Shown here piece by piece: positions 1-64,000 of a stretch of DNA of 64,000 nt. Numbering within the stretch: the stretch's first letter is position 1; each line of letters starts with the position of its first letter. The translations under genes were made by a program, and so were the position numbers. This stretch comes from an uncultured Gemmatimonadales bacterium. GTDB taxonomy: Bacteria > Gemmatimonadota > Gemmatimonadetes > Gemmatimonadales > GWC2-71-9. The DNA is taken from assembly GCA_963828735.1 (NCBI GenBank), contig CAWHFW010000003.1:205105-269104 (forward strand). Direction: 5' to 3'. The notes beneath the pieces are model-generated. The model did not search any database. It was not told the DNA's origin and was given only the letters and a program-made list of their open reading frames with translations.

Positions 1-1
1 C

Positions 2-160
2 CCCGGCATGCGCCGGATCGAGCGGCTCGAGGAGAACGCCGCGGCCGCCGACATCACGCTCACCGACAACGAGCTCCACCGGTTGGAGCTGATCGCACCG
101 GTCGGGGCGGCGGCAGGCATGCGGTACCCGGAGCCGATGATGGCGGCGTTGAACGGCTAG
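2..160 (+). CDS. Aldo/keto reductase, 3' end (partial)
   Basis: Translates PGMRRIERLEENAAAADITLT...GMRYPEPMM*, a typical AKR C-terminus (PG.....LEEN..A..i.L). Confidence 0.75.
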   Translation, partial: PGMRRIERLEENAAAADITLTDNELHRLELIAPVGAAAGMRYPEPMMAALNG

Positions 161-310
161 GCCATGAGCCGCCCGACCCGGCAAGTACACAGGATTACCC
201 ATTCCCGGGCGCGGACGGGCGCTGGTCAGTTCAGCCGATGCGGCCCGTCCGCCCCCGTCCTATTGTCCCGGCCGGGGGCCGGGTGGGACCCGAGGCATGA
301 TACGTTCGCA

Positions 311-787
311 ATGGAGCTTTCGATGGACGACAAGAGCGCGGTGAGGCGGGCGGTGGACCAGCTGCTCCAGGGAGATGTCGGCCCGATGCTCGACGTCCTT
401 GCGGAGGACGTGGAGTTCGAGGTGGCGACCGGTGGCGATGCGCCCGACGGCGGGAGGGAGTGGGGCAAGCAGCCGGTCGTGGAGTATTTCAGTGCGCTTG
501 GCGGGCTGGTGGCCTTCTGGCAGATGGACTACACCGCGACGGGCGAGCAGGTGATCGCGTGGGGCAAGGAGACCTTCACGGTGGAGCACTGCGAGCTCCA
601 AGGAGGGTGCGAGTTCGCGCTGGTGTTCGACCTCTCCGACGGCATGATCGCCCGGTTCCTGGTCGTCGAGGACCTGCGGTCGTTCATCCGCGCGGGCGGG
701 TCCCTGGGCGAGGAGCGGCCGGTCAGCGTGGCACGGAAGACTCCACGGGGTGTCGATTTCGCCGCCGCTCCTTCGACGTACAGGTAG
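311..787 (+). CDS. SnoaL-like / NTF2-fold protein
   Basis: GDVGPMLDVLAEDVEF...GKQPVVEYF...DGMIARF pattern; start moved to ATG 311. Confidence 0.7.
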   Translation: MELSMDDKSAVRRAVDQLLQGDVGPMLDVLAEDVEFEVATGGDAPDGGREWGKQPVVEYFSALGGLVAFWQMDYTATGEQVIAWGKETFTVEHCELQGGCEFALVFDLSDGMIARFLVVEDLRSFIRAGGSLGEERPVSVARKTPRGVDFAAAPSTYR

Positions 788-827
788 AAGCGATGCTTCC
801 AACCTGTCACCCGAAGGAGATGTCGTC

Positions 828-953
828 ATGCCGAACAGCCACTCCACCGCTTCGCGGACGACCGGCGGCCCGCTCTGGGCGCTTCAGGTCCTGCTCGCGG
901 CGCTGTTTCTGTTCGCCGGCGGGTTCAAGCTCGTGACGCCGATCGCGGCGTAA
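828..953 (+). pseudogene. Truncated DoxX-family membrane protein
   Basis: AAGGAG RBS, then LWALQVLLAALFLFAGGFKL (DoxX N-terminus); stops after 41 codons. Confidence 0.6.
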
Positions 954-989
954 CGCCGAACGCATTCAGAGTGGCCCGGTCGCTTCGCC

Positions 990-3320
990 GTGGATTCCCT
1001 CTTAGCTTCAAGCATGCTTCATCGAGGTGACCGAGCCGTCCTCGAGTCGATCTCTGTAAGCGATCGCTACACAGTCGACCGAGAGCTGGGCCGGGGCGGG
1101 ATGGCGGTGGTGTATCTGGCGCGCGACCGCAAGCACGACCGCCCCGTAGCGATCAAGATCCTGCGCCCTGAGATCGTCGCCGGCGAGGACGCCCAGCGCT
1201 TCCTGCTCGAGATCCAGATCCTCGCGCGGCTTCAGCACCCGCACATCCTTCCCCTGCTCGACTCCGGCGCCACCGACGAGTCGTCACCCCGTCCGTACTA
1301 CGTCATGCCGTACGTGGACGGCGAGACCCTGCGCCAGCGGCTCACTCGCGAGGGCCCCCTCCCCGTCTCGGAGGCATTGCGCCTGATGCGGGAGGCCGGC
1401 GAGGCGCTTCACTACGCGCACGGGGAGGGTCTGATTCATCGCGATGTGAAGCCCGAGAACGTCCTGCTCTCGCAAGGCCACGCCCTGGTCGCGGACTTCG
1501 GCATCGCGCGTGCAGCGGGGATCGCGGCGGCCGGAGACCGCCTCACCCGGCCCGGCCTGAGCATGGGGACCCCTGCTTACATGAGTCCCGAGCAGGCCGG
1601 AGGCGACCGCGAGGTCGACGCCCGGGCGGACCAATACAGCCTCGCCTGCGTTCTCTACGAGCTGCTGGCGGGTCAGCCGCCCTTCACCGGGCCCGACATG
1701 CTCGCGGTGTTGTCGCGCCAGGTGCTCGACCCGGTGCCGCCGCTCACGACGCTTCGCCCGGGAGCGCCCGCGTCGGTGCGACGGGCCGTCGAGCGGGCGC
1801 TGTCCAAGATCCCGGCGGACCGGTTCGGGAACGTACTGGAGTTCCTGGCGGCGCTCGAGGCCCCGGACGCGCCCGCGCCCTCGGCCCCACCGAAGCAGGC
1901 CATCGTGGTGCTGCCGTTCGCCAATTTGAGCCCGGATCCCGACAACGCGTACTTCGCCGACGGCCTGATGGAGGAGGTCATCGCCGACCTCTCCCGGGTC
2001 CGGGCGCTCACCGTGATCTCCAGGACTTCGTCGGTCAAGCTCAAGGACACCGACTGGGACCTCCGGCGCATCGGCCGGGAGCTCAACGTTCGCTACGCGC
2101 TCGAGGGCAGCGTGCGCCGAGCGGGTTCCACGCTCCGCATCACGGCCCAGCTGATCGATACCGAGACCGATGCCCACCTCTGGTCCGAGAAGTATTCGGG
2201 CACGGTCGACGACGTGTTCGACCTGCAGGAGCGGCTCTCGCGCCAGATCGTGGAGGCGTTGCGGATCACGCTGTCCCCGCCGGAGGACCGCCAGATCGCG
2301 GAGCGGCCGATCGCGGATATCCGGGCGTTCGAGTACTACCAGCGCGCGCGACAGGAGTACTACCGGCATAGCGCCGAGGGAATGGTGGCCGCGCGGGCGC
2401 TCGCGGAGCATGGGCTCGCTGTCGTGGGGCCCCACGAGGCGCTGTACGGGATGCTGGGAACGGTGTACGCCTGGTCGCCGACCTTCCTCGGCAGCGACGA
2501 GGACACGACCCTGCGCGAGGCCGAGGATTGTGCTCGCCGCGCCTTCGACCTGAACCCCGACTCGGCGCAGGGCGTCTCGATCATGGGTCAGGTTGCCTAC
2601 CGCCGCGGCCAGGCGGGAGAAGCCGTCCGGCTGCTGACCCGAGCCTGCGCCCTGGAGCCCAACAACCCCGACACGATGCATCAGCTGGCCGGGGCATATC
2701 TGCTGGGCGGGCGGATCGGCCCGATGCGTGACGTGCTGACCCGGCTGGTCGAGCTGGACCCGCTCACGGCCAGCAATCACTGCCTGCTGGGGCTGAGCTA
2801 CTCGCTGGCCGGCGACGCACCGGCGGCGCTGCCCTCCCACTGGCGGGCGGTCGACCTGGATCCGCGGAGCACCATCTGTCGGGTCTGTTCCGGGGTCGCG
2901 CTGGTGGCTTCCGGGCGCGAGGCCGAGGCGGCGCGTGAGTTCGAGTGGCTGGAACGCCAGCCTGCGGACGATCACCTGGCGACGGTGGCGGTGCGCTTCT
3001 GGCGCGGCCTGACCGGCGACCGGGCGGCCGTGCTGTCGCCCTTGAGTGTGGCGGAGCGCGCGATCGCGGAGTCCGACGAATACTGGACGTACCTCATGGC
3101 CGCGGCCTACGCCCAGGTCGGCGAAGCGGATCAGGCTCTCGCGTGGCTCGACCATGCGGTGACGGTCCGCGGCTGGGTCGACCACGTGTACTTCACTCGA
3201 CACGATCGTTTTCTCGTGAGCGTACGGTCGACCCGTCGCTTTCAGGAGCTGATGGCCTCCGCGCGCGAGCGGTACGAGCGGTTCACCGATAACGGAGCTC
3301 CCACGCTGCGGGCGGTCTAG
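990..3320 (+). CDS. Hanks-type Ser/Thr kinase with TolB-N-like domain and TPR repeats
   Basis: LGRGGMAVVY, VAIK, HRDVKPEN, DFG, GTPAYMSPEQ; IVVLPFANLS...YFADG module; C-terminal TPRs. Confidence 0.92.
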   Translation: MDSLLASSMLHRGDRAVLESISVSDRYTVDRELGRGGMAVVYLARDRKHDRPVAIKILRPEIVAGEDAQRFLLEIQILARLQHPHILPLLDSGATDESSPRPYYVMPYVDGETLRQRLTREGPLPVSEALRLMREAGEALHYAHGEGLIHRDVKPENVLLSQGHALVADFGIARAAGIAAAGDRLTRPGLSMGTPAYMSPEQAGGDREVDARADQYSLACVLYELLAGQPPFTGPDMLAVLSRQVLDPVPPLTTLRPGAPASVRRAVERALSKIPADRFGNVLEFLAALEAPDAPAPSAPPKQAIVVLPFANLSPDPDNAYFADGLMEEVIADLSRVRALTVISRTSSVKLKDTDWDLRRIGRELNVRYALEGSVRRAGSTLRITAQLIDTETDAHLWSEKYSGTVDDVFDLQERLSRQIVEALRITLSPPEDRQIAERPIADIRAFEYYQRARQEYYRHSAEGMVAARALAEHGLAVVGPHEALYGMLGTVYAWSPTFLGSDEDTTLREAEDCARRAFDLNPDSAQGVSIMGQVAYRRGQAGEAVRLLTRACALEPNNPDTMHQLAGAYLLGGRIGPMRDVLTRLVELDPLTASNHCLLGLSYSLAGDAPAALPSHWRAVDLDPRSTICRVCSGVALVASGREAEAAREFEWLERQPADDHLATVAVRFWRGLTGDRAAVLSPLSVAERAIAESDEYWTYLMAAAYAQVGEADQALAWLDHAVTVRGWVDHVYFTRHDRFLVSVRSTRRFQELMASARERYERFTDNGAPTLRAV

Positions 3321-3365
3321 TGAGCATTCGGACTCCGGCGCGCCTGAATGTTCAAGACCGCCACC

Positions 3366-4886
3366 CTACAGATGCAGGGAACGGATGCGGCGAGACTCGA
3401 GATAGCGCTCCAGCCTCGCTGGCGTGGGCTCCGGATCGGCCAAGCCAACATAACCGTCCGGTCGCACCACATAGACGGCATCGCGTTCGAGCCCCGCGCG
3501 GGCAGCGGCGGATTCCCAGGGAAAGCGGTGCAGGGCCACCCCCCGGCGGCTGCATGTTTCCTGTATTCCTGCCGTCGCCGCGCCATAGACGTGCACCTGC
3601 CAATCCAGCGACGCCAGCGGGCTGAAGTTGTCGGCAGGGATCCACGGTAGCCGATCGCCACCCGCCACGCGTCCCGCGCGCCCCTCACTCAAGCTGCTGC
3701 CCCGATATGTGATCGCGATCTGCGAGACCGTGCGGAACATGAGCCGCCGAAAGGCGGTCGACGCGAACACCGCCGGGAGCAGACGCGGCACCACGTCGAC
3801 CCGCACGCGGCGAGCGATCGGGCCCGCGCTGGTGACCACCGTGAAGGCCCGATCCGTCGTCGCGACCAGCCGTCGGGCGAAGGCGATCCGCTCGGGCTCA
3901 TACGTGTCCAGCAGCGCGGTGTCGGCACGCCCCTGTAACACCGCCGCCAGCTTCCAGGCCAGGTTCACCGCATCGCCGATGCCGGTGTTCATACCCTGCC
4001 CGCCCACGGGACTGTGAATGTGAGCGGCGTCGCCCAGCAGGAACGCGCGGCCCAGCCCGAAGTGGTCCGCCACCCGATGATGCACGCGGTAGGTCGAGAA
4101 CCAGTTCACCCGGTCGACCGCAATGCCCAGGCGGTCGATCACGCCTTTGCCGACATCGTCCCACGACAGCGTCTCGTCCTGTCCCTCCGTCTCCCGCCGC
4201 ACGGTCCCGATGAGGCGGCCACGTCCCCCCCTCGACATCGGAAACACGGCGAGGAAATCGGCGTCGTCGAGTGCGATGTGCAGCTCGCCGTTCATCGCCG
4301 GCCCGCTCGCCTCGACATCGGCGACATAGTAGAGATGGGAGTACGTGCCGCCGGGGAACCCGACGCCCAGCACCTCGCGGACCTTAGAACGGGCACCGTC
4401 GCACCCGGCGAGATAGGCCGCCTCGCATGTCTCCTCGGTCCCATCCGGCCGACGCAGGCGCGCCAGCACGCGGCCGCCGCTGTCCTCGAAGCCGAGCAGC
4501 TCAGTCCGGCGCTCGACCTGGACGCCGGCGTCGGCGAGGCGCTCGATCAGGAGGCGCTCATGCTGGTCCTGGGGAAAGATCAGAACGTACGGGAACGGGC
4601 TCAGCCCCTGCCCCATCGGACCGAAGACGACGTGTGCAGCCTTCCGGCCACCCGCCCAGAGGTTCGCACCCGCGAACTCGAGGGCGCGTTCCACGACCGC
4701 CTCCGCCAGGCCGACCTGCCGGTAGAACTCGAGCGTCCGCGCGTGCACGACCAGGGCCCGCGACGTGGTGCCGGGCTCGGCGGTCTTGTCGACGAGGCGA
4801 AGCCGCACGCCCAGGCGATTCAACCAGAGGGCAAGCACCAGGCCGGTTGGGCCCGCGCCGTTGATGAGAACTTGGGTGTCGGACAT
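3366..4886 (-). CDS. FAD-dependent monooxygenase (FAD_binding_3)
   Basis: GAGPTGL, GCDGARS, GDAAHIHSPVGGQGMNTG, VRPDGYV motifs. Confidence 0.92.
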   Translation of the reverse strand: MSDTQVLINGAGPTGLVLALWLNRLGVRLRLVDKTAEPGTTSRALVVHARTLEFYRQVGLAEAVVERALEFAGANLWAGGRKAAHVVFGPMGQGLSPFPYVLIFPQDQHERLLIERLADAGVQVERRTELLGFEDSGGRVLARLRRPDGTEETCEAAYLAGCDGARSKVREVLGVGFPGGTYSHLYYVADVEASGPAMNGELHIALDDADFLAVFPMSRGGRGRLIGTVRRETEGQDETLSWDDVGKGVIDRLGIAVDRVNWFSTYRVHHRVADHFGLGRAFLLGDAAHIHSPVGGQGMNTGIGDAVNLAWKLAAVLQGRADTALLDTYEPERIAFARRLVATTDRAFTVVTSAGPIARRVRVDVVPRLLPAVFASTAFRRLMFRTVSQIAITYRGSSLSEGRAGRVAGGDRLPWIPADNFSPLASLDWQVHVYGAATAGIQETCSRRGVALHRFPWESAAARAGLERDAVYVVRPDGYVGLADPEPTPARLERYLESRRIRSLHL

Positions 4887-5029
4887 CGGCTGGCTCGAAT
4901 CCCTTCGCGGCGATGTGAGCAAAGATAGAGATGGCCAAGCGGGGATGGGGTAGAGGCGGGAGAGGCGGGAGAGGCGGCAGGGCGCATTCGCGCTCGATTA
5001 CCTTAGTGCCACTCCTGCGAAGGTCGCCG

Positions 5030-6169
5030 ATGCTCGCTCAGCCAAGTGGTCCCTTTCGCGGCATCGCCGTGGCGCTGATGCTCACCGTGCCGGCACCGGC
5101 GGCAAGGCCGATGCTTCACTGGTTTGACTTTGGCCATCGCATCGTCGCGCGCATCGCCGAGCAGCGTCTGACGCCCCACACGGCAAAGGCGGTCCGCGAC
5201 ATTCTCGGCGGTCAAAGCCTGGCAGATGCATCGGTGTGGGCGGACAACATCAAGCAGTATCGTCATGACGCGGATGCCCTGCACTACGTCAATATTCCGC
5301 TGTCCGCCACAGCCTACGACCCTGGACGCGACTGCCCGCACGGGAAGTGCGTCATCGCCGCGATCGCCAGCGACACGCAGATCCTCGCCAACCCCTCCGC
5401 GTCACCCCTCGATCGCGCGGAGGCACTCAAGTTCCTCGTGCATTTCATGGGCGACCTCCACCAGCCGCTCCACGTGGCCGACAACAGCGACCGCGGAGGC
5501 AACCGGCGAACGGTCTATCTGCTGGGCGACTCCATGAATCTGCACAAGGCATGGGATGGGGAGATCCTCGAGCGCTACAACCTGAGTGAGCCGGGATACC
5601 TGAAAGAGCTGCAGCAGGAGATGGACACCCTGGACCTGGCCGCGCTCGAGCGCGGAACGGTGGTAGACTGGGCGATGGAGGGTCACCGGATCGCCGTCCA
5701 GCGTGCCTATCGCCTCCCTCGCGACGGGCGCCTCGGCGAGGCGTACGTCCAGGCCAGCCGGCCCGTCATCGATCACGCGCTCATCGCCGCCGGAGTTCGG
5801 CTGGCCAAGCTGCTCAACGCGACGCTGGCCAACTACGAGCCCATTCGTGCGCCCGCGTCCCTCGGCCCGGGCGTATATACCGACCGGGAGGCGGCCGCCC
5901 ACGTCGGCGAAACCGCCGCTGTGGTCGGTACCGTCGCCACCGTATTCCGATCACCCGGCGGGAACGTGTACGTGAACCTGGGTGCCGACTATCCGCGCCA
6001 GACGTTCACCGCCGTCGCGCTTGCCCCGGTCGGGGGCTGGACGGCAGGGCTGGACAACCTGAGGGGCAAGGTGGTGAGAGTGCGAGGTGAGATCGTGAAT
6101 TACCGAGGGCGGGTGGAAATCGTCCTGAAGGACGCGGGTCAGATCACGGTGGAGTCGGCCAGGCGCTGA
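5030..6169 (+). CDS. S1/P1 nuclease with C-terminal OB-fold-like domain
   Basis: Signal peptide; W...GH, WAD, HYVN, HFMGDLHQPLH, GGN, NLHKAWD Zn motifs; C-terminal AHVG...VVG.V...YVNLG..YP...F module. Confidence 0.88.
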   Translation: MLAQPSGPFRGIAVALMLTVPAPAARPMLHWFDFGHRIVARIAEQRLTPHTAKAVRDILGGQSLADASVWADNIKQYRHDADALHYVNIPLSATAYDPGRDCPHGKCVIAAIASDTQILANPSASPLDRAEALKFLVHFMGDLHQPLHVADNSDRGGNRRTVYLLGDSMNLHKAWDGEILERYNLSEPGYLKELQQEMDTLDLAALERGTVVDWAMEGHRIAVQRAYRLPRDGRLGEAYVQASRPVIDHALIAAGVRLAKLLNATLANYEPIRAPASLGPGVYTDREAAAHVGETAAVVGTVATVFRSPGGNVYVNLGADYPRQTFTAVALAPVGGWTAGLDNLRGKVVRVRGEIVNYRGRVEIVLKDAGQITVESARR

Positions 6170-6244
6170 TGAATCTCGGTGTACTTGGCGGGCCCCCTTA
6201 GGCCCTCGGGGCTCCGCGCCGCGACCGTCATCCCGTAGCCGGCG

Positions 6245-6952
6245 TCAGCTGATCTGCCTACCGACCTGCGCCGTCAGTGCGATCCGGAAGTTGAACCACT
6301 GCTCCACGAGCTGGCGCACCGGCCGTCCGTGGCGCGTGGCCGGGTGGAACCGCATCTCGCCGAGCGCGGTGCGCACCGACTCGCTGAACTCGGGATCGTC
6401 GCTCGCCAGCACCTGAACTGACGCCACGTCCACCTGGCCCGTCGTGTCCACCACGAAGGTCGCCTGAACGCGGCCCTCCTTCCCCAGCGCGCTCAGCCTG
6501 GGCGGGTAGATCGGCGCGGCGCTCCCCTCGTAGCGCTCCACCATCCGTTCCACCTCGAGCATGGTGAAGACGCTGTCGGCCGGCCGGGCTGGCGCGCCGA
6601 ACGGCGCCAAGCCCAGCGCGCTGCTCCGCTCGCCCGGGCGCTGCCGGCCGTAGGGGCGCCCACCGGTGCGGGTGCCACTGCCCGTTCCGTCCAGCTCCGC
6701 CCCATCCGTGAAGAGCCCGCCGGCGCGGCCCAACCTGAACGACTCGGACTGGCCGGCGGGTGGAGACTCGCGGCGATCCGGCGGCAGGAACAGCAGCGGA
6801 CTGGTGGAGCGCTCGTCCCCGGGGAGGCCCCGGGCACCCGCGATCACGCCCACGGCGAGCCAGATCAGGCCCACGTGGAGCATGAGACTCGCGAAGCCGC
6901 ACTCCGCGGCCTGGAAGACCCTGTGGTCGGATTCGATGAGGTGAAGGCGCAT
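6245..6952 (-). CDS. TonB C-terminal domain protein
   Basis: N-terminal TM; PIYP...GKEGRVQATFVVDTTG...MRFHPA...GRPV. Confidence 0.85.
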   Translation of the reverse strand: MRLHLIESDHRVFQAAECGFASLMLHVGLIWLAVGVIAGARGLPGDERSTSPLLFLPPDRRESPPAGQSESFRLGRAGGLFTDGAELDGTGSGTRTGGRPYGRQRPGERSSALGLAPFGAPARPADSVFTMLEVERMVERYEGSAAPIYPPRLSALGKEGRVQATFVVDTTGQVDVASVQVLASDDPEFSESVRTALGEMRFHPATRHGRPVRQLVEQWFNFRIALTAQVGRQIS

Positions 6953-7151
6953 GTCCGCCCCTGAGTGGGAGGCCGCAACGCTGCACCCAGATATGACGAC
7001 GAGCCTGCGCGTGGAGACACGTTCGACGCGGGCCCGGCGACTGCCCAGGGACGTCCCCGCGCACTGTGTCGAGCATCACCCCACCACGCCGGCTCCGGCG
7101 CGATCCTTCTGCGGAGGCCCACGCAGGCCAGACGATTTACCCGGAGGACTC

Positions 7152-7568
7152 ATGGCAACCAAGACGATCGAGGCGGAGCTCCTCGAGCTGGAGCAGCGCT
7201 ACTGGCAGGCGATCCAGGACCGGGACGTGAAAGCCGCGATGGCGCTCACCGACTTCCCCTGCATCGTGGCCGGCGCGAAGGGCGTTGGGTCCATCGACCC
7301 CAAGACGTACGAGGGAATCATGAAGTCCGCCACGTATACGCTGCGCCGGTTCGAGATCAGGGACGGTGCGCAGGTGCGTCTGTTCAACGACGACGTGGCG
7401 GTGGTGGCGTACCAGGTGCATGAGGACCTCACGGTGGACGGGAAGCCGGTGACGCTCCACGCGGCCGACACGAGCGTGTGGGTCCGCCGCGACGGCGAGT
7501 GGCGCTGCGCGGCGCACACGGAGTCGATCGCCGGGGATTCGTTCGGGCGGGACCGGGAGGGGGAGTGA
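7152..7568 (+). CDS. DUF4440 / NTF2-family protein
   Basis: GGAGG RBS; LEQRYWQAI...VWVRRDGEWRCAAHTES. Confidence 0.8.
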   Translation: MATKTIEAELLELEQRYWQAIQDRDVKAAMALTDFPCIVAGAKGVGSIDPKTYEGIMKSATYTLRRFEIRDGAQVRLFNDDVAVVAYQVHEDLTVDGKPVTLHAADTSVWVRRDGEWRCAAHTESIAGDSFGRDREGE

Positions 7569-7689
7569 CACCAGCTCGGAAGAGTCGGGAAAGCCGTCCG
7601 CCGGCGTCGGAACCATCCCCTCCGCAACTACCATGAGCTTCTCGCTTGGCGCGAGAAGCTCATGGTAGTGCCGCACGCTTCACACCCCC

Positions 7690-8673
7690 TCAGTGCGACC
7701 ACGACGGCGAACCCTCGATCGTTGACGTATGCGTGATCCGGGTCGCCGTGCCGCCGGTCGCGCTCATGGTCCAGATCTGGACCTGTCCCGACCGCAGGCT
7801 CTCGAACGCGATCGTGGTTCCGTCGGGCGAATACGTCGGCAGGCCGTCGAAGCTCGAGGAGAAGGTGAGCCGCTTGCCCACGTAGGTGGCCCGGTTCTGC
7901 ACGTAAATCTCCACGTTGCCGCCGGACAACGACCGGCTGTAGGCGAAGAACTTGCCGTCGGGCGAATAGGTGGGCTTGCCCACCGACACGCCCGCGTTCA
8001 CCAGATCGTAGGTGTCGCCGCCCGGATACGCCTCCCGGATCTTGAGCCCCGTGTTGTCCACGAAGATGAGGGACTTGCCGTTGGGGTGATACGACGCGCT
8101 GCTGCCCTTCACGAGCTGGTCTTCGGCGATGACGTAGTTGAACGCGCCGGTGGCGGGCGTGAGGATCGCGAGGTACGACGTGCTCTGCACCACGACCGTC
8201 ACCACCAGCTGGGTCCCGTCAGGCGACCAGGACGGGTCCGTGATCGGGAAGCTGTGGGGTGAGGCGAGCGCCCAGTGCTTGCCGGTGCCGTCGGCGTTCA
8301 TCAGGAAGATGTCCTCGTGCGCGACGTTCGAGGCGTCGAGCCGGCGCCGCACCAGCGCGATCTTCTGGTGGTTCCAGGAGAAGGCCGGGGCGGACTCATC
8401 GCCCGAGAAGCTGGTGAGCCGGGTGACGTGACCGCCGGCGGCGTCCATCCGGTAGATGTCGGGGTGGCCGCCGATCCGATAGGACATGAAGACAATCGGC
8501 GTCGCACTGAGCGCGGCGGTCACCGGCTCGACGGTCTCGGCAGCGGTCTCCGTGACGGCTGGCTCATTGGAGATCGGGTCGGGGGCGACCGGATCGTCAG
8601 CACAGGCGGCGAGCACGAGGGCCAGACCAATGACGGCGGCCAGCGCGGGGTAACGGGCGGTCGTGGAGCGCAT
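7690..8673 (-). CDS. TolB-like beta-propeller (PD40 repeat) lipoprotein
   Basis: Lipobox LAAC; repeated PSWSPDG/PTYSPDG motifs. Confidence 0.85.
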   Translation of the reverse strand: MRSTTARYPALAAVIGLALVLAACADDPVAPDPISNEPAVTETAAETVEPVTAALSATPIVFMSYRIGGHPDIYRMDAAGGHVTRLTSFSGDESAPAFSWNHQKIALVRRRLDASNVAHEDIFLMNADGTGKHWALASPHSFPITDPSWSPDGTQLVVTVVVQSTSYLAILTPATGAFNYVIAEDQLVKGSSASYHPNGKSLIFVDNTGLKIREAYPGGDTYDLVNAGVSVGKPTYSPDGKFFAYSRSLSGGNVEIYVQNRATYVGKRLTFSSSFDGLPTYSPDGTTIAFESLRSGQVQIWTMSATGGTATRITHTSTIEGSPSWSH

Positions 8674-9002
8674 CTGGTTCTCCTTCCGGGACGCGGGTCC
8701 CGCCAGCACGGTGGTGGATGTCGGGCGCGACAGGCCGGATCGCATGGGGCGGCCGTCGCTCGGGTGCTGCCGGTGCGACGGTGGTCCGGCCTGGTCCGTC
8801 CTCGGATCCTGTGTGGTGCGCTCAGGAGTGCCGCGTTGGACGTGGGGCAAGGATATGCGGGCGGGTCACTGGCGAATCACTGCGGAATCACGGAAGGGCA
8901 AGTGGAGGAGCGGGAAGGGGTTGGTACACCTACCCTAGAGCGGCCGGAACAATTCCTCGAGGCGAAGGGTGAGCGGCTGTACCGCGGCCGGGCGCGGCGG
9001 CC

Positions 9003-9042
9003 AAAAACGCCATGAGCTCCTCGCGCGTGGCGAGGAGCTCAT
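9003..9042 (-). terminator. Intrinsic terminator after the outer-membrane protein gene
   Basis: 13-bp stem ATGAGCTCCTCGC/GCGAGGAGCTCAT, then a T-run on the minus strand. Confidence 0.65.
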
Positions 9043-9078
9043 TCAGGCACCTTGAAGACCGAGGACTACTCTGGACTA

Positions 9079-9636
9079 CTAGTGAACGGTGATACCCAGG
9101 CCGAGCTGCCCAACGTTCGCGTCCGAGTTGGAGGAGCTCATCGCGAAGCCGTTCCAGAACGGCGTCAAGCTCACGTTGTTGCCGACCCGGATGTCATAGC
9201 CCAGCCCGATCAGGGCGCCGACCCCGGTCTCGGTGGCGCTCTGGAAACCGGTAGCCGAGGCGTGAATCGTCCCGACGCCCAGCCCGCCCAGCAGGAAGAA
9301 CCCGCCGGTCGCGGAGGGATAGAATCGGGCCAGCGCCGTGAGCGTGCCGACGGTGAGCTGCGCGCCGTTCTCGCTCTTGGTCCAGCCGTTCGTGCCGACG
9401 CCGAGCAACAGCTTCTTGCTCAGGGTTCCACCAATCGCCAGGCCTCCGCTGAGGCTGCCCTCGCGGCTGCCGCAATCCTGACAGCCCAGGCTGCCGTAGC
9501 CCAGCCCGCCGTTGAACCAGAAGCCCTCGCGGGTCTGAGCGTGCTGCTGTGCCGACGCGGCCCGAGGCAGGAGCGCGGTCAGACCGAGAGCGAGGGAGAA
9601 CATGACACGCTGCAGTGATCGCACTGGAGCCTCCAT
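9079..9636 (-). CDS. Outer-membrane beta-barrel protein
   Basis: Signal peptide (AASA|Q); alternating Gly/aromatic beta strands; ends GQLGLGITVH. Confidence 0.75.
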   Translation of the reverse strand: MEAPVRSLQRVMFSLALGLTALLPRAASAQQHAQTREGFWFNGGLGYGSLGCQDCGSREGSLSGGLAIGGTLSKKLLLGVGTNGWTKSENGAQLTVGTLTALARFYPSATGGFFLLGGLGVGTIHASATGFQSATETGVGALIGLGYDIRVGNNVSLTPFWNGFAMSSSNSDANVGQLGLGITVH

Positions 9637-9954
9637 TGTGTTCAAGGCGGGCCGCCGTCCGGCGGGATTGCCGGGCGTAGATCCTGGGAAAAACGAGAGC
9701 GGGTTGTTGGCGGCCTCGGATCGGTAGGGGCGCAGATGCAGGAAGCAAGCCAATTTGGCACCGGAGATTCTGGACGAGCTGGCGCAGTGCATAGCCTGTG
9801 GCCGCTTGGACTTGGCGGCCGTCGCATACCCCGTGTCCGCAATGGCACCTCGGCCGAGAGCGGATCGGGGTCGCAATAGGCCCGTCGGGCTTCACCTTGC
9901 GACCCGCGCCGAAGCCTGTGGCCACCCGGCGAACGGCTGCTACCTTGTGTGGCC

Positions 9955-10677
9955 ATGGCGTTCTCGCTCTACGTCGCCCTCGGCGACTCGATGAGCACCG
10001 ACCACTATCCGACCTGCGACGTCCGCAACCTCGACGCGCCGCCCGGACGGCTGGACCCGCTCGGCGCCGCCGCGCTGCTCCACACGAACGATGACGAGCG
10101 CTGGCCCGAGTTCCGCGCGCGCGACCTCGACCGGCTGTTCCGCGGCGTGGAGTTCCGGAACCTGGCGGAGGACGGCGCGATGATCGACGACGTCGCGACC
10201 GAGGAGCTCTCGCGGCTCGGCCACGACTCGGACGATCCCGACATCCTGCTCACCCTCGCCGCCGGCGGGAACGATCTGCTCGACGCGCTCAGGTCGGGGA
10301 AGTCGCTGGAGCGCTCGGTGCGGCAGATCGAGGGGCGCTACGCCGATCTCGTCGCCACCGTGCGGGAGGAGCTGCCCGCCGCCACGCTGGTGCTCACCAC
10401 GGTGTACGACCCTACGGATGGCACCGGCCGGCTTCCCGGACTCGAGTCGATGGGGCAGCTGCCGCTCGAGTACCTCGACCGATTCAACGAGGGCGTGCGC
10501 CAGCTCGCGCGGGAGATCAAGCACACCGTGGTCGCCGATGTGCACCGCCATTTCCTTGGCCACGGCGTGAACGCCCCCGAGGCAGAGCGCTGGTACTGGC
10601 GGCGAAACCTGATCGAGCCGAATGCGCGGGGCGCGAGCGAGATCCGGAGGGTGTGGGTGGAGGCGGCGGGGATGTGA
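9955..10677 (+). CDS. SGNH/GDSL hydrolase
   Basis: YVALGDS, GGND, IEPNARG motifs. Confidence 0.85.
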   Translation: MAFSLYVALGDSMSTDHYPTCDVRNLDAPPGRLDPLGAAALLHTNDDERWPEFRARDLDRLFRGVEFRNLAEDGAMIDDVATEELSRLGHDSDDPDILLTLAAGGNDLLDALRSGKSLERSVRQIEGRYADLVATVREELPAATLVLTTVYDPTDGTGRLPGLESMGQLPLEYLDRFNEGVRQLAREIKHTVVADVHRHFLGHGVNAPEAERWYWRRNLIEPNARGASEIRRVWVEAAGM

Positions 10678-10848
10678 GCGGTGAGTGGTGAGTGGTGAGT
10701 GGTGAGCGGTGAGTGGTGAGCGGTGAGCGGTGAGCGGTGAGCGGTGAGCGGTGAGTGGTGAGCGGTGAGTGGTGAGCGGTGAGCGGTGAGCGGTGAGCGG
10801 TGAGCGGTGAGCGGTGAGCGGTGAGCGGTGAGCGGTGAGCGGTGAGCC
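10674..10848 (+). repeat. Tandem heptamer repeat (GTGAGYG), ~25 copies
   Basis: Uninterrupted GTGAGCG/GTGAGTG units; the first unit contains the SGNH stop codon. Confidence 0.97.
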
Positions 10849-10941
10849 GGTCCGCGAACCCGGAAGGCCCTGTTCCGCAACGGTCACCGCCTGGGCCAGC
10901 CGCCCGGAAGCGGGTGACCCGACGCGGATGACCCGAGAATG

Positions 10942-10984
10942 AAAAACAGCGGCCGGATCGCCTCGAGGCGATCCGGCCGCTGTT
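10942..10984 (-). terminator. Intrinsic terminator of the cold-shock gene
   Basis: Perfect palindrome AACAGCGGCCGGATCGCCTCGAGGCGATCCGGCCGCTGTT with a T-tract on the minus strand. Confidence 0.8.
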
Positions 10985-11004
10985 CCGTTCAGTCGGGCGT
11001 GCGA

Positions 11005-11214
11005 CTACTGCAGCTTGACGACGTTCTCCGCGGCGGGGCCCTTCTGGCCCTGCACGACGTCGAACTCGACCCGCTCGCCCTCGGCCAGGCTCTTGAAGCC
11101 CTGGGCCTGGATGGCCGAATGGTGGACGAAGCAGTCCTTCTCACCGCCCTCGGGCGTGATAAAGCCGAAGCCCTTGGCGTCATTGAACCATTTGACCGTT
11201 CCGGTAGTGCGCAT
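11005..11214 (-). CDS. Cold-shock protein (CspA family)
   Basis: [15 protein letters not shown] (RNP1), CFVHHSAI (RNP2); AAGGAG RBS. Confidence 0.96.
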
Positions 11215-11343
11215 TGTCCTGCTCCTTGTACTGTGGTAATCGGAGGTGGGGACAAGCCGCACGGCCGACTACGGTGTGCGTGGATTCTCCCTCCACGCGG
11301 GGCTCGGCTGCCGCAGCGCAGCACTGCGCCAGGAACGACAACC

Positions 11344-11377
11344 AAAACAAAAGGGGCCGGCGCCAACGCCAGCCCCT
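11344..11377 (-). terminator. Terminator-like hairpin inside the csp 5' leader
   Basis: Minus strand AGGGGCTGGCGTTGGCGCCGGCCCCTTTTGTTTT. Confidence 0.6.
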
Positions 11378-11404
11378 GACTGATTACGCTAGTTCACACG
11401 ACAC

Positions 11405-11433
11405 AAGGTACTTGCGGGAGGCCCGGGCGGCAA
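11405..11433 (-). promoter_or_regulatory. Putative sigma70 promoter of csp
   Basis: Minus strand TTGCCG-N17-TACCTT. Confidence 0.5.
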
Positions 11434-11486
11434 GGTCTGACTTGTCAGGGTAAGGACCTGAGCTGGGCTGCATCTGGGTGACGTCA

Positions 11487-11930
11487 TCATTCGGTAGATG
11501 CTTGCGCGGGCGAGCAGGCTTGCTTCCAGGGTTCACCCCCGGCCCGCGGGATCACCCGCCGCTCGATGAGCGCGCTCACCGTCATAAGGAGATGGTCCGG
11601 GGTGAACACCTCGGCCAGCGTCGGCACATCGGCAGGCAAGCCGTCCGGGATCGAGGAGCCGATATGAAGGACCGCCAGGCGCGGATTGACCTCACGGACA
11701 CGTCGGACCAGATCGCCGGTATCGATGCCGGTCCCGTAGGTGTTCAGCACCAGCAGCGAGATCTCGGGCAACTTGATACACAGCTCCTGGGCCGCCCGCC
11801 CGTCGTGAGCCTGGAACACACAGTAGCCGCTCATGCGCAAGAGTCCGGTGACCGACAGCAACAAGGCGTTATAATCGCAAATAACGATGCGCCGCCCCTC
11901 GCTAGAGGGGACGGGGCGCTGGGCCAACAT
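11487..11930 (-). CDS. Atypical (pseudo-)receiver domain protein
   Basis: RIVICD...GYCVFQAHDG...LLVLN REC pattern; phosphoacceptor Asp appears as Asn. Confidence 0.7.
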   Translation of the reverse strand: MLAQRPVPSSEGRRIVICDYNALLLSVTGLLRMSGYCVFQAHDGRAAQELCIKLPEISLLVLNTYGTGIDTGDLVRRVREVNPRLAVLHIGSSIPDGLPADVPTLAEVFTPDHLLMTVSALIERRVIPRAGGEPWKQACSPAQASTE

Positions 11931-12066
11931 TTGGATCCTTAGGTCCGGCGGAGACAGCCGGCCATGACGGGAGGTACAGCGGTGAGGCGACCTGATGGTA
12001 CCCCACCAGTAGCAGAATAGATAGGCACGCTCTCCGCGCGCCCACGCGAACCGGCGAGCGCGAGAC

Positions 12067-12675
12067 CTAGGCCGCCATCGGGAGCTGCCCGAGGATCCCT
12101 TGCACAGCCGCCAGGTACTCCCCGACGTCGAAGTGGTCGGGGTCGATCATCCCCTGCACCGCGCATCCGTTGATGAAGCTCACTGCGATCGCCGCGAGGC
12201 CTTCGGGCGTCACCCCCGGGAATCGCGCTCCCTCGGCGAGCAGGACCTCTTCGGTCAGCGTGCGAAAGGCGGCCCGGTAGCGCTCGAGTGCCGCGCTGAT
12301 CTTTCCCCGGATCGCACGGTGGCGGGCACCGAGCGCCCAGTATTCGAGGAACAAGCAGACCTGCCGGGGGTCGCGCGACAGGCGATCCACCTCCTGGCGC
12401 AACAGTGCGCGCAGGCGGTCCAGCGGTCCCCCGATGGAAGCGACGTCGTCGGCGACGGGAAGCGAGAGCGTGGTCTCGAGCACCCGGTCCAGCAGCGCGC
12501 TGACCAGCTGATCCTTCCGCTTGAAGTGGAAGAGGACGAGGCCGTGGCTGAGGCGGGCCCGGGCGGCAACGGCTCTCACGGTGACGCCGTCGATGCCCTG
12601 CCGCAACCCCACCTCGTGGGCCGCTTTCAGAATCTGTTGTCGGCGCAGCGCCTCCGACGCCTTCTGTCCCGGCAT
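12067..12675 (-). CDS. TetR-family regulator (BetI-like)
   Basis: RRQQILKAA...VTVRAVAARARLSHGLVLFHFKRKDQL HTH. Confidence 0.9.
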   Translation of the reverse strand: MPGQKASEALRRQQILKAAHEVGLRQGIDGVTVRAVAARARLSHGLVLFHFKRKDQLVSALLDRVLETTLSLPVADDVASIGGPLDRLRALLRQEVDRLSRDPRQVCLFLEYWALGARHRAIRGKISAALERYRAAFRTLTEEVLLAEGARFPGVTPEGLAAIAVSFINGCAVQGMIDPDHFDVGEYLAAVQGILGQLPMAA

Positions 12676-12696
12676 GCTCGCTCCCTTCCGTCGCCA

Positions 12697-12744
12697 TTGA
12701 CCTTCTGTCCAATACAGAGTAGTATTCATTAACCGCTTGGTCAA
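12697..12744. promoter_or_regulatory. Two 16-bp imperfect palindromes, probable TetR operators
   Basis: TTGACCTTCTGTCCAA (12697-12712) and TTAACCGCTTGGTCAA (12729-12744) between divergent genes. Confidence 0.6.
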
Positions 12745-12808
12745 TAGCGCATGGCTGTCGAAGGCGCGCGGTGCAGGCTTCTCGCACAGAACGCCCCCGG
12801 GAGGGGAT

Positions 12809-13294
12809 ATGTACGCTCTACGACTTCTCATGCTCGCCGTCTCGGCGCTCGCGCTGACCTCCTGCAATCCGTTCCATCACGACCCGGCGGTCGAAGTGAC
12901 CACCAAGGACGAGACTCGGAATTCCAGCTGGCACGCCAGTCTGGCGACGCCGTCCGATCTCGCCGGGGCGGTGCAGATCAACGGCACGGCCTCCATGGCA
13001 CCGGGGACCAAGACCGGCAACACCACCGTGTTGCTCGTCCTCGCCAACGCCACACCCGGCGGTTTGCATCCCTGGCAGCTGCACCGCGGGCAGTGTGGGT
13101 CGGATGAGGGCGTGTTCGGCGCCGCGGCAGCATACCCGGTAGCGAAGGTGGGGAGCGACGGCCGCGCAACATCGTCGGCGACCGTGCCTCTCGAGACACC
13201 AACCACGGGCAGCTATTTCGTCACGGTCGGCGCGTCGGTCGCTAACGACGCGATGACCGTCGCGTGCGGCAATCTCGCCCCGCCGACGACGTAG
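12809..13294 (+). CDS. Lipoprotein with Cu/Zn-SOD-like/CHRD-like fold
   Basis: Lipobox LTSC; HPWQLHRGQC...VACGNL. Confidence 0.65.
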   Translation: MYALRLLMLAVSALALTSCNPFHHDPAVEVTTKDETRNSSWHASLATPSDLAGAVQINGTASMAPGTKTGNTTVLLVLANATPGGLHPWQLHRGQCGSDEGVFGAAAAYPVAKVGSDGRATSSATVPLETPTTGSYFVTVGASVANDAMTVACGNLAPPTT

Positions 13295-13325
13295 CTCCTG
13301 ATTTGGTAGCACCGCGACGGGGAAG

Positions 13326-13357
13326 GAGCCGCGGCAATCGCTGCGGCTTTTTCATTT
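13326..13357 (+). terminator. Intrinsic terminator
   Basis: GAGCCGCGGC-AATC-GCTGCGGCTT followed by TTTCATTT. Confidence 0.7.
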
Positions 13358-13413
13358 CGACGCGCTCTCTCAGATGACAGCACCTTGCCCGTAACACACG
13401 CACCGGAGGCCCC

Positions 13414-14289
13414 ATGACCGCGACCGCCACCGCCCCCCTCCTCCCCACCCGCAAACCCCGCGAAGACGAGATCGACGTCCACGGCGTGACCCACGCCGGC
13501 AAGGTCCGCAAGGACAACCAGGACCACTTCGTCCTCTGCGCCCTCCGGAAGCAGCTCGTGCTCCGCCTCTCCAGCATCCCCGACGCCACCGCGATCATGG
13601 GGGAGAGCGAACGGCTCGCCTCCCTCGCCATGGTGGCCGACGGCGTGGGTGGCGCGGCCCAGGGCGAGACGGCGAGCCGCATGGCGCTCCAGGCCGTCAC
13701 CGAGTACGTCTCACGGGCCACCCGCTGCTACTTCGGCGCGGCCGAGGACGACGACCAGGCGCTGCTCAATGCCCTCCAGGAAGGCGCCGGCCACTGTCAC
13801 GCGGAGCTGCTCCGCCTCGGCGAGGAAGACGCCAACTTCCGCGGCATGGCCACCACGCTCACCCTGTACCTCGGCGTCTGGCCCCGCGGCTACCTGCTCC
13901 AGGTGGGCGACAGCCGCTGCTACATGCTGCGTGACGGCGAGCTGACCCAGATCACCCGGGATCAGACCATGGCCCAGGCCATGGTGGACGTCGGCGCCAT
14001 GCAGGCCGAGGAGGTGGCCGATTCCGATCTGGCTCACAGGCTCACGAGCTCGATCGGCGGGCACGAGACCCACCCCAAGGTCACACGCGTCGACATGACC
14101 TGGGGCAATGTGCTCCTGCTCTGCAGCGACGGGCTCACCCGGCACGTGAGCGACGAGCGGATCCGGGACGTGCTCCGCTCGATGACATCGGCCAAGCAGG
14201 CCTGCGAGACGCTGGTGCAGGAGGCGCTCGACGACGGCGGCAGCGACAACATCACGGTGGTGGTGGGCCGCACGCTACCGCGAGGATAG
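13414..14289 (+). CDS. PP2C/PPM-family protein phosphatase
   Basis: GKVRKDNQD, VADGVGG, GMATT, VGDSRCY, CSDGL, DNIT. Confidence 0.93.
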   Translation: MTATATAPLLPTRKPREDEIDVHGVTHAGKVRKDNQDHFVLCALRKQLVLRLSSIPDATAIMGESERLASLAMVADGVGGAAQGETASRMALQAVTEYVSRATRCYFGAAEDDDQALLNALQEGAGHCHAELLRLGEEDANFRGMATTLTLYLGVWPRGYLLQVGDSRCYMLRDGELTQITRDQTMAQAMVDVGAMQAEEVADSDLAHRLTSSIGGHETHPKVTRVDMTWGNVLLLCSDGLTRHVSDERIRDVLRSMTSAKQACETLVQEALDDGGSDNITVVVGRTLPRG

Positions 14290-14635
14290 AGGACCGAACC
14301 CCCTCCGCTCGGGGCCGAACAGGCCCCTGCACTGCGGCAGAATCGCGGCGGTTTGCTGCGGCAGGCCCACGCCACGGGTGTCAAAGAAGCAGATAGCCCC
14401 ACAGCGGTCATGAGGTCGGTTTCCGTTCCCGCGACCCTCCCCGCTCGTCGCACCCCGTCCGGCCGCGGCGACGAATTTGTAGCATGCCAAGGTTTTAGGT
14501 TCTCCCCTCCGCAGGCTGCATAACCTTGCGCGTCAGCTCCCCGCAGCGGCTGCAAATCCTGTAGGCCGTCCAGGTCCGGCATTTGCTCCGACTGCACCCC
14601 GCTGCCGGCCGCCCGTTGCGGCAGCGACAACAGAC

Positions 14636-14728
14636 GTCACCCGATAAGAGCACACCCGGAGTGATCCGGGGCCGCAAAACCAGAGGTCTCGCCCGGTCCA
14701 TCGGCGAGATAGCTCGGTGCCGAAGGTG
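14636..14728 (+). ncRNA. GEMM-I (c-di-GMP-I class) riboswitch, A20 variant (predicted 3',3'-cGAMP-responsive)
   Basis: CGATAAG-A-GCACA-CCCGGA-GTGA-TCCGGG-GCC-GCAAA-ACCAGAGG-TCTCGCC...GGCGAGA-TAGCTCGGT-GCCGAA: P2 with GNRA loop, GCAAA junction, P3, 3' GCCGA; ~150 nt upstream of a gene. Confidence 0.8.
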
Positions 14729-14875
14729 TACGATCACGCGCAACGACTCAACGCGCGGTGCTCGGCCTCGGCCCTCGGGGGAGCACCGCGCTTCTGCATT
14801 GGGGGCGCGACGTCCGGCGGCGGGCTGCCGGGCGACTCCTTCCGGCGGCGAACCAAGCTGACAGGGAGGAACGCC

Positions 14876-15592
14876 ATGAGTCGGAAGATCACGTTGCGCA
14901 TGCTGGCGTTGGCCACGGGGATATTTGCCCTCGCGTGCTCCGACGCCGGCACCCCGGCCGAGCCCACGGGCGGCCAGACGGTCCAGTTCAGCGTCGCGAG
15001 CGACAGCGCCCACGCACGGCACGACCAGCTCAAGCAGCAGCTCGAGGAGCGCAAGGCCTACTTCAAGGCGACGAAGGAGGCCAACCGCGAGAACCTCAGG
15101 GCGGCCAGGGCCGAGTGGAAAGCCTGGATGGAGGACTGGAAGGAGCAGTTCAAGATCGAGAAGGAAGCCTGGAAGCGGGCGCATCCAGGCCAGAAGGGCG
15201 GCCCCGTCATCGAGCTCCTGCGCTGCGAGCCGCGCGACTTCGCGAGCGACGCCGCCATCATCGGGCCCAACGGCGGGTCGCTACACGTCGGCGAGCACGA
15301 GCTGGTGATCCCGAAGGGCGCGCTGCAGGAGGAAGTCCTGATCTCGGCCGAGGCGCCGACCTCCTCCCTGGTGGACGTGCAGTTCGAGCCGCACGGGCTC
15401 GAGTTCCAGCAGCCGGCTCAGCTCAAGCTCTCGTACAAGGGCTGCGTCCGGCCGACCATCAGCGACTTCCTGGTCGCCTACCTGGGCCAGGGGACTCAGC
15501 TGCTCGAGCTGCTGCCGTCGCGCGACATGCGGCTGGATGACGAGGTCGACGCGGACATCGATCACTTCTCGAGGTACGCGATCGCCTGGTAG
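14876..15592 (+). CDS. Lipoprotein with charged helical region and C-terminal ZU5-like domain
   Basis: GGAGG RBS; lipobox LAC; IGPNGGSL...LVIPKGAL...FEPHGLEFQQP...HFS. Confidence 0.75.
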   Translation: MSRKITLRMLALATGIFALACSDAGTPAEPTGGQTVQFSVASDSAHARHDQLKQQLEERKAYFKATKEANRENLRAARAEWKAWMEDWKEQFKIEKEAWKRAHPGQKGGPVIELLRCEPRDFASDAAIIGPNGGSLHVGEHELVIPKGALQEEVLISAEAPTSSLVDVQFEPHGLEFQQPAQLKLSYKGCVRPTISDFLVAYLGQGTQLLELLPSRDMRLDDEVDADIDHFSRYAIAW

Positions 15593-15746
15593 CTGGCGAC
15601 GCCGGCCGCGGCGAGCACCCCGGCGCCGCGGCTGCAGTCGTCATGCAGTGAGCGAAGGAGCCATGCCCCGAACGCATGGCTCCTTTGCGCAGTCACCCGG
15701 GGCGCCGGCAGCATCGGCGCTCGTCCTGCTCCACGAGTGAGGTCGC

Positions 15747-17411
15747 ATGGACCGCGACGCAACGTCTCAGACCGCAGCACCGGCTAACGCCGCCGCCCGG
15801 CTCGACGAGGGTCGGCAGGAGGAGCGCGCCGGCAACGTGGCGGCTGCAGAGGCGGCGTACCAGTCGTCCTGCGCGCAGTCCGAGGCAGCGGGCGACCGGG
15901 TCACGCAGTCGATGGCCCTGCGGCACCTGGCGCTGCTCCAGCATCAGCGCGGCGCGGCGAGCCGGGCGACGGAGCTCGCGCGGCGCGCGTACGACGTGGC
16001 GCTCGCGGCCGGCCAGCGCGAGCTCGCCGCGCACGCGCTCAACGTCCTCGGCGGCTTCACCTTCGAAGGCGGCGACCTGGCCGCCGCCCGCCGCACCTTC
16101 GACAGCGCCCTCGCGCTCGCGAGCGGCAGCATTGCGCTCCGCGCGCGTATCGAGCAGAACCTCGGCATCCTCGCGACCGTGGAGGGCAACCACGACGCGG
16201 CCATGGGCCACTACGGGCGGAGCCTCGACGCGTACGTGGCCCTGGGGGACGAGGGCGGCGTCGCGCTCGCGTATCACAACCTGGGCATGATCAGCGCCGA
16301 CCGGGAGCGCTGGGAGGAGGCCGACAGCTACTTCCGGCACGCCTTCCAGGGTGCCGAGCGCGCGGGCGACATCCACCTCCAGGGCCTCTGTCTCCTGAAC
16401 CACACCGAGGTCCACCTCGCCCGGCAGTCGTACGACCTGGCCCGGGCCGGGATCGAGCGCGCGCTGGGCATCTTCGACCAGCTCGAGGCGCGCATCGACA
16501 AGGCCGACGCCTACCGGATGCTCGGCGCCGTGCACCGGGTCACCGGCCAGCTCGAGTCGGCGGAGCGCAACCTGCTCCGCGCCCGCGGACTCGCGGACGA
16601 GATGCAGTCGGTGCTCGGCGGCGCCGAGACCAACCGCGAGCTCGCGCTCCTCTATCAGCAGCTCGGCCGCAACCGGGACGCGCTCCACGCGCTCAACCTG
16701 TCGTACCAGCTCTTCCGCCGGCTCAACGCGCGGACCGAGCTGGTGGACGTCGGGCGCAAGATCGGCGACCTCGAGGGAACCTACCTTCGAGTCGTCCACG
16801 AGTGGGGCCAGTCGCTCGAGTCGGCGGACAGCTACACCCACGGCCATTGCGGCCGGGTGGCGGAGTACGGACTGGCGGTCGCCCGCGCGCTCGGCTTCGA
16901 CCCCGGTCAGCTCACGGCGATCCGCCTCGGCGCCTACCTGCACGACCTGGGCAAGGTCCGGATCCCGGAGGAAATCCTCAACAAGCTGGGCAAGCTCACC
17001 GTCGAGGAGTTCGAGACGATCAAGATGCACCCCGTGTGGGGCCTCGAGATGCTGACCGAGGTGGACTTCCCCTGGGACCTCAAGCCGATCATCCGCTGGC
17101 ATCACGAGAAGCACGACGGCTCGGGCTACCCCGACGGGCTCAAGGGCGACGAGATCCCGGTGGCCGCGCAGGTGATCTGCATCGTGGACGTGTACGATGC
17201 GCTCACGACGACGCGGAGCTACAAGCCGGCGTATACGCCGTCGGAGGCGTTGGAGCGGATGGCCGAGGTGACGCACTGGTGGCGGCCGGACGTGTACGAA
17301 GCGTTCCTCGAGGCCGTGGGGCGGCCGGAGGTGCGGCGGCACGTGGAGGCGCCGCGGCACGTCGCGGCGCGGGCGATCTCGGACGAGGAACTGGGGGAGG
17401 CGGCGGCGTAG
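15747..17411 (+). CDS. TPR + HD-GYP cyclic dinucleotide phosphodiesterase
   Basis: N-terminal TPRs; HCGRV, LHDLGK, HHEKHDGSGYP, DVYDALTTTRSYK. Confidence 0.92.
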   Translation: MDRDATSQTAAPANAAARLDEGRQEERAGNVAAAEAAYQSSCAQSEAAGDRVTQSMALRHLALLQHQRGAASRATELARRAYDVALAAGQRELAAHALNVLGGFTFEGGDLAAARRTFDSALALASGSIALRARIEQNLGILATVEGNHDAAMGHYGRSLDAYVALGDEGGVALAYHNLGMISADRERWEEADSYFRHAFQGAERAGDIHLQGLCLLNHTEVHLARQSYDLARAGIERALGIFDQLEARIDKADAYRMLGAVHRVTGQLESAERNLLRARGLADEMQSVLGGAETNRELALLYQQLGRNRDALHALNLSYQLFRRLNARTELVDVGRKIGDLEGTYLRVVHEWGQSLESADSYTHGHCGRVAEYGLAVARALGFDPGQLTAIRLGAYLHDLGKVRIPEEILNKLGKLTVEEFETIKMHPVWGLEMLTEVDFPWDLKPIIRWHHEKHDGSGYPDGLKGDEIPVAAQVICIVDVYDALTTTRSYKPAYTPSEALERMAEVTHWWRPDVYEAFLEAVGRPEVRRHVEAPRHVAARAISDEELGEAAA

Positions 17412-17474
17412 GGCCTTCCCGGCCGTGTAGGCCTGACGCCGGGCCCCCTTCGTTCTGCGACGATCGCCCACCAT

Positions 17475-17725
17475 TACGCGCAACGCTAGCCATCGCCGTC
17501 CCGACCAGCTTCCCATCCTCCACGATCCTGTCCCCGTCCACCTCGACCGTTGCCCGGGTGGTCGGGATCCCGACCCCGACCGCCCCCGACACCTTATTCG
17601 AGCCGCCGAGGAGCTGGTTCTCGCCCAGGCTCATGGTCACGAACCCGGCCGCTGCGCCAGGACGGTAGTCGGCATTGTCCTCCATCACCTTCAGCTCGGG
17701 ATTGAGCCCGAGGGTGAGCGTCCCA
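17475..17725 (-). pseudogene. C-terminal remnant of an M29-like aminopeptidase
   Basis: LGLNPEL...GFVTMSLGENQLLGGSN...ATVEVDGDRIVEDGKL; the N-terminal part of the peptidase is missing and the frame meets a stop codon upstream. Confidence 0.6.
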
Positions 17726-17839
17726 TCCGGTGCAGGCCGCGCCGTAGGCCTTTGAGGTTGGGTCGAGGGGCTGATGCCGAAGTAGCCCCCTGGTGCGATG
17801 TCGGTTTCGCGGTACCATAGTGTTCCGACCTATGAGGGT

Positions 17840-18722
17840 ATGCGCCTGCCCTTCGAGCCCGACCATCAGTACGTCCGCCATCCCTTCGCGACCGCGATAA
17901 CGACCGCGGGCCGGGTGCTGTTCACCCGGCCCGGCGGGCCGGTTAAGCACTGCACGAACCCAGACCCCGGGGCTGCATCGGAGTTGTGGGACGCCCTGGC
18001 GAGGCCGATCCGCGGACGCGACCTGGTTTCCCGGTCCCGCCTGGAGCCGAGAAGTGCCGCGGCTCTCATGGAGTTTCTGCTCGAGCACCAGATTGTCATG
18101 CCTTGGACCCTGACGGAATCCGAGCCCACCGACTCACGGCCGGATCTCGAGGACACGGTGCGGCCCTGCCATCATCTCGTCTTGGGTATCACGGGCGCGG
18201 TGCAAGCCGTGTTCGCTCCGCACATCGTTCAGCGTCTCGCATCCCACTTCACCGATCGACTCGACGTAGTGCTCACCGAGTCCGCCCAGAAGTTCGTACA
18301 GCCGAGGTCGCTGTCGGTTCTGGGCGTTTCCGTCTGGTCCGATCCGTTTGACCCTCTGGAGGCCGGCAGGGTCATCCACATCGAGCTGGCGACACAGGCG
18401 CAGCTGGTCTTGGTGTATCCAGCCACGGCGGATGCGATCTTCCGCCGGCGCACGGCTCTGCTCCGATCTCCTCTCCTTGATCGTGAGTGCCACGGTAGCG
18501 CCGGTCGTCATCGTGCCCAGCATGAATCCCGCCATGTGGCGGCACCCGCCCACCCAACGCAACCTCCGGACATTGCGGGACGACGGTGCCTTCGTGGTGG
18601 AGCCCGGTCCGGCAAGGTCGGCGGCGAGTCGAGCGGACAGCGAGGCGGGCGGACCCGGACTAGGACCGGACGCCGCGAACCTGATCGGCATTCTGGAAGC
18701 CATCCTGCATCTCAACAGATGA
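17840..18722 (+). CDS. HFCD (LanD/EpiD-like) flavoprotein with N-terminal RRE-like winged helix; frameshifted near 18445-18456
   Basis: LVLGITGAV, VVLTESAQKFV, HIELA, PATAD, then in another frame CSDLL...PSMNPAMW...QRNLRTLRDDG; restoring two single bases gives FRLAHGLCSDLL; no PPC-synthetase (CoaB) half. Confidence 0.85.
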
Positions 18723-18921
18723 ACCCCTCCGGTGACTGGGGGAGATGGAACTGCTGGGGATCCTCGACCACCTCGATCTCCTCCGACTCTGATACGGTTA
18801 CACCGTACTCGCCTAACACTGTCCTCGGGTCTGCCTTGAACCGTTCTCTGAAGGCCGGATCGGCCCACGCCCGCTCTACGATCTGCCGGTAGATATCAAA
18901 TTTGTCAGGGGGGATAGCCAT
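18712..18921 (-). CDS. NHLP (nitrile hydratase-like leader) RiPP precursor with C-terminal Cys
   Basis: GAGGAGG RBS; IVERAWADPAFRERFKADPRTVL...LPQSP NHLP pattern; ends EGFIC*. Confidence 0.85.
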   Translation of the reverse strand: MAIPPDKFDIYRQIVERAWADPAFRERFKADPRTVLGEYGVTVSESEEIEVVEDPQQFHLPQSPEGFIC

Positions 18922-18975
18922 ACGTGCCTCCTCGGTGCGTGGTGCGGTTGAGCTACCGCCTCAGGACGAGGCCAA

Positions 18976-21147
18976 TCAAAGGAAGAAGCCGATAGGGTTC
19001 AGCTCCGCTTCGACACGAGGCCGGTCGAGCCACCCCGCCTCGACCGGAGCGGTATACAACCGGCCCGGCGCGAACCGCGCCCGGAAGTGCCGGAGCTCCG
19101 GGACGATCGCCTTGATCACCGGGACGCCGATGTCGGGACGGGTCTGATCGAGAAACAGCAGCTTCAGGCCGCGGCGCGCGAGCAGCTCTTCGCAACGCCC
19201 GAGATCACGCGCGAGATCGGTCGTCGCCAAGGGAGGCACGTCGTCGAGGCGTACAAGCGGAACCGGTGCTGGAGCGAGATACGGCTGATCCACGATGGTG
19301 GCCTCGCGAAGCCAACGGTCCACCGCAGGATCCAGGCTTCCAGACCTCTCCGCCGATGCAATGCACGTTCGCACCTGCTCCATCTCGGTCAGCGCCCGCC
19401 TGAGCGCCGCCGCAGGGTCGAGATGGGTGCCGAAGCCGAGTACGATGCGTTCAGGACCTGCGGCGGTCTGCCGGGAGATCGCCGCGAAAGTAGGAATGCC
19501 GATGTCGCTAGTGATATCGATGGCCCATAGCTCCCTGCCCAGTGAGCGATAGTGCGCCACCAAGCTCTCGCAGTAAGGGGCTTGGGTGCGGGCGAGATCG
19601 ATTCCTGGCCGGGCGACGCGGTTGTACCACCAGAGCGCGAGGCTGTCCCGCTCGACCAGCTCCATCAGGCCCCGCAGCAGCGCCTCCTCTCGGGAGCTCG
19701 CAGCGGCACTGCCGCTCGGATCCGGCAGGCAGTACGCCGCCCGATCCCCCAGCGGATAGCCGGTGTAGAGCAGCATCGTCGGCAGATATCTGCAATCGTC
19801 ACCCGAGAGCGACCGGAGCGGAGTCCATTCGATCGGATCCGCCGGATCGAGCGGGAGAGGAACGTCGCTGGTGCGGGGGGCGCCCGCATCGGGGCGCTCG
19901 CGCCGGCGGTACTGCGCCTCGCTGAACTGCATGCACTCATTGGGGTGGATCGCGGCCGGCCCGAGCGCTTCTAAGGAAGCCAGAACGCGAGGCTCGTCTC
20001 CTTGAAAGACCCCGGAATACCGCTCGATTGCCTCGCCGAGCGCGCTCACGCGCGCCTCTTCGTCAGTCATGCCCTTGCCGGTGCCGCGATCCAACCCGGT
20101 CTCAGACTGGACGCGCTCCTCGTGCAGCGGGTCCGCCGCATAGCGGGCGACATGGACGTAGAGCGGTGCTCCCTCCTCGGATGGCAGCCGCCGCAGGTCC
20201 ACGGCGACCCCGACCACGGGATCAACCAGGCCCTCCCAGCGGTGAAGCGTCGCTACGTCTTCGCCTTCCAGGTACGTGCCTCCTTTGGGCAGCCGAAGCG
20301 GTGAGGTGGAAAGCCGGCCGTATAGCGCGGGGTCCCCGCACGCCGGGCACTGCGGCCTCCAAGGAACCCGGTGTGTCCGCAGCGGTTTGCCTATGGAGTC
20401 GAAACTGACGATCGCGTCGGGGGCGGCAGCGGTGAGTTGGCGTGCGAGGAGGCCAGCGAAGAGGGCCGAGCCCGGCCACCCGGGGCTGAGGGGCCGCACC
20501 GGGCGCGACTGTCCAAGGAGCCGGTACTCGTGCGGATGATTCCGTCTCAGACGGTCCGCTAGACAGCGCCAGCAGCAGCTGGCATGGGGATGAAAGTGCG
20601 GGCCGATCCAGATCGCCGGACCGACAGGCCGGGCCAGCAGCCACGATTGGCCGGTTTCGAGCGCGGCCTGATTGAGCCCGGCGAGCTCCGGGCGAAGGTA
20701 GCTGTCCGTCAGAACGACGGAGAGCGGGGCCGAATCGTCGAGCACGAAGCCGCAGGCCTGAAGCGCCTCGGCAGCGACGCCGCTCGGGACGTCTCCGAGA
20801 GTCGTCAGCGCGATCCGCACTCCGGCGGCGGTGACGGGACCCCCGGAAGCTGCGCCGCGCTTCCCTGCATCCGACCTCTCCGCGGCGCAGGGCGCATCCA
20901 CCACACACCCCAGGCGTTCCAACTGCCACAGCGCGTACCACACGTCCACGCGCCGCCAGCCGGCCTCGAAGTGCTTGATCAGTAGTTCGGTGCTGGTCGG
21001 GCCATTTAGGAGCGGAAGCAGATGCTCGTACAGTCCGGTTGGAAGCAGAGCATCGCCGTCGTCGGAGAGGAGCAGCACTCCCCGGCCTTCCCAAAGCAGG
21101 GCTCGGTGGTCGTCCTTCAACCTCGGGTGCTGTAGCATCACCGACAC
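18976..21147 (-). CDS. Fused E1-like/YcaO cyclodehydratase (TOMM C-D fusion)
   Basis: WIGP...CWRC and RPQCPACG Zn motifs; GKG...SALGEAIERYS, ELVERD, RALTE YcaO motifs; C-terminus ELNPIGFFL. Confidence 0.93.
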   Translation of the reverse strand: MSVMLQHPRLKDDHRALLWEGRGVLLLSDDGDALLPTGLYEHLLPLLNGPTSTELLIKHFEAGWRRVDVWYALWQLERLGCVVDAPCAAERSDAGKRGAASGGPVTAAGVRIALTTLGDVPSGVAAEALQACGFVLDDSAPLSVVLTDSYLRPELAGLNQAALETGQSWLLARPVGPAIWIGPHFHPHASCCWRCLADRLRRNHPHEYRLLGQSRPVRPLSPGWPGSALFAGLLARQLTAAAPDAIVSFDSIGKPLRTHRVPWRPQCPACGDPALYGRLSTSPLRLPKGGTYLEGEDVATLHRWEGLVDPVVGVAVDLRRLPSEEGAPLYVHVARYAADPLHEERVQSETGLDRGTGKGMTDEEARVSALGEAIERYSGVFQGDEPRVLASLEALGPAAIHPNECMQFSEAQYRRRERPDAGAPRTSDVPLPLDPADPIEWTPLRSLSGDDCRYLPTMLLYTGYPLGDRAAYCLPDPSGSAAASSREEALLRGLMELVERDSLALWWYNRVARPGIDLARTQAPYCESLVAHYRSLGRELWAIDITSDIGIPTFAAISRQTAAGPERIVLGFGTHLDPAAALRRALTEMEQVRTCIASAERSGSLDPAVDRWLREATIVDQPYLAPAPVPLVRLDDVPPLATTDLARDLGRCEELLARRGLKLLFLDQTRPDIGVPVIKAIVPELRHFRARFAPGRLYTAPVEAGWLDRPRVEAELNPIGFFL

Positions 21148-21317
21148 TCGCAGCGCGCTCGGAGGCGCGCCCCTGTCCCCGTCCCGCGCGACTCGGCCAG
21201 GGTGTCCAGATGGGAGTTACGCCCGTAGATTTGCGATGGGCGGCTCGACTGTTACGGGCCAACCTATGGGCCGGGCCGGGGCTTGGGCTAGGTCGCCCCA
21301 CTTCCCAGGGACCCCAC

Positions 21318-24300
21318 GTGTCCAAGACAGGAGTGACCTGCCCATCCTGCGGCGAGACCGCTCCGGATGAGGCAAGCGCCTGCCGGTCCTGCGGGGCCTC
21401 GCTGAGCGAGGCCCATTTGAGGCCCGGCTCCTACCGGCGGCTTCAGGAAGCCGTGGCTGACCGGTACGTGATTGAGCGCCGTCTCGGTCACGGCGGAATG
21501 GCTCTCGTCTATCTGGCACGCGACCTGAGGCACGACCGCCTCGTCGCTCTCAAGGTCCTCTCGCCGGAGCTCGCGGCCAACCTTGGGGCCGAGCGTTTCC
21601 TTCACGAGATCCAGGTCGCCGCACACCTTCAGCACCCACACATCCTGACGCTGCTGGACTCGGGCACCTTCCAGTGGGATCCCGGCATCCCGGGCTTGTA
21701 CTACGTCATGCCCTACGCCAGGGACGAATCGCTCCGAGAGCGGATTGAGCGTGAGACTCAGCTTCCCCTCGCAGAGGCCCTCCGCATCACCCGCGAAGTT
21801 GCCGGCGCCCTCGATTACGCCCATCGCGAAGGGGTAGTGCATCGGGATATCAAGCCAGGGAACATCCTGCTCTCCGACGGGCATGCCCTGGTCGCCGACT
21901 TCGGCATCGCGCGTGCGATCCACAGCTCTGCCGGCGACCGCTTGACGGACTCAGGTATCGCCGTCGGCACTCCCTCCTATATGAGCCCAGAGCAGGCCAC
22001 GGGTCGTGAGGCGGATGCGAGAAGTGACATCTACAGCCTCGGCTGCGTTCTCTACGAGATGCTCGTCGGCGAGCCGCCGTTCACCGGTCCGACCCGGCAG
22101 GCGATCGCCGCCCGGCGGCTCACCGAACCTGTTCCGCACATCAGAACCGTGCGTGAGAACGTGCCCGAGCGCGTGGAACGTGTTATCCGCAAGGCGCTCG
22201 CGAAGGTGCCGGCCGACCGCTTCGCCACAGCGGCAGACATGGCCGAGGCACTCGGGGCCGTGAGGCCCAGCTCGGGCACGGCGGTGGCCGGCTCCAAGCG
22301 CCGGGCGAAGCGCTCTTGGCGGCTCTCCGCTCGTCTCACCTGGGGGCTGCTAGCGGCGGTGGCGGCTGTGGCGCTCGCGGTCGTGTGGGCACTTCGGCGC
22401 CCCGCAGGGGCGCCAGAGGATTCTCTAGTCTCACGAGTGGCCATCCTGCCGTTCGCCGCGCAAGGTGGGGAGCAGACGAATCAGCTGAGCGGAGCCATCG
22501 TCACCCTTCTCAGCTCCGCGCTCGATGGCGTGGGGGAGCTGCGGACAGTGGCTCCGAGCGCTGTGTTAGGGGCGGCGGGTGAAGGGGCCGCGCAACCGCT
22601 GGACCAGAAGCAGGAGCAAGCTATCGCCACCCGGCTCGGCGCGCGGCGGTATGTCTCGGGCACCGTCGTGGAAGGCGCCGACGGTCGCGTGACCGTCAGC
22701 GCCTCGGCGTACGACCTGCGGTCCGGTCTTCTCTCGGAGCGGATCACCGTCGAGGGCAGAAAGCCGGGTGACATATTCCGCCTGGTCAACGACCTGGCGG
22801 TGCAGTTGCTGGGCGCGTTCGGCATTCACCAGGCGCCGCCCCGTCTGGAGAGCATCAGCACCAACTCGGTTGTCGCCCTCAACGAGTACCTCAAGGGTGA
22901 GAGCGCGCTGCGTCGCGGCGACTATGGACAAGCCGTGACCTCCTTCGGGCACGCGGTGGCGGCGGACAGCCTCTTCGCTCTGGCCTGGTTCCGGCAAGCG
23001 TACGCCCTGACTTTCACGGAAACGCCTGAGGGGGGGGAGCGCCCACTGCGCCGGGCGCTTGCCCTGGCGAACCGGCTCTCCGTGCGGGACCGCCGCCTCG
23101 CGGAAGCGTTCAACGCCGCGATCAACGTGGATCCCCAGCGAGCCGACCGCCTCTACCGCGCCCTGGTGTATGAGTACCCGGACGATGTGGAGGCCTGGTT
23201 CGGTCGCGCGGATGTGATGCTTCATTTCGGGCCGCTGTATGGACTGGCCATGGACTCGCTGAGCTACGCGTTCCAGCGCGTCCTTTTCCTGGACCCCGCT
23301 CATTCGGAGGCTCGGACCCACCTGCCGTGGGCAGCGGCACTGGATCTCCGGCTTGGCTTGCTCGACTCGGCCGCTCGTGCGCTCTCGACCGATTCGAAGG
23401 GATACTACACTCCAGTATTTCGAATCTTCCGCGCTTTCAGCAAACGCGACTCCGCAGCCGAGGACTCGGCGATCTCCGGCTTTCCCACCATGGACGACCT
23501 GCAACGCCTGTTGGCGGTCAACATGACGGCCACGCTGCAGGACCCGGCAGCAACCGAGCGGCTAGCGCTTCGGCTGTTCACCGACCCCAGCCGTCTGCCC
23601 GAGGTGCAGGCCTTCGGCCACGTCATGGCGGCCTATCTCGAGCTGGCGCGGGGGCGAGGACACGCTGCGTCCCGGGAGCTCGACGCGGCCGACAGGCTGG
23701 ATCCCGCCGCGGCGCTGGAGGGACGCGCGCTACTCGTCCTCCACCCCATGTGGGAGCAACCAGATTCCACGGTTCGAAAAGTCCTCGTCCGCCTGCAGCG
23801 GTGGAATGCCGCCACTGCCGCCCCCAGCATCTCGGCCAACCCTTGGCTGGTCCCCCACGACAGCCTTCATCAGCAGATCCGGACCTTCCTGCTGGGGGCC
23901 CTCGGCGCTCGACTGGGCGACGGCGCAGAAGCTCGGCGTCGGGCACGCGAGCTCCTGGAGCTCGACACGGCGACGACGCAAGGAGTCGTCGGCCGGGCGC
24001 TGGGGCATGAGATCCTGGCCTACACGGAAGCGCGGGCGGGGAAGGCAAGGACGCGCTCGGGGAGCTCGATCAGAGCAGCCTGCGAGGCCCTCAGGCTCGG
24101 GTCTGGCAGCGGGCGTACAGCTCACCATTCATGTCCCAGGCCCAGGCGCGGTATCTCCGAGCGGGCATTTTGAGTGATCTCAAGCGGGACCCCGAGGCGA
24201 TGAGGTGGTACCACTCGCTGTGGATGGCGAATGCCTTCGATCTCGCCTTCCTGGCACCCGCGCACCTCGGGCAGGCGGAGATCGAGGCGCGCGAGGGTAA

Positions 24301-24418
24301 CCGTCAGAACGCGCTGCAACACTACAGGGCCTTCGCGGCGCTCTGGAAGGAGGCGGATCCCGAGCTGCAATGGAGGATCGATCGTGTCAGAAGCAGTATC
24401 GCCAAGCTCGCACAATGA
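21318..24418 (+). CDS. Ser/Thr kinase with N-terminal zinc ribbon, TM, TolB-N-like and TPR domains; frameshift near 24040-24130
   Basis: CPSCG..CRSCG; LGHGGMA, HRDIKPGN, DFG, GTPSYMSPEQ; TM WGLLAAVAAVALAVVWAL; tail ...LWKEADPELQ in ORF 24131-24418. Confidence 0.88.
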
Positions 24419-24497
24419 CGGGGGTCGTACTCCAGCTCGAGAGCCTCGAGCTCCTGGCCCTGACGAGGGGCACCGCGACACCGCCACGTTGAGCGGG

Positions 24498-25067
24498 CTA
24501 CTTCCCCTTCTCGTACGTCCCCACCAGCTCCACCTTCTCCAGAATGTGCCCCTGCATCGCCCGCTCGAGCGCCGCCTTGGTCGGTTCCTTCAGATCGCCC
24601 AGCGTGGCGTCGAGCGCGTACAGCTTGTGGAAGTACCGATGCCGGCCGACCGGCGGGCAGGGACCGCCGTAGCCCACACGCTTCCAGTCGTTCACGCCCT
24701 CGCGGGCGCCGGCCGGGAGGCTCTTCGACGAGGCGGCCTTCGGGAGCTCGGCCGCCGACGCCGGCATGTCGTACACCACCCAGTGCACCCAGGTCGTCTT
24801 CGGGGCCTTGGGGTCGGGCGCGTCGGGATCGTCGACGATCAGGGCGAAGCTCTTGGTCCCCGCGGGCGCCCCGCCCCACGCGAGCGGCGGCGACTGGTCC
24901 TGGCCTTCGCAGGTGAACTCCTTCGGGATCTGCCCGTTGGCCGTGAACGCGGGCGAGCTGATCGAGAGCGTCATGGGTGCCTCCTGCGAGGGGGCGGGCC
25001 GGGGCGGGAGCGGCCCGATCAGGATCAGGCAGGCCGTGAGCGGGGCGGCGGTGCGAAGCGAGTGCAT
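24498..25067 (-). CDS. YbhB/YbcL (PEBP) family protein
   Basis: SSPAF, SPPLAW, DPDAP, WVHWV, YGGPCPP, HRY. Confidence 0.92.
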   Translation of the reverse strand: MHSLRTAAPLTACLILIGPLPPRPAPSQEAPMTLSISSPAFTANGQIPKEFTCEGQDQSPPLAWGGAPAGTKSFALIVDDPDAPDPKAPKTTWVHWVVYDMPASAAELPKAASSKSLPAGAREGVNDWKRVGYGGPCPPVGRHRYFHKLYALDATLGDLKEPTKAALERAMQGHILEKVELVGTYEKGK

Positions 25068-25604
25068 TGGCAGGGTCCTCCAGTGGCCTTCCTTATAGTA
25101 GCGCCACGGGATTCCAGCAGGTGAAGCGGGACCGCCACTGACGCCGTGGCATCCGCCGCGTGAGCCGCGCCGCCACTCCCCTGCGGGTCCCTTGCGATCG
25201 CACCCGCGTTCAGGCGAGATGTGCGCGAGTGACTGGGTTGCCCACACGGGCGAGGGTCCGATGCGGCGCTCGAGCTTTCGCTGGCGCGGCACGGACCGAC
25301 GACAACCTGTCGGCCCAGTCGGACGAGTTCGGCGACCGGTTCGCGGGCGCGCTCGACGCGCCGCTGCTCCACTTCTACCATTACTGGTGCGGAGACGGGC
25401 GGGAGGGAATCGACTTCACGTTCAGACGCGGTGGCCAAACAACACGACGGCGCACTCGCCCCGAAGGTCGAGCAAACGTCTGCCGCAAAGCGTAGAACTG
25501 CAGCAAACGGGTCTGTAGGTGCTTGTCAGAACCGTCGCCAAAATGTAACGTGACCCTACTCCTGCTTTGCATAGGGCCTTAGCCCCGGTCCCCCGAGAGC
25601 GACT

Positions 25605-26642
25605 GTGCTCCGTTTTGTGAATGACCCGACCTTCATTGTGCCGGACCATCTCGTCGCTCCGAGCGCCGAGCCATTGATTGTTCACCAACACACCAATCCA
25701 TCTCTGAATTCGGCCATCGTCCTCTTCGTCCACGGCCTGGGAGGCGACCGGTACGCTACCTGGGGCAACTTTCCAGCCTTTCTTTTTCAGGAGCTTCCCG
25801 GGTGCGACATCGGTCTGTACAGCTATCGCACCTTCCTGGGCAGGATCAAGTTTTGGAGGTCGATCAGCCTCGATGCGGAAGCCGAAGCTTTTGCGAACCT
25901 GCTGCGAGGGCTGGAAGGCTACGACTCAATCGTCCTTGTCGGGCACAGCATGGGCGGGCTCCTCTGTAAAGCAGTCGTCGCCTACCTGGTCGATTCTTTG
26001 GAAACCGCTACGCTCGATCGCATCAAAGGTGAAGTATTGATGGCCGCCCCACAGCTCGGTTCGCTCTGGATCCCGCGGGCGTTCGCCTGGCTGACGAGCG
26101 ATACCAGGGCGCTGAGCGCTCACTCCGATTTCGTGCGCCGAATTGAGAAGACCTTCACCAATCGCGTAAACGCCCGGGCAAGTACCGGGGACCCTTCCCT
26201 AGTTCCGCTTCCTGTGTGGATCGTCGCGGCTGCAAACGATCGCTGGGTGGACCCGTTGAGTGCGGGAGTCGGAATCCCTGATGTCCAGAAGATGCTGGTC
26301 AGGGGGCTGCACACCGAGATCGTGAAGCCGACGAGCACGACGAGCGATGCCTACGTGTACGTTCGACGCCTCATTCAGACAGTCTGTAATACCGAGCCGC
26401 GCCTTCTGCCGACCGCCATCGAGCTGCATCAGCCCATCGCGGAGGACAGGACGGTCGTCCGCCGGCTTCTCGTTGGGGCAGTTACGTACGGTGCGACCGC
26501 CCTCCTCGCGAGCACGGCCCTGTACCAAGCTCTGCAGGTCATTAATCCGAAAGTCGCAGGGACGGCGCTCCTCATAGCATGGGTCAGCCTGCTCCTGGTG
26601 GCAGGGTTCGCGCTGGTTCTCGTCCGCCCACAGAGCTCATAG
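25605..26642 (+). CDS. Alpha/beta hydrolase (PGAP1/SesB-like) with two C-terminal TM helices
   Basis: LFVHGLGG, GHSMGG, NDRWV, GLHTEIVKP; two hydrophobic segments at the end. Confidence 0.8.
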   Translation: MLRFVNDPTFIVPDHLVAPSAEPLIVHQHTNPSLNSAIVLFVHGLGGDRYATWGNFPAFLFQELPGCDIGLYSYRTFLGRIKFWRSISLDAEAEAFANLLRGLEGYDSIVLVGHSMGGLLCKAVVAYLVDSLETATLDRIKGEVLMAAPQLGSLWIPRAFAWLTSDTRALSAHSDFVRRIEKTFTNRVNARASTGDPSLVPLPVWIVAAANDRWVDPLSAGVGIPDVQKMLVRGLHTEIVKPTSTTSDAYVYVRRLIQTVCNTEPRLLPTAIELHQPIAEDRTVVRRLLVGAVTYGATALLASTALYQALQVINPKVAGTALLIAWVSLLLVAGFALVLVRPQSS

Positions 26643-26652
26643 CGAGGACGAC

Positions 26653-27317
26653 GTGAGCGAAATGCAAGCCCGCAATCGGTGGAAGTTCGAGCTGCTGCTC
26701 AGGTTCCTGGCGGTCGCGCAGATTCCCCTTCTGGTCTTTTCGCTGGCTGTTGTCCTCTATCTGCAGGTTAAGGCTCGCCCGCTTTCGGCAAGAGTCGCCG
26801 CGTTGAACGACACGATCGTGTTGAAATCAGTGAGCGTCGATTCATTGAGGAAGGAGGAGGCTGACGTTCGAGCACGACTACGAACACTTGCCGCTGCAAT
26901 CGACACGGTTCAAGCTCATGTGGATTCACAGAAAGCAGGTGGGGCAGCCGTTCAAGCTCAGACCCCACGCGCGAACAGTCCTCCGTCGACGCTGAAGGAA
27001 GGCTGGGTCTATCTAGGGGCGTACGATAGCGCCTCAACCACGTGGTCGAGACGGTATTTCTCGTTTGGGGCTCAAACAAAGCCCGCGAGTCTGGAAGGAA
27101 AGACAGTTTCCGCGAATGCTCAGGTCAACGTGCGTCGCAACCGGTTCTACGAGCCTGGCTACGACACAATCGAGGACGTGCTCCGGCCCCGAAGCCAAGT
27201 GACAATCACCGAGATACGGTCGTGGAACGACGCGGGCACTTCATCTGGGCTCACGTGCGATTCTCGGTACCGAACCGATCGAAACCCGCCGGAGTCGGCG
27301 TCAAGACTTACCCCTGA
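26653..27317 (+). CDS. Membrane-anchored coiled-coil hypothetical protein; frameshift near 27236
   Basis: N-terminal TM plus coiled coil; the inverted copy at 44840-45373 gives the intact end WNDAGYFIWAHVRF...KTYP*. Confidence 0.65.
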
Positions 27318-27397
27318 CCTGTCGGCAGCCCCGAGCCGCATCATATCAGTAGTGGCGGCGGCACGACGACTACGACGCGTCACAACCGCGCGTAGCC

Positions 27398-28727
27398 TCA
27401 GCGCGGCCGCGCCGCCTCGAACTCGTGGGTGAGCCGGTGCCGCGCGGTACGGGGCAGCAGGAGCGCCGCCACGAAGCTCACCACGCCCGCCGCGGACAGG
27501 TACACCGCCGGCGCGAGGGGCTTACCCGTCCGGGCGAGGAGCCACGCCCCGATGAGCGGCGTGGTGCCGCCGAGCAGCGCCATCCCGAGGTTGTGCGCCA
27601 CCGACACCACGGTGCAACGCACCCGCCACGGCGCCAGCTCGGCCATGGTGGCGGGCAGGGCGCCGCTGCCGGCGGCGACCAGCAGGGCGAGGCTCACCTG
27701 CCCCACGATGATGCTGCCTGTCTCCCCTCGGGTCATGAGCGACATCAACGGGTAGGACAGGAGCGCCATCGCGGCACCCCACGCAACCAGCACTGGTCGC
27801 CGGCCAATTCGGTCGCTCAGCGCGCCCGCCGCCAGCGAGGCAACGAGCGACAACGCCATCGCGAGTGTGTTGATCCCCAGCGCGGTGCGCGCCGGCACCT
27901 GGGCCACCTGCGCGAGCCAGGTCGCCGCGTACACGAACGTCATGTAGAACCCGACGGCCAGGCCGGCCACCAGCGCCACGAGGTGCAAGGTGGTCAGCCA
28001 ATGGGAGTGGAGCGCCTCGGCCAGCGGCGACCGGGACGGAGCCTGGTGGGGTACCCGCTCGATGTAGTAGCGCCGGATGGCGATCCCGCCCAGGCCCACG
28101 CAGATGCCCAGGATGAAGGGGATGCGCCAGCCGTACGCCATCACCGCGTCGGGTGTCATCACCGTATTCACGATCGCGCCGGCCGCGGAGCCGAGCAGCG
28201 TGCCCGCGAACGCACCGACCGGCCCCCAGCTGCCCATCCACCCGCGCCGTCCCGGCTCCGACCCCTCGACCAGGAACACGGTCGAGGCGCCGTATTCGCC
28301 GCCGACCGCGAGGCCCTGCAACAAGCCGGAACCCGAGCAGGAGGATCGGCGCGGCGATCCCGATCGTCTCAGTGCTCGGCAATACGCCGATCAAGAAGGA
28401 GGGCAACGCCATCGCCATCACGGACCAGAGCAGCGCCTGCTTACGTCCGAACTTGTCGCCTACCCAGCCGAACAAGGCCCCGCCCACCGGCCGCATGATG
28501 AAGCCGGCCGCGAAGGTGCCGAAGGCGGCGAGGAGCGAGGCGGTGGGGTTGTGGGCCGGGAAGAAGTGAGCGCCAATTTGCCTGGCGAAGAAGCCGAAGA
28601 GGGCGAAGTCGTACCACTCGAGCACGTTGCCAGCTACACCTGCGATGACGCCGCGGCGGACGGCACGCGGAGTGTGGAACTCCTGCGTGATCACGCCGGG
28701 CGGGATGATTTGGGGGATGGTGGCCAT
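27398..28727 (-). CDS. MFS transporter (MHS/ProP-like), copy 1; frameshift near 28320
   Basis: GNVLEWYDF, MRPVGG, DKFGRK, QGLAVGGEYG. Confidence 0.88.
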
Positions 28728-28909
28728 GGGATCGTCGTGATGAGGGATGCCGCAGGGTAAGGCGCGCGCGGTTAGCGCGCCAGAGTCGCAGCGGGCCTGG
28801 ACATCTGAAAGTGGAGTAGCACGAAAGGTCGATTGACACCGCGACGGACCAAAAAACATACTGGAAGCGCCACCGCACCACCCTTCCATCCCCCCGGTGA
28901 GGAGTTCGA

Positions 28910-29499
28910 ATGTTTCGTGCACGCCCCGTCGCAACCCTCCTGGCGGCCGGCCTGGCCGTTGCCGCCTGCTCTGATAGCTCGCCCGTGGCGCCCGAGACCG
29001 GCTCCGCCCCGTCCTTCCGCACCGAGCACAGCCCGCCCGGCCCCGGGCACAGGTCAGCCGCTCGGACGCCCAGTTTTTTTCCACCTTCACCGAGCCCGGC
29101 GCGCCCTACTTCGTCGCGATCGGCCTGAACTCGAGCGACGTCGTGGAATTCTGCAGCGGCGGCGACCCGGAGCTGGGCGGCTTGAAAACTCACTTCGTCG
29201 AGCAGCCGCACGGCGGGGCGCAGACCCTGTTCAAGTCGGCGGGCAAGGTTCCCCTGCTCCTCTTCCCGGCCGGCACGGAGGATATCTGCGACGGCTCGCC
29301 AGTCGCCGAGGGAACCGGGACCTACACCGACGGCTCCGCCAACCTCTTCAGGGGCATCGGCCAGGGGACATCCGGGTTCCGGATCCGTGGCCAGGTGACA
29401 GACCAGGCGGGCACGCGGCTCCACGTGCTCGTGGCGGTCCACAGCCAACTCGGGCCGGGGGGATTCGTGGACATCGTGAATAAGATCGAGGTGAAGTGA
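28910..29499 (+). CDS. Hypothetical lipoprotein, copy 1; frameshift near 29040-29050
   Basis: Lipobox VAAC; intact in copy 2 (42658-43248). Confidence 0.7.
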
Positions 29500-29525
29500 G
29501 CGCGCAGGTCGGCACACGGGCGCCG

Positions 29526-29842
29526 GCGAGCGACGGCGGCGAGCAGGCCCGCCGGGGCGCTGCAGTCGCCGGCACGTACGCGTGGGGTTGCTACTAAGGG
29601 CGGAGGTCGTGCCGTCGACTGACGCGTCCTCTGGGCCTGCCGCCGCCGTCGCTCGCGCGAAGCTCCGATGCTAGAGCGGCGCGCGTCCGCGCATTCCGGA
29701 ATGCTCGGGGCGCGGGGGCGACGGGATGGCTCCCGCAGGGCGCGTCAGTCGACGCCACTACCTCAGCCTCTGGTAGCAGCCCAACGCCTGCGTGGCGGCG
29801 ACTGCAGCGCCCGAAGGGAGCTATCCCGTCGCCCCCGCGCCC
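29526..29842. repeat. Pair of ~130-nt hairpin elements in inverted orientation (mirror copy at ~42318-42634)
   Basis: ~75-bp cores at 29555-29630 and 29738-29812 are imperfect reverse complements; each core is enclosed by its own ~25-bp stem. Confidence 0.75.
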
Positions 29843-29862
29843 TGCGCCGACACGCCGGATGC

Positions 29863-31762
29863 CTACGCGCGCGGATAGCCGATCGCCGCGAGATCCGCCG
29901 AGATCTCTTCCAGGCTCGCCGGATCATCGATCGTCGCCGGCACCGTCCACGCCACCCCGTCCGCGATCTTCTTCACCGTCCCCCGCACGATCTTTCCCGA
30001 CCGCGTCTTGGGCAGCCGCTTGACGACGGTCGCCGTCTTGAACGACGCCACCGGCCCGATCCGCTGCCGCACCAGCTCCACCAGCTCCGCCACCAGCTCC
30101 ACCCGATCCCGTACCGCCCCGTGCTTGAGCACCACCAGGCCGAGGGGCACCTCGCCCTTGAGCGCGTCGCTGACGCCCACCACCGCGCACTCCGCGACGT
30201 CCGGGTGCGCCGCCAGCACCTCCTCCATCTGGCCGGTGCTGAGCCGGTGACCCGCGACGTTGATCACGTCGTCGGTGCGGCTCATGATCCAGAGATAGTC
30301 GTCCTCGTCCTTGTAGCCCGCGTCGGCCGTCAGGTAGTAGCCGGGATAGGCGGTGAGGTAGGTGTCGCGGAAGCCCTGGTCGTTGTTCCAGAGCGTCGGC
30401 GTGGCGCCCGGGGGAAGCGGGAGCTTCATGACGACGTTGCCCGATTGGCTCGGGGCCGTCGCCCTGCCCTCGTCGTCCAGCACCCGCACGTCCCAACCCG
30501 GCACCGGTACCGAGCACGAGCCCGGCTTGACCGGCAGCAGCCCGAGCCCCGCGCAGTTGCAGCCGACCGGCCAGCCGGTCTCGGTCTGCCACCAGTGGTC
30601 GATCACCGGAACGCCGAGCTGCCGCTCGGCCCACTCGAGCGTCGGCGGGTCGCAGCGCTCGCCGGCCAGGAAGAGCGTGCGGAAGCGTGAGAGATCGTAG
30701 CGGCGGATGTGCTCGCCGTCGGGATCGTCGCGCTTGATGGCGCGGAACGCGGTCGGCGCGGTGAAGAAGACGCCGACTCCGTGCTGCGCGATGACGCGCC
30801 AGAACGCGCCCGCGTCCGGCGTGCCGACCGGCTTCCCCTCATAGAGCACCGTCGTGTTGCCGTGGAACAGCGGGGCGTAGACGATGTACGAGTGGCCGAC
30901 GGTCCACCCCAGGTCCGACGCGGCCCAGTACACCTCGCCCGGCTCGACCCCGTAGATGTTGCGCATGCTCCAGGTGAGCGCGACCAGGTGGCCGCCGTTG
31001 TCGCGCACGATGCCCTTGGGCTGCCCGGTCGTGCCGGAGGTGTAGAGGATGTAGAGCGGATCGGTGGCGAGGACCGGGACGCAGTCCACCGGACTGGCGC
31101 CGGCCGCGAGCTCGCGCCAGTCGTGGTCCCGCCCCGGCACCATCGTCGCCTCGCCTTGGGGACGCTGGAGCACGATGCAGCACTCGGGCTTGGCGTCGGC
31201 CAGCTCGATCGCCCGGTCGAGCAGCGGCTTGTACGGCACCACCCGGCCGATCTCGATGCCGCAGGAGGCGCTCAGGATCGCCTTGGGCCGGGCATCGGTG
31301 ATCCGGCTGGCCAGCTCGGGCGACGCGAACCCGCCGAACACCACCGAGTGAATCGCGCCGATGCGGGCGCAGGCCAGCATCCCGATCACGGCCTCGGGGA
31401 CCATCGGCATGTAGATCACGACTCTGTCGCCGCGGCCCACGCCCTTCCCGGGCCAGCACGCCCGCGAACCGGGCGACCTCGTCGCGCAGCTCGCGGAACG
31501 TGTAGGTCCGAACCGTGGAGGTGACCGGGCTGTCGTAGATCAGGGCGAGCTGGTCGGCGCGGCCGGACTCGACGTGGCGGTCGAGGGCGTTGTAGCAGGT
31601 GTTGGTCTCAGCGCCGGGGAACCAGCGGTAGAGGGGCGCGCGGGAGTCGTCGAGGACCGCGTCCCAGCGGCGGTACCAGTGCACGGCCTCCGCCGCCTCG
31701 GCCCAGAAGGACTCGGGGGCGGCCTGCCAGCGCGCGTAGACCTCGCGATACGTGGAGGGCAC
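29863..31762 (-). CDS. prpE: Propionyl-CoA synthetase, copy 1; frameshift near 31450
   Basis: YILYTSGTTGQPKG, RDNGGH, LFLAGERCDP, DHWWQTETGW, LPKTRSGKI. Confidence 0.88.
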
Positions 31763-32077
31763 CTGGCCAAGCTAGGCGCGGGGTGGGGCGTGGCCAAGGG
31801 TCGGGTTGAGTCGGGGGAGCTCCGAAGCCAGTAGGAATGAGGGGGAACATCGGCCGGCCTGGCACATTCCCTCTCAGGTGGCGAACGGCCAGAACACCCA
31901 GGCGGTCGGCTCCAGGGCGCGCGTCGCGTGCCATCCGTCAAGGCAGCGCGGCGACTGCCGATAGCCCCCTGCATGCAACGATCCGCACACGGTCTGCGCA
32001 CGGGACCGAACCTTGCAGACTTCTCTGCGATGGACAAGCTGACCCACCAGCCAAGCAATCTTTTCTTCGGAGATGCC

Positions 32078-32680
32078 ATGCGCACCCTCTCCGCCCCGCG
32101 CCAGGCCGCACTCGTCCTCGCACTTGCGGCGTTCGCGGCCTGTGACGGCCAGGCCCCCAACGCCACTACGTCGTTCTCGGTCATGCTCAAGGACGCCCCG
32201 GGTGACGTGCAGCACGCTGTGGTGACGATCAGCGAAGTGGACCTGGTGGGCTCGGGCGGGGTGCAGGTCCTCACCCAGACGCCGACCACCGTGGACCTGC
32301 TCACGCTCGCGGCCGACGCCACGACTCTGGTGCAGGGCATCGAGGTCCCCTCCGGCAGCTATGAGCAGCTTCGCTTCAAGATCACCGGGGCGTGTCTCGC
32401 GGTGGAGAATGGCACCGGCGGAAGTGACGTGTACGCGACCGACGGCTATGACGCCACTCAGTGCGGCGGCGAGGCCACCGGCGCGCTGCAGGCGCCGAGC
32501 TTCGCGCAGTCGGGGCTCAAGGTGACCATGGCCGGCAACGCGCTGGAGCTCACGGGACCGGAGAAGATCGTGCTGGTGGATTTCGACGTGAGCCAGAGCT
32601 TCGGGCATGAGGCAAGCGGGTGGGTCATGCACCCGGTCGTGACCGGCGGTGAGATCACGACGGAGCCGCCGGCGCCGTGA
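32078..32680 (+). CDS. DUF4382-like lipoprotein, copy 1
   Basis: Lipobox FAAC; LKDAP...AVVTISEV...GSYEQLRF...VDFDVSQSF...MHPV. Confidence 0.8.
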   Translation: MRTLSAPRQAALVLALAAFAACDGQAPNATTSFSVMLKDAPGDVQHAVVTISEVDLVGSGGVQVLTQTPTTVDLLTLAADATTLVQGIEVPSGSYEQLRFKITGACLAVENGTGGSDVYATDGYDATQCGGEATGALQAPSFAQSGLKVTMAGNALELTGPEKIVLVDFDVSQSFGHEASGWVMHPVVTGGEITTEPPAP

Positions 32681-32739
32681 TTCCCGGGGCGGCGGCCGCC
32701 ACCGCCGCGGACCGCCGCAGCCGGTCGCGTCCGCGTCGC

Positions 32740-34860
32740 CCAGCTCGCCATACGTGTTGTCGCCCCAACACCAGGTGCCGCGCCGTGCGTGTCCAGCGCG
32801 CAGGTGTGGCGGGGCCGTGATCGCCGCGGAAGGTATGGGCAGGGATGGAACGATTGGTCGTGCCGTCGCCGAGTGGCCGTACTCGTTGAGGCCCCAGCAC
32901 AGCGTCGGCCCTGATGCCGCGATTCCACAGGAGTGATCGTAGCCCGCGGCGATAAACGAGGCCCCGGGGACGGGAAGTCCGGATCGGGGCTGTGAAGATC
33001 ACCAGTGGATCGGTGCGCCACGTCGTGCCGCCGGACACGACGACCGGGAGGGGCGAGGTCACAGTCGTACCATCGCCAAGCTGGCCGGCCACGTTGTAGC
33101 CCCAGCACACGGCCGCGCCCGCGACAGTGACGGCGCAGGTATGGAGGGCTGTGCGCTGACCTCCTTGATCGCATCGGAGGTATTGACCGGCGTCGTCGTG
33201 GAAGTCGCCCTGGCCGAGCTGACCTTCTTCATTCCGCCCCCACCAGATGCGCTGTGACGGGCCGATGCCACAAGTGTGCGCGAACCCCGCGGACAACTGT
33301 TGAGTCAAGAGCCGCACCTGGCCACGACGATCGTATTGCCGCTCTGCGCGGAATCGCAGTCGTCGACTGCCCCGCCGTCGAGCCGTTCCCGAGTCGGTCG
33401 TCCCCAGCACCAGGCCTCGAAGGCCAGGGTGAACGCGCAGGAGTGATAGAGCGGCGACGATCCGTGTCGATAGCGATAGTCGCCGGGAATCAACGTAGGG
33501 TTGGTGACGGAGCCGACGCGGATCCGAGCCCCAGCCGCCCGTCCGCGTTGTAGCCCCAACACAACAGCCGCTCGCTGGTCGTGCACACGCACCCATGGTA
33601 GCCCCCAGCGTCGATGTACCGAAACACGATCTCCGGCCATCGGCTGGGCGATCGCGTGGAACGTGACTGGCCCGAGGCCCACGACGGTGGCGGTCGCGGT
33701 GTAGATCCCCGGCGTGGGAGGCAGCGTCCAAACGACGGAGGACTGCCCCGCATCGTCGGTGGGTACTCCACTGTTTGATTTACGTGCCGCGCTCGGCACC
33801 CGGTTCACCAGCACTCCCGGGGCGAACCGCCCGGCCGAATCAACGGCCCTCAGGGTCAGACCGGTGCCGCAACGGGGATCCGATTACCCCACGCTGGTCT
33901 CGTGTCGCCATTGCATCGGTTGGCGGACCGGCCAGGTTGTCGAGGGGCTCGACGGCATCTTTGCAGGCGAGCGCGACCACGGCGGCGATGGCCGTCCAAT
34001 GCAGGGCCTCACTGGACGCACCGCGGACGGTCCCCATGGGGGCGTGGTCCTGACTCGCCGCTGACCTCGTCGCCCAGGCGGCGAACCACTGCGATGTCCT
34101 CGAGTACACTCTCAGCGTACCTGCCTCCGTGGTCTTGGAGAGGGTCCAGCACTGCCCCGCGTCGCCCAGATCGTACTCCGCCTTTCCCTGACCGGAGATT
34201 GTTCCGTAGTTATCGACGCTGCGCCCAGCTAATACGTGTCCGAGTCGATGACGAGGGCCGTCCCGCCGCAGCCGGTCAGCAAGGTCAGTACGGCGGGACC
34301 CCAACACACGCGCATAGAGACTCCATTCCGCTTACAGGGTAGTGGTCGCAGGACTTCGTGAGCGGGTGTCGCGGGGACTTCGCGATGCCGCGCCAGCGGC
34401 CACCTCCCGCGGCCATGGGGCGGGGCGCCGCCGCACGTAGTCCGACTTGAGCTGCATGGCCGCCATCGCCAGCGCCCTGGGATTCCGATCGGTGGCCTCG
34501 TAACGCCGCTGCTCCAACCGGCTCCGCCTCGGCCCGGAGATCCTCGATCTCTTCCTCGGGGGCGCCGGCGTAGGCGCGAGCCGGTGTCGCGGAGCCCGGC
34601 AGCCGCCGCATCCAACGCACGTCGTCCGCGCTGCGGACCGCCTCTTCGCGCGCACGTGCCGCCTGGAACCGGAGGAAGGTCTGCTCGACCACCGGCTCGA
34701 CGCGGTCTTCGCCGTCGAGGTTCAGCCACCGGCATGGCGGTCGTGCGGCGCTTGTTCCGCCTCGCTCACGACGTCCGCCTCGATCCGGATCTCGCCGAGC
34801 TGGACCTTGCCCAGCTCAGCCACGTTTTCGACGTGGAATACCAGGCCGAGGAGCAATACG
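32740..34860 (-). pseudogene. Indel-riddled inverted copy of the 34868-37100 genes (vWA tail, small lipoprotein, RCC1 protein)
   Basis: Fragments such as DDAGQSSVVWTLPPTPGIY, QQLSAGFAHTCGIGPS and VEQTFLRFQAARAREEAV appear in shifting frames. Confidence 0.85.
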
Positions 34861-34867
34861 TGGCCGA

Positions 34868-35351
34868 CGTATTGCTCCTCGGCCTGGTATTCCACGTCGA
34901 AAACGTGGCTGAGCTGGGCAAGGTCCAGCTCGGCGAGATCCGGATCGAGGCGGACATCGTGAGCGAGGCTGGCGTCGAGCACCGCACGACCGCTATGCCG
35001 GTGTTCGCGAACCTCGACGGCGAAGACCGCGTCGAGCCGGTGGTCGAGCAGACCTTCCTCCGGTTCCAGGCTGCACGTGCGCGCGAAGAGGCGGTCCGCA
35101 GCGCGGACAACGGTGCGTTCGATGCGGCGGCCGCCGGGCTCCGCGAAGCGGCCGCCGGGCTCGCGCCGTACGCCGGCGCGCCCGAGGTACGAGAAGAGAT
35201 CGAGGATCTCCGTGCCGAGGCGGACCGGCTGGAGCAGCGGCGCTACGAGGCCACCGATCGGAAGTACCAGGGCGCCCGGGCGATGGCGGCCATGCAGCTC
35301 AAGTCGGACTACGTGCAGCGGGTGAGCCGCCGTCGGCCGCGGGAGTCCTAG
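34868..35351 (+). CDS. 3' part of a probable vWA-domain protein, cut at the palindrome centre
   Basis: Helical tail AARAREEAVRSADNGAFDAA resembles vWA-protein C-termini; the 5' part is replaced by the mirror image. Confidence 0.5.
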
Positions 35352-35432
35352 CTGGCGCGGCATCGCGAAGTCCCCGCGACACCCGCTCACGAAGTCCTGC
35401 GACCACTACCCTGTAAGCGGAATGGAGTCTCT

Positions 35433-35741
35433 ATGCGCGTCTGTTGGGGTCCCGCCGTACTGGCCTTGCTGGCCGGCTGCGGCGGGACGGCCCTCGTCAT
35501 CGACTCCGACACCTCCTGGGCCGGCGGCGTCGATAGCTACGGAGCGATCTCCGGCGAGGGAAAGGCGGAGTACGACCTGGGCGACGCGGGGCGCTCATGC
35601 TGGACCCTCGCCAAGACCACGGAGGCAGGCACGCTGAGAGTGTACTCGAGGACGTCGCAGTGGTTCGGCCTGGGTGACGAGGTGAACGGCGAGTCCAGGA
35701 CCAGCGCCCCCATGGGGACTGTCACGGGGTGCGTCCAGTGA
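35433..35741 (+). CDS. Small hypothetical lipoprotein
   Basis: Lipobox LAGC; overlaps the start of the next gene. Confidence 0.65.
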   Translation: MRVCWGPAVLALLAGCGGTALVIDSDTSWAGGVDSYGAISGEGKAEYDLGDAGRSCWTLAKTTEAGTLRVYSRTSQWFGLGDEVNGESRTSAPMGTVTGCVQ

Positions 35742-37295
35742 GGCCCCTGCGTTGGACGGCCATTGCCGCCGTGGTCACGCTCGCCTGCAAGGATACCGTC
35801 GAGCCCCTCGACCTGGCCGGTCCGCCAACCGATGCAATGGCGACGGCAGGCGAGAACCAGCGTGGGGTAATCGGATCCCCGTTGGGCACCGGTCTGACCC
35901 TGAGGGCCGTTGATTCGGCCGGGCGGGCTGCACCCGGAGTGCTGGTGAGCTGGGTGCCGAGCGCGGGCACGTTGAATCAAACGGTCGATACCACCGACGA
36001 TGCGGGGCAGTCCTCCGTCGTGTGGACGCTGCCTCCCACGCCGGGGATCTACACCGCGACCGCCACCGTCGCGGGTCTGGGGCCCGTTACGTTCCACGCC
36101 ATCGCCCAGCCGATCGCCGGAGACATCGTGTTCCGGTACATCGACGCCGGGGGCTACCACGGCTGCGGCATCACGACCAGCGAGCAGCTGCTGTGCTGGG
36201 GCTATAACGCGGACGGACAGCTGGGGCTCGGATCCACGTCGCTCGTCACCAACCCGACGCTGATTCCCGGCGACTATCGCTATCGACGGATCGTCGGCGG
36301 CTTCTATCACTCCTGCGCCTTCACCCTGTCCTTCGAGGCCTGGTGCTGGGGGAATAACGGGGACGACCGACTCGGGAACGGCTCGACGGCGACGCAGTCA
36401 ACGACTCCGGTCGCGGTGATCACGGCGCAGAGCGTCGACACGGTGCAGGGCGATACGATCGTCGTGGGTCAGGTGCGGCTCTTGACTCAACAGTTGTCCG
36501 CGGGGTTCGCGCACACTTGTGGCATCGGCCCGTCACAGCGCGTCTGGTGCTGGGGGCGGAATGAAGAAGGTCAGCTCGGCCGGGGCGACTTCCACACGTT
36601 CTTCCCGACAACGCCCGTCAATACCTCCGATGGGATCAAGGAGGTCAGCGCCGGAGGCCTGCATACCTGCGCCATTACCGTCGCCGGCGCCGCCGAGTGC
36701 TGGGGCTACAACGTGGCCGGCCAGCTGGGCGATGGTACGACTGCGACCTCGTCCCTGCCGGTCGTCGTGTCCGGCGGGCACGACGTGGCGCACCGATCCG
36801 CTGGTGATCTTCCACAGCCCCGATCCCGACTTTCCGCTGCCTCCAGGTCCGTTTATCGCCGCGGGCTACGATCACTCCTGCGGAATCGCGGCATCAGGGC
36901 CGACGCTGTGCTGGGGCCTCAACGAGTACGGCCAGCTCGGCGATGGCACCACGACCAATCGTTCCATTCCTACGGTCGTGGGCGGCGCCCACACGTTCGC
37001 GGCGATCACGGCCGGCCTCCGCCACTCCTGCGCGCTGGACACGCAGGGCGCGGCGTGGTGTTGGGGCGACAACACGTACGGCGAGCTGGGCGACGGGACC
37101 ACCACCGGCAGCAGCAGCCCCGTGGCGGTCGTCGGCGGGCTCGTGTTCTCGTACCTCAAGGCCGGCGAGTTGCACACCTGCGGGGTCACCGCGGCTGGTG
37201 CCGCATACTGCTGGGGCGACAACGAGTACAGCCAGCTGGGTGACGGCACCGCGACGAGTTCCCACGTGCCGGTGAAGGTGGCGTTTCAGCCCTAG
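35738..37295 (+). CDS. RCC1-repeat lipoprotein with N-terminal Ig-like domain; frameshift near 36780
   Basis: Repeated AG..H.C...CWG.N..GQLG.G; TTDDAGQSSVVWTL Ig motif. Confidence 0.88.
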
Positions 37296-37576
37296 GTGAA
37301 ATGGTTCGAGAGGGCGCCGGGAGCACTGATGCTTCGAGCGGGGGGTGCCGTCGCAAGGATACGCAGGGAGTGGCGGCGCACGAGGGGCGTGAGCTGCGGA
37401 TCGGGCCGCGCGGGTGCGAACGCGGGCGTGACCGGCTTGACGCCCCTCGCTTCACCTCGACCTTCAGCACGAGATCCTCGAATCCGTTCGGCCCGAGATG
37501 CTCCTGGGCGACCACGAGCACGTGATGCCGCGTGCCGGCGGGCGCGGTCGCGCACCGCCGGCGCTTCGAGTCTCGC

Positions 37577-38182
37577 TCAGCCGCCGTGATGGTGCTCCGC
37601 GCTGGCTGCCTGCGCTCCGGCGAACTGGCAGCTCACCTTCGGGTTCCAGGGCGAGAAGATCCCGCTCGAGTTGTGCCGGCCCGCCCAGATGTGCAGGCCC
37701 CACACCCCGAACTCCGGCACCTGCGCGAAGTCCTGCCCCAGCAGCGTCGGCGGCGCCGCGGTGGCCGGGTGATCGGTGAACGGAACGATGTACTCCACGC
37801 CGACGAACCGCAGCTTCCCGTTCTTCTCCGGCTCGTACAGCAGCAGCTCGGGCTGGAGCAGGTTCACGGTGCCGCCGTCCTGGATGTACGCGAGATTGCC
37901 CCAGTGGAGCCCCATCGCGCCGGACCCGGGTGTGCTCGGCAGGTCACCCGCCTTGAGGCAGGGGGTGATCGGGGCGGACCAGCCGGCCCGGACCGCCGCG
38001 TCGAAGTCGTGGAACGGGGCGACCAGCCGGCGCAGTTGCGCGATCTGGCTCGCGTCCGAGGCACTGGCGGTTGCCGGTGTGGCCAGCGCGGCCGCGCCGT
38101 CGGGAGCGAGAGTACCCTGATGGTCCTCGCAGGCGAGGAGAGCGGTGACGAGGCCGAGTACGATCGGAATGCGTGCGCGCAT
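37577..38182 (-). CDS. Conserved hypothetical lipoprotein
   Basis: Lipobox LLAC; GAMGLHW...PELLLYEP...GVEY...LHIW...NPKVSC. Confidence 0.75.
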   Translation of the reverse strand: MRARIPIVLGLVTALLACEDHQGTLAPDGAAALATPATASASDASQIAQLRRLVAPFHDFDAAVRAGWSAPITPCLKAGDLPSTPGSGAMGLHWGNLAYIQDGGTVNLLQPELLLYEPEKNGKLRFVGVEYIVPFTDHPATAAPPTLLGQDFAQVPEFGVWGLHIWAGRHNSSGIFSPWNPKVSCQFAGAQAASAEHHHGG

Positions 38183-38263
38183 GTATACCCCCAGGCGAAA
38201 GCGAGGACAGAGTAGGTTGGGACGAATCAAGGTTAGCGTTGCGGCTCGCCGATCGCTGAGTCG

Positions 38264-38839
38264 CTAGGATCCCTGGCGCGCGTGCTCGGTGCTTGCGGTG
38301 ACGTCCGCGCCGACCGTGCCGGCCGTCTCCGTGGCCACGCTCAGATGCCCCTGCACGGTCGGCAGCATGCTCGAGGCGAGCTGTTTCAGCGACTGCACCC
38401 GTCCGTCCTTGGTCTCGCGCTGGAACAGCTGCACCGCTTGGTCATGCTGGGTCACCATCTCGGCCATGTACTTCTTGTCGAAGTCGGACTTGCCCATACT
38501 CGCATATTGGTCGACGATCTGCTGGTGCTCTCGCAGCAGAACCGGTGCGGGATAGGCGGCCTGCTTCGCGCCCGCCTTGAGCTCCTCGTTGGCCTTGGAG
38601 TACTCGTCCACCATGCGCTTGCCGAAATCCCGCACGACGTCACTGGACCCCTTCTTCTCCGCCAGCTTCCCCAGCTTCACCTGCATGAGACCCAGGCTGC
38701 CCGCCATCAGCATGAAGGTGCTATCCGACTCCAGCGCCGCCTTTAGCGCCGCTGTCTGCGCTGCCGCGGGAGCGGGGGCCATCGTGACAGTGAGCAACAG
38801 ACCGGTGACGACTGCGGTTGCAAGAACCTTGACGCGCAT
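38264..38839 (-). CDS. DUF4142-family secreted protein
   Basis: DSTFM..A...LAEKKG...VRDFGKRMV...FDKKYM..MVTQH...LPTVQGHL. Confidence 0.85.
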   Translation of the reverse strand: MRVKVLATAVVTGLLLTVTMAPAPAAAQTAALKAALESDSTFMLMAGSLGLMQVKLGKLAEKKGSSDVVRDFGKRMVDEYSKANEELKAGAKQAAYPAPVLLREHQQIVDQYASMGKSDFDKKYMAEMVTQHDQAVQLFQRETKDGRVQSLKQLASSMLPTVQGHLSVATETAGTVGADVTASTEHARQGS

Positions 38840-39479
38840 GATCCGATCCTCTCCGTTGTGCCGTCTATAGGGTGATCCGTGCTCCAGAGCCCGGAGGCGA
38901 AGGAGGGCGGTCGCGCGCCGCCAGTCTCCAGCGACACGCGACCGTAGGGGGCAGATACAAACGGTGCCGCGCAGGACCAATATCCTCACATCCCCCGGAC
39001 CCGTGGCTCGCGGGCCGGGGTCGTTGCGAGGATGCGACCAGAAGATCGTTCGCGATGCGGCTTGGAACCATCCGCCGATGGTAGGATTCGACCCCTGACT
39101 CGAGTCGGGGGCGGCCTATGACTCCGGTCGGAGCTGTGGAGAGGGTTGCGGCAACGTTGGCCTTCGGCGATGTCGCGCATCAGGCATACGATAGGTGGGC
39201 GGTGTCGAACCCAGGCGTGAGCGCCGTCCAATGCCTCAAGGTTGCGCACCCCGCGGCGGTGGATCGCGATGGGACCGGAAACGATGCGGCGCTCAAGGGG
39301 TGGGACAAGGCGGTGAAACAACTAGGGGCGAGGTCGAAGAGTGGAAAGAAGGTGGCCGTGGATGGGTTTGGAATTCCGGTGTAGTCATCCCCGCGATCGG
39401 AACACGGAAGTCGCCGCTTCCGACGCTGGAGTCGACACGGCTGCGGCGTGGGAGGCGGTGGCGGCGGCCGCCCCGGGAA

Positions 39480-40082
39480 TCACGGCGCCGGCGGCTCCGT
39501 CGTGATCTCACCGCCGGTCACGACCGGGTGCATGACCCACCCGCTTGCCTCATGCCCGAAGCTCTGGCTCACGTCGAAATCCACCAGCACGATCTTCTCC
39601 GGTCCGGTGAGCTCCAGCGCGTTGCCGGCCATGGTCACCTTGAGCCCCGACTGCGCGAAGCTCGGCGCCTGCAGCGCGCCGGTGGCCTCGCCGCCGCACT
39701 GAGTGGCGTCATAGCCGTCGGTCGCGTACACGTCACTTCCGCCGGTGCCATTCTCCACCGCGAGACACGCCCCGGTGATCTTGAAGCGAAGCTGCTCATA
39801 GCTGCCGGAGGGGACCTCGATGCCCTGCACCAGAGTCGTGGCGTCGGCCGCGAGCGTGAGCAGGTCCACGGTGGTCGGCGTCTGGGTGAGGACCTGCACC
39901 CCGCCCGAGCCCACCAGGTCCACTTCGCTGATCGTCACCACGGCGTGCTGCACGTCACCCGGGGCGTCCTTGAGCATGACCGAGAACGACGTAGTGGCGT
40001 TGGGGGCCTGGCCGTCACAGGCCGCGAACGCCGCAAGTGCGAGGACGAGTGCGGCCTGGCGCGGGGCGGAGAGGGTGCGCAT
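39480..40082 (-). CDS. DUF4382-like lipoprotein, copy 2
   Basis: Same protein as 32078-32680. Confidence 0.8.
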   Translation of the reverse strand: MRTLSAPRQAALVLALAAFAACDGQAPNATTSFSVMLKDAPGDVQHAVVTISEVDLVGSGGVQVLTQTPTTVDLLTLAADATTLVQGIEVPSGSYEQLRFKITGACLAVENGTGGSDVYATDGYDATQCGGEATGALQAPSFAQSGLKVTMAGNALELTGPEKIVLVDFDVSQSFGHEASGWVMHPVVTGGEITTEPPAP

Positions 40083-40397
40083 GGCATCTCCGAAGGAAAG
40101 ATTGCTTGGCTGGTGGGTCAGCTTGTCCATCGCAGAGAAGTCTGCAAGGTTCGGTCCCGTGCGCAGACCGTGTGCGGATCGTTGCATGCGCGGGGCTATC
40201 GGCAGTCGCCGCGCTGTCTTGACGGATGGGACGCGACGCTCGCCCTGGAACCGACCGCCTGGGTGTTCTGGCCGTTCGCCACCTGAGAGGGAATGTGCCA
40301 GGCCGGCCGATGTTCCCCCTCATTCCTACTGGCTTCGGAGCTCCCCCGACTCAACCCGACCCTTGGCCGCGCCGCGCCCCGCGCCTAGCTTGGCCAG

Positions 40398-42297
40398 GTG
40401 CCCTCCACGTATCGCGAGGTCTACGCGCGCTGGCAGGCCGCCCCCGAGTCCTTCTGGGCCGAGGCGGCAGAGGCCGTGCACTGGTACCGCCGCTGGGACG
40501 CGGTCCTCGACGACTCCCGCGCGCCCCTCTACCGCTGGTTCCCCGGCGCTGAGACCAACACCTGCTACAACGCCCTCGACCGCCACGTCGAGTCCGGCCG
40601 TGCCGACCAGCTCGCCCTGATCTACGACAGCCCGGTCACCTCCACGGTTCGGACCTACACGTTCCGCGAGCTGCGCGACGAGGTCGCCCGGTTCGCGGGC
40701 GTGCTGGCCGGAAAGGGCGTGGGCCGCGGCGACAGAGTCGTGATCTACATGCCGATGGTCCCCGAGGCCGTGATCGGGATGCTGGCCTGCGCCCGCATCG
40801 GCGCGATTCACTCGGTGGTGTTCGGCGGGTTCGCGTCGCCCGAGCTGGCCAGCCGGATCACCGATGCCCGGCCCAAGGTGATCCTGAGCGCCTCCTGCGG
40901 CATCGAGATCGGCCGGGTGGTGCCGTACAAGCCGCTGCTCGACCGGGCGATCGAGCTGGCCGACGCCAAGCCCGAGTGCTGCATCGTGCTCCAGCGTCCC
41001 CAAGGCGAGGCGACGATGGTGCCGGGGCGGGACCACGACTGGCGCGAGCTCGCGGCCGGCGCCAGTCCGGTGGACTGCGTCCCGGTTCTCGCCACCGATC
41101 CGCTCTACATCCTCTACACCTCCGGCACGACCGGGCAGCCGAAGGGCATCGTGCGCGACAACGGCGGCCACCTGGTCGCGCTCACCTGGAGCATGAGCAA
41201 CATCTACGGGGTCGAGCCGGGCGAGGTGTACTGGGCCGCGTCGGACCTGGGGTGGACCGTCGGCCACTCGTACATCGTCTACGCCCCGCTGTTCCACGGC
41301 AACACGACGGTGCTCTATGAGGGGAAGCCGGTCGGCACGCCGGACGCGGGCGCGTTCTGGCGCGTCATCGCGCAGCACGGAGTCGGCGTCTTCTTCACCG
41401 CGCCGACCGCGTTCCGCGCCATCAAGCGCGACGATCCCGACGGCGAGCACATCCGCCGCTACGATCTCTCACGCTTCCGCACGCTCTTCCTGGCCGGCGA
41501 GCGCTGCGACCCGCCGACGCTCGAGTGGGCCGAGCGGCAGCTCGGCGTTCCGGTGATCGACCACTGGTGGCAGACCGAGACCGGCTGGCCGGTCGGCTGC
41601 AACTGCGCCGGGCTGGGGCTGCTGCCGGTCAAGCCGGGCTCGTGCTCGGTACCGGTGCCGGGTTGGGACGTGCGGGTGCTGGACGACGAGGGCAGGGAGA
41701 CGGCGCCCGAGCCAATCGGGCAACGTCGTCATGAAGCTCCCGCTTCCCCCGGGCGCCACGCCGACGCTCTGGAACAACGACCGGGGCTTCCGCGACACCT
41801 ACCTCACCGCCTATCCCGGCTACTACCTGACGGCCGACGCGGGCTACAAGGACGAGGACGACTATCTCTGGATCATGAGCCGCACCGACGACGTGATCAA
41901 CGTCGCGGGTCACCGGCTCAGCACCGGCCAGATGGAGGAGGTGCTGGCGGCGCACCCGGACGTCGCGGAGTGCGCGGTCGTGGGCGTCAGCGACGCGCTC
42001 AAGGGCGAGGTGCCCCTCGGCCTGGTGGTGCTCAAGCACGGGGCGGTACGGGATCGGGTGGAGCTGGTGGGGGAGCTGGTGGAGCTGGTGCGGCAGCGGA
42101 TCGGGCCGGTGGCGTCGTTCAAGACGGCGACGGTGGTGAAGCGGCTGCCCAAGACGCGGTCGGGGAAGATCGTGCGGGGGACGGTGAAGAAGATCGCGGA
42201 CGGGGTGGCGTGGACGGTGCCGGCGACCATCGATGATCCGGCGAGCCTGGAAGAGATCTCGGCGGATCTCGCGGCGATCGGCTATCCGCGCGCGTAG
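40398..42297 (+). CDS. prpE: Propionyl-CoA synthetase, copy 2; frameshift near 41710
   Basis: Same motifs as copy 1; the frameshift is at a different position. Confidence 0.88.
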
Positions 42298-42657
42298 GCA
42301 TCCGGCGTGTCGGGGCAGGGCGCGGGGGCGACGGGATAGCTCCCTTCGGGCGCTGCAGTCGCCGCCACGCAGGCGTTGGGCTGCTACCAGAGGCTGAGGT
42401 AGTGGCGTCGACTGACGCGCCCTGCGGGAGCCATCCCGTCGCCCCCGCGCCCCGAGCATTCCGGAATGCGCGGACGCGCGCCGCTTAGCATCGGAGCTTC
42501 GCGCGAGCGACGGCGGCGGCAGGCCCAGAGGGGCGCGTCAGTCGACGGCACGACCTCCGCCCTTAGTAGCAACCCCACGCGTACGTGCCGGCGACTGCAG
42601 CGCCCCGGCGGGCCTGCCGCCGCCGTCGCTCGCCGGCGCCGGTGCCGACCTGCGCGC

Positions 42658-43248
42658 TCACTTCACCTCGATCTTATTCACGATATCCACGAATCCCCCC
42701 GGCCCGAGTTGGCTGTGGACCGCCACGAGCACGTGGAGCCGCGTGCCCGCCTGGTCTGTCACCTGGCCACGGATCCGGAACCCGGATGTCCCCTGGCCGA
42801 TGCCCCTGAAGAGGTTGGCGGAGCCGTCGGTGTAGGTCCCGGTTCCCTCGGCGACTGGCGAGCCGTCGCAGATATCCTCCGTGCCGGCCGGGAAGAGGAG
42901 CAGGGGAACCTTGCCCGCCGACTTGAACAGCGTCTGCGCCCCGCCGTGCGGCTGCTCGACGAAGTGAGTTTTCAAACCGCCCAGCTCCGGGTCGCCGCCG
43001 CTGCAGAATTCCACGACGTCGCTCGAGCTCAGGCCGATCGCGACGAAGTAGGGCGCGCCGGGCTTGGTGAAGGTGGAAAAGAACTGCGCGTCCGAGCGGC
43101 TGACCTGTGCCCCGGGGCCGGGCGGGCTGTGCTCGGTGCGGAAGGACGGGGCGGAGCCGGTCTCGGGCGCCACGGGCGAGCTATCAGAGCAGGCGGCAAC
43201 GGCCAGGCCGGCCGCCAGGAGGGTTGCGACGGGGCGTGCACGAAACAT
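42658..43248 (-). CDS. Hypothetical lipoprotein, copy 2 (intact)
   Basis: 196-aa ORF with GAGGAG RBS and lipobox. Confidence 0.75.
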   Translation of the reverse strand: MFRARPVATLLAAGLAVAACSDSSPVAPETGSAPSFRTEHSPPGPGAQVSRSDAQFFSTFTKPGAPYFVAIGLSSSDVVEFCSGGDPELGGLKTHFVEQPHGGAQTLFKSAGKVPLLLFPAGTEDICDGSPVAEGTGTYTDGSANLFRGIGQGTSGFRIRGQVTDQAGTRLHVLVAVHSQLGPGGFVDIVNKIEVK

Positions 43249-43430
43249 TGGAACTCCTCACCGGGGGGATGGAAGGGTGGTGCGGTGGCGCTTCCAGTAT
43301 GTTTTTTGGTCCGTCGCGGTGTCAATCGACCTTTCGTGCTACTCCACTTTCAGATGTCCAGGCCCGCTGCGACTCTGGCGCGCTAACCGCGCGCACCTTA
43401 CCCTGCGGCATCCCTCATCACGACGATACC

Positions 43431-44759
43431 ATGGCCACCATCCCCCAAATCATCCCGCCCGGCGTGATCACGCAGGAGTTCCACACTCCGCGTGCCGTCC
43501 GCCGCGGCGTCATCGCAGGTGTAGCTGGCAACGTGCTCGAGTGGTACGACTTCGCCCTCTTCGGCTTCTTCGCCAGGCAAATTGGCGCTCACTTCTTCCC
43601 GGCCCACAACCCCACCGCCTCGCTCCTCGCCGCCTTCGGCACCTTCGCGGCCGGCTTCATCATGCGGCCGGTGGGCGGGGCCTTGTTCGGCTGGGTAGGC
43701 GACAAGTTCGGACGTAAGCAGGCGCTGCTCTGGTCCGTGATGGCGATGGCGTTCCCCTCCTTCTTGATCGGCGTATTGCCGAGCACTGAGACGATCGGGA
43801 TCGCCGCGCCGATCCTCCTGCTCGGGTTCCGGCTGTTGCAGGGCCTCGCGGTCGGCGGCGAATACGGCGCCTCGACGGTGTTCCTGGTCGAGGGGTCGGA
43901 GCCGGGACGGCGCGGGTGGATGGGCAGCTGGGGGCCGGTCGGTGCGTTCGCGGGCACGCTGCTCGGCTCCGCGGCCGGCGCGATCGTGAATACGGTGATG
44001 ACACCCGACGCGGTGATGGCGTACGGCTGGCGCATCCCCTTCATCCTGGGCATCTGCGTGGGCCTGGGCGGGATCGCCATCCGGCGCTACTACATCGAGC
44101 GGGTACCCCACCAGGCTCCGTCCCGGTCGCCGCTGGCCGAGGCGCTCCACTCCCATTGGCTGACCACCTTGCACCTCGTGGCGCTGGTGGCCGGCCTGGC
44201 CGTCGGGTTCTACATGACGTTCGTGTACGCGGCGACCTGGCTCGCGCAGGTGGCCCAGGTGCCGGCGCGCACCGCGCTGGGGATCAACACACTCGCGATG
44301 GCGTTGTCGCTCGTTGCCTCGCTGGCGGCGGGCGCGCTGAGCGACCGAATTGGCCGGCGACCAGTGCTGGTTGCGTGGGGTGCCGCGATGGCGCTCCTGT
44401 CCTACCCGTTGATGTCGCTCATGACCCGAGGGGAGACAGGCAGCATCATCGTGGGGCAGGTGAGCCTCGCCCTGCTGGTCGCCGCCGGCAGCGGCGCCCT
44501 GCCTGCCACCATGGCCGAGCTGGCGCCGTGGCGGGTGCGTTGCACCGTGGTGTCGGTGGCGCACAACCTCGGGATGGCGCTGCTCGGCGGCACCACGCCG
44601 CTCATCGGGGCGTGGCTCCTCGCCCGGACGGGTAAGCCCCTCGCGCCGGCGGTGTACCTGTCCGCGGCGGGCGTGGTGAGCTTCGTGGCGGCGCTCCTGC
44701 TGCCCCGTACCGCGCGGCACCGGCTCACCCACGAGTTCGAGGCGGCGCGGCCGCGCTGA
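43431..44759 (+). CDS. MFS transporter (MHS/ProP-like), copy 2 (intact)
   Basis: Uninterrupted multi-TM ORF with EWYDF and GGEYG. Confidence 0.92.
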   Translation: MATIPQIIPPGVITQEFHTPRAVRRGVIAGVAGNVLEWYDFALFGFFARQIGAHFFPAHNPTASLLAAFGTFAAGFIMRPVGGALFGWVGDKFGRKQALLWSVMAMAFPSFLIGVLPSTETIGIAAPILLLGFRLLQGLAVGGEYGASTVFLVEGSEPGRRGWMGSWGPVGAFAGTLLGSAAGAIVNTVMTPDAVMAYGWRIPFILGICVGLGGIAIRRYYIERVPHQAPSRSPLAEALHSHWLTTLHLVALVAGLAVGFYMTFVYAATWLAQVAQVPARTALGINTLAMALSLVASLAAGALSDRIGRRPVLVAWGAAMALLSYPLMSLMTRGETGSIIVGQVSLALLVAAGSGALPATMAELAPWRVRCTVVSVAHNLGMALLGGTTPLIGAWLLARTGKPLAPAVYLSAAGVVSFVAALLLPRTARHRLTHEFEAARPR

Positions 44760-44839
44760 GGCTACGCGCGGTTGTGACGCGCCGTATTCGTCGTGCCGCC
44801 GCCACTACTGATATGGTGCGGCTCGGGGCTGCCGACAGG

Positions 44840-45373
44840 TCAGGGGTAAGTCTTGACGCCGACTCCGGCGGGTTTCGATCGGTTCGGTACCGAGAATCGC
44901 ACGTGAGCCCAGATGAAGTAGCCCGCGTCGTTCCACGACCGTATCTCGGTGATTGTCACTTGGCTTCGGGGCCGGAGCACGTCCTCGATTGTGTCGTAGC
45001 CAGGCTCGTAGAACCGGTTGCGACGCACGTTGACCTGAGCATTCGCGGAAACTGTCTTTCCTTCCAGACTCGCGGGCTTTGTTTGAGCCCCAAACGAGAA
45101 ATACCGTCTCGACCACGTGGTTGAGGCGCTATCGTACGCCCCTAGATAGACCCAGCCTTCCTTCAGCGTCGACGGAGGACTGTTCGCGCGTGGGGTCTGA
45201 GCTTGAACGGCTGCCCCACCTGCTTTCTGTGAATCCACATGAGCTTGAACCGTGTCGATTGCAGCGGCAAGTGTTCGTAGTCGTGCTCGAACGTCAGCCT
45301 CCTCCTTCCTCAATGAATCGACGCTCACTGATTTCAACACGATCGTGTCGTTCAACGCGGCGACTCTTGCCGA
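44840..45373 (-). pseudogene. 5'-truncated copy of the 26653-27317 gene, ending at a junction
   Basis: Identity to 26785 onward stops abruptly at 45373. Confidence 0.8.
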
Positions 45374-45997
45374 GTGGCCAACCGGCTGCCGGGTGCACTG
45401 AGCTCGGTGATGTTGTCGAACAAGTTGTTCTGGGCCTCCGGCGGGAGGTATATGAGCAGGCCCTCGGCGATCCACGCGGTCGGCTGGCCGGCGCCGAAAC
45501 CGCGCGGCAGCAACGCGGTCGGCCAGTCTTCACGCAGGTCGATGGCGATCGGGCGGCGCTCTGCGCTGGGTACCGCGCCCAGGTCGGTGAGCGTGCGGGT
45601 CTTGAACTCGATCACGTCCGGCTGGTCGACTTCGTAGACCGTTGCACGGCAGGCCAGGGCAGCCGGTAGGCGCGAGCATCCAGACCCGAGGCCAGGATGA
45701 CGAATCGCCGCACGCCTGCGGCGGGGGCCTCGGTGACCAATTTGTCGAACAAGCGGGTGCGCGCGGCCATGCCGTCGGCCAGCGTACGCGTTGTCGGGAA
45801 CCACGTCACCGGATTCACCGCGGACGTTGCGGATGAAGGTTTCCACGCCGACCGCCGCACCAGCGGTTCGGCGTACGGGTCGTTCACTCCCTCCGTGCCG
45901 GACCGGGTCGCCAGCGCCCGTTGCACGGCCACCATCGTCGCGGTCACGCCCACGCTCGAGGCCAGGTCCCAGGTGTCGTTGTCGAGTTTAGTGCCAT
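45374..45997 (-). CDS. TIGR00027-type SAM methyltransferase 3, frameshifted and 3'-truncated
   Basis: [58 protein letters not shown]. Confidence 0.85.
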
Positions 45998-46002
45998 GGT
46001 GT

Positions 46003-46902
<900 letters not shown>

Positions 46903-46906
<4 letters not shown>

Positions 46907-47868
46907 CGGTGCTCGCCGTTCTTGCCGGTGCCGGTCAAGGTGCCGCTGATGTATCTGAGGTCGGCGAATCCACCCATCTCGTCGTCGTCGATCGGCGGCA
47001 GACCGTGGGCGGCGAACAATTCCCTGACGCTGGCACCGCTGATCTGCCAGCCGTGCTCGGCGAGGTAGCCCCGCCGCTTCGTTGCGGTCACCGAAGTAGA
47101 CCAGTTCCGCGAGGTCGAGGTGGAAGCCATGGTCGCGCCACGTTCGGCGACGCCTTGCATGCGTTCCCTCATCCGCTCCTCGTCGGCCGGACCGGACATC
47201 GGCGCACTTTCGGTGGCGAAACGGCTGCCCGGTGCGCTGAGTGCGGTGATGGTGTCGAGCAGGCGGTCCTGGGCTTCCGGCGGGAGATAGCCGAGCAGGC
47301 CCTCGGCGCTCCACGCGGTCGGGCGGCTCGGGTCGAAGCGCGCCGCTGTCAGCGCCGTCGGCCAGTCGTGACGCAGGTCGATCGCCACGGCGCGCCGCTG
47401 GGCGGTGGGCTCGGCGCCGAGGTCGGCCAGTGTCCGGGTCTTGAACTCGATGACGTCGGGCTGGTCGATCTCGTAGACGGTCGTCCCCGCGGGCCATGGC
47501 AGCCGGTAGGCGCGTGAATCCAGCCCGGACGCCAGAATCACGGCCTGCCTGATCCCCGCGGCCGTTGCGTCGAGGAAGAACTCATCGAAGAACATGGTCC
47601 GGATCGCCATGTTGTCGGTCATGCGCTGCATGCCCATCCCAGCGTCGCCATCGAGGTCGTCGGCCGTCAACTCACCGCCAGCCAGCCGGGACAACAGGTC
47701 GACACCGACCGCGCGCACCAGTGGCAGCGCGAAAGGGTCCTTGATCAGTGGGTGCTTGGCCCTGCTTGCCATCGCGCGCGAAGCGGCCACCATCGTCGCC
47801 GTCGCTCCCACGCTGGAAGCCAGATCCCAGGTATCTCCCTCGTACCTGACTGAGTTCGTTCGCGCCAT
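46903..47868 (-). CDS. TIGR00027-type SAM methyltransferase 1, frameshifted near 47070-47140
   Basis: [42 protein letters not shown]. Confidence 0.9.
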
Positions 47869-47903
47869 CTGTACCCCTGTTCGACGTCGTGCTTTGCTCC
47901 ATT

Positions 47904-48068
47904 ATGGTGACCCAGGCGAGCGAGACGCCGGTGGCCAACGTGGTGGACCCCAACTACACGTTCCTGTCGAAGATCCGCAAGCGGTACCTGCCCGAGCGCA
48001 CGGTGTACGGCGGCGTGCACGCGCGCCTGCGCGACATGGGGCGGGCGTACCTGGCGGAGCGGGCGTAG
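47904..48068 (+). CDS. Probable 3' fragment of an unknown gene at a junction
   Basis: High-GC3 frame ...VVDPNYTFLSKIRKRYLPERTVYGGVHARLRDMGRAYLAERA*, converging on uvrD2. Confidence 0.4.
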   Translation: MVTQASETPVANVVDPNYTFLSKIRKRYLPERTVYGGVHARLRDMGRAYLAERA

Positions 48069-48099
48069 CCGCCGGCACCGATCTGGACCGCGGGCGGGA

Positions 48100-50093
48100 T
48101 CATGCGAGCCTCGCCAGCACGGTGAACACGTCGTCCGCATAGCGATCGAGCTTCGTGGGCCCGATCCCGGCGATCGACGAGAGCTCGGCGCGGGTTGTCG
48201 GTCGACGCCGGGCGATCTCCGTCAACGTCGTGTCGGGGAACACCACGTAGGCGGGGACGCCGTCCGAGTCGGCCCGCTCCCGTCGCCACCGCCGCAGGGC
48301 CTCGAAGGCCGGATCGCCCATGGCGGCCCGGTCCCCGCCCCTCGCCGAGCGCGCCCGCGGCACCGGCGACGCCGCGGCCTCCGTCCCGGTGATCTCGTGC
48401 ACGAACGGGCTTCGCGCCACTCTGGCCCCCCGCGAGCCGAGCACGTCGACCGGCCACGTCAGGAACAGGTACCGACGGGCGCGCGTGATCCCCACGTACA
48501 GGAGCCGGCGCTCCTCGTCCTCCGGCGCACGGTTCCGGCCCGAGCGGAACGGGAACTCCCCCTCGAGCAGTCGCGGAAGGAACACCGCGTCGAACTCCAG
48601 CCCCTTGGCCCGGTGGTACGTCATGAGGTTCACGCCCCGTCCGGACGCCTCGGCGGAGAACCGGCGGGCCAACTCGGCCACGAACGCCGCCACGTCCCCG
48701 TCCGGCACCGTCCGGGAGAACTCCGACGCCAGGGCCCGAAGCCGTGCCAGGTCCGCCTGACGGGTCACCTCCTCGGCCGAGTCGAACTCCGCCCCGTCCG
48801 TCGTGCGTGAACCCCAGCGCCGTGGTGACCGACTCGACGGCGGCATCCACCGGGCCCGACGCGCCCCGCAGTCGGTGCAGCGCCGCGCGCGGCCCCGGGC
48901 GGCGCAGGAACGCCCCGTCCTTCACCTGGTAGGGAACGCCCGCGGCCGCGAACGCCTCCTCGAACGGCTCCGACCGGGCGTTGATCCGGTACAGCACCGC
49001 CATCTCTTCGTAGGGGACGCCCTCGTCTCGGTGCAGCCGCCGGCTCGCCTCCACGACGGAGGCGACCTCCGCCGCTTCGCCGCCCACCGCCCTGATCACC
49101 GGCTCCGGACCCGAGGGCCGGGTGGCCCGGAGCGATTTTCGGAACCCCCCGAGGCGGTCCGCCAGCCGGTTCGCCGTGGCCAGCACCTCGGGGGTGGACC
49201 GGTAGTTCCGCTCCAGGGCGATGATCCGCGCGCGGGGGAACCGATCCCGGAACCCGAGGAGGTAGGCGGGAGAGGCGCCCGTGAACCCGTAGATGGTCTG
49301 GTAATCGTCGCCGACCACGCACACCTCGTCCCGGCCGCCGAGCCACCGCTCCAGCAGCGCCTGCTGCAGGGGGTTCACGTCCTGGTACTCGTCGACCGTG
49401 AACGCGCCGTATCGCGCACGGATCTCGGCCGCGGCGTCGGGGTGTTCGTCGAACGAGCCGCACCGCCAAGCCCAGCATGTCTTCGAAGTCGAGCCGTCGC
49501 GTGGCCGCCTTCCGTCGCTCGTAGCCCTCGTAGATCCGGAGCATCAGCTCGGCGGGGATGGGCGGCACGTGCCCCGTCGCTCCCACCTCGTCCAGGTACC
49601 GCGACGGCGGCACCATCCGGTTCTTCGCCCATTCGATCTCCGTGGCCAGGTCCCGCCGGGGCACGAAGCGGTGCGGAGGGGGAAGGGCGTTGGCCAACGA
49701 CGAGATCAATGGCCCCTTCGCGTCCAGCACGTCGCCCGGCGGAGCGCCGGTGTGCGCCGTCCACAGACGGGAGAGCTGGCCCAGCGCGGCGGCATGGAAC
49801 GTGCGGGCCTCGACGCCGTCCACGCCGAGCGCCCGGAGCCGTGCTTTCAATTCCCCGGCCGCCTTCTCGGTGAACGTCACGGCCAGGATCTGGGCCGGGC
49901 GGAACTCGCCGCGGGCGACCTGGCACGCGATCCGCCGGGTGATCGTGGTGGTCTTCCCAGTTCCCGCCCCGGCCAGGATGGCCACCGGGCCACGGGTGGC
50001 CAGGGCGGCCTCCCGCTGCGCCTCGTTCAGGCCATCGAGGACGCGTTCGAGGTCCGGGGCGGTCCGGGGATCCCTGTTCGGCGCATCGGGCAC
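48100..50093 (-). CDS. uvrD2: UvrD2-like ATP-dependent DNA helicase with HRDC domain; frameshifts near 49450 and 48810
   Basis: [59 protein letters not shown]...VPAYVVF. Confidence 0.9.
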
Positions 50094-50153
50094 CCCGGCA
50101 TTATCACCGGCCGCAGTTCTTCAATCCGAGGTGACCGAGGTGACGTCTATTCC

Positions 50154-50672
50154 CTACACGGCTCCGCGGGCAGTCCCGAGTACCTCGTCGAGCGGTCGCG
50201 GGACGTGATCGAGGTCGAGCGCCTGCACCAAGAGCGGCAGGTAGCGCTTGTACCGACTTGAAATGGACCGTAGCCAGCGGTCCAGCTGCGCATCGAGCAC
50301 CCGCCCGCGTTGGGCGGGCTGTTGCTGGAACTTCCGGAAGGTCCGCAAGTCCCCCGCGTCGGCGACCACCGTTTGGACGGCCTCGACACCGAGCGCCCGG
50401 ATGAGCTCCCCCTCGAGGTCGGGGGCACAGACGGAGACGTCCTGGAGCACACGCCGGAACAGGTAGGCCTCGTTCGCATCGCAGAGCCCACGGACGGCCG
50501 TACGCGGTGGCAGTTCCGAGACGAAGCGCGAGATCGCGTGAGCGCCTCCGATCGAGACGATCTCGATTCCCTCGGCCGCGAGCTCCCGGCCTCGGCGCCG
50601 GGCCAGGAGCTCGAGCACGACGCGGTCGCTGACGCCTTCCACGGCAATCACCACCGACGCCATCGATGTCAT
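50154..50672 (-). CDS. Stand-alone OLD-like TOPRIM domain protein
   Basis: VIAVEGVSD, IGGA, GLCDANE, DLEGELIRALG. Confidence 0.8.
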   Translation of the reverse strand: MTSMASVVIAVEGVSDRVVLELLARRRGRELAAEGIEIVSIGGAHAISRFVSELPPRTAVRGLCDANEAYLFRRVLQDVSVCAPDLEGELIRALGVEAVQTVVADAGDLRTFRKFQQQPAQRGRVLDAQLDRWLRSISSRYKRYLPLLVQALDLDHVPRPLDEVLGTARGAV

Positions 50673-50833
50673 GGCGCACAGCGTCGCACGTTGCGTGAGC
50701 GCCGCGAGGACGACTTCGTGGCCGACGTACATTCACGATTGCTGGTTCACGCAGGGCGATGTGCTGAAGGCAATCGTCGACGGCGACTCCGGGGTACGTC
50801 GCTACGCTGCCAGTGTTCGTCCGGGCGACCCGC

Positions 50834-51296
50834 TCAGGCGGCGAGCATGGCGTCCAGCTTGGTGAACGCCTCGAGCCAGCCCTCCTCGCTGGGGGACGCC
50901 AGATCCTCCGGGAGCCACTGGCGGATCTCGAGTCGCGTCCGTCCGTCGGCCTCGTCGTGGAACTCGTATCGGATCTTCGTCTCGAACGGCTCGAAGCCCG
51001 CAGGCAGCCGGCCGGTGACGTGCATGGTCGCCCTCGAGCAGCTCGCCGTCGACGACCTGCGAGAGGTCGAGGTGGATGCGGACCCGAACGCGAGGATCGG
51101 CAGCAGAGACCTCCGTCCATCGCTGGTGGCCGCCGGCGCGCACGTCGAAATCCATCTCGTCGCGGGGCAGGGAATTGCCGATCGGGCCCCACCACGCCGC
51201 CAGGTGGTCGGGGTCGGTGAACGCCTGGTAGACGAGCGAGCGCGGCGCGTCGAAGATGCGCGTAACGGCGAGCTGCGGGGTCGTCGTCGTGGTCAT
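50834..51296 (-). CDS. SRPBCC/AHSA1 domain protein; frameshift near 51030
   Basis: VTRIFDAPRSLVYQAFTDPDHLAAWWGP...GWLEAFTKL. Confidence 0.88.
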
Positions 51297-51299
51297 GGC

Positions 51300-51687
51300 C
51301 TACCTCCCTCTTGTCTCGGTCTGGGTCTGGGGCGTCGGCTGCTCTGAGGTGAGCCGAGCGAGGTGGTCGTCGAGCCGGCCCAAGCTCTCGGCCCAGCAGC
51401 CGCTCGTACCGCGAGAGCCACGTCGCCGCGTCGGCGAGCGGCGTCGGGGAGAGTCGCGCGCGCCGCCACCTGCCTTGCTGGCTTCGGGTGATGAGCGACG
51501 CGCGCTCGAGCACCTTGAGGTGGCGAGAGATCGCTGGCAGGCTGATGGAGAAGGGGGCCGCGAGCTCCGTGACCGTCGCCTCACCGACGGCGAGTCGCTC
51601 CACGATGCCCCGGCGGGTCGCGTCGGCGAGCGCACCGAAGAGCAGGTCGAGGTCCTCGCTCGTCCGTTCCCTCACCACACTTAACAC
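51300..51687 (-). CDS. ArsR/SmtB-family regulator; frameshift near 51400
   Basis: FGALADATRRGIVERL...TVTELAAPFSISLPAISRHLKVLE. Confidence 0.88.
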
Positions 51688-51696
51688 GATGGTTAA
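51681..51696. promoter_or_regulatory. Putative ArsR operator
   Basis: TTAAC-ACGATG-GTTAA palindrome overlapping the ArsR start. Confidence 0.55.
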
Positions 51697-51753
51697 CTAT
51701 AACGGCCAATCGGTCGTGTGGCAAACCCACGGTTTGGCCGACCGGGTACTCGG

Positions 51754-52452
51754 CTAGGCGCGCTCGGGGAAAGGCACCCGCGCCCGGAGCCCGTCGATCA
51801 GCAGGTCCAGGCCGAACTCGAACTGCTGCTCGACGTCGCACTCGATGAAGTAGGGAAGCGCCTCCCGCATCCGCGGGAGGTCCGCCGACTCGACCAGCCG
51901 GGCCATCTCCTGGTGGGCGCGAACGTGCATCTCGTCGTCGTGCCCGCCGAGCATCGGCCCGAGCTCCATGGTGACGAACCCCAGGATGTAGCCACCGAAC
52001 GCGTGGAACGCCATCACCGCGTCGGGCTCCGACAGCCCCGCCGTCCGGAACAGGTCCAGGGCGAACTCGTAGGCACGCAGCGAATCGGCGTTGGTGAACG
52101 GGCCCTTCCGCTCGGTCATCAGCGTGATCACCCGCGGATGGGCCAGCAGCAGTCGCCGGTACTCGCGGCCGGCCTCCCGGGCGGCCTCCCCCCAGTCCTC
52201 TTCGTCGGGGACCCGGAACTCCGCCAGGACCTCGTCGCAGATCGCCGCCAGGATGTCGTCCTTGTCGTCCACGTGGTTGTACAGCGACATGGCCTCCACG
52301 CCGAGGGCGCGCCCGATCCGCCGCATGGTCACGGCGTCGAGCCCCTCTTCGTCCATGATCTCGAGGGCGGCCCGAACGATCCGCTCGCGGGTCAGCGGGG
52401 CGCGGCGGGCTCGATCCGCTACCGTGGTCGTGGAAGTGTCGTCCTTCGGCAT
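51754..52452 (-). CDS. TetR-family regulator (TetR_C type)
   Basis: LTRERIVRAAL...VTMRRIGRALGVEAMSLYNHV...FEFGLDLLIDGL. Confidence 0.92.
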   Translation of the reverse strand: MPKDDTSTTTVADRARRAPLTRERIVRAALEIMDEEGLDAVTMRRIGRALGVEAMSLYNHVDDKDDILAAICDEVLAEFRVPDEEDWGEAAREAGREYRRLLLAHPRVITLMTERKGPFTNADSLRAYEFALDLFRTAGLSEPDAVMAFHAFGGYILGFVTMELGPMLGGHDDEMHVRAHQEMARLVESADLPRMREALPYFIECDVEQQFEFGLDLLIDGLRARVPFPERA

Positions 52453-52471
52453 GAAATTCACTTTCTGGGGG

Positions 52472-52523
52472 TTGACACGTACATCGTAAGCACTTAGCTT
52501 ACAGTGTCAACATATGCCGTAAG
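52472..52523. promoter_or_regulatory. Divergent tetR/mmpL promoter with repeated operator-like sites
   Basis: TTGACA at 52472; CGTACATCGTAAG, CTTACAGTGTCAA and CATATGCCGTAAG resemble a CTTAC-N3-GTAAG palindrome. Confidence 0.55.
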
Positions 52524-52577
52524 TTTTCTCCGTGAACGATGGTCCGCCGGGGTGCGGACCCGGAGGGGGGCAGTCGC

Positions 52578-54869
52578 ATGAAGCTCAATCCCGAGTCCGT
52601 AGCCCGAGCGAGCAGCCGGCACCCGTGGCGGACCCTGAGCATCTGGCTCGTGTTCATCGTGGCCATGGGCGTGGTGTCCGGCGCGCTCCTGTCCGGGGTC
52701 CTGAGCCAGGACATCTCCTTCACTAACCGGCCGGAGTCGGTACAGGCGCAGGACGTGCTGGATGCCAAGTTCGCCACGCAGGGAGGCAGCGGCGAGGGTT
52801 CCGCCGACAGCACGGAGTACGTGATCATCACGTCCGACTCCCTGACGGTCGACGATCCCGCGTACCAGGCGTTCGTCACGGGCGTGCAGGCGAAGCTCGC
52901 CAGCAGCCTCGCCAGCAACTTGGCGTCGCCGCCCGCCACGTACTACGACGTCGTGCAGCAAGCCCCGGATCAGGCGGCCGCGCTGGTGTCCCAAGATCGG
53001 AAGGCGACCCTCATCCCCGTCCCGCTGAAGGACGCCGGGACCACCTTTATCGAAGACCTCCGGGCCGCCGCCGCGAGCGCGCAGGCGAACGGATTCGAGG
53101 TGCAGGTCGCCGGCCAGGGTACGCTGGGCGCCGACTTCACCAAGGTCGCGGAGGAGGACCTCCGCAAGGGTGAGGGCATCGGCCTGGCCATCGCCCTCAT
53201 CGTGCTCATCGTGGTGTTCGCCTCGATCGTCGCCGCGGTCGTTCCCATCGTGATGGCGTTCTTCGCCATCGCCGTGGCGCTCGGACTGACCGCCCTCATC
53301 GGTCAGATCTGGGAGTTCAGCTTCTTCGTCACCAACATGATCACGATGATCGGGCTGGCGGTGGGCATCGACTACTCGCTGTTCATCGTGTCCCGGTACC
53401 GCGAGGAGCGGAAGAAGGGATTCGCGAAACTCGAGGCCATCGGCGCCTCGGGCGCCACCGCCAACCGGGCCGTGTTCTTCAGCGGCCTGACCGTGGTGCT
53501 GGCACTGGCCGGAATGTTCATCATCCCGACCACGATCTTCCGGGCGCTGGCCGGCGGGGCCATCCTGGTGACCCTGGCGGCCATCGCCGCGTCGATGACC
53601 CTGCTGCCGGCGATCCTGGCTCTGCTCGGCGACCGGGTGAACTGGCCGGCCCTGTCGAAGAGGGCCCGGATGGACTCGCCCGCCGACCCGAAGGGAGGCT
53701 TCTGGGATCGGGTGGCGAACGGCGTCATGGCCCGTCCGGTCGTGTTCCTGGTGGCCGGCGTCGTGGTCCTGGGGGCCCTGGGCTCCTTCTACTTCCAGCT
53801 CAACCGGGGCACCTCACAGAGCGTGAGCAGCCTGCCCGACAGCATCGAGTCCAAGCAGGCGTTCATCACGCTGCAGCGTGAGTTCGCCGGCGGCCAGACG
53901 GACCCGGTGCGCATCGTGATCACCGGCGACGTCCAGAGCCCCGAGGCCCAGGCGGCGATCGGCACGCTTCAGGAGGAGATCGCGGCCGACCCCGTGTTCG
54001 CCGCGCAGACGCAGGTGATCCCCAGCCCGGACGGCTCGGCCGTCCAGGTGGTCGCGGTGTACAAGGGTGACTCCGCGACCGACGCGGCGTTCCAGGGGAT
54101 CCGCGACATCCGCAGCACCATGGCGCCGACGGCATTCGACGGCGTGAACGGAGTCGACGTGCTGGTGGGCGGGAACACGGCCTTCTTCACGGACTTCCTG
54201 GACGTGGCGAACCAGTACCAGTGGATCGTGCTGGCGTTCGTCCTGCTGCTGTCGTTCATCCTGCTGACCGTGGTGTTCCGGTCGATCGTGGTGCCGGCCA
54301 CCGCCATCCTGATGAACCTGCTGTCGGTGGCGGCGGCGTACGGCGCGGTGACCCTGGTGTTCCAGAAGGGCGTGGGGATCGGGTTCTTCAACGCCATCGG
54401 CTTCCAGTTCGTGAGGGCCGAGGCGATCGAGGCCTGGCTCCCGCTGTTCCTGTTCTCGATCCTCTTCGGGTTGTCCATGGACTACCAGGTGTTCCTGCTG
54501 TCGCGGATCCGCGAGGAGTACGACAAGTCCCACGACAACACCGAGGCGGTCGCGTACGGCCTCCGGACCACGGCGGGGATCATCACCGGCGCCGCGCTGA
54601 TCATGGTGGCGGTGTTCACGGCGTTCGCCTCCGGGCGGCTGGGGCCGCTGCAGCAGATGGGGTTCGGCCTCGCGGTCGCGGTGTTCATGGACGCCACGAT
54701 CGTGCGGACCCTGCTGGTGCCGGCGACCATGCGCCTCCTGGGCGACCGCAACTGGTACCTGCCCCGCTGGCTGAACTGGCTTCCCCAGGTGCACGTGGAG
54801 GGACACGAGCCCACGCACGTGGTGCTCCCCGAGGCCGAGGAGCCGGTGCCGGTCCCCGTGGACGACTGA
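52578..54869 (+). CDS. MMPL/RND-family transporter
   Basis: GLAVGIDYSLFIVSRYREE and FGLSMDYQVFLLSRIREE. Confidence 0.94.
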   Translation: MKLNPESVARASSRHPWRTLSIWLVFIVAMGVVSGALLSGVLSQDISFTNRPESVQAQDVLDAKFATQGGSGEGSADSTEYVIITSDSLTVDDPAYQAFVTGVQAKLASSLASNLASPPATYYDVVQQAPDQAAALVSQDRKATLIPVPLKDAGTTFIEDLRAAAASAQANGFEVQVAGQGTLGADFTKVAEEDLRKGEGIGLAIALIVLIVVFASIVAAVVPIVMAFFAIAVALGLTALIGQIWEFSFFVTNMITMIGLAVGIDYSLFIVSRYREERKKGFAKLEAIGASGATANRAVFFSGLTVVLALAGMFIIPTTIFRALAGGAILVTLAAIAASMTLLPAILALLGDRVNWPALSKRARMDSPADPKGGFWDRVANGVMARPVVFLVAGVVVLGALGSFYFQLNRGTSQSVSSLPDSIESKQAFITLQREFAGGQTDPVRIVITGDVQSPEAQAAIGTLQEEIAADPVFAAQTQVIPSPDGSAVQVVAVYKGDSATDAAFQGIRDIRSTMAPTAFDGVNGVDVLVGGNTAFFTDFLDVANQYQWIVLAFVLLLSFILLTVVFRSIVVPATAILMNLLSVAAAYGAVTLVFQKGVGIGFFNAIGFQFVRAEAIEAWLPLFLFSILFGLSMDYQVFLLSRIREEYDKSHDNTEAVAYGLRTTAGIITGAALIMVAVFTAFASGRLGPLQQMGFGLAVAVFMDATIVRTLLVPATMRLLGDRNWYLPRWLNWLPQVHVEGHEPTHVVLPEAEEPVPVPVDD

Positions 54870-54959
54870 TCCCGCCCGAACGCTGCACCGCCCGCCGAGG
54901 GCCGGGCTCGCCCGCGAGCCCGGCCCTCGGCGCATCCCACGCCCGCCTCTGAACCGTGA

Positions 54960-55370
54960 CTACGACTGAGGAAGCTGCGGCATCGTCGAGATCGACAGGA
55001 TGTTCCCCTCCGGATCCCTGAACCACGCGATCCGCATGTCGTTGGGGACGCTGGCGATCCCATCGACCGTCTTGATGCCGAGGTCCGGGAGGTCGTACTC
55101 GTCGAACGTGATGCCCTTGGCCCGCAGGTCGGTCACCGCGGCATCGATGTCCTGAACTATGAAGCTCCCCAGGGTGTGCTCCGCCTTCCCCGCGAAGGGC
55201 GTGGCATAGAGCGTGAACACGACATCGCCGGAGCGGTAGGCGATGCCCCCCTCGTCCTCCATCACGACCTCGCACCCCAGGACGTCTTCGTAGAACCTCC
55301 GGGTCTCCTGGAGATTCTTGGCCGGGATCGAAGCCACGAACGACCAATCGGCCGGCAGCTGCATTGCCAT
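54960..55370 (-). CDS. VOC/glyoxalase-family protein
   Basis: RRFYEDVLG...AWFRDPEGNIL. Confidence 0.9.
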   Translation of the reverse strand: MAMQLPADWSFVASIPAKNLQETRRFYEDVLGCEVVMEDEGGIAYRSGDVVFTLYATPFAGKAEHTLGSFIVQDIDAAVTDLRAKGITFDEYDLPDLGIKTVDGIASVPNDMRIAWFRDPEGNILSISTMPQLPQS

Positions 55371-55461
55371 GGCGCACCTCCTTCGGGTGTCTCAGACCAG
55401 GTCGGTCCGAAGAGCGTAGCCGAGGGTCGATCAGCGCGCTCACCGGGGGGAACCGGCGCCG

Positions 55462-56136
55462 CTATGTCCTTCGGCTGCCCAAATCTCGCGCCATCAGGGA
55501 CCCGCCGAAGATCGTCATCCAGAGAACGACCGGATAGGCGACCCACCGCTCGATGCCCCCCTCGCCCAGCTCGGCGATCGGCTTCCATTCGAGGAAGAAC
55601 ACCCCGAGTACCAGCGCGACCAGGGTGGTCCAACCGAGCACCAGCGACAGGTAGCGGAGCGGCGCCTGCTGCGCCCGCGCGGAGAGCACGGTCGCGAGCC
55701 CGCCAGCGGTGAAGGCCGTCAGCGCGAATACCTCATGCACGGGCATCCGGTTCCCCGGAAAGATCCCGACACCGAGGACCCCGATGCCCAGGACGGCCAT
55801 GGGGATCGTGACGGCCATCGAGCCCCACGCCCGGTACAGCAAGAGCGCGGCGGCGAGGATCAGGCCTCCGGTCGCCACCATGGCGATGTCGAAGATCGCC
55901 GCCGAGGGCTGCAGGACCACGCTGTCGGGGGGCTTCGTCCCACCCAGGTCGCTGATGGTGTTGGCGAACGTCGTGTACCGCGCCGGATACAGGGCCTCGG
56001 CGGTGATGATGGCCATGAGGATCGCCGCGCCGGACACCGCCAGGAGGAGTCCCGCGACGGCCGTTGCCTGGGTCTTGCGTCCCGTGTTCGTGGTGAACGA
56101 TCGATGCCCGTTCGTTTGCGGAAGGGTGGTCTGCAT
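55462..56136 (-). CDS. DUF998-family membrane protein
   Basis: NTISDLG, GVGIFP, H..FA, GGIERWVAYP. Confidence 0.85.
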   Translation of the reverse strand: MQTTLPQTNGHRSFTTNTGRKTQATAVAGLLLAVSGAAILMAIITAEALYPARYTTFANTISDLGGTKPPDSVVLQPSAAIFDIAMVATGGLILAAALLLYRAWGSMAVTIPMAVLGIGVLGVGIFPGNRMPVHEVFALTAFTAGGLATVLSARAQQAPLRYLSLVLGWTTLVALVLGVFFLEWKPIAELGEGGIERWVAYPVVLWMTIFGGSLMARDLGSRRT

Positions 56137-56421
56137 GTCGAATCCACCTCCTCACGGGCCATCCTCGCGGGCATGGGGAGGTCGCCTCAGGGTCGACGGA
56201 CCCCATCGGTGAGGGCCGAACGGGCAGAAAGTAACCCCCCCGCGAACGCTCAGCCGTGCCGGACGAGGAGCGCCTCTCCGAGATCCTCCTGAACGAACGC
56301 CCACCGCCGCCTGCGCCATCCCAGCCGAAGGGCCCGGCCGCAAGAGGCCACCTTTCCCTGCCGAGCGGGGACGGAGGGTGATCTGCTTCGGGCGACGCCA
56401 CCGACGGGGAAGGGGTTCGAC

Positions 56422-56853
56422 GTGATCGTCAAGGAGGTCATGAGAAGCGAGGTCCGAACGATGCCTCCCGAGGGTTCGTACTTCGACGCCGCCCGGCTGC
56501 TGACGGAGTTCGGCATCTCCTCGGTCGTCGTCTCCCGCGGAGAGCGCCCCCTGGGCATCGTCACGGAGCGGGACGTGGTGCACCTGGTCTCTGAGGGCCT
56601 CGACCCATCGTCCGTCGCCGTCGGAGACCGAATGGTCGCCGACCTGGCCACGGTGGAGCCCGGCACCGAGCTGGCCGAGGCCGCGCGGCTCATGGCCCGG
56701 TGCGGCGTTCGACACGTCCCGGTGGTGGAGGGCGAGATGCTGGCGGGGATGGTGTCGATCCGCGACCTGCTCGGATGGATCGATTCCCAGATGACGTCCA
56801 CGCCGGAACTGTGGCCGGACATCATGGAGGCCGTGGTCACCTGGCCCCACTGA
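56422..56853 (+). CDS. CBS-domain pair protein
   Basis: GIVTERDV and RHVPVVEG...GMVSIRDL. Confidence 0.9.
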   Translation: MIVKEVMRSEVRTMPPEGSYFDAARLLTEFGISSVVVSRGERPLGIVTERDVVHLVSEGLDPSSVAVGDRMVADLATVEPGTELAEAARLMARCGVRHVPVVEGEMLAGMVSIRDLLGWIDSQMTSTPELWPDIMEAVVTWPH

Positions 56854-56868
56854 GGAGGGCCGGAGGGA

Positions 56869-57647
56869 TCAGCCGCCGCGACGCTCCATCGGCTGCCCAC
56901 GGACGAAGCCGTGCCCGGGTCCGTACACGGTTCCACACGCGACGGGGCCGCCGCCCGCACGCACGACCCCGACTCGTCCGCCGGTGGCACGATGACCGTG
57001 GAACCCGGGCCGAGCTCCCGACCGTCCAGCGCTCCGACCGCCTCACGGACGCTGGCCAGGCCGCCCTCGCCGGCCGCCGGGTCGATCGTCAGCTCCGCGC
57101 CGTCGTCGAGCCGCGAGTCCGTGAACAGCGGATGTCCCCGTTAACCTGGAGCGGCGACCGGGAGCCGACCAGCTCCTTCGTATGTACGCCCGAACCCTCG
57201 TCGTACCGCGGCGCGTCGGCATCCTTCAGGGCGTGGAACGACGGTTTGCGCCGGCACGGGCTCGGTGCTGTACACAAGGATGTACGCGTGGGTGTCACGG
57301 TCGCCGTGGTTCCACTCCGAATGGACCATGCCCCGCATGCCTTCGGTGAACTGGGCCACGTCGCCCTCGTCCACGTGCCCGGTGATCCGGTTCAGCGCGT
57401 CGTCGTGGTCCAGCTCGCCCTGCTCGATGTAGAAGAGCCGCTCGTTGTACCGGTGCGGGTGGTGCCCGATGCCGAGGCCCGCGTCGATCACCGAGTCGTG
57501 GACGGTGATCAGCGGCCCCGACGCCTGGATGCCGACGAACGGCCCGATGGACTCCGCCGCGGTCAGCCCCGGCATCCCGAAGTCCGACTCACCGAGGACC
57601 ACGTGATCCGCGGGCTCCAGCACCAGATACGCAGGCTCCTCGGTCAC
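56869..57647 (-). CDS. Pirin-like protein, several frameshifts
   Basis: GHHPHRYNE...GELDHDD...GMVHSEWN; tail ...GPGHGFVRGQPMERRGG*. Confidence 0.75.
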
Positions 57648-58477
57648 GACCCCTCCGAGAACCACCGCTGGCCGCCGCCGGCCGTCACGACTCGTCCGAA
57701 CGGCACGCCGAAGTGCCCGACGGCCACCGACCACCCACCGTCCCGGGCGCGTCTCAGCATGGCCTCCCGGTGCACCGCGGCCGACGCCGGGTCGCGGTCG
57801 TGCCCCGAGGGCCAGTCAGGCTGGGCGATCTGGTACGGCTGGTGCAGCAGGTCGCCGGTGAGGAGCATGGACGACCCGCCGTCCTCCGCGATCACGCTTC
57901 GATGGCCCGGCGTGTGCCCCGGCGTGTGGACGACCCGCACGCCGGGCACGACCTCCCGGTCGTCGGGGTCGAGGTCGAGCATCCCCGCCTCCTCCAGGAC
58001 CTCCATCGCCGTCCGGCCCTGGAAGTCGTCCGGGTCGGTCGAGCCGGCGAACGCCGCCCAGTCCGCCGGGTGCACGTGGTGGATCGCGTTCGGGAACCGC
58101 GGCCCGCCGCTCGACAGGGTCGCACCGCCCGCGTGGTCGGCGTGCAGATGGGTGTGGAGCACGTGGCCGATCTCGTCCGGCCGCGCACCGGCCGCTTGCA
58201 GCTCGTCGTCGATCCGCCCGGTCACGTCGTACGGCGGCCGACCGAGGTGCCCGATCCCTGTGTCCACCAGGACCGGGCCGATGCCCGTTCGCACCAGGAA
58301 GGCGTGCACGTGCCAGGCCCAGTGCGCGTCGTCGGCGAACCCCCACGGGTAGGCGGCCCGCTGCCCCGCCCAGTCGACCTCGTTCCCCGGCGCCTCCTCC
58401 GCGAGCGGCAGCGGGGCGAAGCCGTCGCACAGCGGCACGACCTCGACCGAACCGACGGATGCCGACGCATGGGACAT
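57644..58477 (-). CDS. MBL-fold metallo-hydrolase
   Basis: LVDTG, THLHADHAGG, TPGHTPGH, GDLLH, GHF. Confidence 0.92.
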   Translation of the reverse strand: MSHASASVGSVEVVPLCDGFAPLPLAEEAPGNEVDWAGQRAAYPWGFADDAHWAWHVHAFLVRTGIGPVLVDTGIGHLGRPPYDVTGRIDDELQAAGARPDEIGHVLHTHLHADHAGGATLSSGGPRFPNAIHHVHPADWAAFAGSTDPDDFQGRTAMEVLEEAGMLDLDPDDREVVPGVRVVHTPGHTPGHRSVIAEDGGSSMLLTGDLLHQPYQIAQPDWPSGHDRDPASAAVHREAMLRRARDGGWSVAVGHFGVPFGRVVTAGGGQRWFSEGS

Positions 58478-58599
58478 GGCTCGAAGCGTACCCGGCCGAG
58501 CGCCCAGGAGACCCGCCCGGGATACGCCCTGGGGCTGGCCGAGGTCGAGGATAACCCCGCGGAACAACCGCATGCGCGACGTCGGCGGTTCGGCGCGGC

Positions 58600-59338
58600 T
58601 CAGCGCCAGACGATCGAGACGACCTCGACGGGCTCGGTGATCCCCTTCAGGGTGACCGTCCGCGGCTCGGAGGCCTGGTACCGGCTGCCGGCCGCGGTCT
58701 CCCGGCTGGCGAGGATCTCCCCGCCGCCGGCCAGGGCCGCGATGCGGGCCGCCTCGTGCACGCCCTTGCCCCTGGAAGTTCTGCGGCCGACCTGGGTCGC
58801 GCCACAGGCGTGCACGCCGATCCGGACCTGCGGCGCGAACCCGTGCTCTCTGGCGGTGCTCGGCCAGGCGCGCGCTGGATGGCGATGGCACAGGCCAGCG
58901 GCGGCCTCCGGGGTGTCGAAGCCGACGAAGAACCCGTCGCCGGTGGCCACGACCTCCTCGCCCTGATGGGCGACGAACAGCCCCCGGAGCGTCTCGTCGT
59001 GCCAGCGCAGCAGGTCTCCCAGGCCTCGTCGCCGAGGGCCTCGACCAGGTTCGTGGACCCGACGATGTCCGTGAACATGAACGTCTTCACCACCCGGCGG
59101 GCGCCCCTCCTCGCGCCCGAAGCTGCCAGGGCAGGAGCTCCTCGACCTCCTCGATCACGATCGCCAGGGTCGGGCAGCGAAGGCCGCCTCGCGGAGCTGC
59201 TCCTCCTCGACGCTGTCGACGTCGAGGACCTCGGCCTTGCCGAAGTCGCCCTTCGAGCCAGTCGAACGCGGTGGGGGCGATGGTGATGCAGTTGCCGGCG
59301 CCGATGCACCGGGGCCGGTCGACGCGGGCCCGGAGCAT
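58600..59338 (-). CDS. Ferredoxin fused to a class III nucleotidyl cyclase; frameshifted
   Basis: VDRPRCIGAGNC..IAP..F...CPTLAI, then TFMFTDIVGST, TGDGF, VRIGVH, AARI, LKGI. Confidence 0.75.
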
Positions 59339-59342
59339 CGCG

Positions 59343-62300
59343 CTACAGCACCAGCCGCTCGGGAACGCGAACGCCGTCGCCTCGGCCCGTGACGAGGCGC
59401 CGATCCGCGCGAACATCTGCTCCAGGCGCATGGCGACATCCGGCTCCGGAGCGCCGAGCTCCTCGGCGATCTCCTTGTTGGTCGAGCCCCTCGGTGAGGA
59501 GGTCGAGGAGCCCGGCGATCGTCCTCGTCGAGCGCGGAGGGCGCGCCGCGCCCCTGTCGCTGCGCCGACGCCTCGACCGGCCCGACCAGTCGGCCGACTC
59601 GCGACCGATCGGTCCGCGAACCATCGGACCCGGACGTCCTCGTCCAGCGTCCGCTGGGCCGACCTGGAGACCAGCACTCGAAGGAAGGTCCGGACTCACC
59701 TGTTCACCTCGTCGGTGCCGGCGGCCAGGGCCGCCCGGCGCCAGCGGGAGCAGGATCTCCAGGAGCAGGTCCTCGTGCGCGGCCGCCTGCAGGTACTCGC
59801 TGGGCGCCCAGGCCCCAGCCGCGGCGGCGGCTCGGATCCCGCGGGCCAGCGCCACCTCGGCCAGGGCGGCGTCGCGCCTGCGCGCCCCACGGCGGGTGCC
59901 CGGCAGGGAGCATCGAGGCGTGGCCTTCGCCTCGGTCGCCGCCCGCTCGGCCAGCTCCAGCAGGTCCTCGTCCCCGCGCTCCGCGCCCAGCCGCGCGGCC
60001 TCGAGCGCCAGGCGCGCCAGCACCTCGCAGCGGGCGGCGGGCCGCCCCTGCTCGGTGGCCAGCTCCACCGCCCGCTCGAGGTGGTCACGCATCCCGTCGC
60101 GCGTCGCCGTGGGCGGCCGCATGACGGCCCGCCACGTGCTCGAGGCTCCGTGCCCGCAGGGGCGTCGGCGAGGCGGCGGCGGCCGCGCCGCCCGGTCGAG
60201 CCACCGCGCCGCCTCGTCGATGTCGCCCACGTCGAGGTCCGCCAGGGCCACGCCCGCCGGCCGCCAGGAACTCGATCGACGCGGTCACCGATGGAGCGGG
60301 CCAGTCGGTAGGCCTCCTCGCCGCGCGACAGCGCGAGGTCGGGATCATCTTGGCCCGGGCGTACACGTGGATGCCGTACAGCATCTGCACCTCCGCCAGG
60401 TCGCGTTCGCTCTCCCGCGACATCGGGTCGAGCCGCGGTCGAGAGCCGGCGGATCTCCTCGATCCGCTGCGCGGGGTTGACGCCCCGATGTGGATGTCGG
60501 GCCCGTAGCTCAGGTACGCCATGGCGATGACCGTGGACATGACGCCCCGCCGGTCGCCCAGACCCTCGTAGAGCTCCAGCGCCCGCTCGAGGGCGCCTGC
60601 GCCGCGATGAGGTCGGGGCGATCGGAGGCGCGGCCACGATGTCGCTCCAGGCTCTCGCCGCTCGGCCGTCCGAGCCAGGTACATGCATGGCCTCGCCCAG
60701 GGCGATCCGTTCCACGAACCACGCGCGCACTCGACCGATCTCGATCACCCCGAGCTCGCGGGCCGTCGCGGCCCGGGCCGCCTGATCACCCAGCTCCTCC
60801 GCGAGCGCCGCGGCGCGGCCGAACGCCTCTCGGCGCGCGTCGAGATCCACCTCCGCGGGGAGGCTGAACGCCTCGCCCGAGGGGTGCTCCGCATCAGCGC
60901 CTGCCCCAGCTCCAGGCACGCGGCCAGCTCCCGCAGGCGCCGTCGCCCCGCTCGGCGGCGCGGTCGCCGGACCCGCCGGGCCAGCTCGGCGGCCCGGTCC
61001 TCGGTCCTCGGCCATGCGCAGCGCCGCTGCCGCTGCGGAGCATGCACCTCGAGGTCCAGGCCGGCGTCGCCGAGGGCATCGGCCAGCGCCGACAGCTCCG
61101 CCAGGCCCTCCAGCCGGTCGCCCGGACGGCGGAGCATGGCCAGGGCGTCGTCGCGCAGGGACAGCAAGCGTGACCCGGTCGCTCGGGCCCGGACGCCGCG
61201 GGGAGCGCCAGCTCCACCGCGCGCAGCACCTCCTCGGGGGCCTGCGGTCTCCGAGCGCCGACCGAGCCGGCTCGATGGAGTATCGCGCGGTGCGCTCGGC
61301 GTCGCCCGCGGCCGCGGCGTGGTGGGCGAGCAGCGGCAGGCTCTCGGGCGGCGGCTCGCCGCCCCGAGCAGCATCTCGACCACGGCACCGTGGATCCCGC
61401 GACGGGCGGAGCCGACAGCGCGGACGAGGGCGAAGATCGCACCTGCTCGTGGGGGAACCGGTAGTCGGCCGGGGCGTCCTCCGGGTACGGGGTCAGGAGG
61501 CCCGCCGCGACCGCCGGCTCGAGCACCTCGGCCAGGGGGCTGCGTCGGATCCTCCTCGCCCAGCCGCGGCCCGCACGGAGCGCAGGTCGCGAACGCTGAA
61601 GCTCCGGCCCAGGACGGCGGCCTCGGCCAGGAGCGCCTTCGAGGCGTCCTCGGGAGCCGCGCGGCCCGGCGCTGGATCAGCGTCTGGACCGCCGACGGGA
61701 CGAGGCGCCCGGCGTTGCGCGCCAGCGACCAGACGCCGTCGATCTGCTGGATCATCCCGGCGTCGCGGTACGCCTGGACCAGCTCTTCGACGATGAACGG
61801 GACGCCCTCCGCCTGGGCGTGCACGGCGGCGGCGCTCGCCGGCACCACCTCCGCCGCCCAGTAGCTGGCGGAGGAACTCGGTGGTCTCCACCTGGGTGAA
61901 GCGGGCGAGCTTCAGCCGGCGACCAGCCCCATTCGCTCCATGTCGGCGATGAGCGTGGTGGCCTCGGTGGCGAACGCCGTCTCCTCCGGCCGCAGCGAGA
62001 GCACCAGGAAGATCCGGCTACCCGGGTTGGCCCGCACCACGTAGCGCGAGCGCGCGGATGCTGTCGTCGTCCACCCACTGCAGGTCGTCCACGAAGAGCG
62101 CAACCGGGCGCGTTCCTCGGCCAGGTCCCGCATGGCCAGCGCCGTCAGGTCGAACTGCCGGAGCAGCTTCTGGTCGGCGGGGAGCGTGGCCACCCCCGGA
62201 TCGTCCCGCCCCGACATCGCGTCCAGCGCGCGTATCGCCGCGGCCCGGGCGTCCGCGCTCCATGCCTCCTCGTCGGAGGCGGCCGAGGCCAGGACCGACC

Positions 62301-62610
62301 GCATCACCAGGAACGGGCCGTGCAGCTCCTCGTCGGCGGCCACGGCGACCGGCGCGAACCCCCTCCCTTCTGCCAGCGCGACGGCCGAGAGCAGGAGGCG
62401 CGTCTTGCCGATGCCGGGTTCGCCCTCCAGGGTGACCGCGGTCATCCGGGCGAGTGGCGCGAGTCCAGCTCGGACTGGATGGCCGACATCTCTGGGGACG
62501 GCCGACCACCGATCCGGCCACTCGCCGCATCTGCAGCGCCAGCGGGCAGAGCGCCTGCTGGACAGGATCGAACGCGAGCGCCTCTGCGGTGGTCACGCGG
62601 GCGAAGCCTA
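59343..62610 (-). CDS. AAA ATPase-TPR-LuxR HTH regulator, heavily frameshifted; 5' end unclear
   Basis: GEPGIGKT (Walker A), LFVDDLQWVD (Walker B), AEGVPFIVEEL, C-terminal NKEIAEEL...IGASSRAEA. Confidence 0.75.
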
Positions 62611-62662
62611 CCAACGGTTCCTATGAATTGGCAGCCCCGGCTGACGAATCAACGATGAGGAG

Positions 62663-63311
62663 TTAGCCCTCGTCCTCCACCCACTCGTCGTCGTCGAGAC
62701 GCTTTCGTTTGACCAGGGTTCGTTTCTCCTCGACCGCGTCGTTCTCGAGGTCGCTCAGCAGTTGCGTGACGGCCTGTTCGACCGCCTCCGGGTCGTCTGA
62801 GTCGGCGTGGCGACGGAAACCAGCGACCACGTGGAACACGAACGCCGCCGGAATGGTTCGACCCTCGACGTCGACGCCCTCCACGTCCGACCTCGTACGA
62901 GCCGATGTAGCCGGGGAGATCAGCAAGGGAAAGCTGGAATGCGTCGACGTCCGTGCCGGCCTTGAGCCGGTAGCGCACGTACGTGTCGACGAAGGGCATC
63001 AGATGTGCTTCAGACCGTAGGTGCCGCGCTTCGTCCCGAACGCGACGTCGGAGTTGAAATACGTGGCGACCAATCGTGGGATATCGGCGCGGTCCTCCGT
63101 GTTGAAATCGAGGGCGAAGAATGCGTCGAATCCGTCGTCCGCTCCGGTCTTCACCCCGATCGCAGAGGGCCCCGAATCGGAAGTGGCCTTCGTCGCCACC
63201 GTTCATCATCGCCCTCACGCGCTTTGGCACGAACTTCGCGTCGCCACCGCTGTTGGTGAACACGAACACGCGAAGCGCCGGGTACCCGTCGTCCCCTTCC
63301 TGCTGCTGCAT
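62663..63311 (-). CDS. One or two hypothetical proteins, frameshifted
   Basis: Protein-like segments in shifting frames (FFALDFNTED...; MPFVDTYVRYRLK; FVFHVVAGF...WVEDEG*). Confidence 0.35.
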
Positions 63312-63877
63312 AGCGCAGAGTTAACGTCGGATCAGGACGCGGCGTCAAGGGCCTCGATTCACATCGGCGACAGCATTTCGGTAATGGCCCCTTCCGCATC
63401 TGGAGGGGCAGACGGCACGGGGCTCGCGTATGGGGTCGAAGGGGAAGGCTTCCGCAATGGTCAGACGGCAAGGATCCACCAGGACGGAGCGCCAGGCGTG
63501 CGAGCAGGAAGGCGCGCACAAGCGATGCTCAGGTCGTGGGGCCAGGGGAAGCTTAGGGAAGGCCTCCCGTCTGAGGGTGCGCTCCCGGGCCCCATCCACC
63601 TCCATCGTTAGGCGAAATGCCTCGCCATCCGCCGATTCATTCAGATACCCTTTGGGCCCGCCAAGAGTGAAGGGACACACCAAACTGAGACACCAATGGA
63701 CGACAGTCGCTCGATGATCCGCTTCGCTTGCGGCACAGACAACCCGATCGGATTCCTGCTCTGCGAGGGCTGCGGTGCGGCGCCCACTCGTCGATGTCCC
63801 CACTGCGAAACTGAGACGCCCCCGGACAGCGGCGTCGCGGAGGCCCGGACATTGACTGGCTCCGGAGCCAGGCCGAC

Positions 63878-64000
63878 ATGACCTGTCCGAGCTGTGGGAC
63901 CGAGAACGAACCGGGCCGCAAGTTCTGTATGGAGTGCGGAACGCCGCTGGCAAGGGCCTGCCCTCGTGCGGGACGCCGAACGCCGCCGCCGCCAAGTTCT
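63878..64000 (+). CDS. Double zinc-ribbon N-terminus (partial), typical of actinobacterial cyclase/AAA proteins
   Basis: MTCPSCGTENEPGRKFCMECGTPL...CPSCGTPNAAAAKF. Confidence 0.7.
   Translation, partial: MTCPSCGTENEPGRKFCMECGTPLARACPRAGRRTPPPPSS

Follow-up and report, generated by a model that had tools for sequence, protein, structure and literature searches.

An RRE-fused LanD-type decarboxylase linked to an E1-YcaO and a Cys-terminated precursor in soil bacteria: a predicted route to C-terminal thiazole peptides

Results

Organisation of the cassette

The window analysed here is a 64-kb stretch of DNA from the genome of an uncultured Gemmatimonadales bacterium (G000, completeness 97.5%). 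It contains a rare four-gene cassette of soil bacteria, which encodes an RRE-fused decarboxylase, a precursor peptide, an E1-YcaO protein and a membrane kinase:

17840..18722, plus strand: RRE-fused HFCD (LanD-type) flavoprotein, about 294 aa after discounting an assembly error (PF02441, homologues, solved relatives)
18712..18921, minus strand: NHLP-like precursor, 69 aa, three-helix leader, tail F-I-C (profiles, model, read contigs)
18712..18722, both strands: 11-bp antisense overlap of precursor I-C-stop (minus) and decarboxylase [LV]-[SN]-R-stop (plus)
18976..21138, minus strand: fused RRE/E1-YcaO cyclodehydratase of the LynD/TruD/MusD type (TIGR03604); ATG at 21138 is the likelier start, an in-frame GTG at 21147 is possible
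21318..24418, plus strand, divergent: zinc-ribbon / Ser-Thr kinase / transmembrane helix / TolB-N-like / TPR gene (Pfam, NCBIfam)

The first-pass annotation of this DNA had described a minimal three-gene cluster at 17840..21147. The three adjacent genes for precursor, E1-YcaO and RRE-flavoprotein were all found there; the gene count has to be raised to four, as the kinase gene, also conserved, is situated a little beyond these coordinates. When six related loci were compared with the window, similarity to five of them was confined to 17.8-24.4 kb.

Decarboxylase and precursor genes are convergent on opposite strands and overlap at the precursor end. The identical 11-bp overlap is present in 5/5 loci whose precursors carry a single terminal Cys and absent in 6/6 loci whose precursors end Cys-Cys. 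Since I-C-stop overlaps the decarboxylase end in the single-Cys loci, terminal Cys and decarboxylase are not independent of each other there.

Concerning genes that might have been expected nearby, profile searches of G000 gave no match for a TIGR03605 dehydrogenase, a C39 peptidase, TfuA or TldD, which bears out the earlier statement that dehydrogenase, TfuA and exporter are missing. Neither a lanthipeptide-type dehydratase nor a bottromycin-type cytochrome occurs among the neighbours scanned, no protease was found, and the four-gene cassette holds no DapBCD-type genes and has a precursor that ends in Cys and not Thr. No sigma-70 promoter was found, terminator matches were at chance level, and the cluster has short repeats only, probably by chance. 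A plasmid search returned 155 records, none with 80% query coverage, and in a PF22767 profile search of genomes no control matched.

The decarboxylase

Four features of the decarboxylase gene matter for its assignment:

17864..18112, plus strand: N-terminal RRE domain, bounds approximate, transferred from homologue P0002 (AlphaFold2 model of P0002)
18377..18379, plus strand: conserved His (H-x-x-L-A), taken as the EpiD His67 equivalent (invariant in the alignment; aligned to the SpaF/TvaF His)
18446..18457, plus strand: two single-base gaps in the assembly, an apparent frameshift (contigs of short-read runs)
18516..18539, plus strand: PSMNPAMW motif, its Asn taken as the EpiD Asn117 equivalent (P-x-M-N-x-x-M-W; alignment to SpaF/TvaF)

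PF02441 matches both pieces of the broken frame (43.3 and 27.3 bits, cut-off 22.7). The frameshift is an assembly error, because short-read contigs from three studies (runs X5, X7 and X9) carry both missing bases; contigs of run X1 stop at the gap site, and their loose ends agree. Intact homologues have 290-322 aa and share 51-77% identity. In the AlphaFold2 model of P0002, residues 22-104 superimpose on the PbtF RRE (8T19) with Z 9.9 and rmsd 2.3 over 80/86 residues. The catalytic His and the Asn of P-x-M-N-x-x-M-W are invariant across the homologue alignment and align to those of SpaF and TvaF. In EpiD, roles have been assigned to His67 and, for Z-geometry, to Asn117 (PMC8549060, in part).

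The closest solved relatives are SpaF (7CFU) and TvaF (6JLS), ranked first both by profile and by Foldseek; in comparisons with the predicted model, CoaBC, MrsD and TvaF come out level (Z 24.2, 24.0 and 23.9). In a quick tree the RRE-HFCD proteins form a 38-row clade (SH-aLRT 99), separate from the side that holds all 23 CoaBC-labelled rows (98). A grouping with CoaC, which would have undermined the first-pass assignment, is thus not seen. Moreover, the homologues are proteins of about 300 aa with an RRE, devoid of the CoaB domain and of shared grouping with CoaC/CoaBC, and G000 carries a separate CoaBC-like gene on contig C1. Absence of the clamp Cys was considered as proof of oxidative chemistry and rejected, since several CoaBC rows of the tree alignment lack it too. 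By fold, by His and Asn and by the Cys-ended peptide encoded next to it, the window protein is predicted to act as an HFCD/LanD peptidyl-Cys decarboxylase. That it is instead a CoaC paralogue or pseudogene in a chance neighbourhood, as source annotations of homologues (phosphopantothenoylcysteine decarboxylase) and the apparent frameshift might suggest, can be dismissed in view of the gene being intact in the reads, the RRE fusion, the separate clade, the separate CoaBC-like gene and a linkage fixed at 11/11 loci.

Some related RRE-HFCD proteins carry a fused methyltransferase or LanC-like domain, in keeping with a general pattern in which a partner enzyme captures the enethiol. Crude ORF picking at six myxobacterial RRE-HFCD loci gave no obvious Cys-ended precursor. 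A complex prediction for decarboxylase and precursor scored 0.00 and was counted neither for nor against. Flavoprotein or decarboxylase fusions to an RRE are not mentioned in the main text of PMC12710340 and PMC7470986, whose supplements may list such proteins.

The precursor

The precursor ends ...SPEGFIC*, with a GAGGAGG site upstream of the gene. As noted before, it has exactly one Cys, the last residue, and I-C-stop is unchanged in the contigs of 4/4 runs. PF02979 matches with 31.7 bits (cut-off 27.2), TIGR03793 with 42.6 bits, below its cut-off of 50.9. The leader is NHase-alpha-like, with three helices in the predicted structure. A double-Gly motif is absent in 12/12 precursors, and PF03412 (C39 peptidase transporter) had no match in the five genomes searched; the control matched in 7/14.

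All 12 precursors, from 11 loci, end Ile-Cys or Ile-Cys-Cys, with Ile before the first Cys in every one and Phe, Leu or Ala before the Ile. Six loci end Cys-Cys. The terminal Cys is the only conserved Cys, Ser or Thr; a core with internal residues of this kind, as in azole-type precursors, is not conserved here. Eleven of the termini fit the tripeptide rule of EpiD; the one at L291, ending A-I-C, falls outside. Ser occurs at -7 in half of the six single-Cys precursors (that of G000 and both of G424), while tails at L008, L290, L291 and L006 lack Ser and Thr. Three single-Cys precursors have no Ser or Thr in their last 17 or more residues, and there both enzymes can act only on the same Cys. 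To this extent the earlier proposal that both act on one Cys stands; at the six Cys-Cys loci they could use different residues.

The YcaO and its loop

The YcaO gene product matches TIGR03604 with 248 bits (cut-off 219) and TIGR03882 with 69.5 bits (cut-off 36.9), and its solved relatives are LynD, TruD and, third, MusD (E 2e-141 to 2e-133). It retains E-x-x-E-R, E-L-V-E-R-D and R-x-x-x-E, which we take to be the Mg-ATP-binding Glu/Arg motifs, and is intact with these residues at all single-Cys loci having enough DNA. The C-terminus N-P-I-G-F-F-L has one Pro, compared with the Pro-rich PxPxP of LynD/TruD/PatD-type enzymes, and varies likewise in ThcOx-linked sisters. One loop of the active site differs:

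19711..19722, minus strand: D-P-S-G loop replacing D-S-N-G of LynD/TruD (alignment; unchanged in X1 and X9 contigs)

Counted along the alignment, the changed position corresponds to LynD S529-N530. The loop Asn is lost in 4/4 single-Cys loci, compared with 0/5 Cys-Cys and 0/35 other loci. Among the 19 closest proteins the loop reads DPSG in 15, DPNG in three and DSNG in one. In a quick tree the single-Cys YcaOs lie within one clade, which has 18 rows (SH-aLRT 100). The change could equally mark weakened or different activity. Nothing on the role of the S-N-G loop appears in the available part of PMC13063428. The YcaO was not found in 60 close relatives. In G424 its frame is split in the assembly; G941 and G748 offer intact natural gene sets.

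Related loci and the ThcOx swap

The cassette recurs at 11 distinct loci. L002, L003, L004 and L007 are near-copies and four contigs are shorter than 5 kb; the near-copies reduce the 11 loci to about six lineages. Homologous clusters keep the flavoprotein at 11/11 loci and the terminal Cys in 12/12 precursors, in agreement with the first-pass reading. In sister cassettes from the same bacterial family (18 loci), the slot after the precursor that the decarboxylase fills here is held by a ThcOx dehydrogenase, and only 3/18 precursors end in Cys. Conversely, none of the 11 decarboxylase loci has a flavin dehydrogenase (SagB/McbC/ThcOx) within the available DNA, and TIGR03605 has no match in the four single-Cys genomes G000, G424, G941 and G748; G830 has one, on another contig. 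The swap is not absolute, since L295 and L297 have ThcOx and a terminal Cys with no decarboxylase found, and L296 combines ThcOx with an HFCD that stands alone at a distance of 3 kb. Some sister YcaO loci, L223 among them, lack both enzymes, which makes absence of a dehydrogenase in itself weak evidence. A Fisher test of terminal Cys against slot gene gives p of about 1e-5, a value given no weight in view of the relatedness of the loci.

The membrane kinase

The kinase gene encodes a hydrophobic helix near 22338-22395 and, in the assembly sequence, has an apparent frame change near 24045. Its lineage accompanies 6/6 decarboxylase loci and 0/17 ThcOx loci. G000 has roughly 90 kinase loci, of which the window kinase is the best match to the neighbour kinase at 6/6 other decarboxylase loci. 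Matches to TIGR03903 (133.7 of 705.75 bits) and TIGR04510 (71.3 of 400) are partial and below cut-off. From its domains it is probably a receptor kinase, and it may sense the product of the cassette.

Discussion

Proposed chemistry

Gene content, conservation and enzyme families of the cassette are established at the level of sequence. For the single-Cys members we consider the following chemistry probable. Both enzymes would bind the folded NHase-like leader via their RREs. The flavoprotein would oxidatively decarboxylate the terminal Cys to a Z-enethiol (-46.005 Da), as EpiD does, and the YcaO would use ATP to close the enethiol by cyclodehydration onto the amide between Ile and Cys (-18.011 Da). 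As the C=C bond is already present, the cyclised ring would be aromatic, a C-terminal thiazole without 4-substituent, and the decarboxylase would supply the oxidation that ThcOx gives in the sisters. Cys-Cys members would carry a thiazoline at the first Cys and, at the last, either an enethiol or a thiazole. EpiD yields Z-geometry and is inactive on S-alkylated Cys (PMC8549060, in part), and the daptide YcaO cyclises the C-terminal residue only after its decarboxylation (PMC12670281, in part). For an enethiol as YcaO nucleophile no precedent was found in the literature searched; nor was this enzyme pair described there, in a search of partial texts, largely outside subscription journals. A loss of 64 Da alone is not diagnostic, because AviCys, or an oxazoline together with an enethiol, would give the same mass.

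More tentatively, and with somewhat less than even confidence, proteases encoded elsewhere would free a short hydrophobic thiazole peptide, or the small modified protein would act uncleaved, with the co-inherited membrane kinase as the likely sensor.

Alternative readings

That the product stops at the enethiol, or at a disulfide or metal complex of it, is unlikely. The YcaO would then act elsewhere (on Ser at -7, or only on the first Cys of Cys-Cys members), cleave a bond like MusD, or be weak. The loop Asn lost in the single-Cys clade, the Ser at -7 in three of six single-Cys precursors and the failure to find a protease point this way, as does MusD, which cleaves peptide bonds with ATP (PMC10885120, in part). 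However, the single-Cys loci with enough DNA all encode an intact YcaO that retains the Mg-ATP residues, the altered loop is a conserved feature of the clade, and the other three precursors offer the YcaO no second residue.

A reverse order, in which the YcaO makes a thiazoline-4-carboxylate that the flavoprotein then decarboxylates oxidatively like the bottromycin cytochrome, would lead to the same thiazole and is quite unlikely. EpiD does not accept S-alkylated peptides (PMC8549060, in part), charge close to the Cys is unfavourable for LynD (bioRxiv 2024.10.14.618330, in part), and no earlier YcaO acts directly on a C-terminal residue according to the available part of PMC12670281. Bottromycin does provide a precedent for azoline-to-azole oxidative decarboxylation (PMC7136475, in part), and the YcaO is closest to the Cys-cyclising LynD and TruD, but the bottromycin ring is formed before follower removal.

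Non-oxidative decarboxylation as by CoaC would turn the Cys into a cysteamine amide, which the YcaO would close to a 2-substituted thiazoline (-62.00 Da). We give this route little credence, despite the structural tie of CoaBC, MrsD and TvaF and despite several CoaBC rows that also lack the clamp Cys, so that nothing decisive follows from its absence here: in the tree the clade is separated from every one of the 23 CoaBC rows, SpaF and TvaF come first by profile and Foldseek, and the ThcOx swap fits an aromatic product.

Very improbable is an AviCys ring, for which the kinase would phosphorylate Ser -7, elimination would give dehydroalanine and the enethiol would add, again with -64 Da. Co-inheritance of the kinase and Ser at -7 in the G000 and both G424 precursors would agree with it, but the kinase has a transmembrane helix and a TPR region and no lyase, four loci have tails without Ser or Thr, and the YcaO would be left without a role.

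Significance

If the preferred order of decarboxylation and cyclodehydration is right, two enzymes guided by a leader make a C-terminal aromatic thiazole, employing neither dehydrogenase nor cytochrome, and the enethiol is a new nucleophile in YcaO chemistry. This end group is found in bottromycin, dolastatin 10 and barbamide, so that peptide engineering would profit from a portable pair of enzymes. Furthermore, the tight link to one receptor-kinase lineage provides a lead on what the kinase loci of G000 sense. A bolder reading, possible with the balance leaning against it, would see a new RiPP class joined to a signalling module, with an enethiol nucleophile, a remodelled YcaO and a thiazole as ligand of a dedicated kinase. 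The cassette would be one branch of a larger group of kinase-YcaO-NHLP cassettes in the same bacterial family, in each of which a short azole peptide would have a receptor of its own, and Cys-Cys members would give thiazoline-thiazole.

Comparison with known systems

The LanD/HFCD enzymes of AviCys peptides (EpiD, MrsD, CypD, TvaF, SpaF) share fold, His/Asn and a terminal X-X-Cys substrate with the present system, whereas the enzyme here carries an RRE. As a dehydratase and a conserved Ser/Thr acceptor are both missing, no AviCys ring is predicted. In thioamitide clusters, such as that of thioviridamide, a YcaO is likewise encoded together with an HFCD. That YcaO is linked to TfuA and installs thioamides (PMC8120280, in part), while the YcaO here is E1-fused and of azoline type, with TfuA in 0/2 genomes searched.

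In bottromycin, too, a YcaO takes part in making the C-terminal thiazole, which is decarboxylated (PMC7136475, in part). The bottromycin pathway uses a stand-alone YcaO, a follower peptide, an amidohydrolase and a cytochrome, with the ring first and decarboxylation last, in contrast to the leader-type precursor and fused YcaO described here. In daptides with the DapY YcaO, the C-terminal residue is also decarboxylated first, and the YcaO then closes a terminal heterocycle with the amide before it. The daptide residue is Thr, however; its decarboxylase consists of two proteins and depends on NAD, a transaminase takes part, and an amine serves as nucleophile in forming an imidazoline (PMC12670281, in part). 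Here, Cys and just two enzymes, one of them a flavoprotein, would lead to an aromatic thiazole.

NHLP azol(in)e RiPPs (MprC/MprD; LynD/TruD with ThcOx) have the NHase-like leader and RRE/E1-YcaO in common with the cassette (PMC12455567, in part). Here, by comparison, an RRE-HFCD occupies the dehydrogenase slot, one or two terminal Cys replace internal Cys/Ser/Thr, double-Gly and C39 transporter are lacking, and the YcaO loop is changed in single-Cys members. The TIGR03903 TOMM kinase/cyclase fusion and the TIGR04510 peptide-modification cyclase are signalling proteins whose names refer to an association with peptide clusters.

Gene content and state of the assembly

The first-pass annotation described a cluster limited to precursor, YcaO and flavoprotein genes. 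All three are present in the window and the cassette is conserved at 11 distinct loci, but a fourth gene, a kinase-TPR gene, belongs to it:

17840-18722, + strand, flavoprotein (RRE-HFCD decarboxylase) gene, broken near 18450, convergent with the precursor gene
18921-18712, - strand, precursor of 69 aa, without double-Gly
21138/21147-18976, - strand, E1-YcaO
21318-24418, divergent from YcaO, zinc-ribbon/kinase/transmembrane/TolB-N-like/TPR gene

Two bases missing at 18446-18457 are present in contigs of three sequencing runs from independent studies (X5, X7, X9), and the loose ends of contigs from a fourth run (X1) agree with them; the decarboxylase gene is therefore intact in nature. The end of the precursor gene is unchanged in contigs from all four runs; the single Cys of the precursor is its last residue. 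Further signs of assembly error are a frame change near 24045 in the kinase gene and a large inverted duplication (26.8-45.4 kb). The latter (26785-32738 versus 39421-45373; 5960 bp, 98.9% identity) flanks a self-inverted 87% stretch (32695-37136), doubles transporter, AMP-binding and DUF4382 genes, and over its whole extent (26785-45373) looks like a long-read fold-back artefact. Elsewhere, a c-di-GMP-I riboswitch (14639-14724, + strand; 54.5 bits, gathering 35) is followed directly 3' by a gene for 291 aa without clear family assignment and then by an HD-domain TPR gene (15747-17411).

Distribution and precursor termini

Metagenome, genome and family searches yielded 11 distinct decarboxylase loci with identical gene order: in the genome holding the window (G000) and in G424, G941, G748 and G830 (= L083), and at L002, L003, L004 (= L005), L006, L007 and L008. 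Since L002, L003, L004 and L007 are near-copies, these represent about six lineages. The RRE-HFCD is rare, its full model having matched just two among 401 genomes from the phylum. The terminal Cys noted at first pass recurs in all 12 precursors of the 11 loci, which end in F-I-C (four), F-I-C-C (six), L-I-C and A-I-C. G424 (L082 / L238), which belongs to the same genus as G000, carries two tandem precursors, both F-I-C-ended, and its YcaO frame is split in that assembly.

At all five single-Cys loci the precursor end overlaps the decarboxylase end by exactly 11 bp. Where the enzyme varies between Ser and Asn within this overlap, the precursor switches between synonymous Cys codons, and 6/6 Cys-Cys loci keep F-I-C without any gene overlap; the peptide therefore seems to be what is under selection. 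Of the 15 closest decarboxylases known without DNA, 14 carry the [LV]-[SN]-[RT] ending that results from the overlap, versus 3 of 83 more distant ones, which predicts further single-Cys loci.

Proposed modification of the terminal cysteine

According to the first-pass annotation, both enzymes act on the same Cys, decarboxylation and YcaO cyclodehydration together giving a thiazole. This ranks as the best explanation and is, in our view, probably correct. LanD enzymes oxidise the terminal thiol, whereupon decarboxylation gives a Z-enethiol, and EpiD accepts [VILMFYW]-[ASVTCIL]-C and rejects S-alkylated Cys (PMC8549060); 11 of the 12 precursor termini fit this pattern. The Z-geometry would place the sulfur beside the preceding amide, and YcaO cyclodehydration would then yield the aromatic ring directly. 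The tails of L008, L290 and L291 hold no Ser/Thr in their last 17 or more residues, so both enzymes, if both act, act on one Cys. Ile precedes the first Cys in single-Cys and Cys-Cys precursors alike, which suggests a ring there as the feature common to both types.

Among the alternatives, an enethiol end product, or a YcaO with another role, is unlikely. The reverse order of the two enzymes is less probable still: the daptide YcaO, according to PMC12670281 the first reported to modify a C-terminal residue, does so only after decarboxylation, charge repulsion being suggested there as the reason, and by analogy this supports the decarboxylase acting first. Slightly behind comes a non-oxidative thiazoline. 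AviCys, for which we see very little prospect, shares its computed whole-peptide shift of -64 Da with the thiazole and with oxazoline plus enethiol; the computed mass of a Ser-free GluC tetrapeptide would separate the thiazole from both.

As to release of the core, the precursor has no double-Gly, and searches of G000 for C39 and TldD gave no match; the YcaO itself may cut the peptide, by analogy with MusD (PMC10885120).

The flavoprotein

Fifteen homologues were found, 14 at 51-77% identity and one truncated. In the model of homologue P0002 the N-terminal domain matches the PbtF RRE (Z 9.9, rmsd 2.3, 80/86 residues). For the catalytic domain, SpaF and TvaF ranked top by profile and by Foldseek, and CoaBC, MrsD and TvaF tied by VIA-align; neither the catalytic His nor the Asn of PSMN varies across 12/12 aligned rows. 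That the protein is a CoaC paralogue can be practically dismissed, as a quick tree (89 rows) separates the RRE-HFCD clade (38 rows, SH-aLRT 99) from the side with all 23 CoaBC rows; G000 carries a CoaBC-like gene besides.

When the search was extended to 50%-identity representatives, the 150 best included many that matched the whole RRE-HFCD profile, and a domain scan of 22 of these found 16 fused to a SAM methyltransferase (among P0108-P0165) and one, P0026, to a LanC-like domain. P0067 has four flavoprotein stretches. At L084 of Haliangium (10013-11305), an RRE-HFCD precedes a double-Gly peptide of 49 aa that ends in FDDAC; a YcaO match was absent from the 20 kb there. Small Cys-ended peptides also lie close to RRE-less HFCD genes (L010, 1103-1315; L085, 6824-6970; L120, 8250-8600).

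The YcaO

The nearest relatives of the window YcaO are LynD, TruD and MusD, and its Mg-ATP Glu/Arg motifs are conserved. One loop, D-S-N-G in LynD and TruD, reads D-P-S-G in the window enzyme. The loop Asn is absent from all four single-Cys loci with coverage, whose YcaOs fall in one clade (18 rows, SH-aLRT 100), and is retained at 5/5 Cys-Cys loci and in 35/35 others; the 19 closest database proteins carry DPSG (15), DPNG (3) or DSNG (1). Judged from sequence, this is a conserved subfamily change, not decay, and it would suit a substrate lacking a carbonyl after Cys.

The membrane kinase

Among about 93 kinase loci in G000, the window kinase is the best match of the neighbouring kinase at 6/6 other decarboxylase loci with enough DNA, versus 0/17 ThcOx loci (ranks 15-42). 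This link, which could be explained by shared ancestry, holds although the FIC and FICC YcaOs do not form one clade. Similarity to related loci is confined to the four genes, except for a transporter common to the window and G424. From its topology, the kinase may be a receptor.

Dehydrogenase or decarboxylase after the precursor

For comparison, the surroundings of YcaO relatives were examined at 48 loci, some of them duplicates; the relatives came from searches matching 35/401 and 22/401 genomes. At 18 of the loci a ThcOx-type dehydrogenase follows the precursor (Pfam-checked for six), and three of the 18 precursors there have a terminal Cys; at 11/11 decarboxylase loci the RRE-HFCD takes this slot, and ThcOx was not found there in the available DNA (four contigs under 5 kb). 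A TIGR03605 search had no match in G000, G424, G941 and G748; matches in G386, G416 and G955 lie at their clusters, that in G830 on another contig.

Several loci count against a clean swap. L296 (G955:C12, 1479-11924) combines YcaO, a precursor ending L-V-C (TATLVC), ThcOx and three further genes, read from the ORFs as flavin amine-oxidase-like, subtilisin-like and RRE-less HFCD. L295 and L297 have Cys-ended precursors and no such decarboxylase was found (G969 is fragmented). Neither enzyme occurs at L223 or in a separate NHLP-YcaO group (L224-L233, L239, L240; precursors ending AGLCCCW or AGLCCCG, no ThcOx match), which has an NHLP-fused 430-450 aa protein or FAD-binding oxidase, plus ABC-type genes.

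The kinase-TPR/E1-YcaO/NHLP/ThcOx cassettes (L292-L308, L221, L222, L237) encode precursors without double-Gly and with very short tails (e.g. QFTIPL, QITIPF, ICKFFC). A co-directional kinase adjoins YcaO in all 17 with flanking DNA, and these cassettes are candidate peptide-receptor pairs.

Relation to known systems

A full-text literature search, covering few subscription journals, returned no description of the enzyme pair or the cassette. The cassette descends from the NHLP-YcaO-ThcOx type, and there is a real chance that it defines a RiPP class. It falls outside the definitions of linear azole peptides, thioamitides, AviCys peptides, daptides and bottromycins; in its proposed way of working it most resembles the daptide system with DapY.
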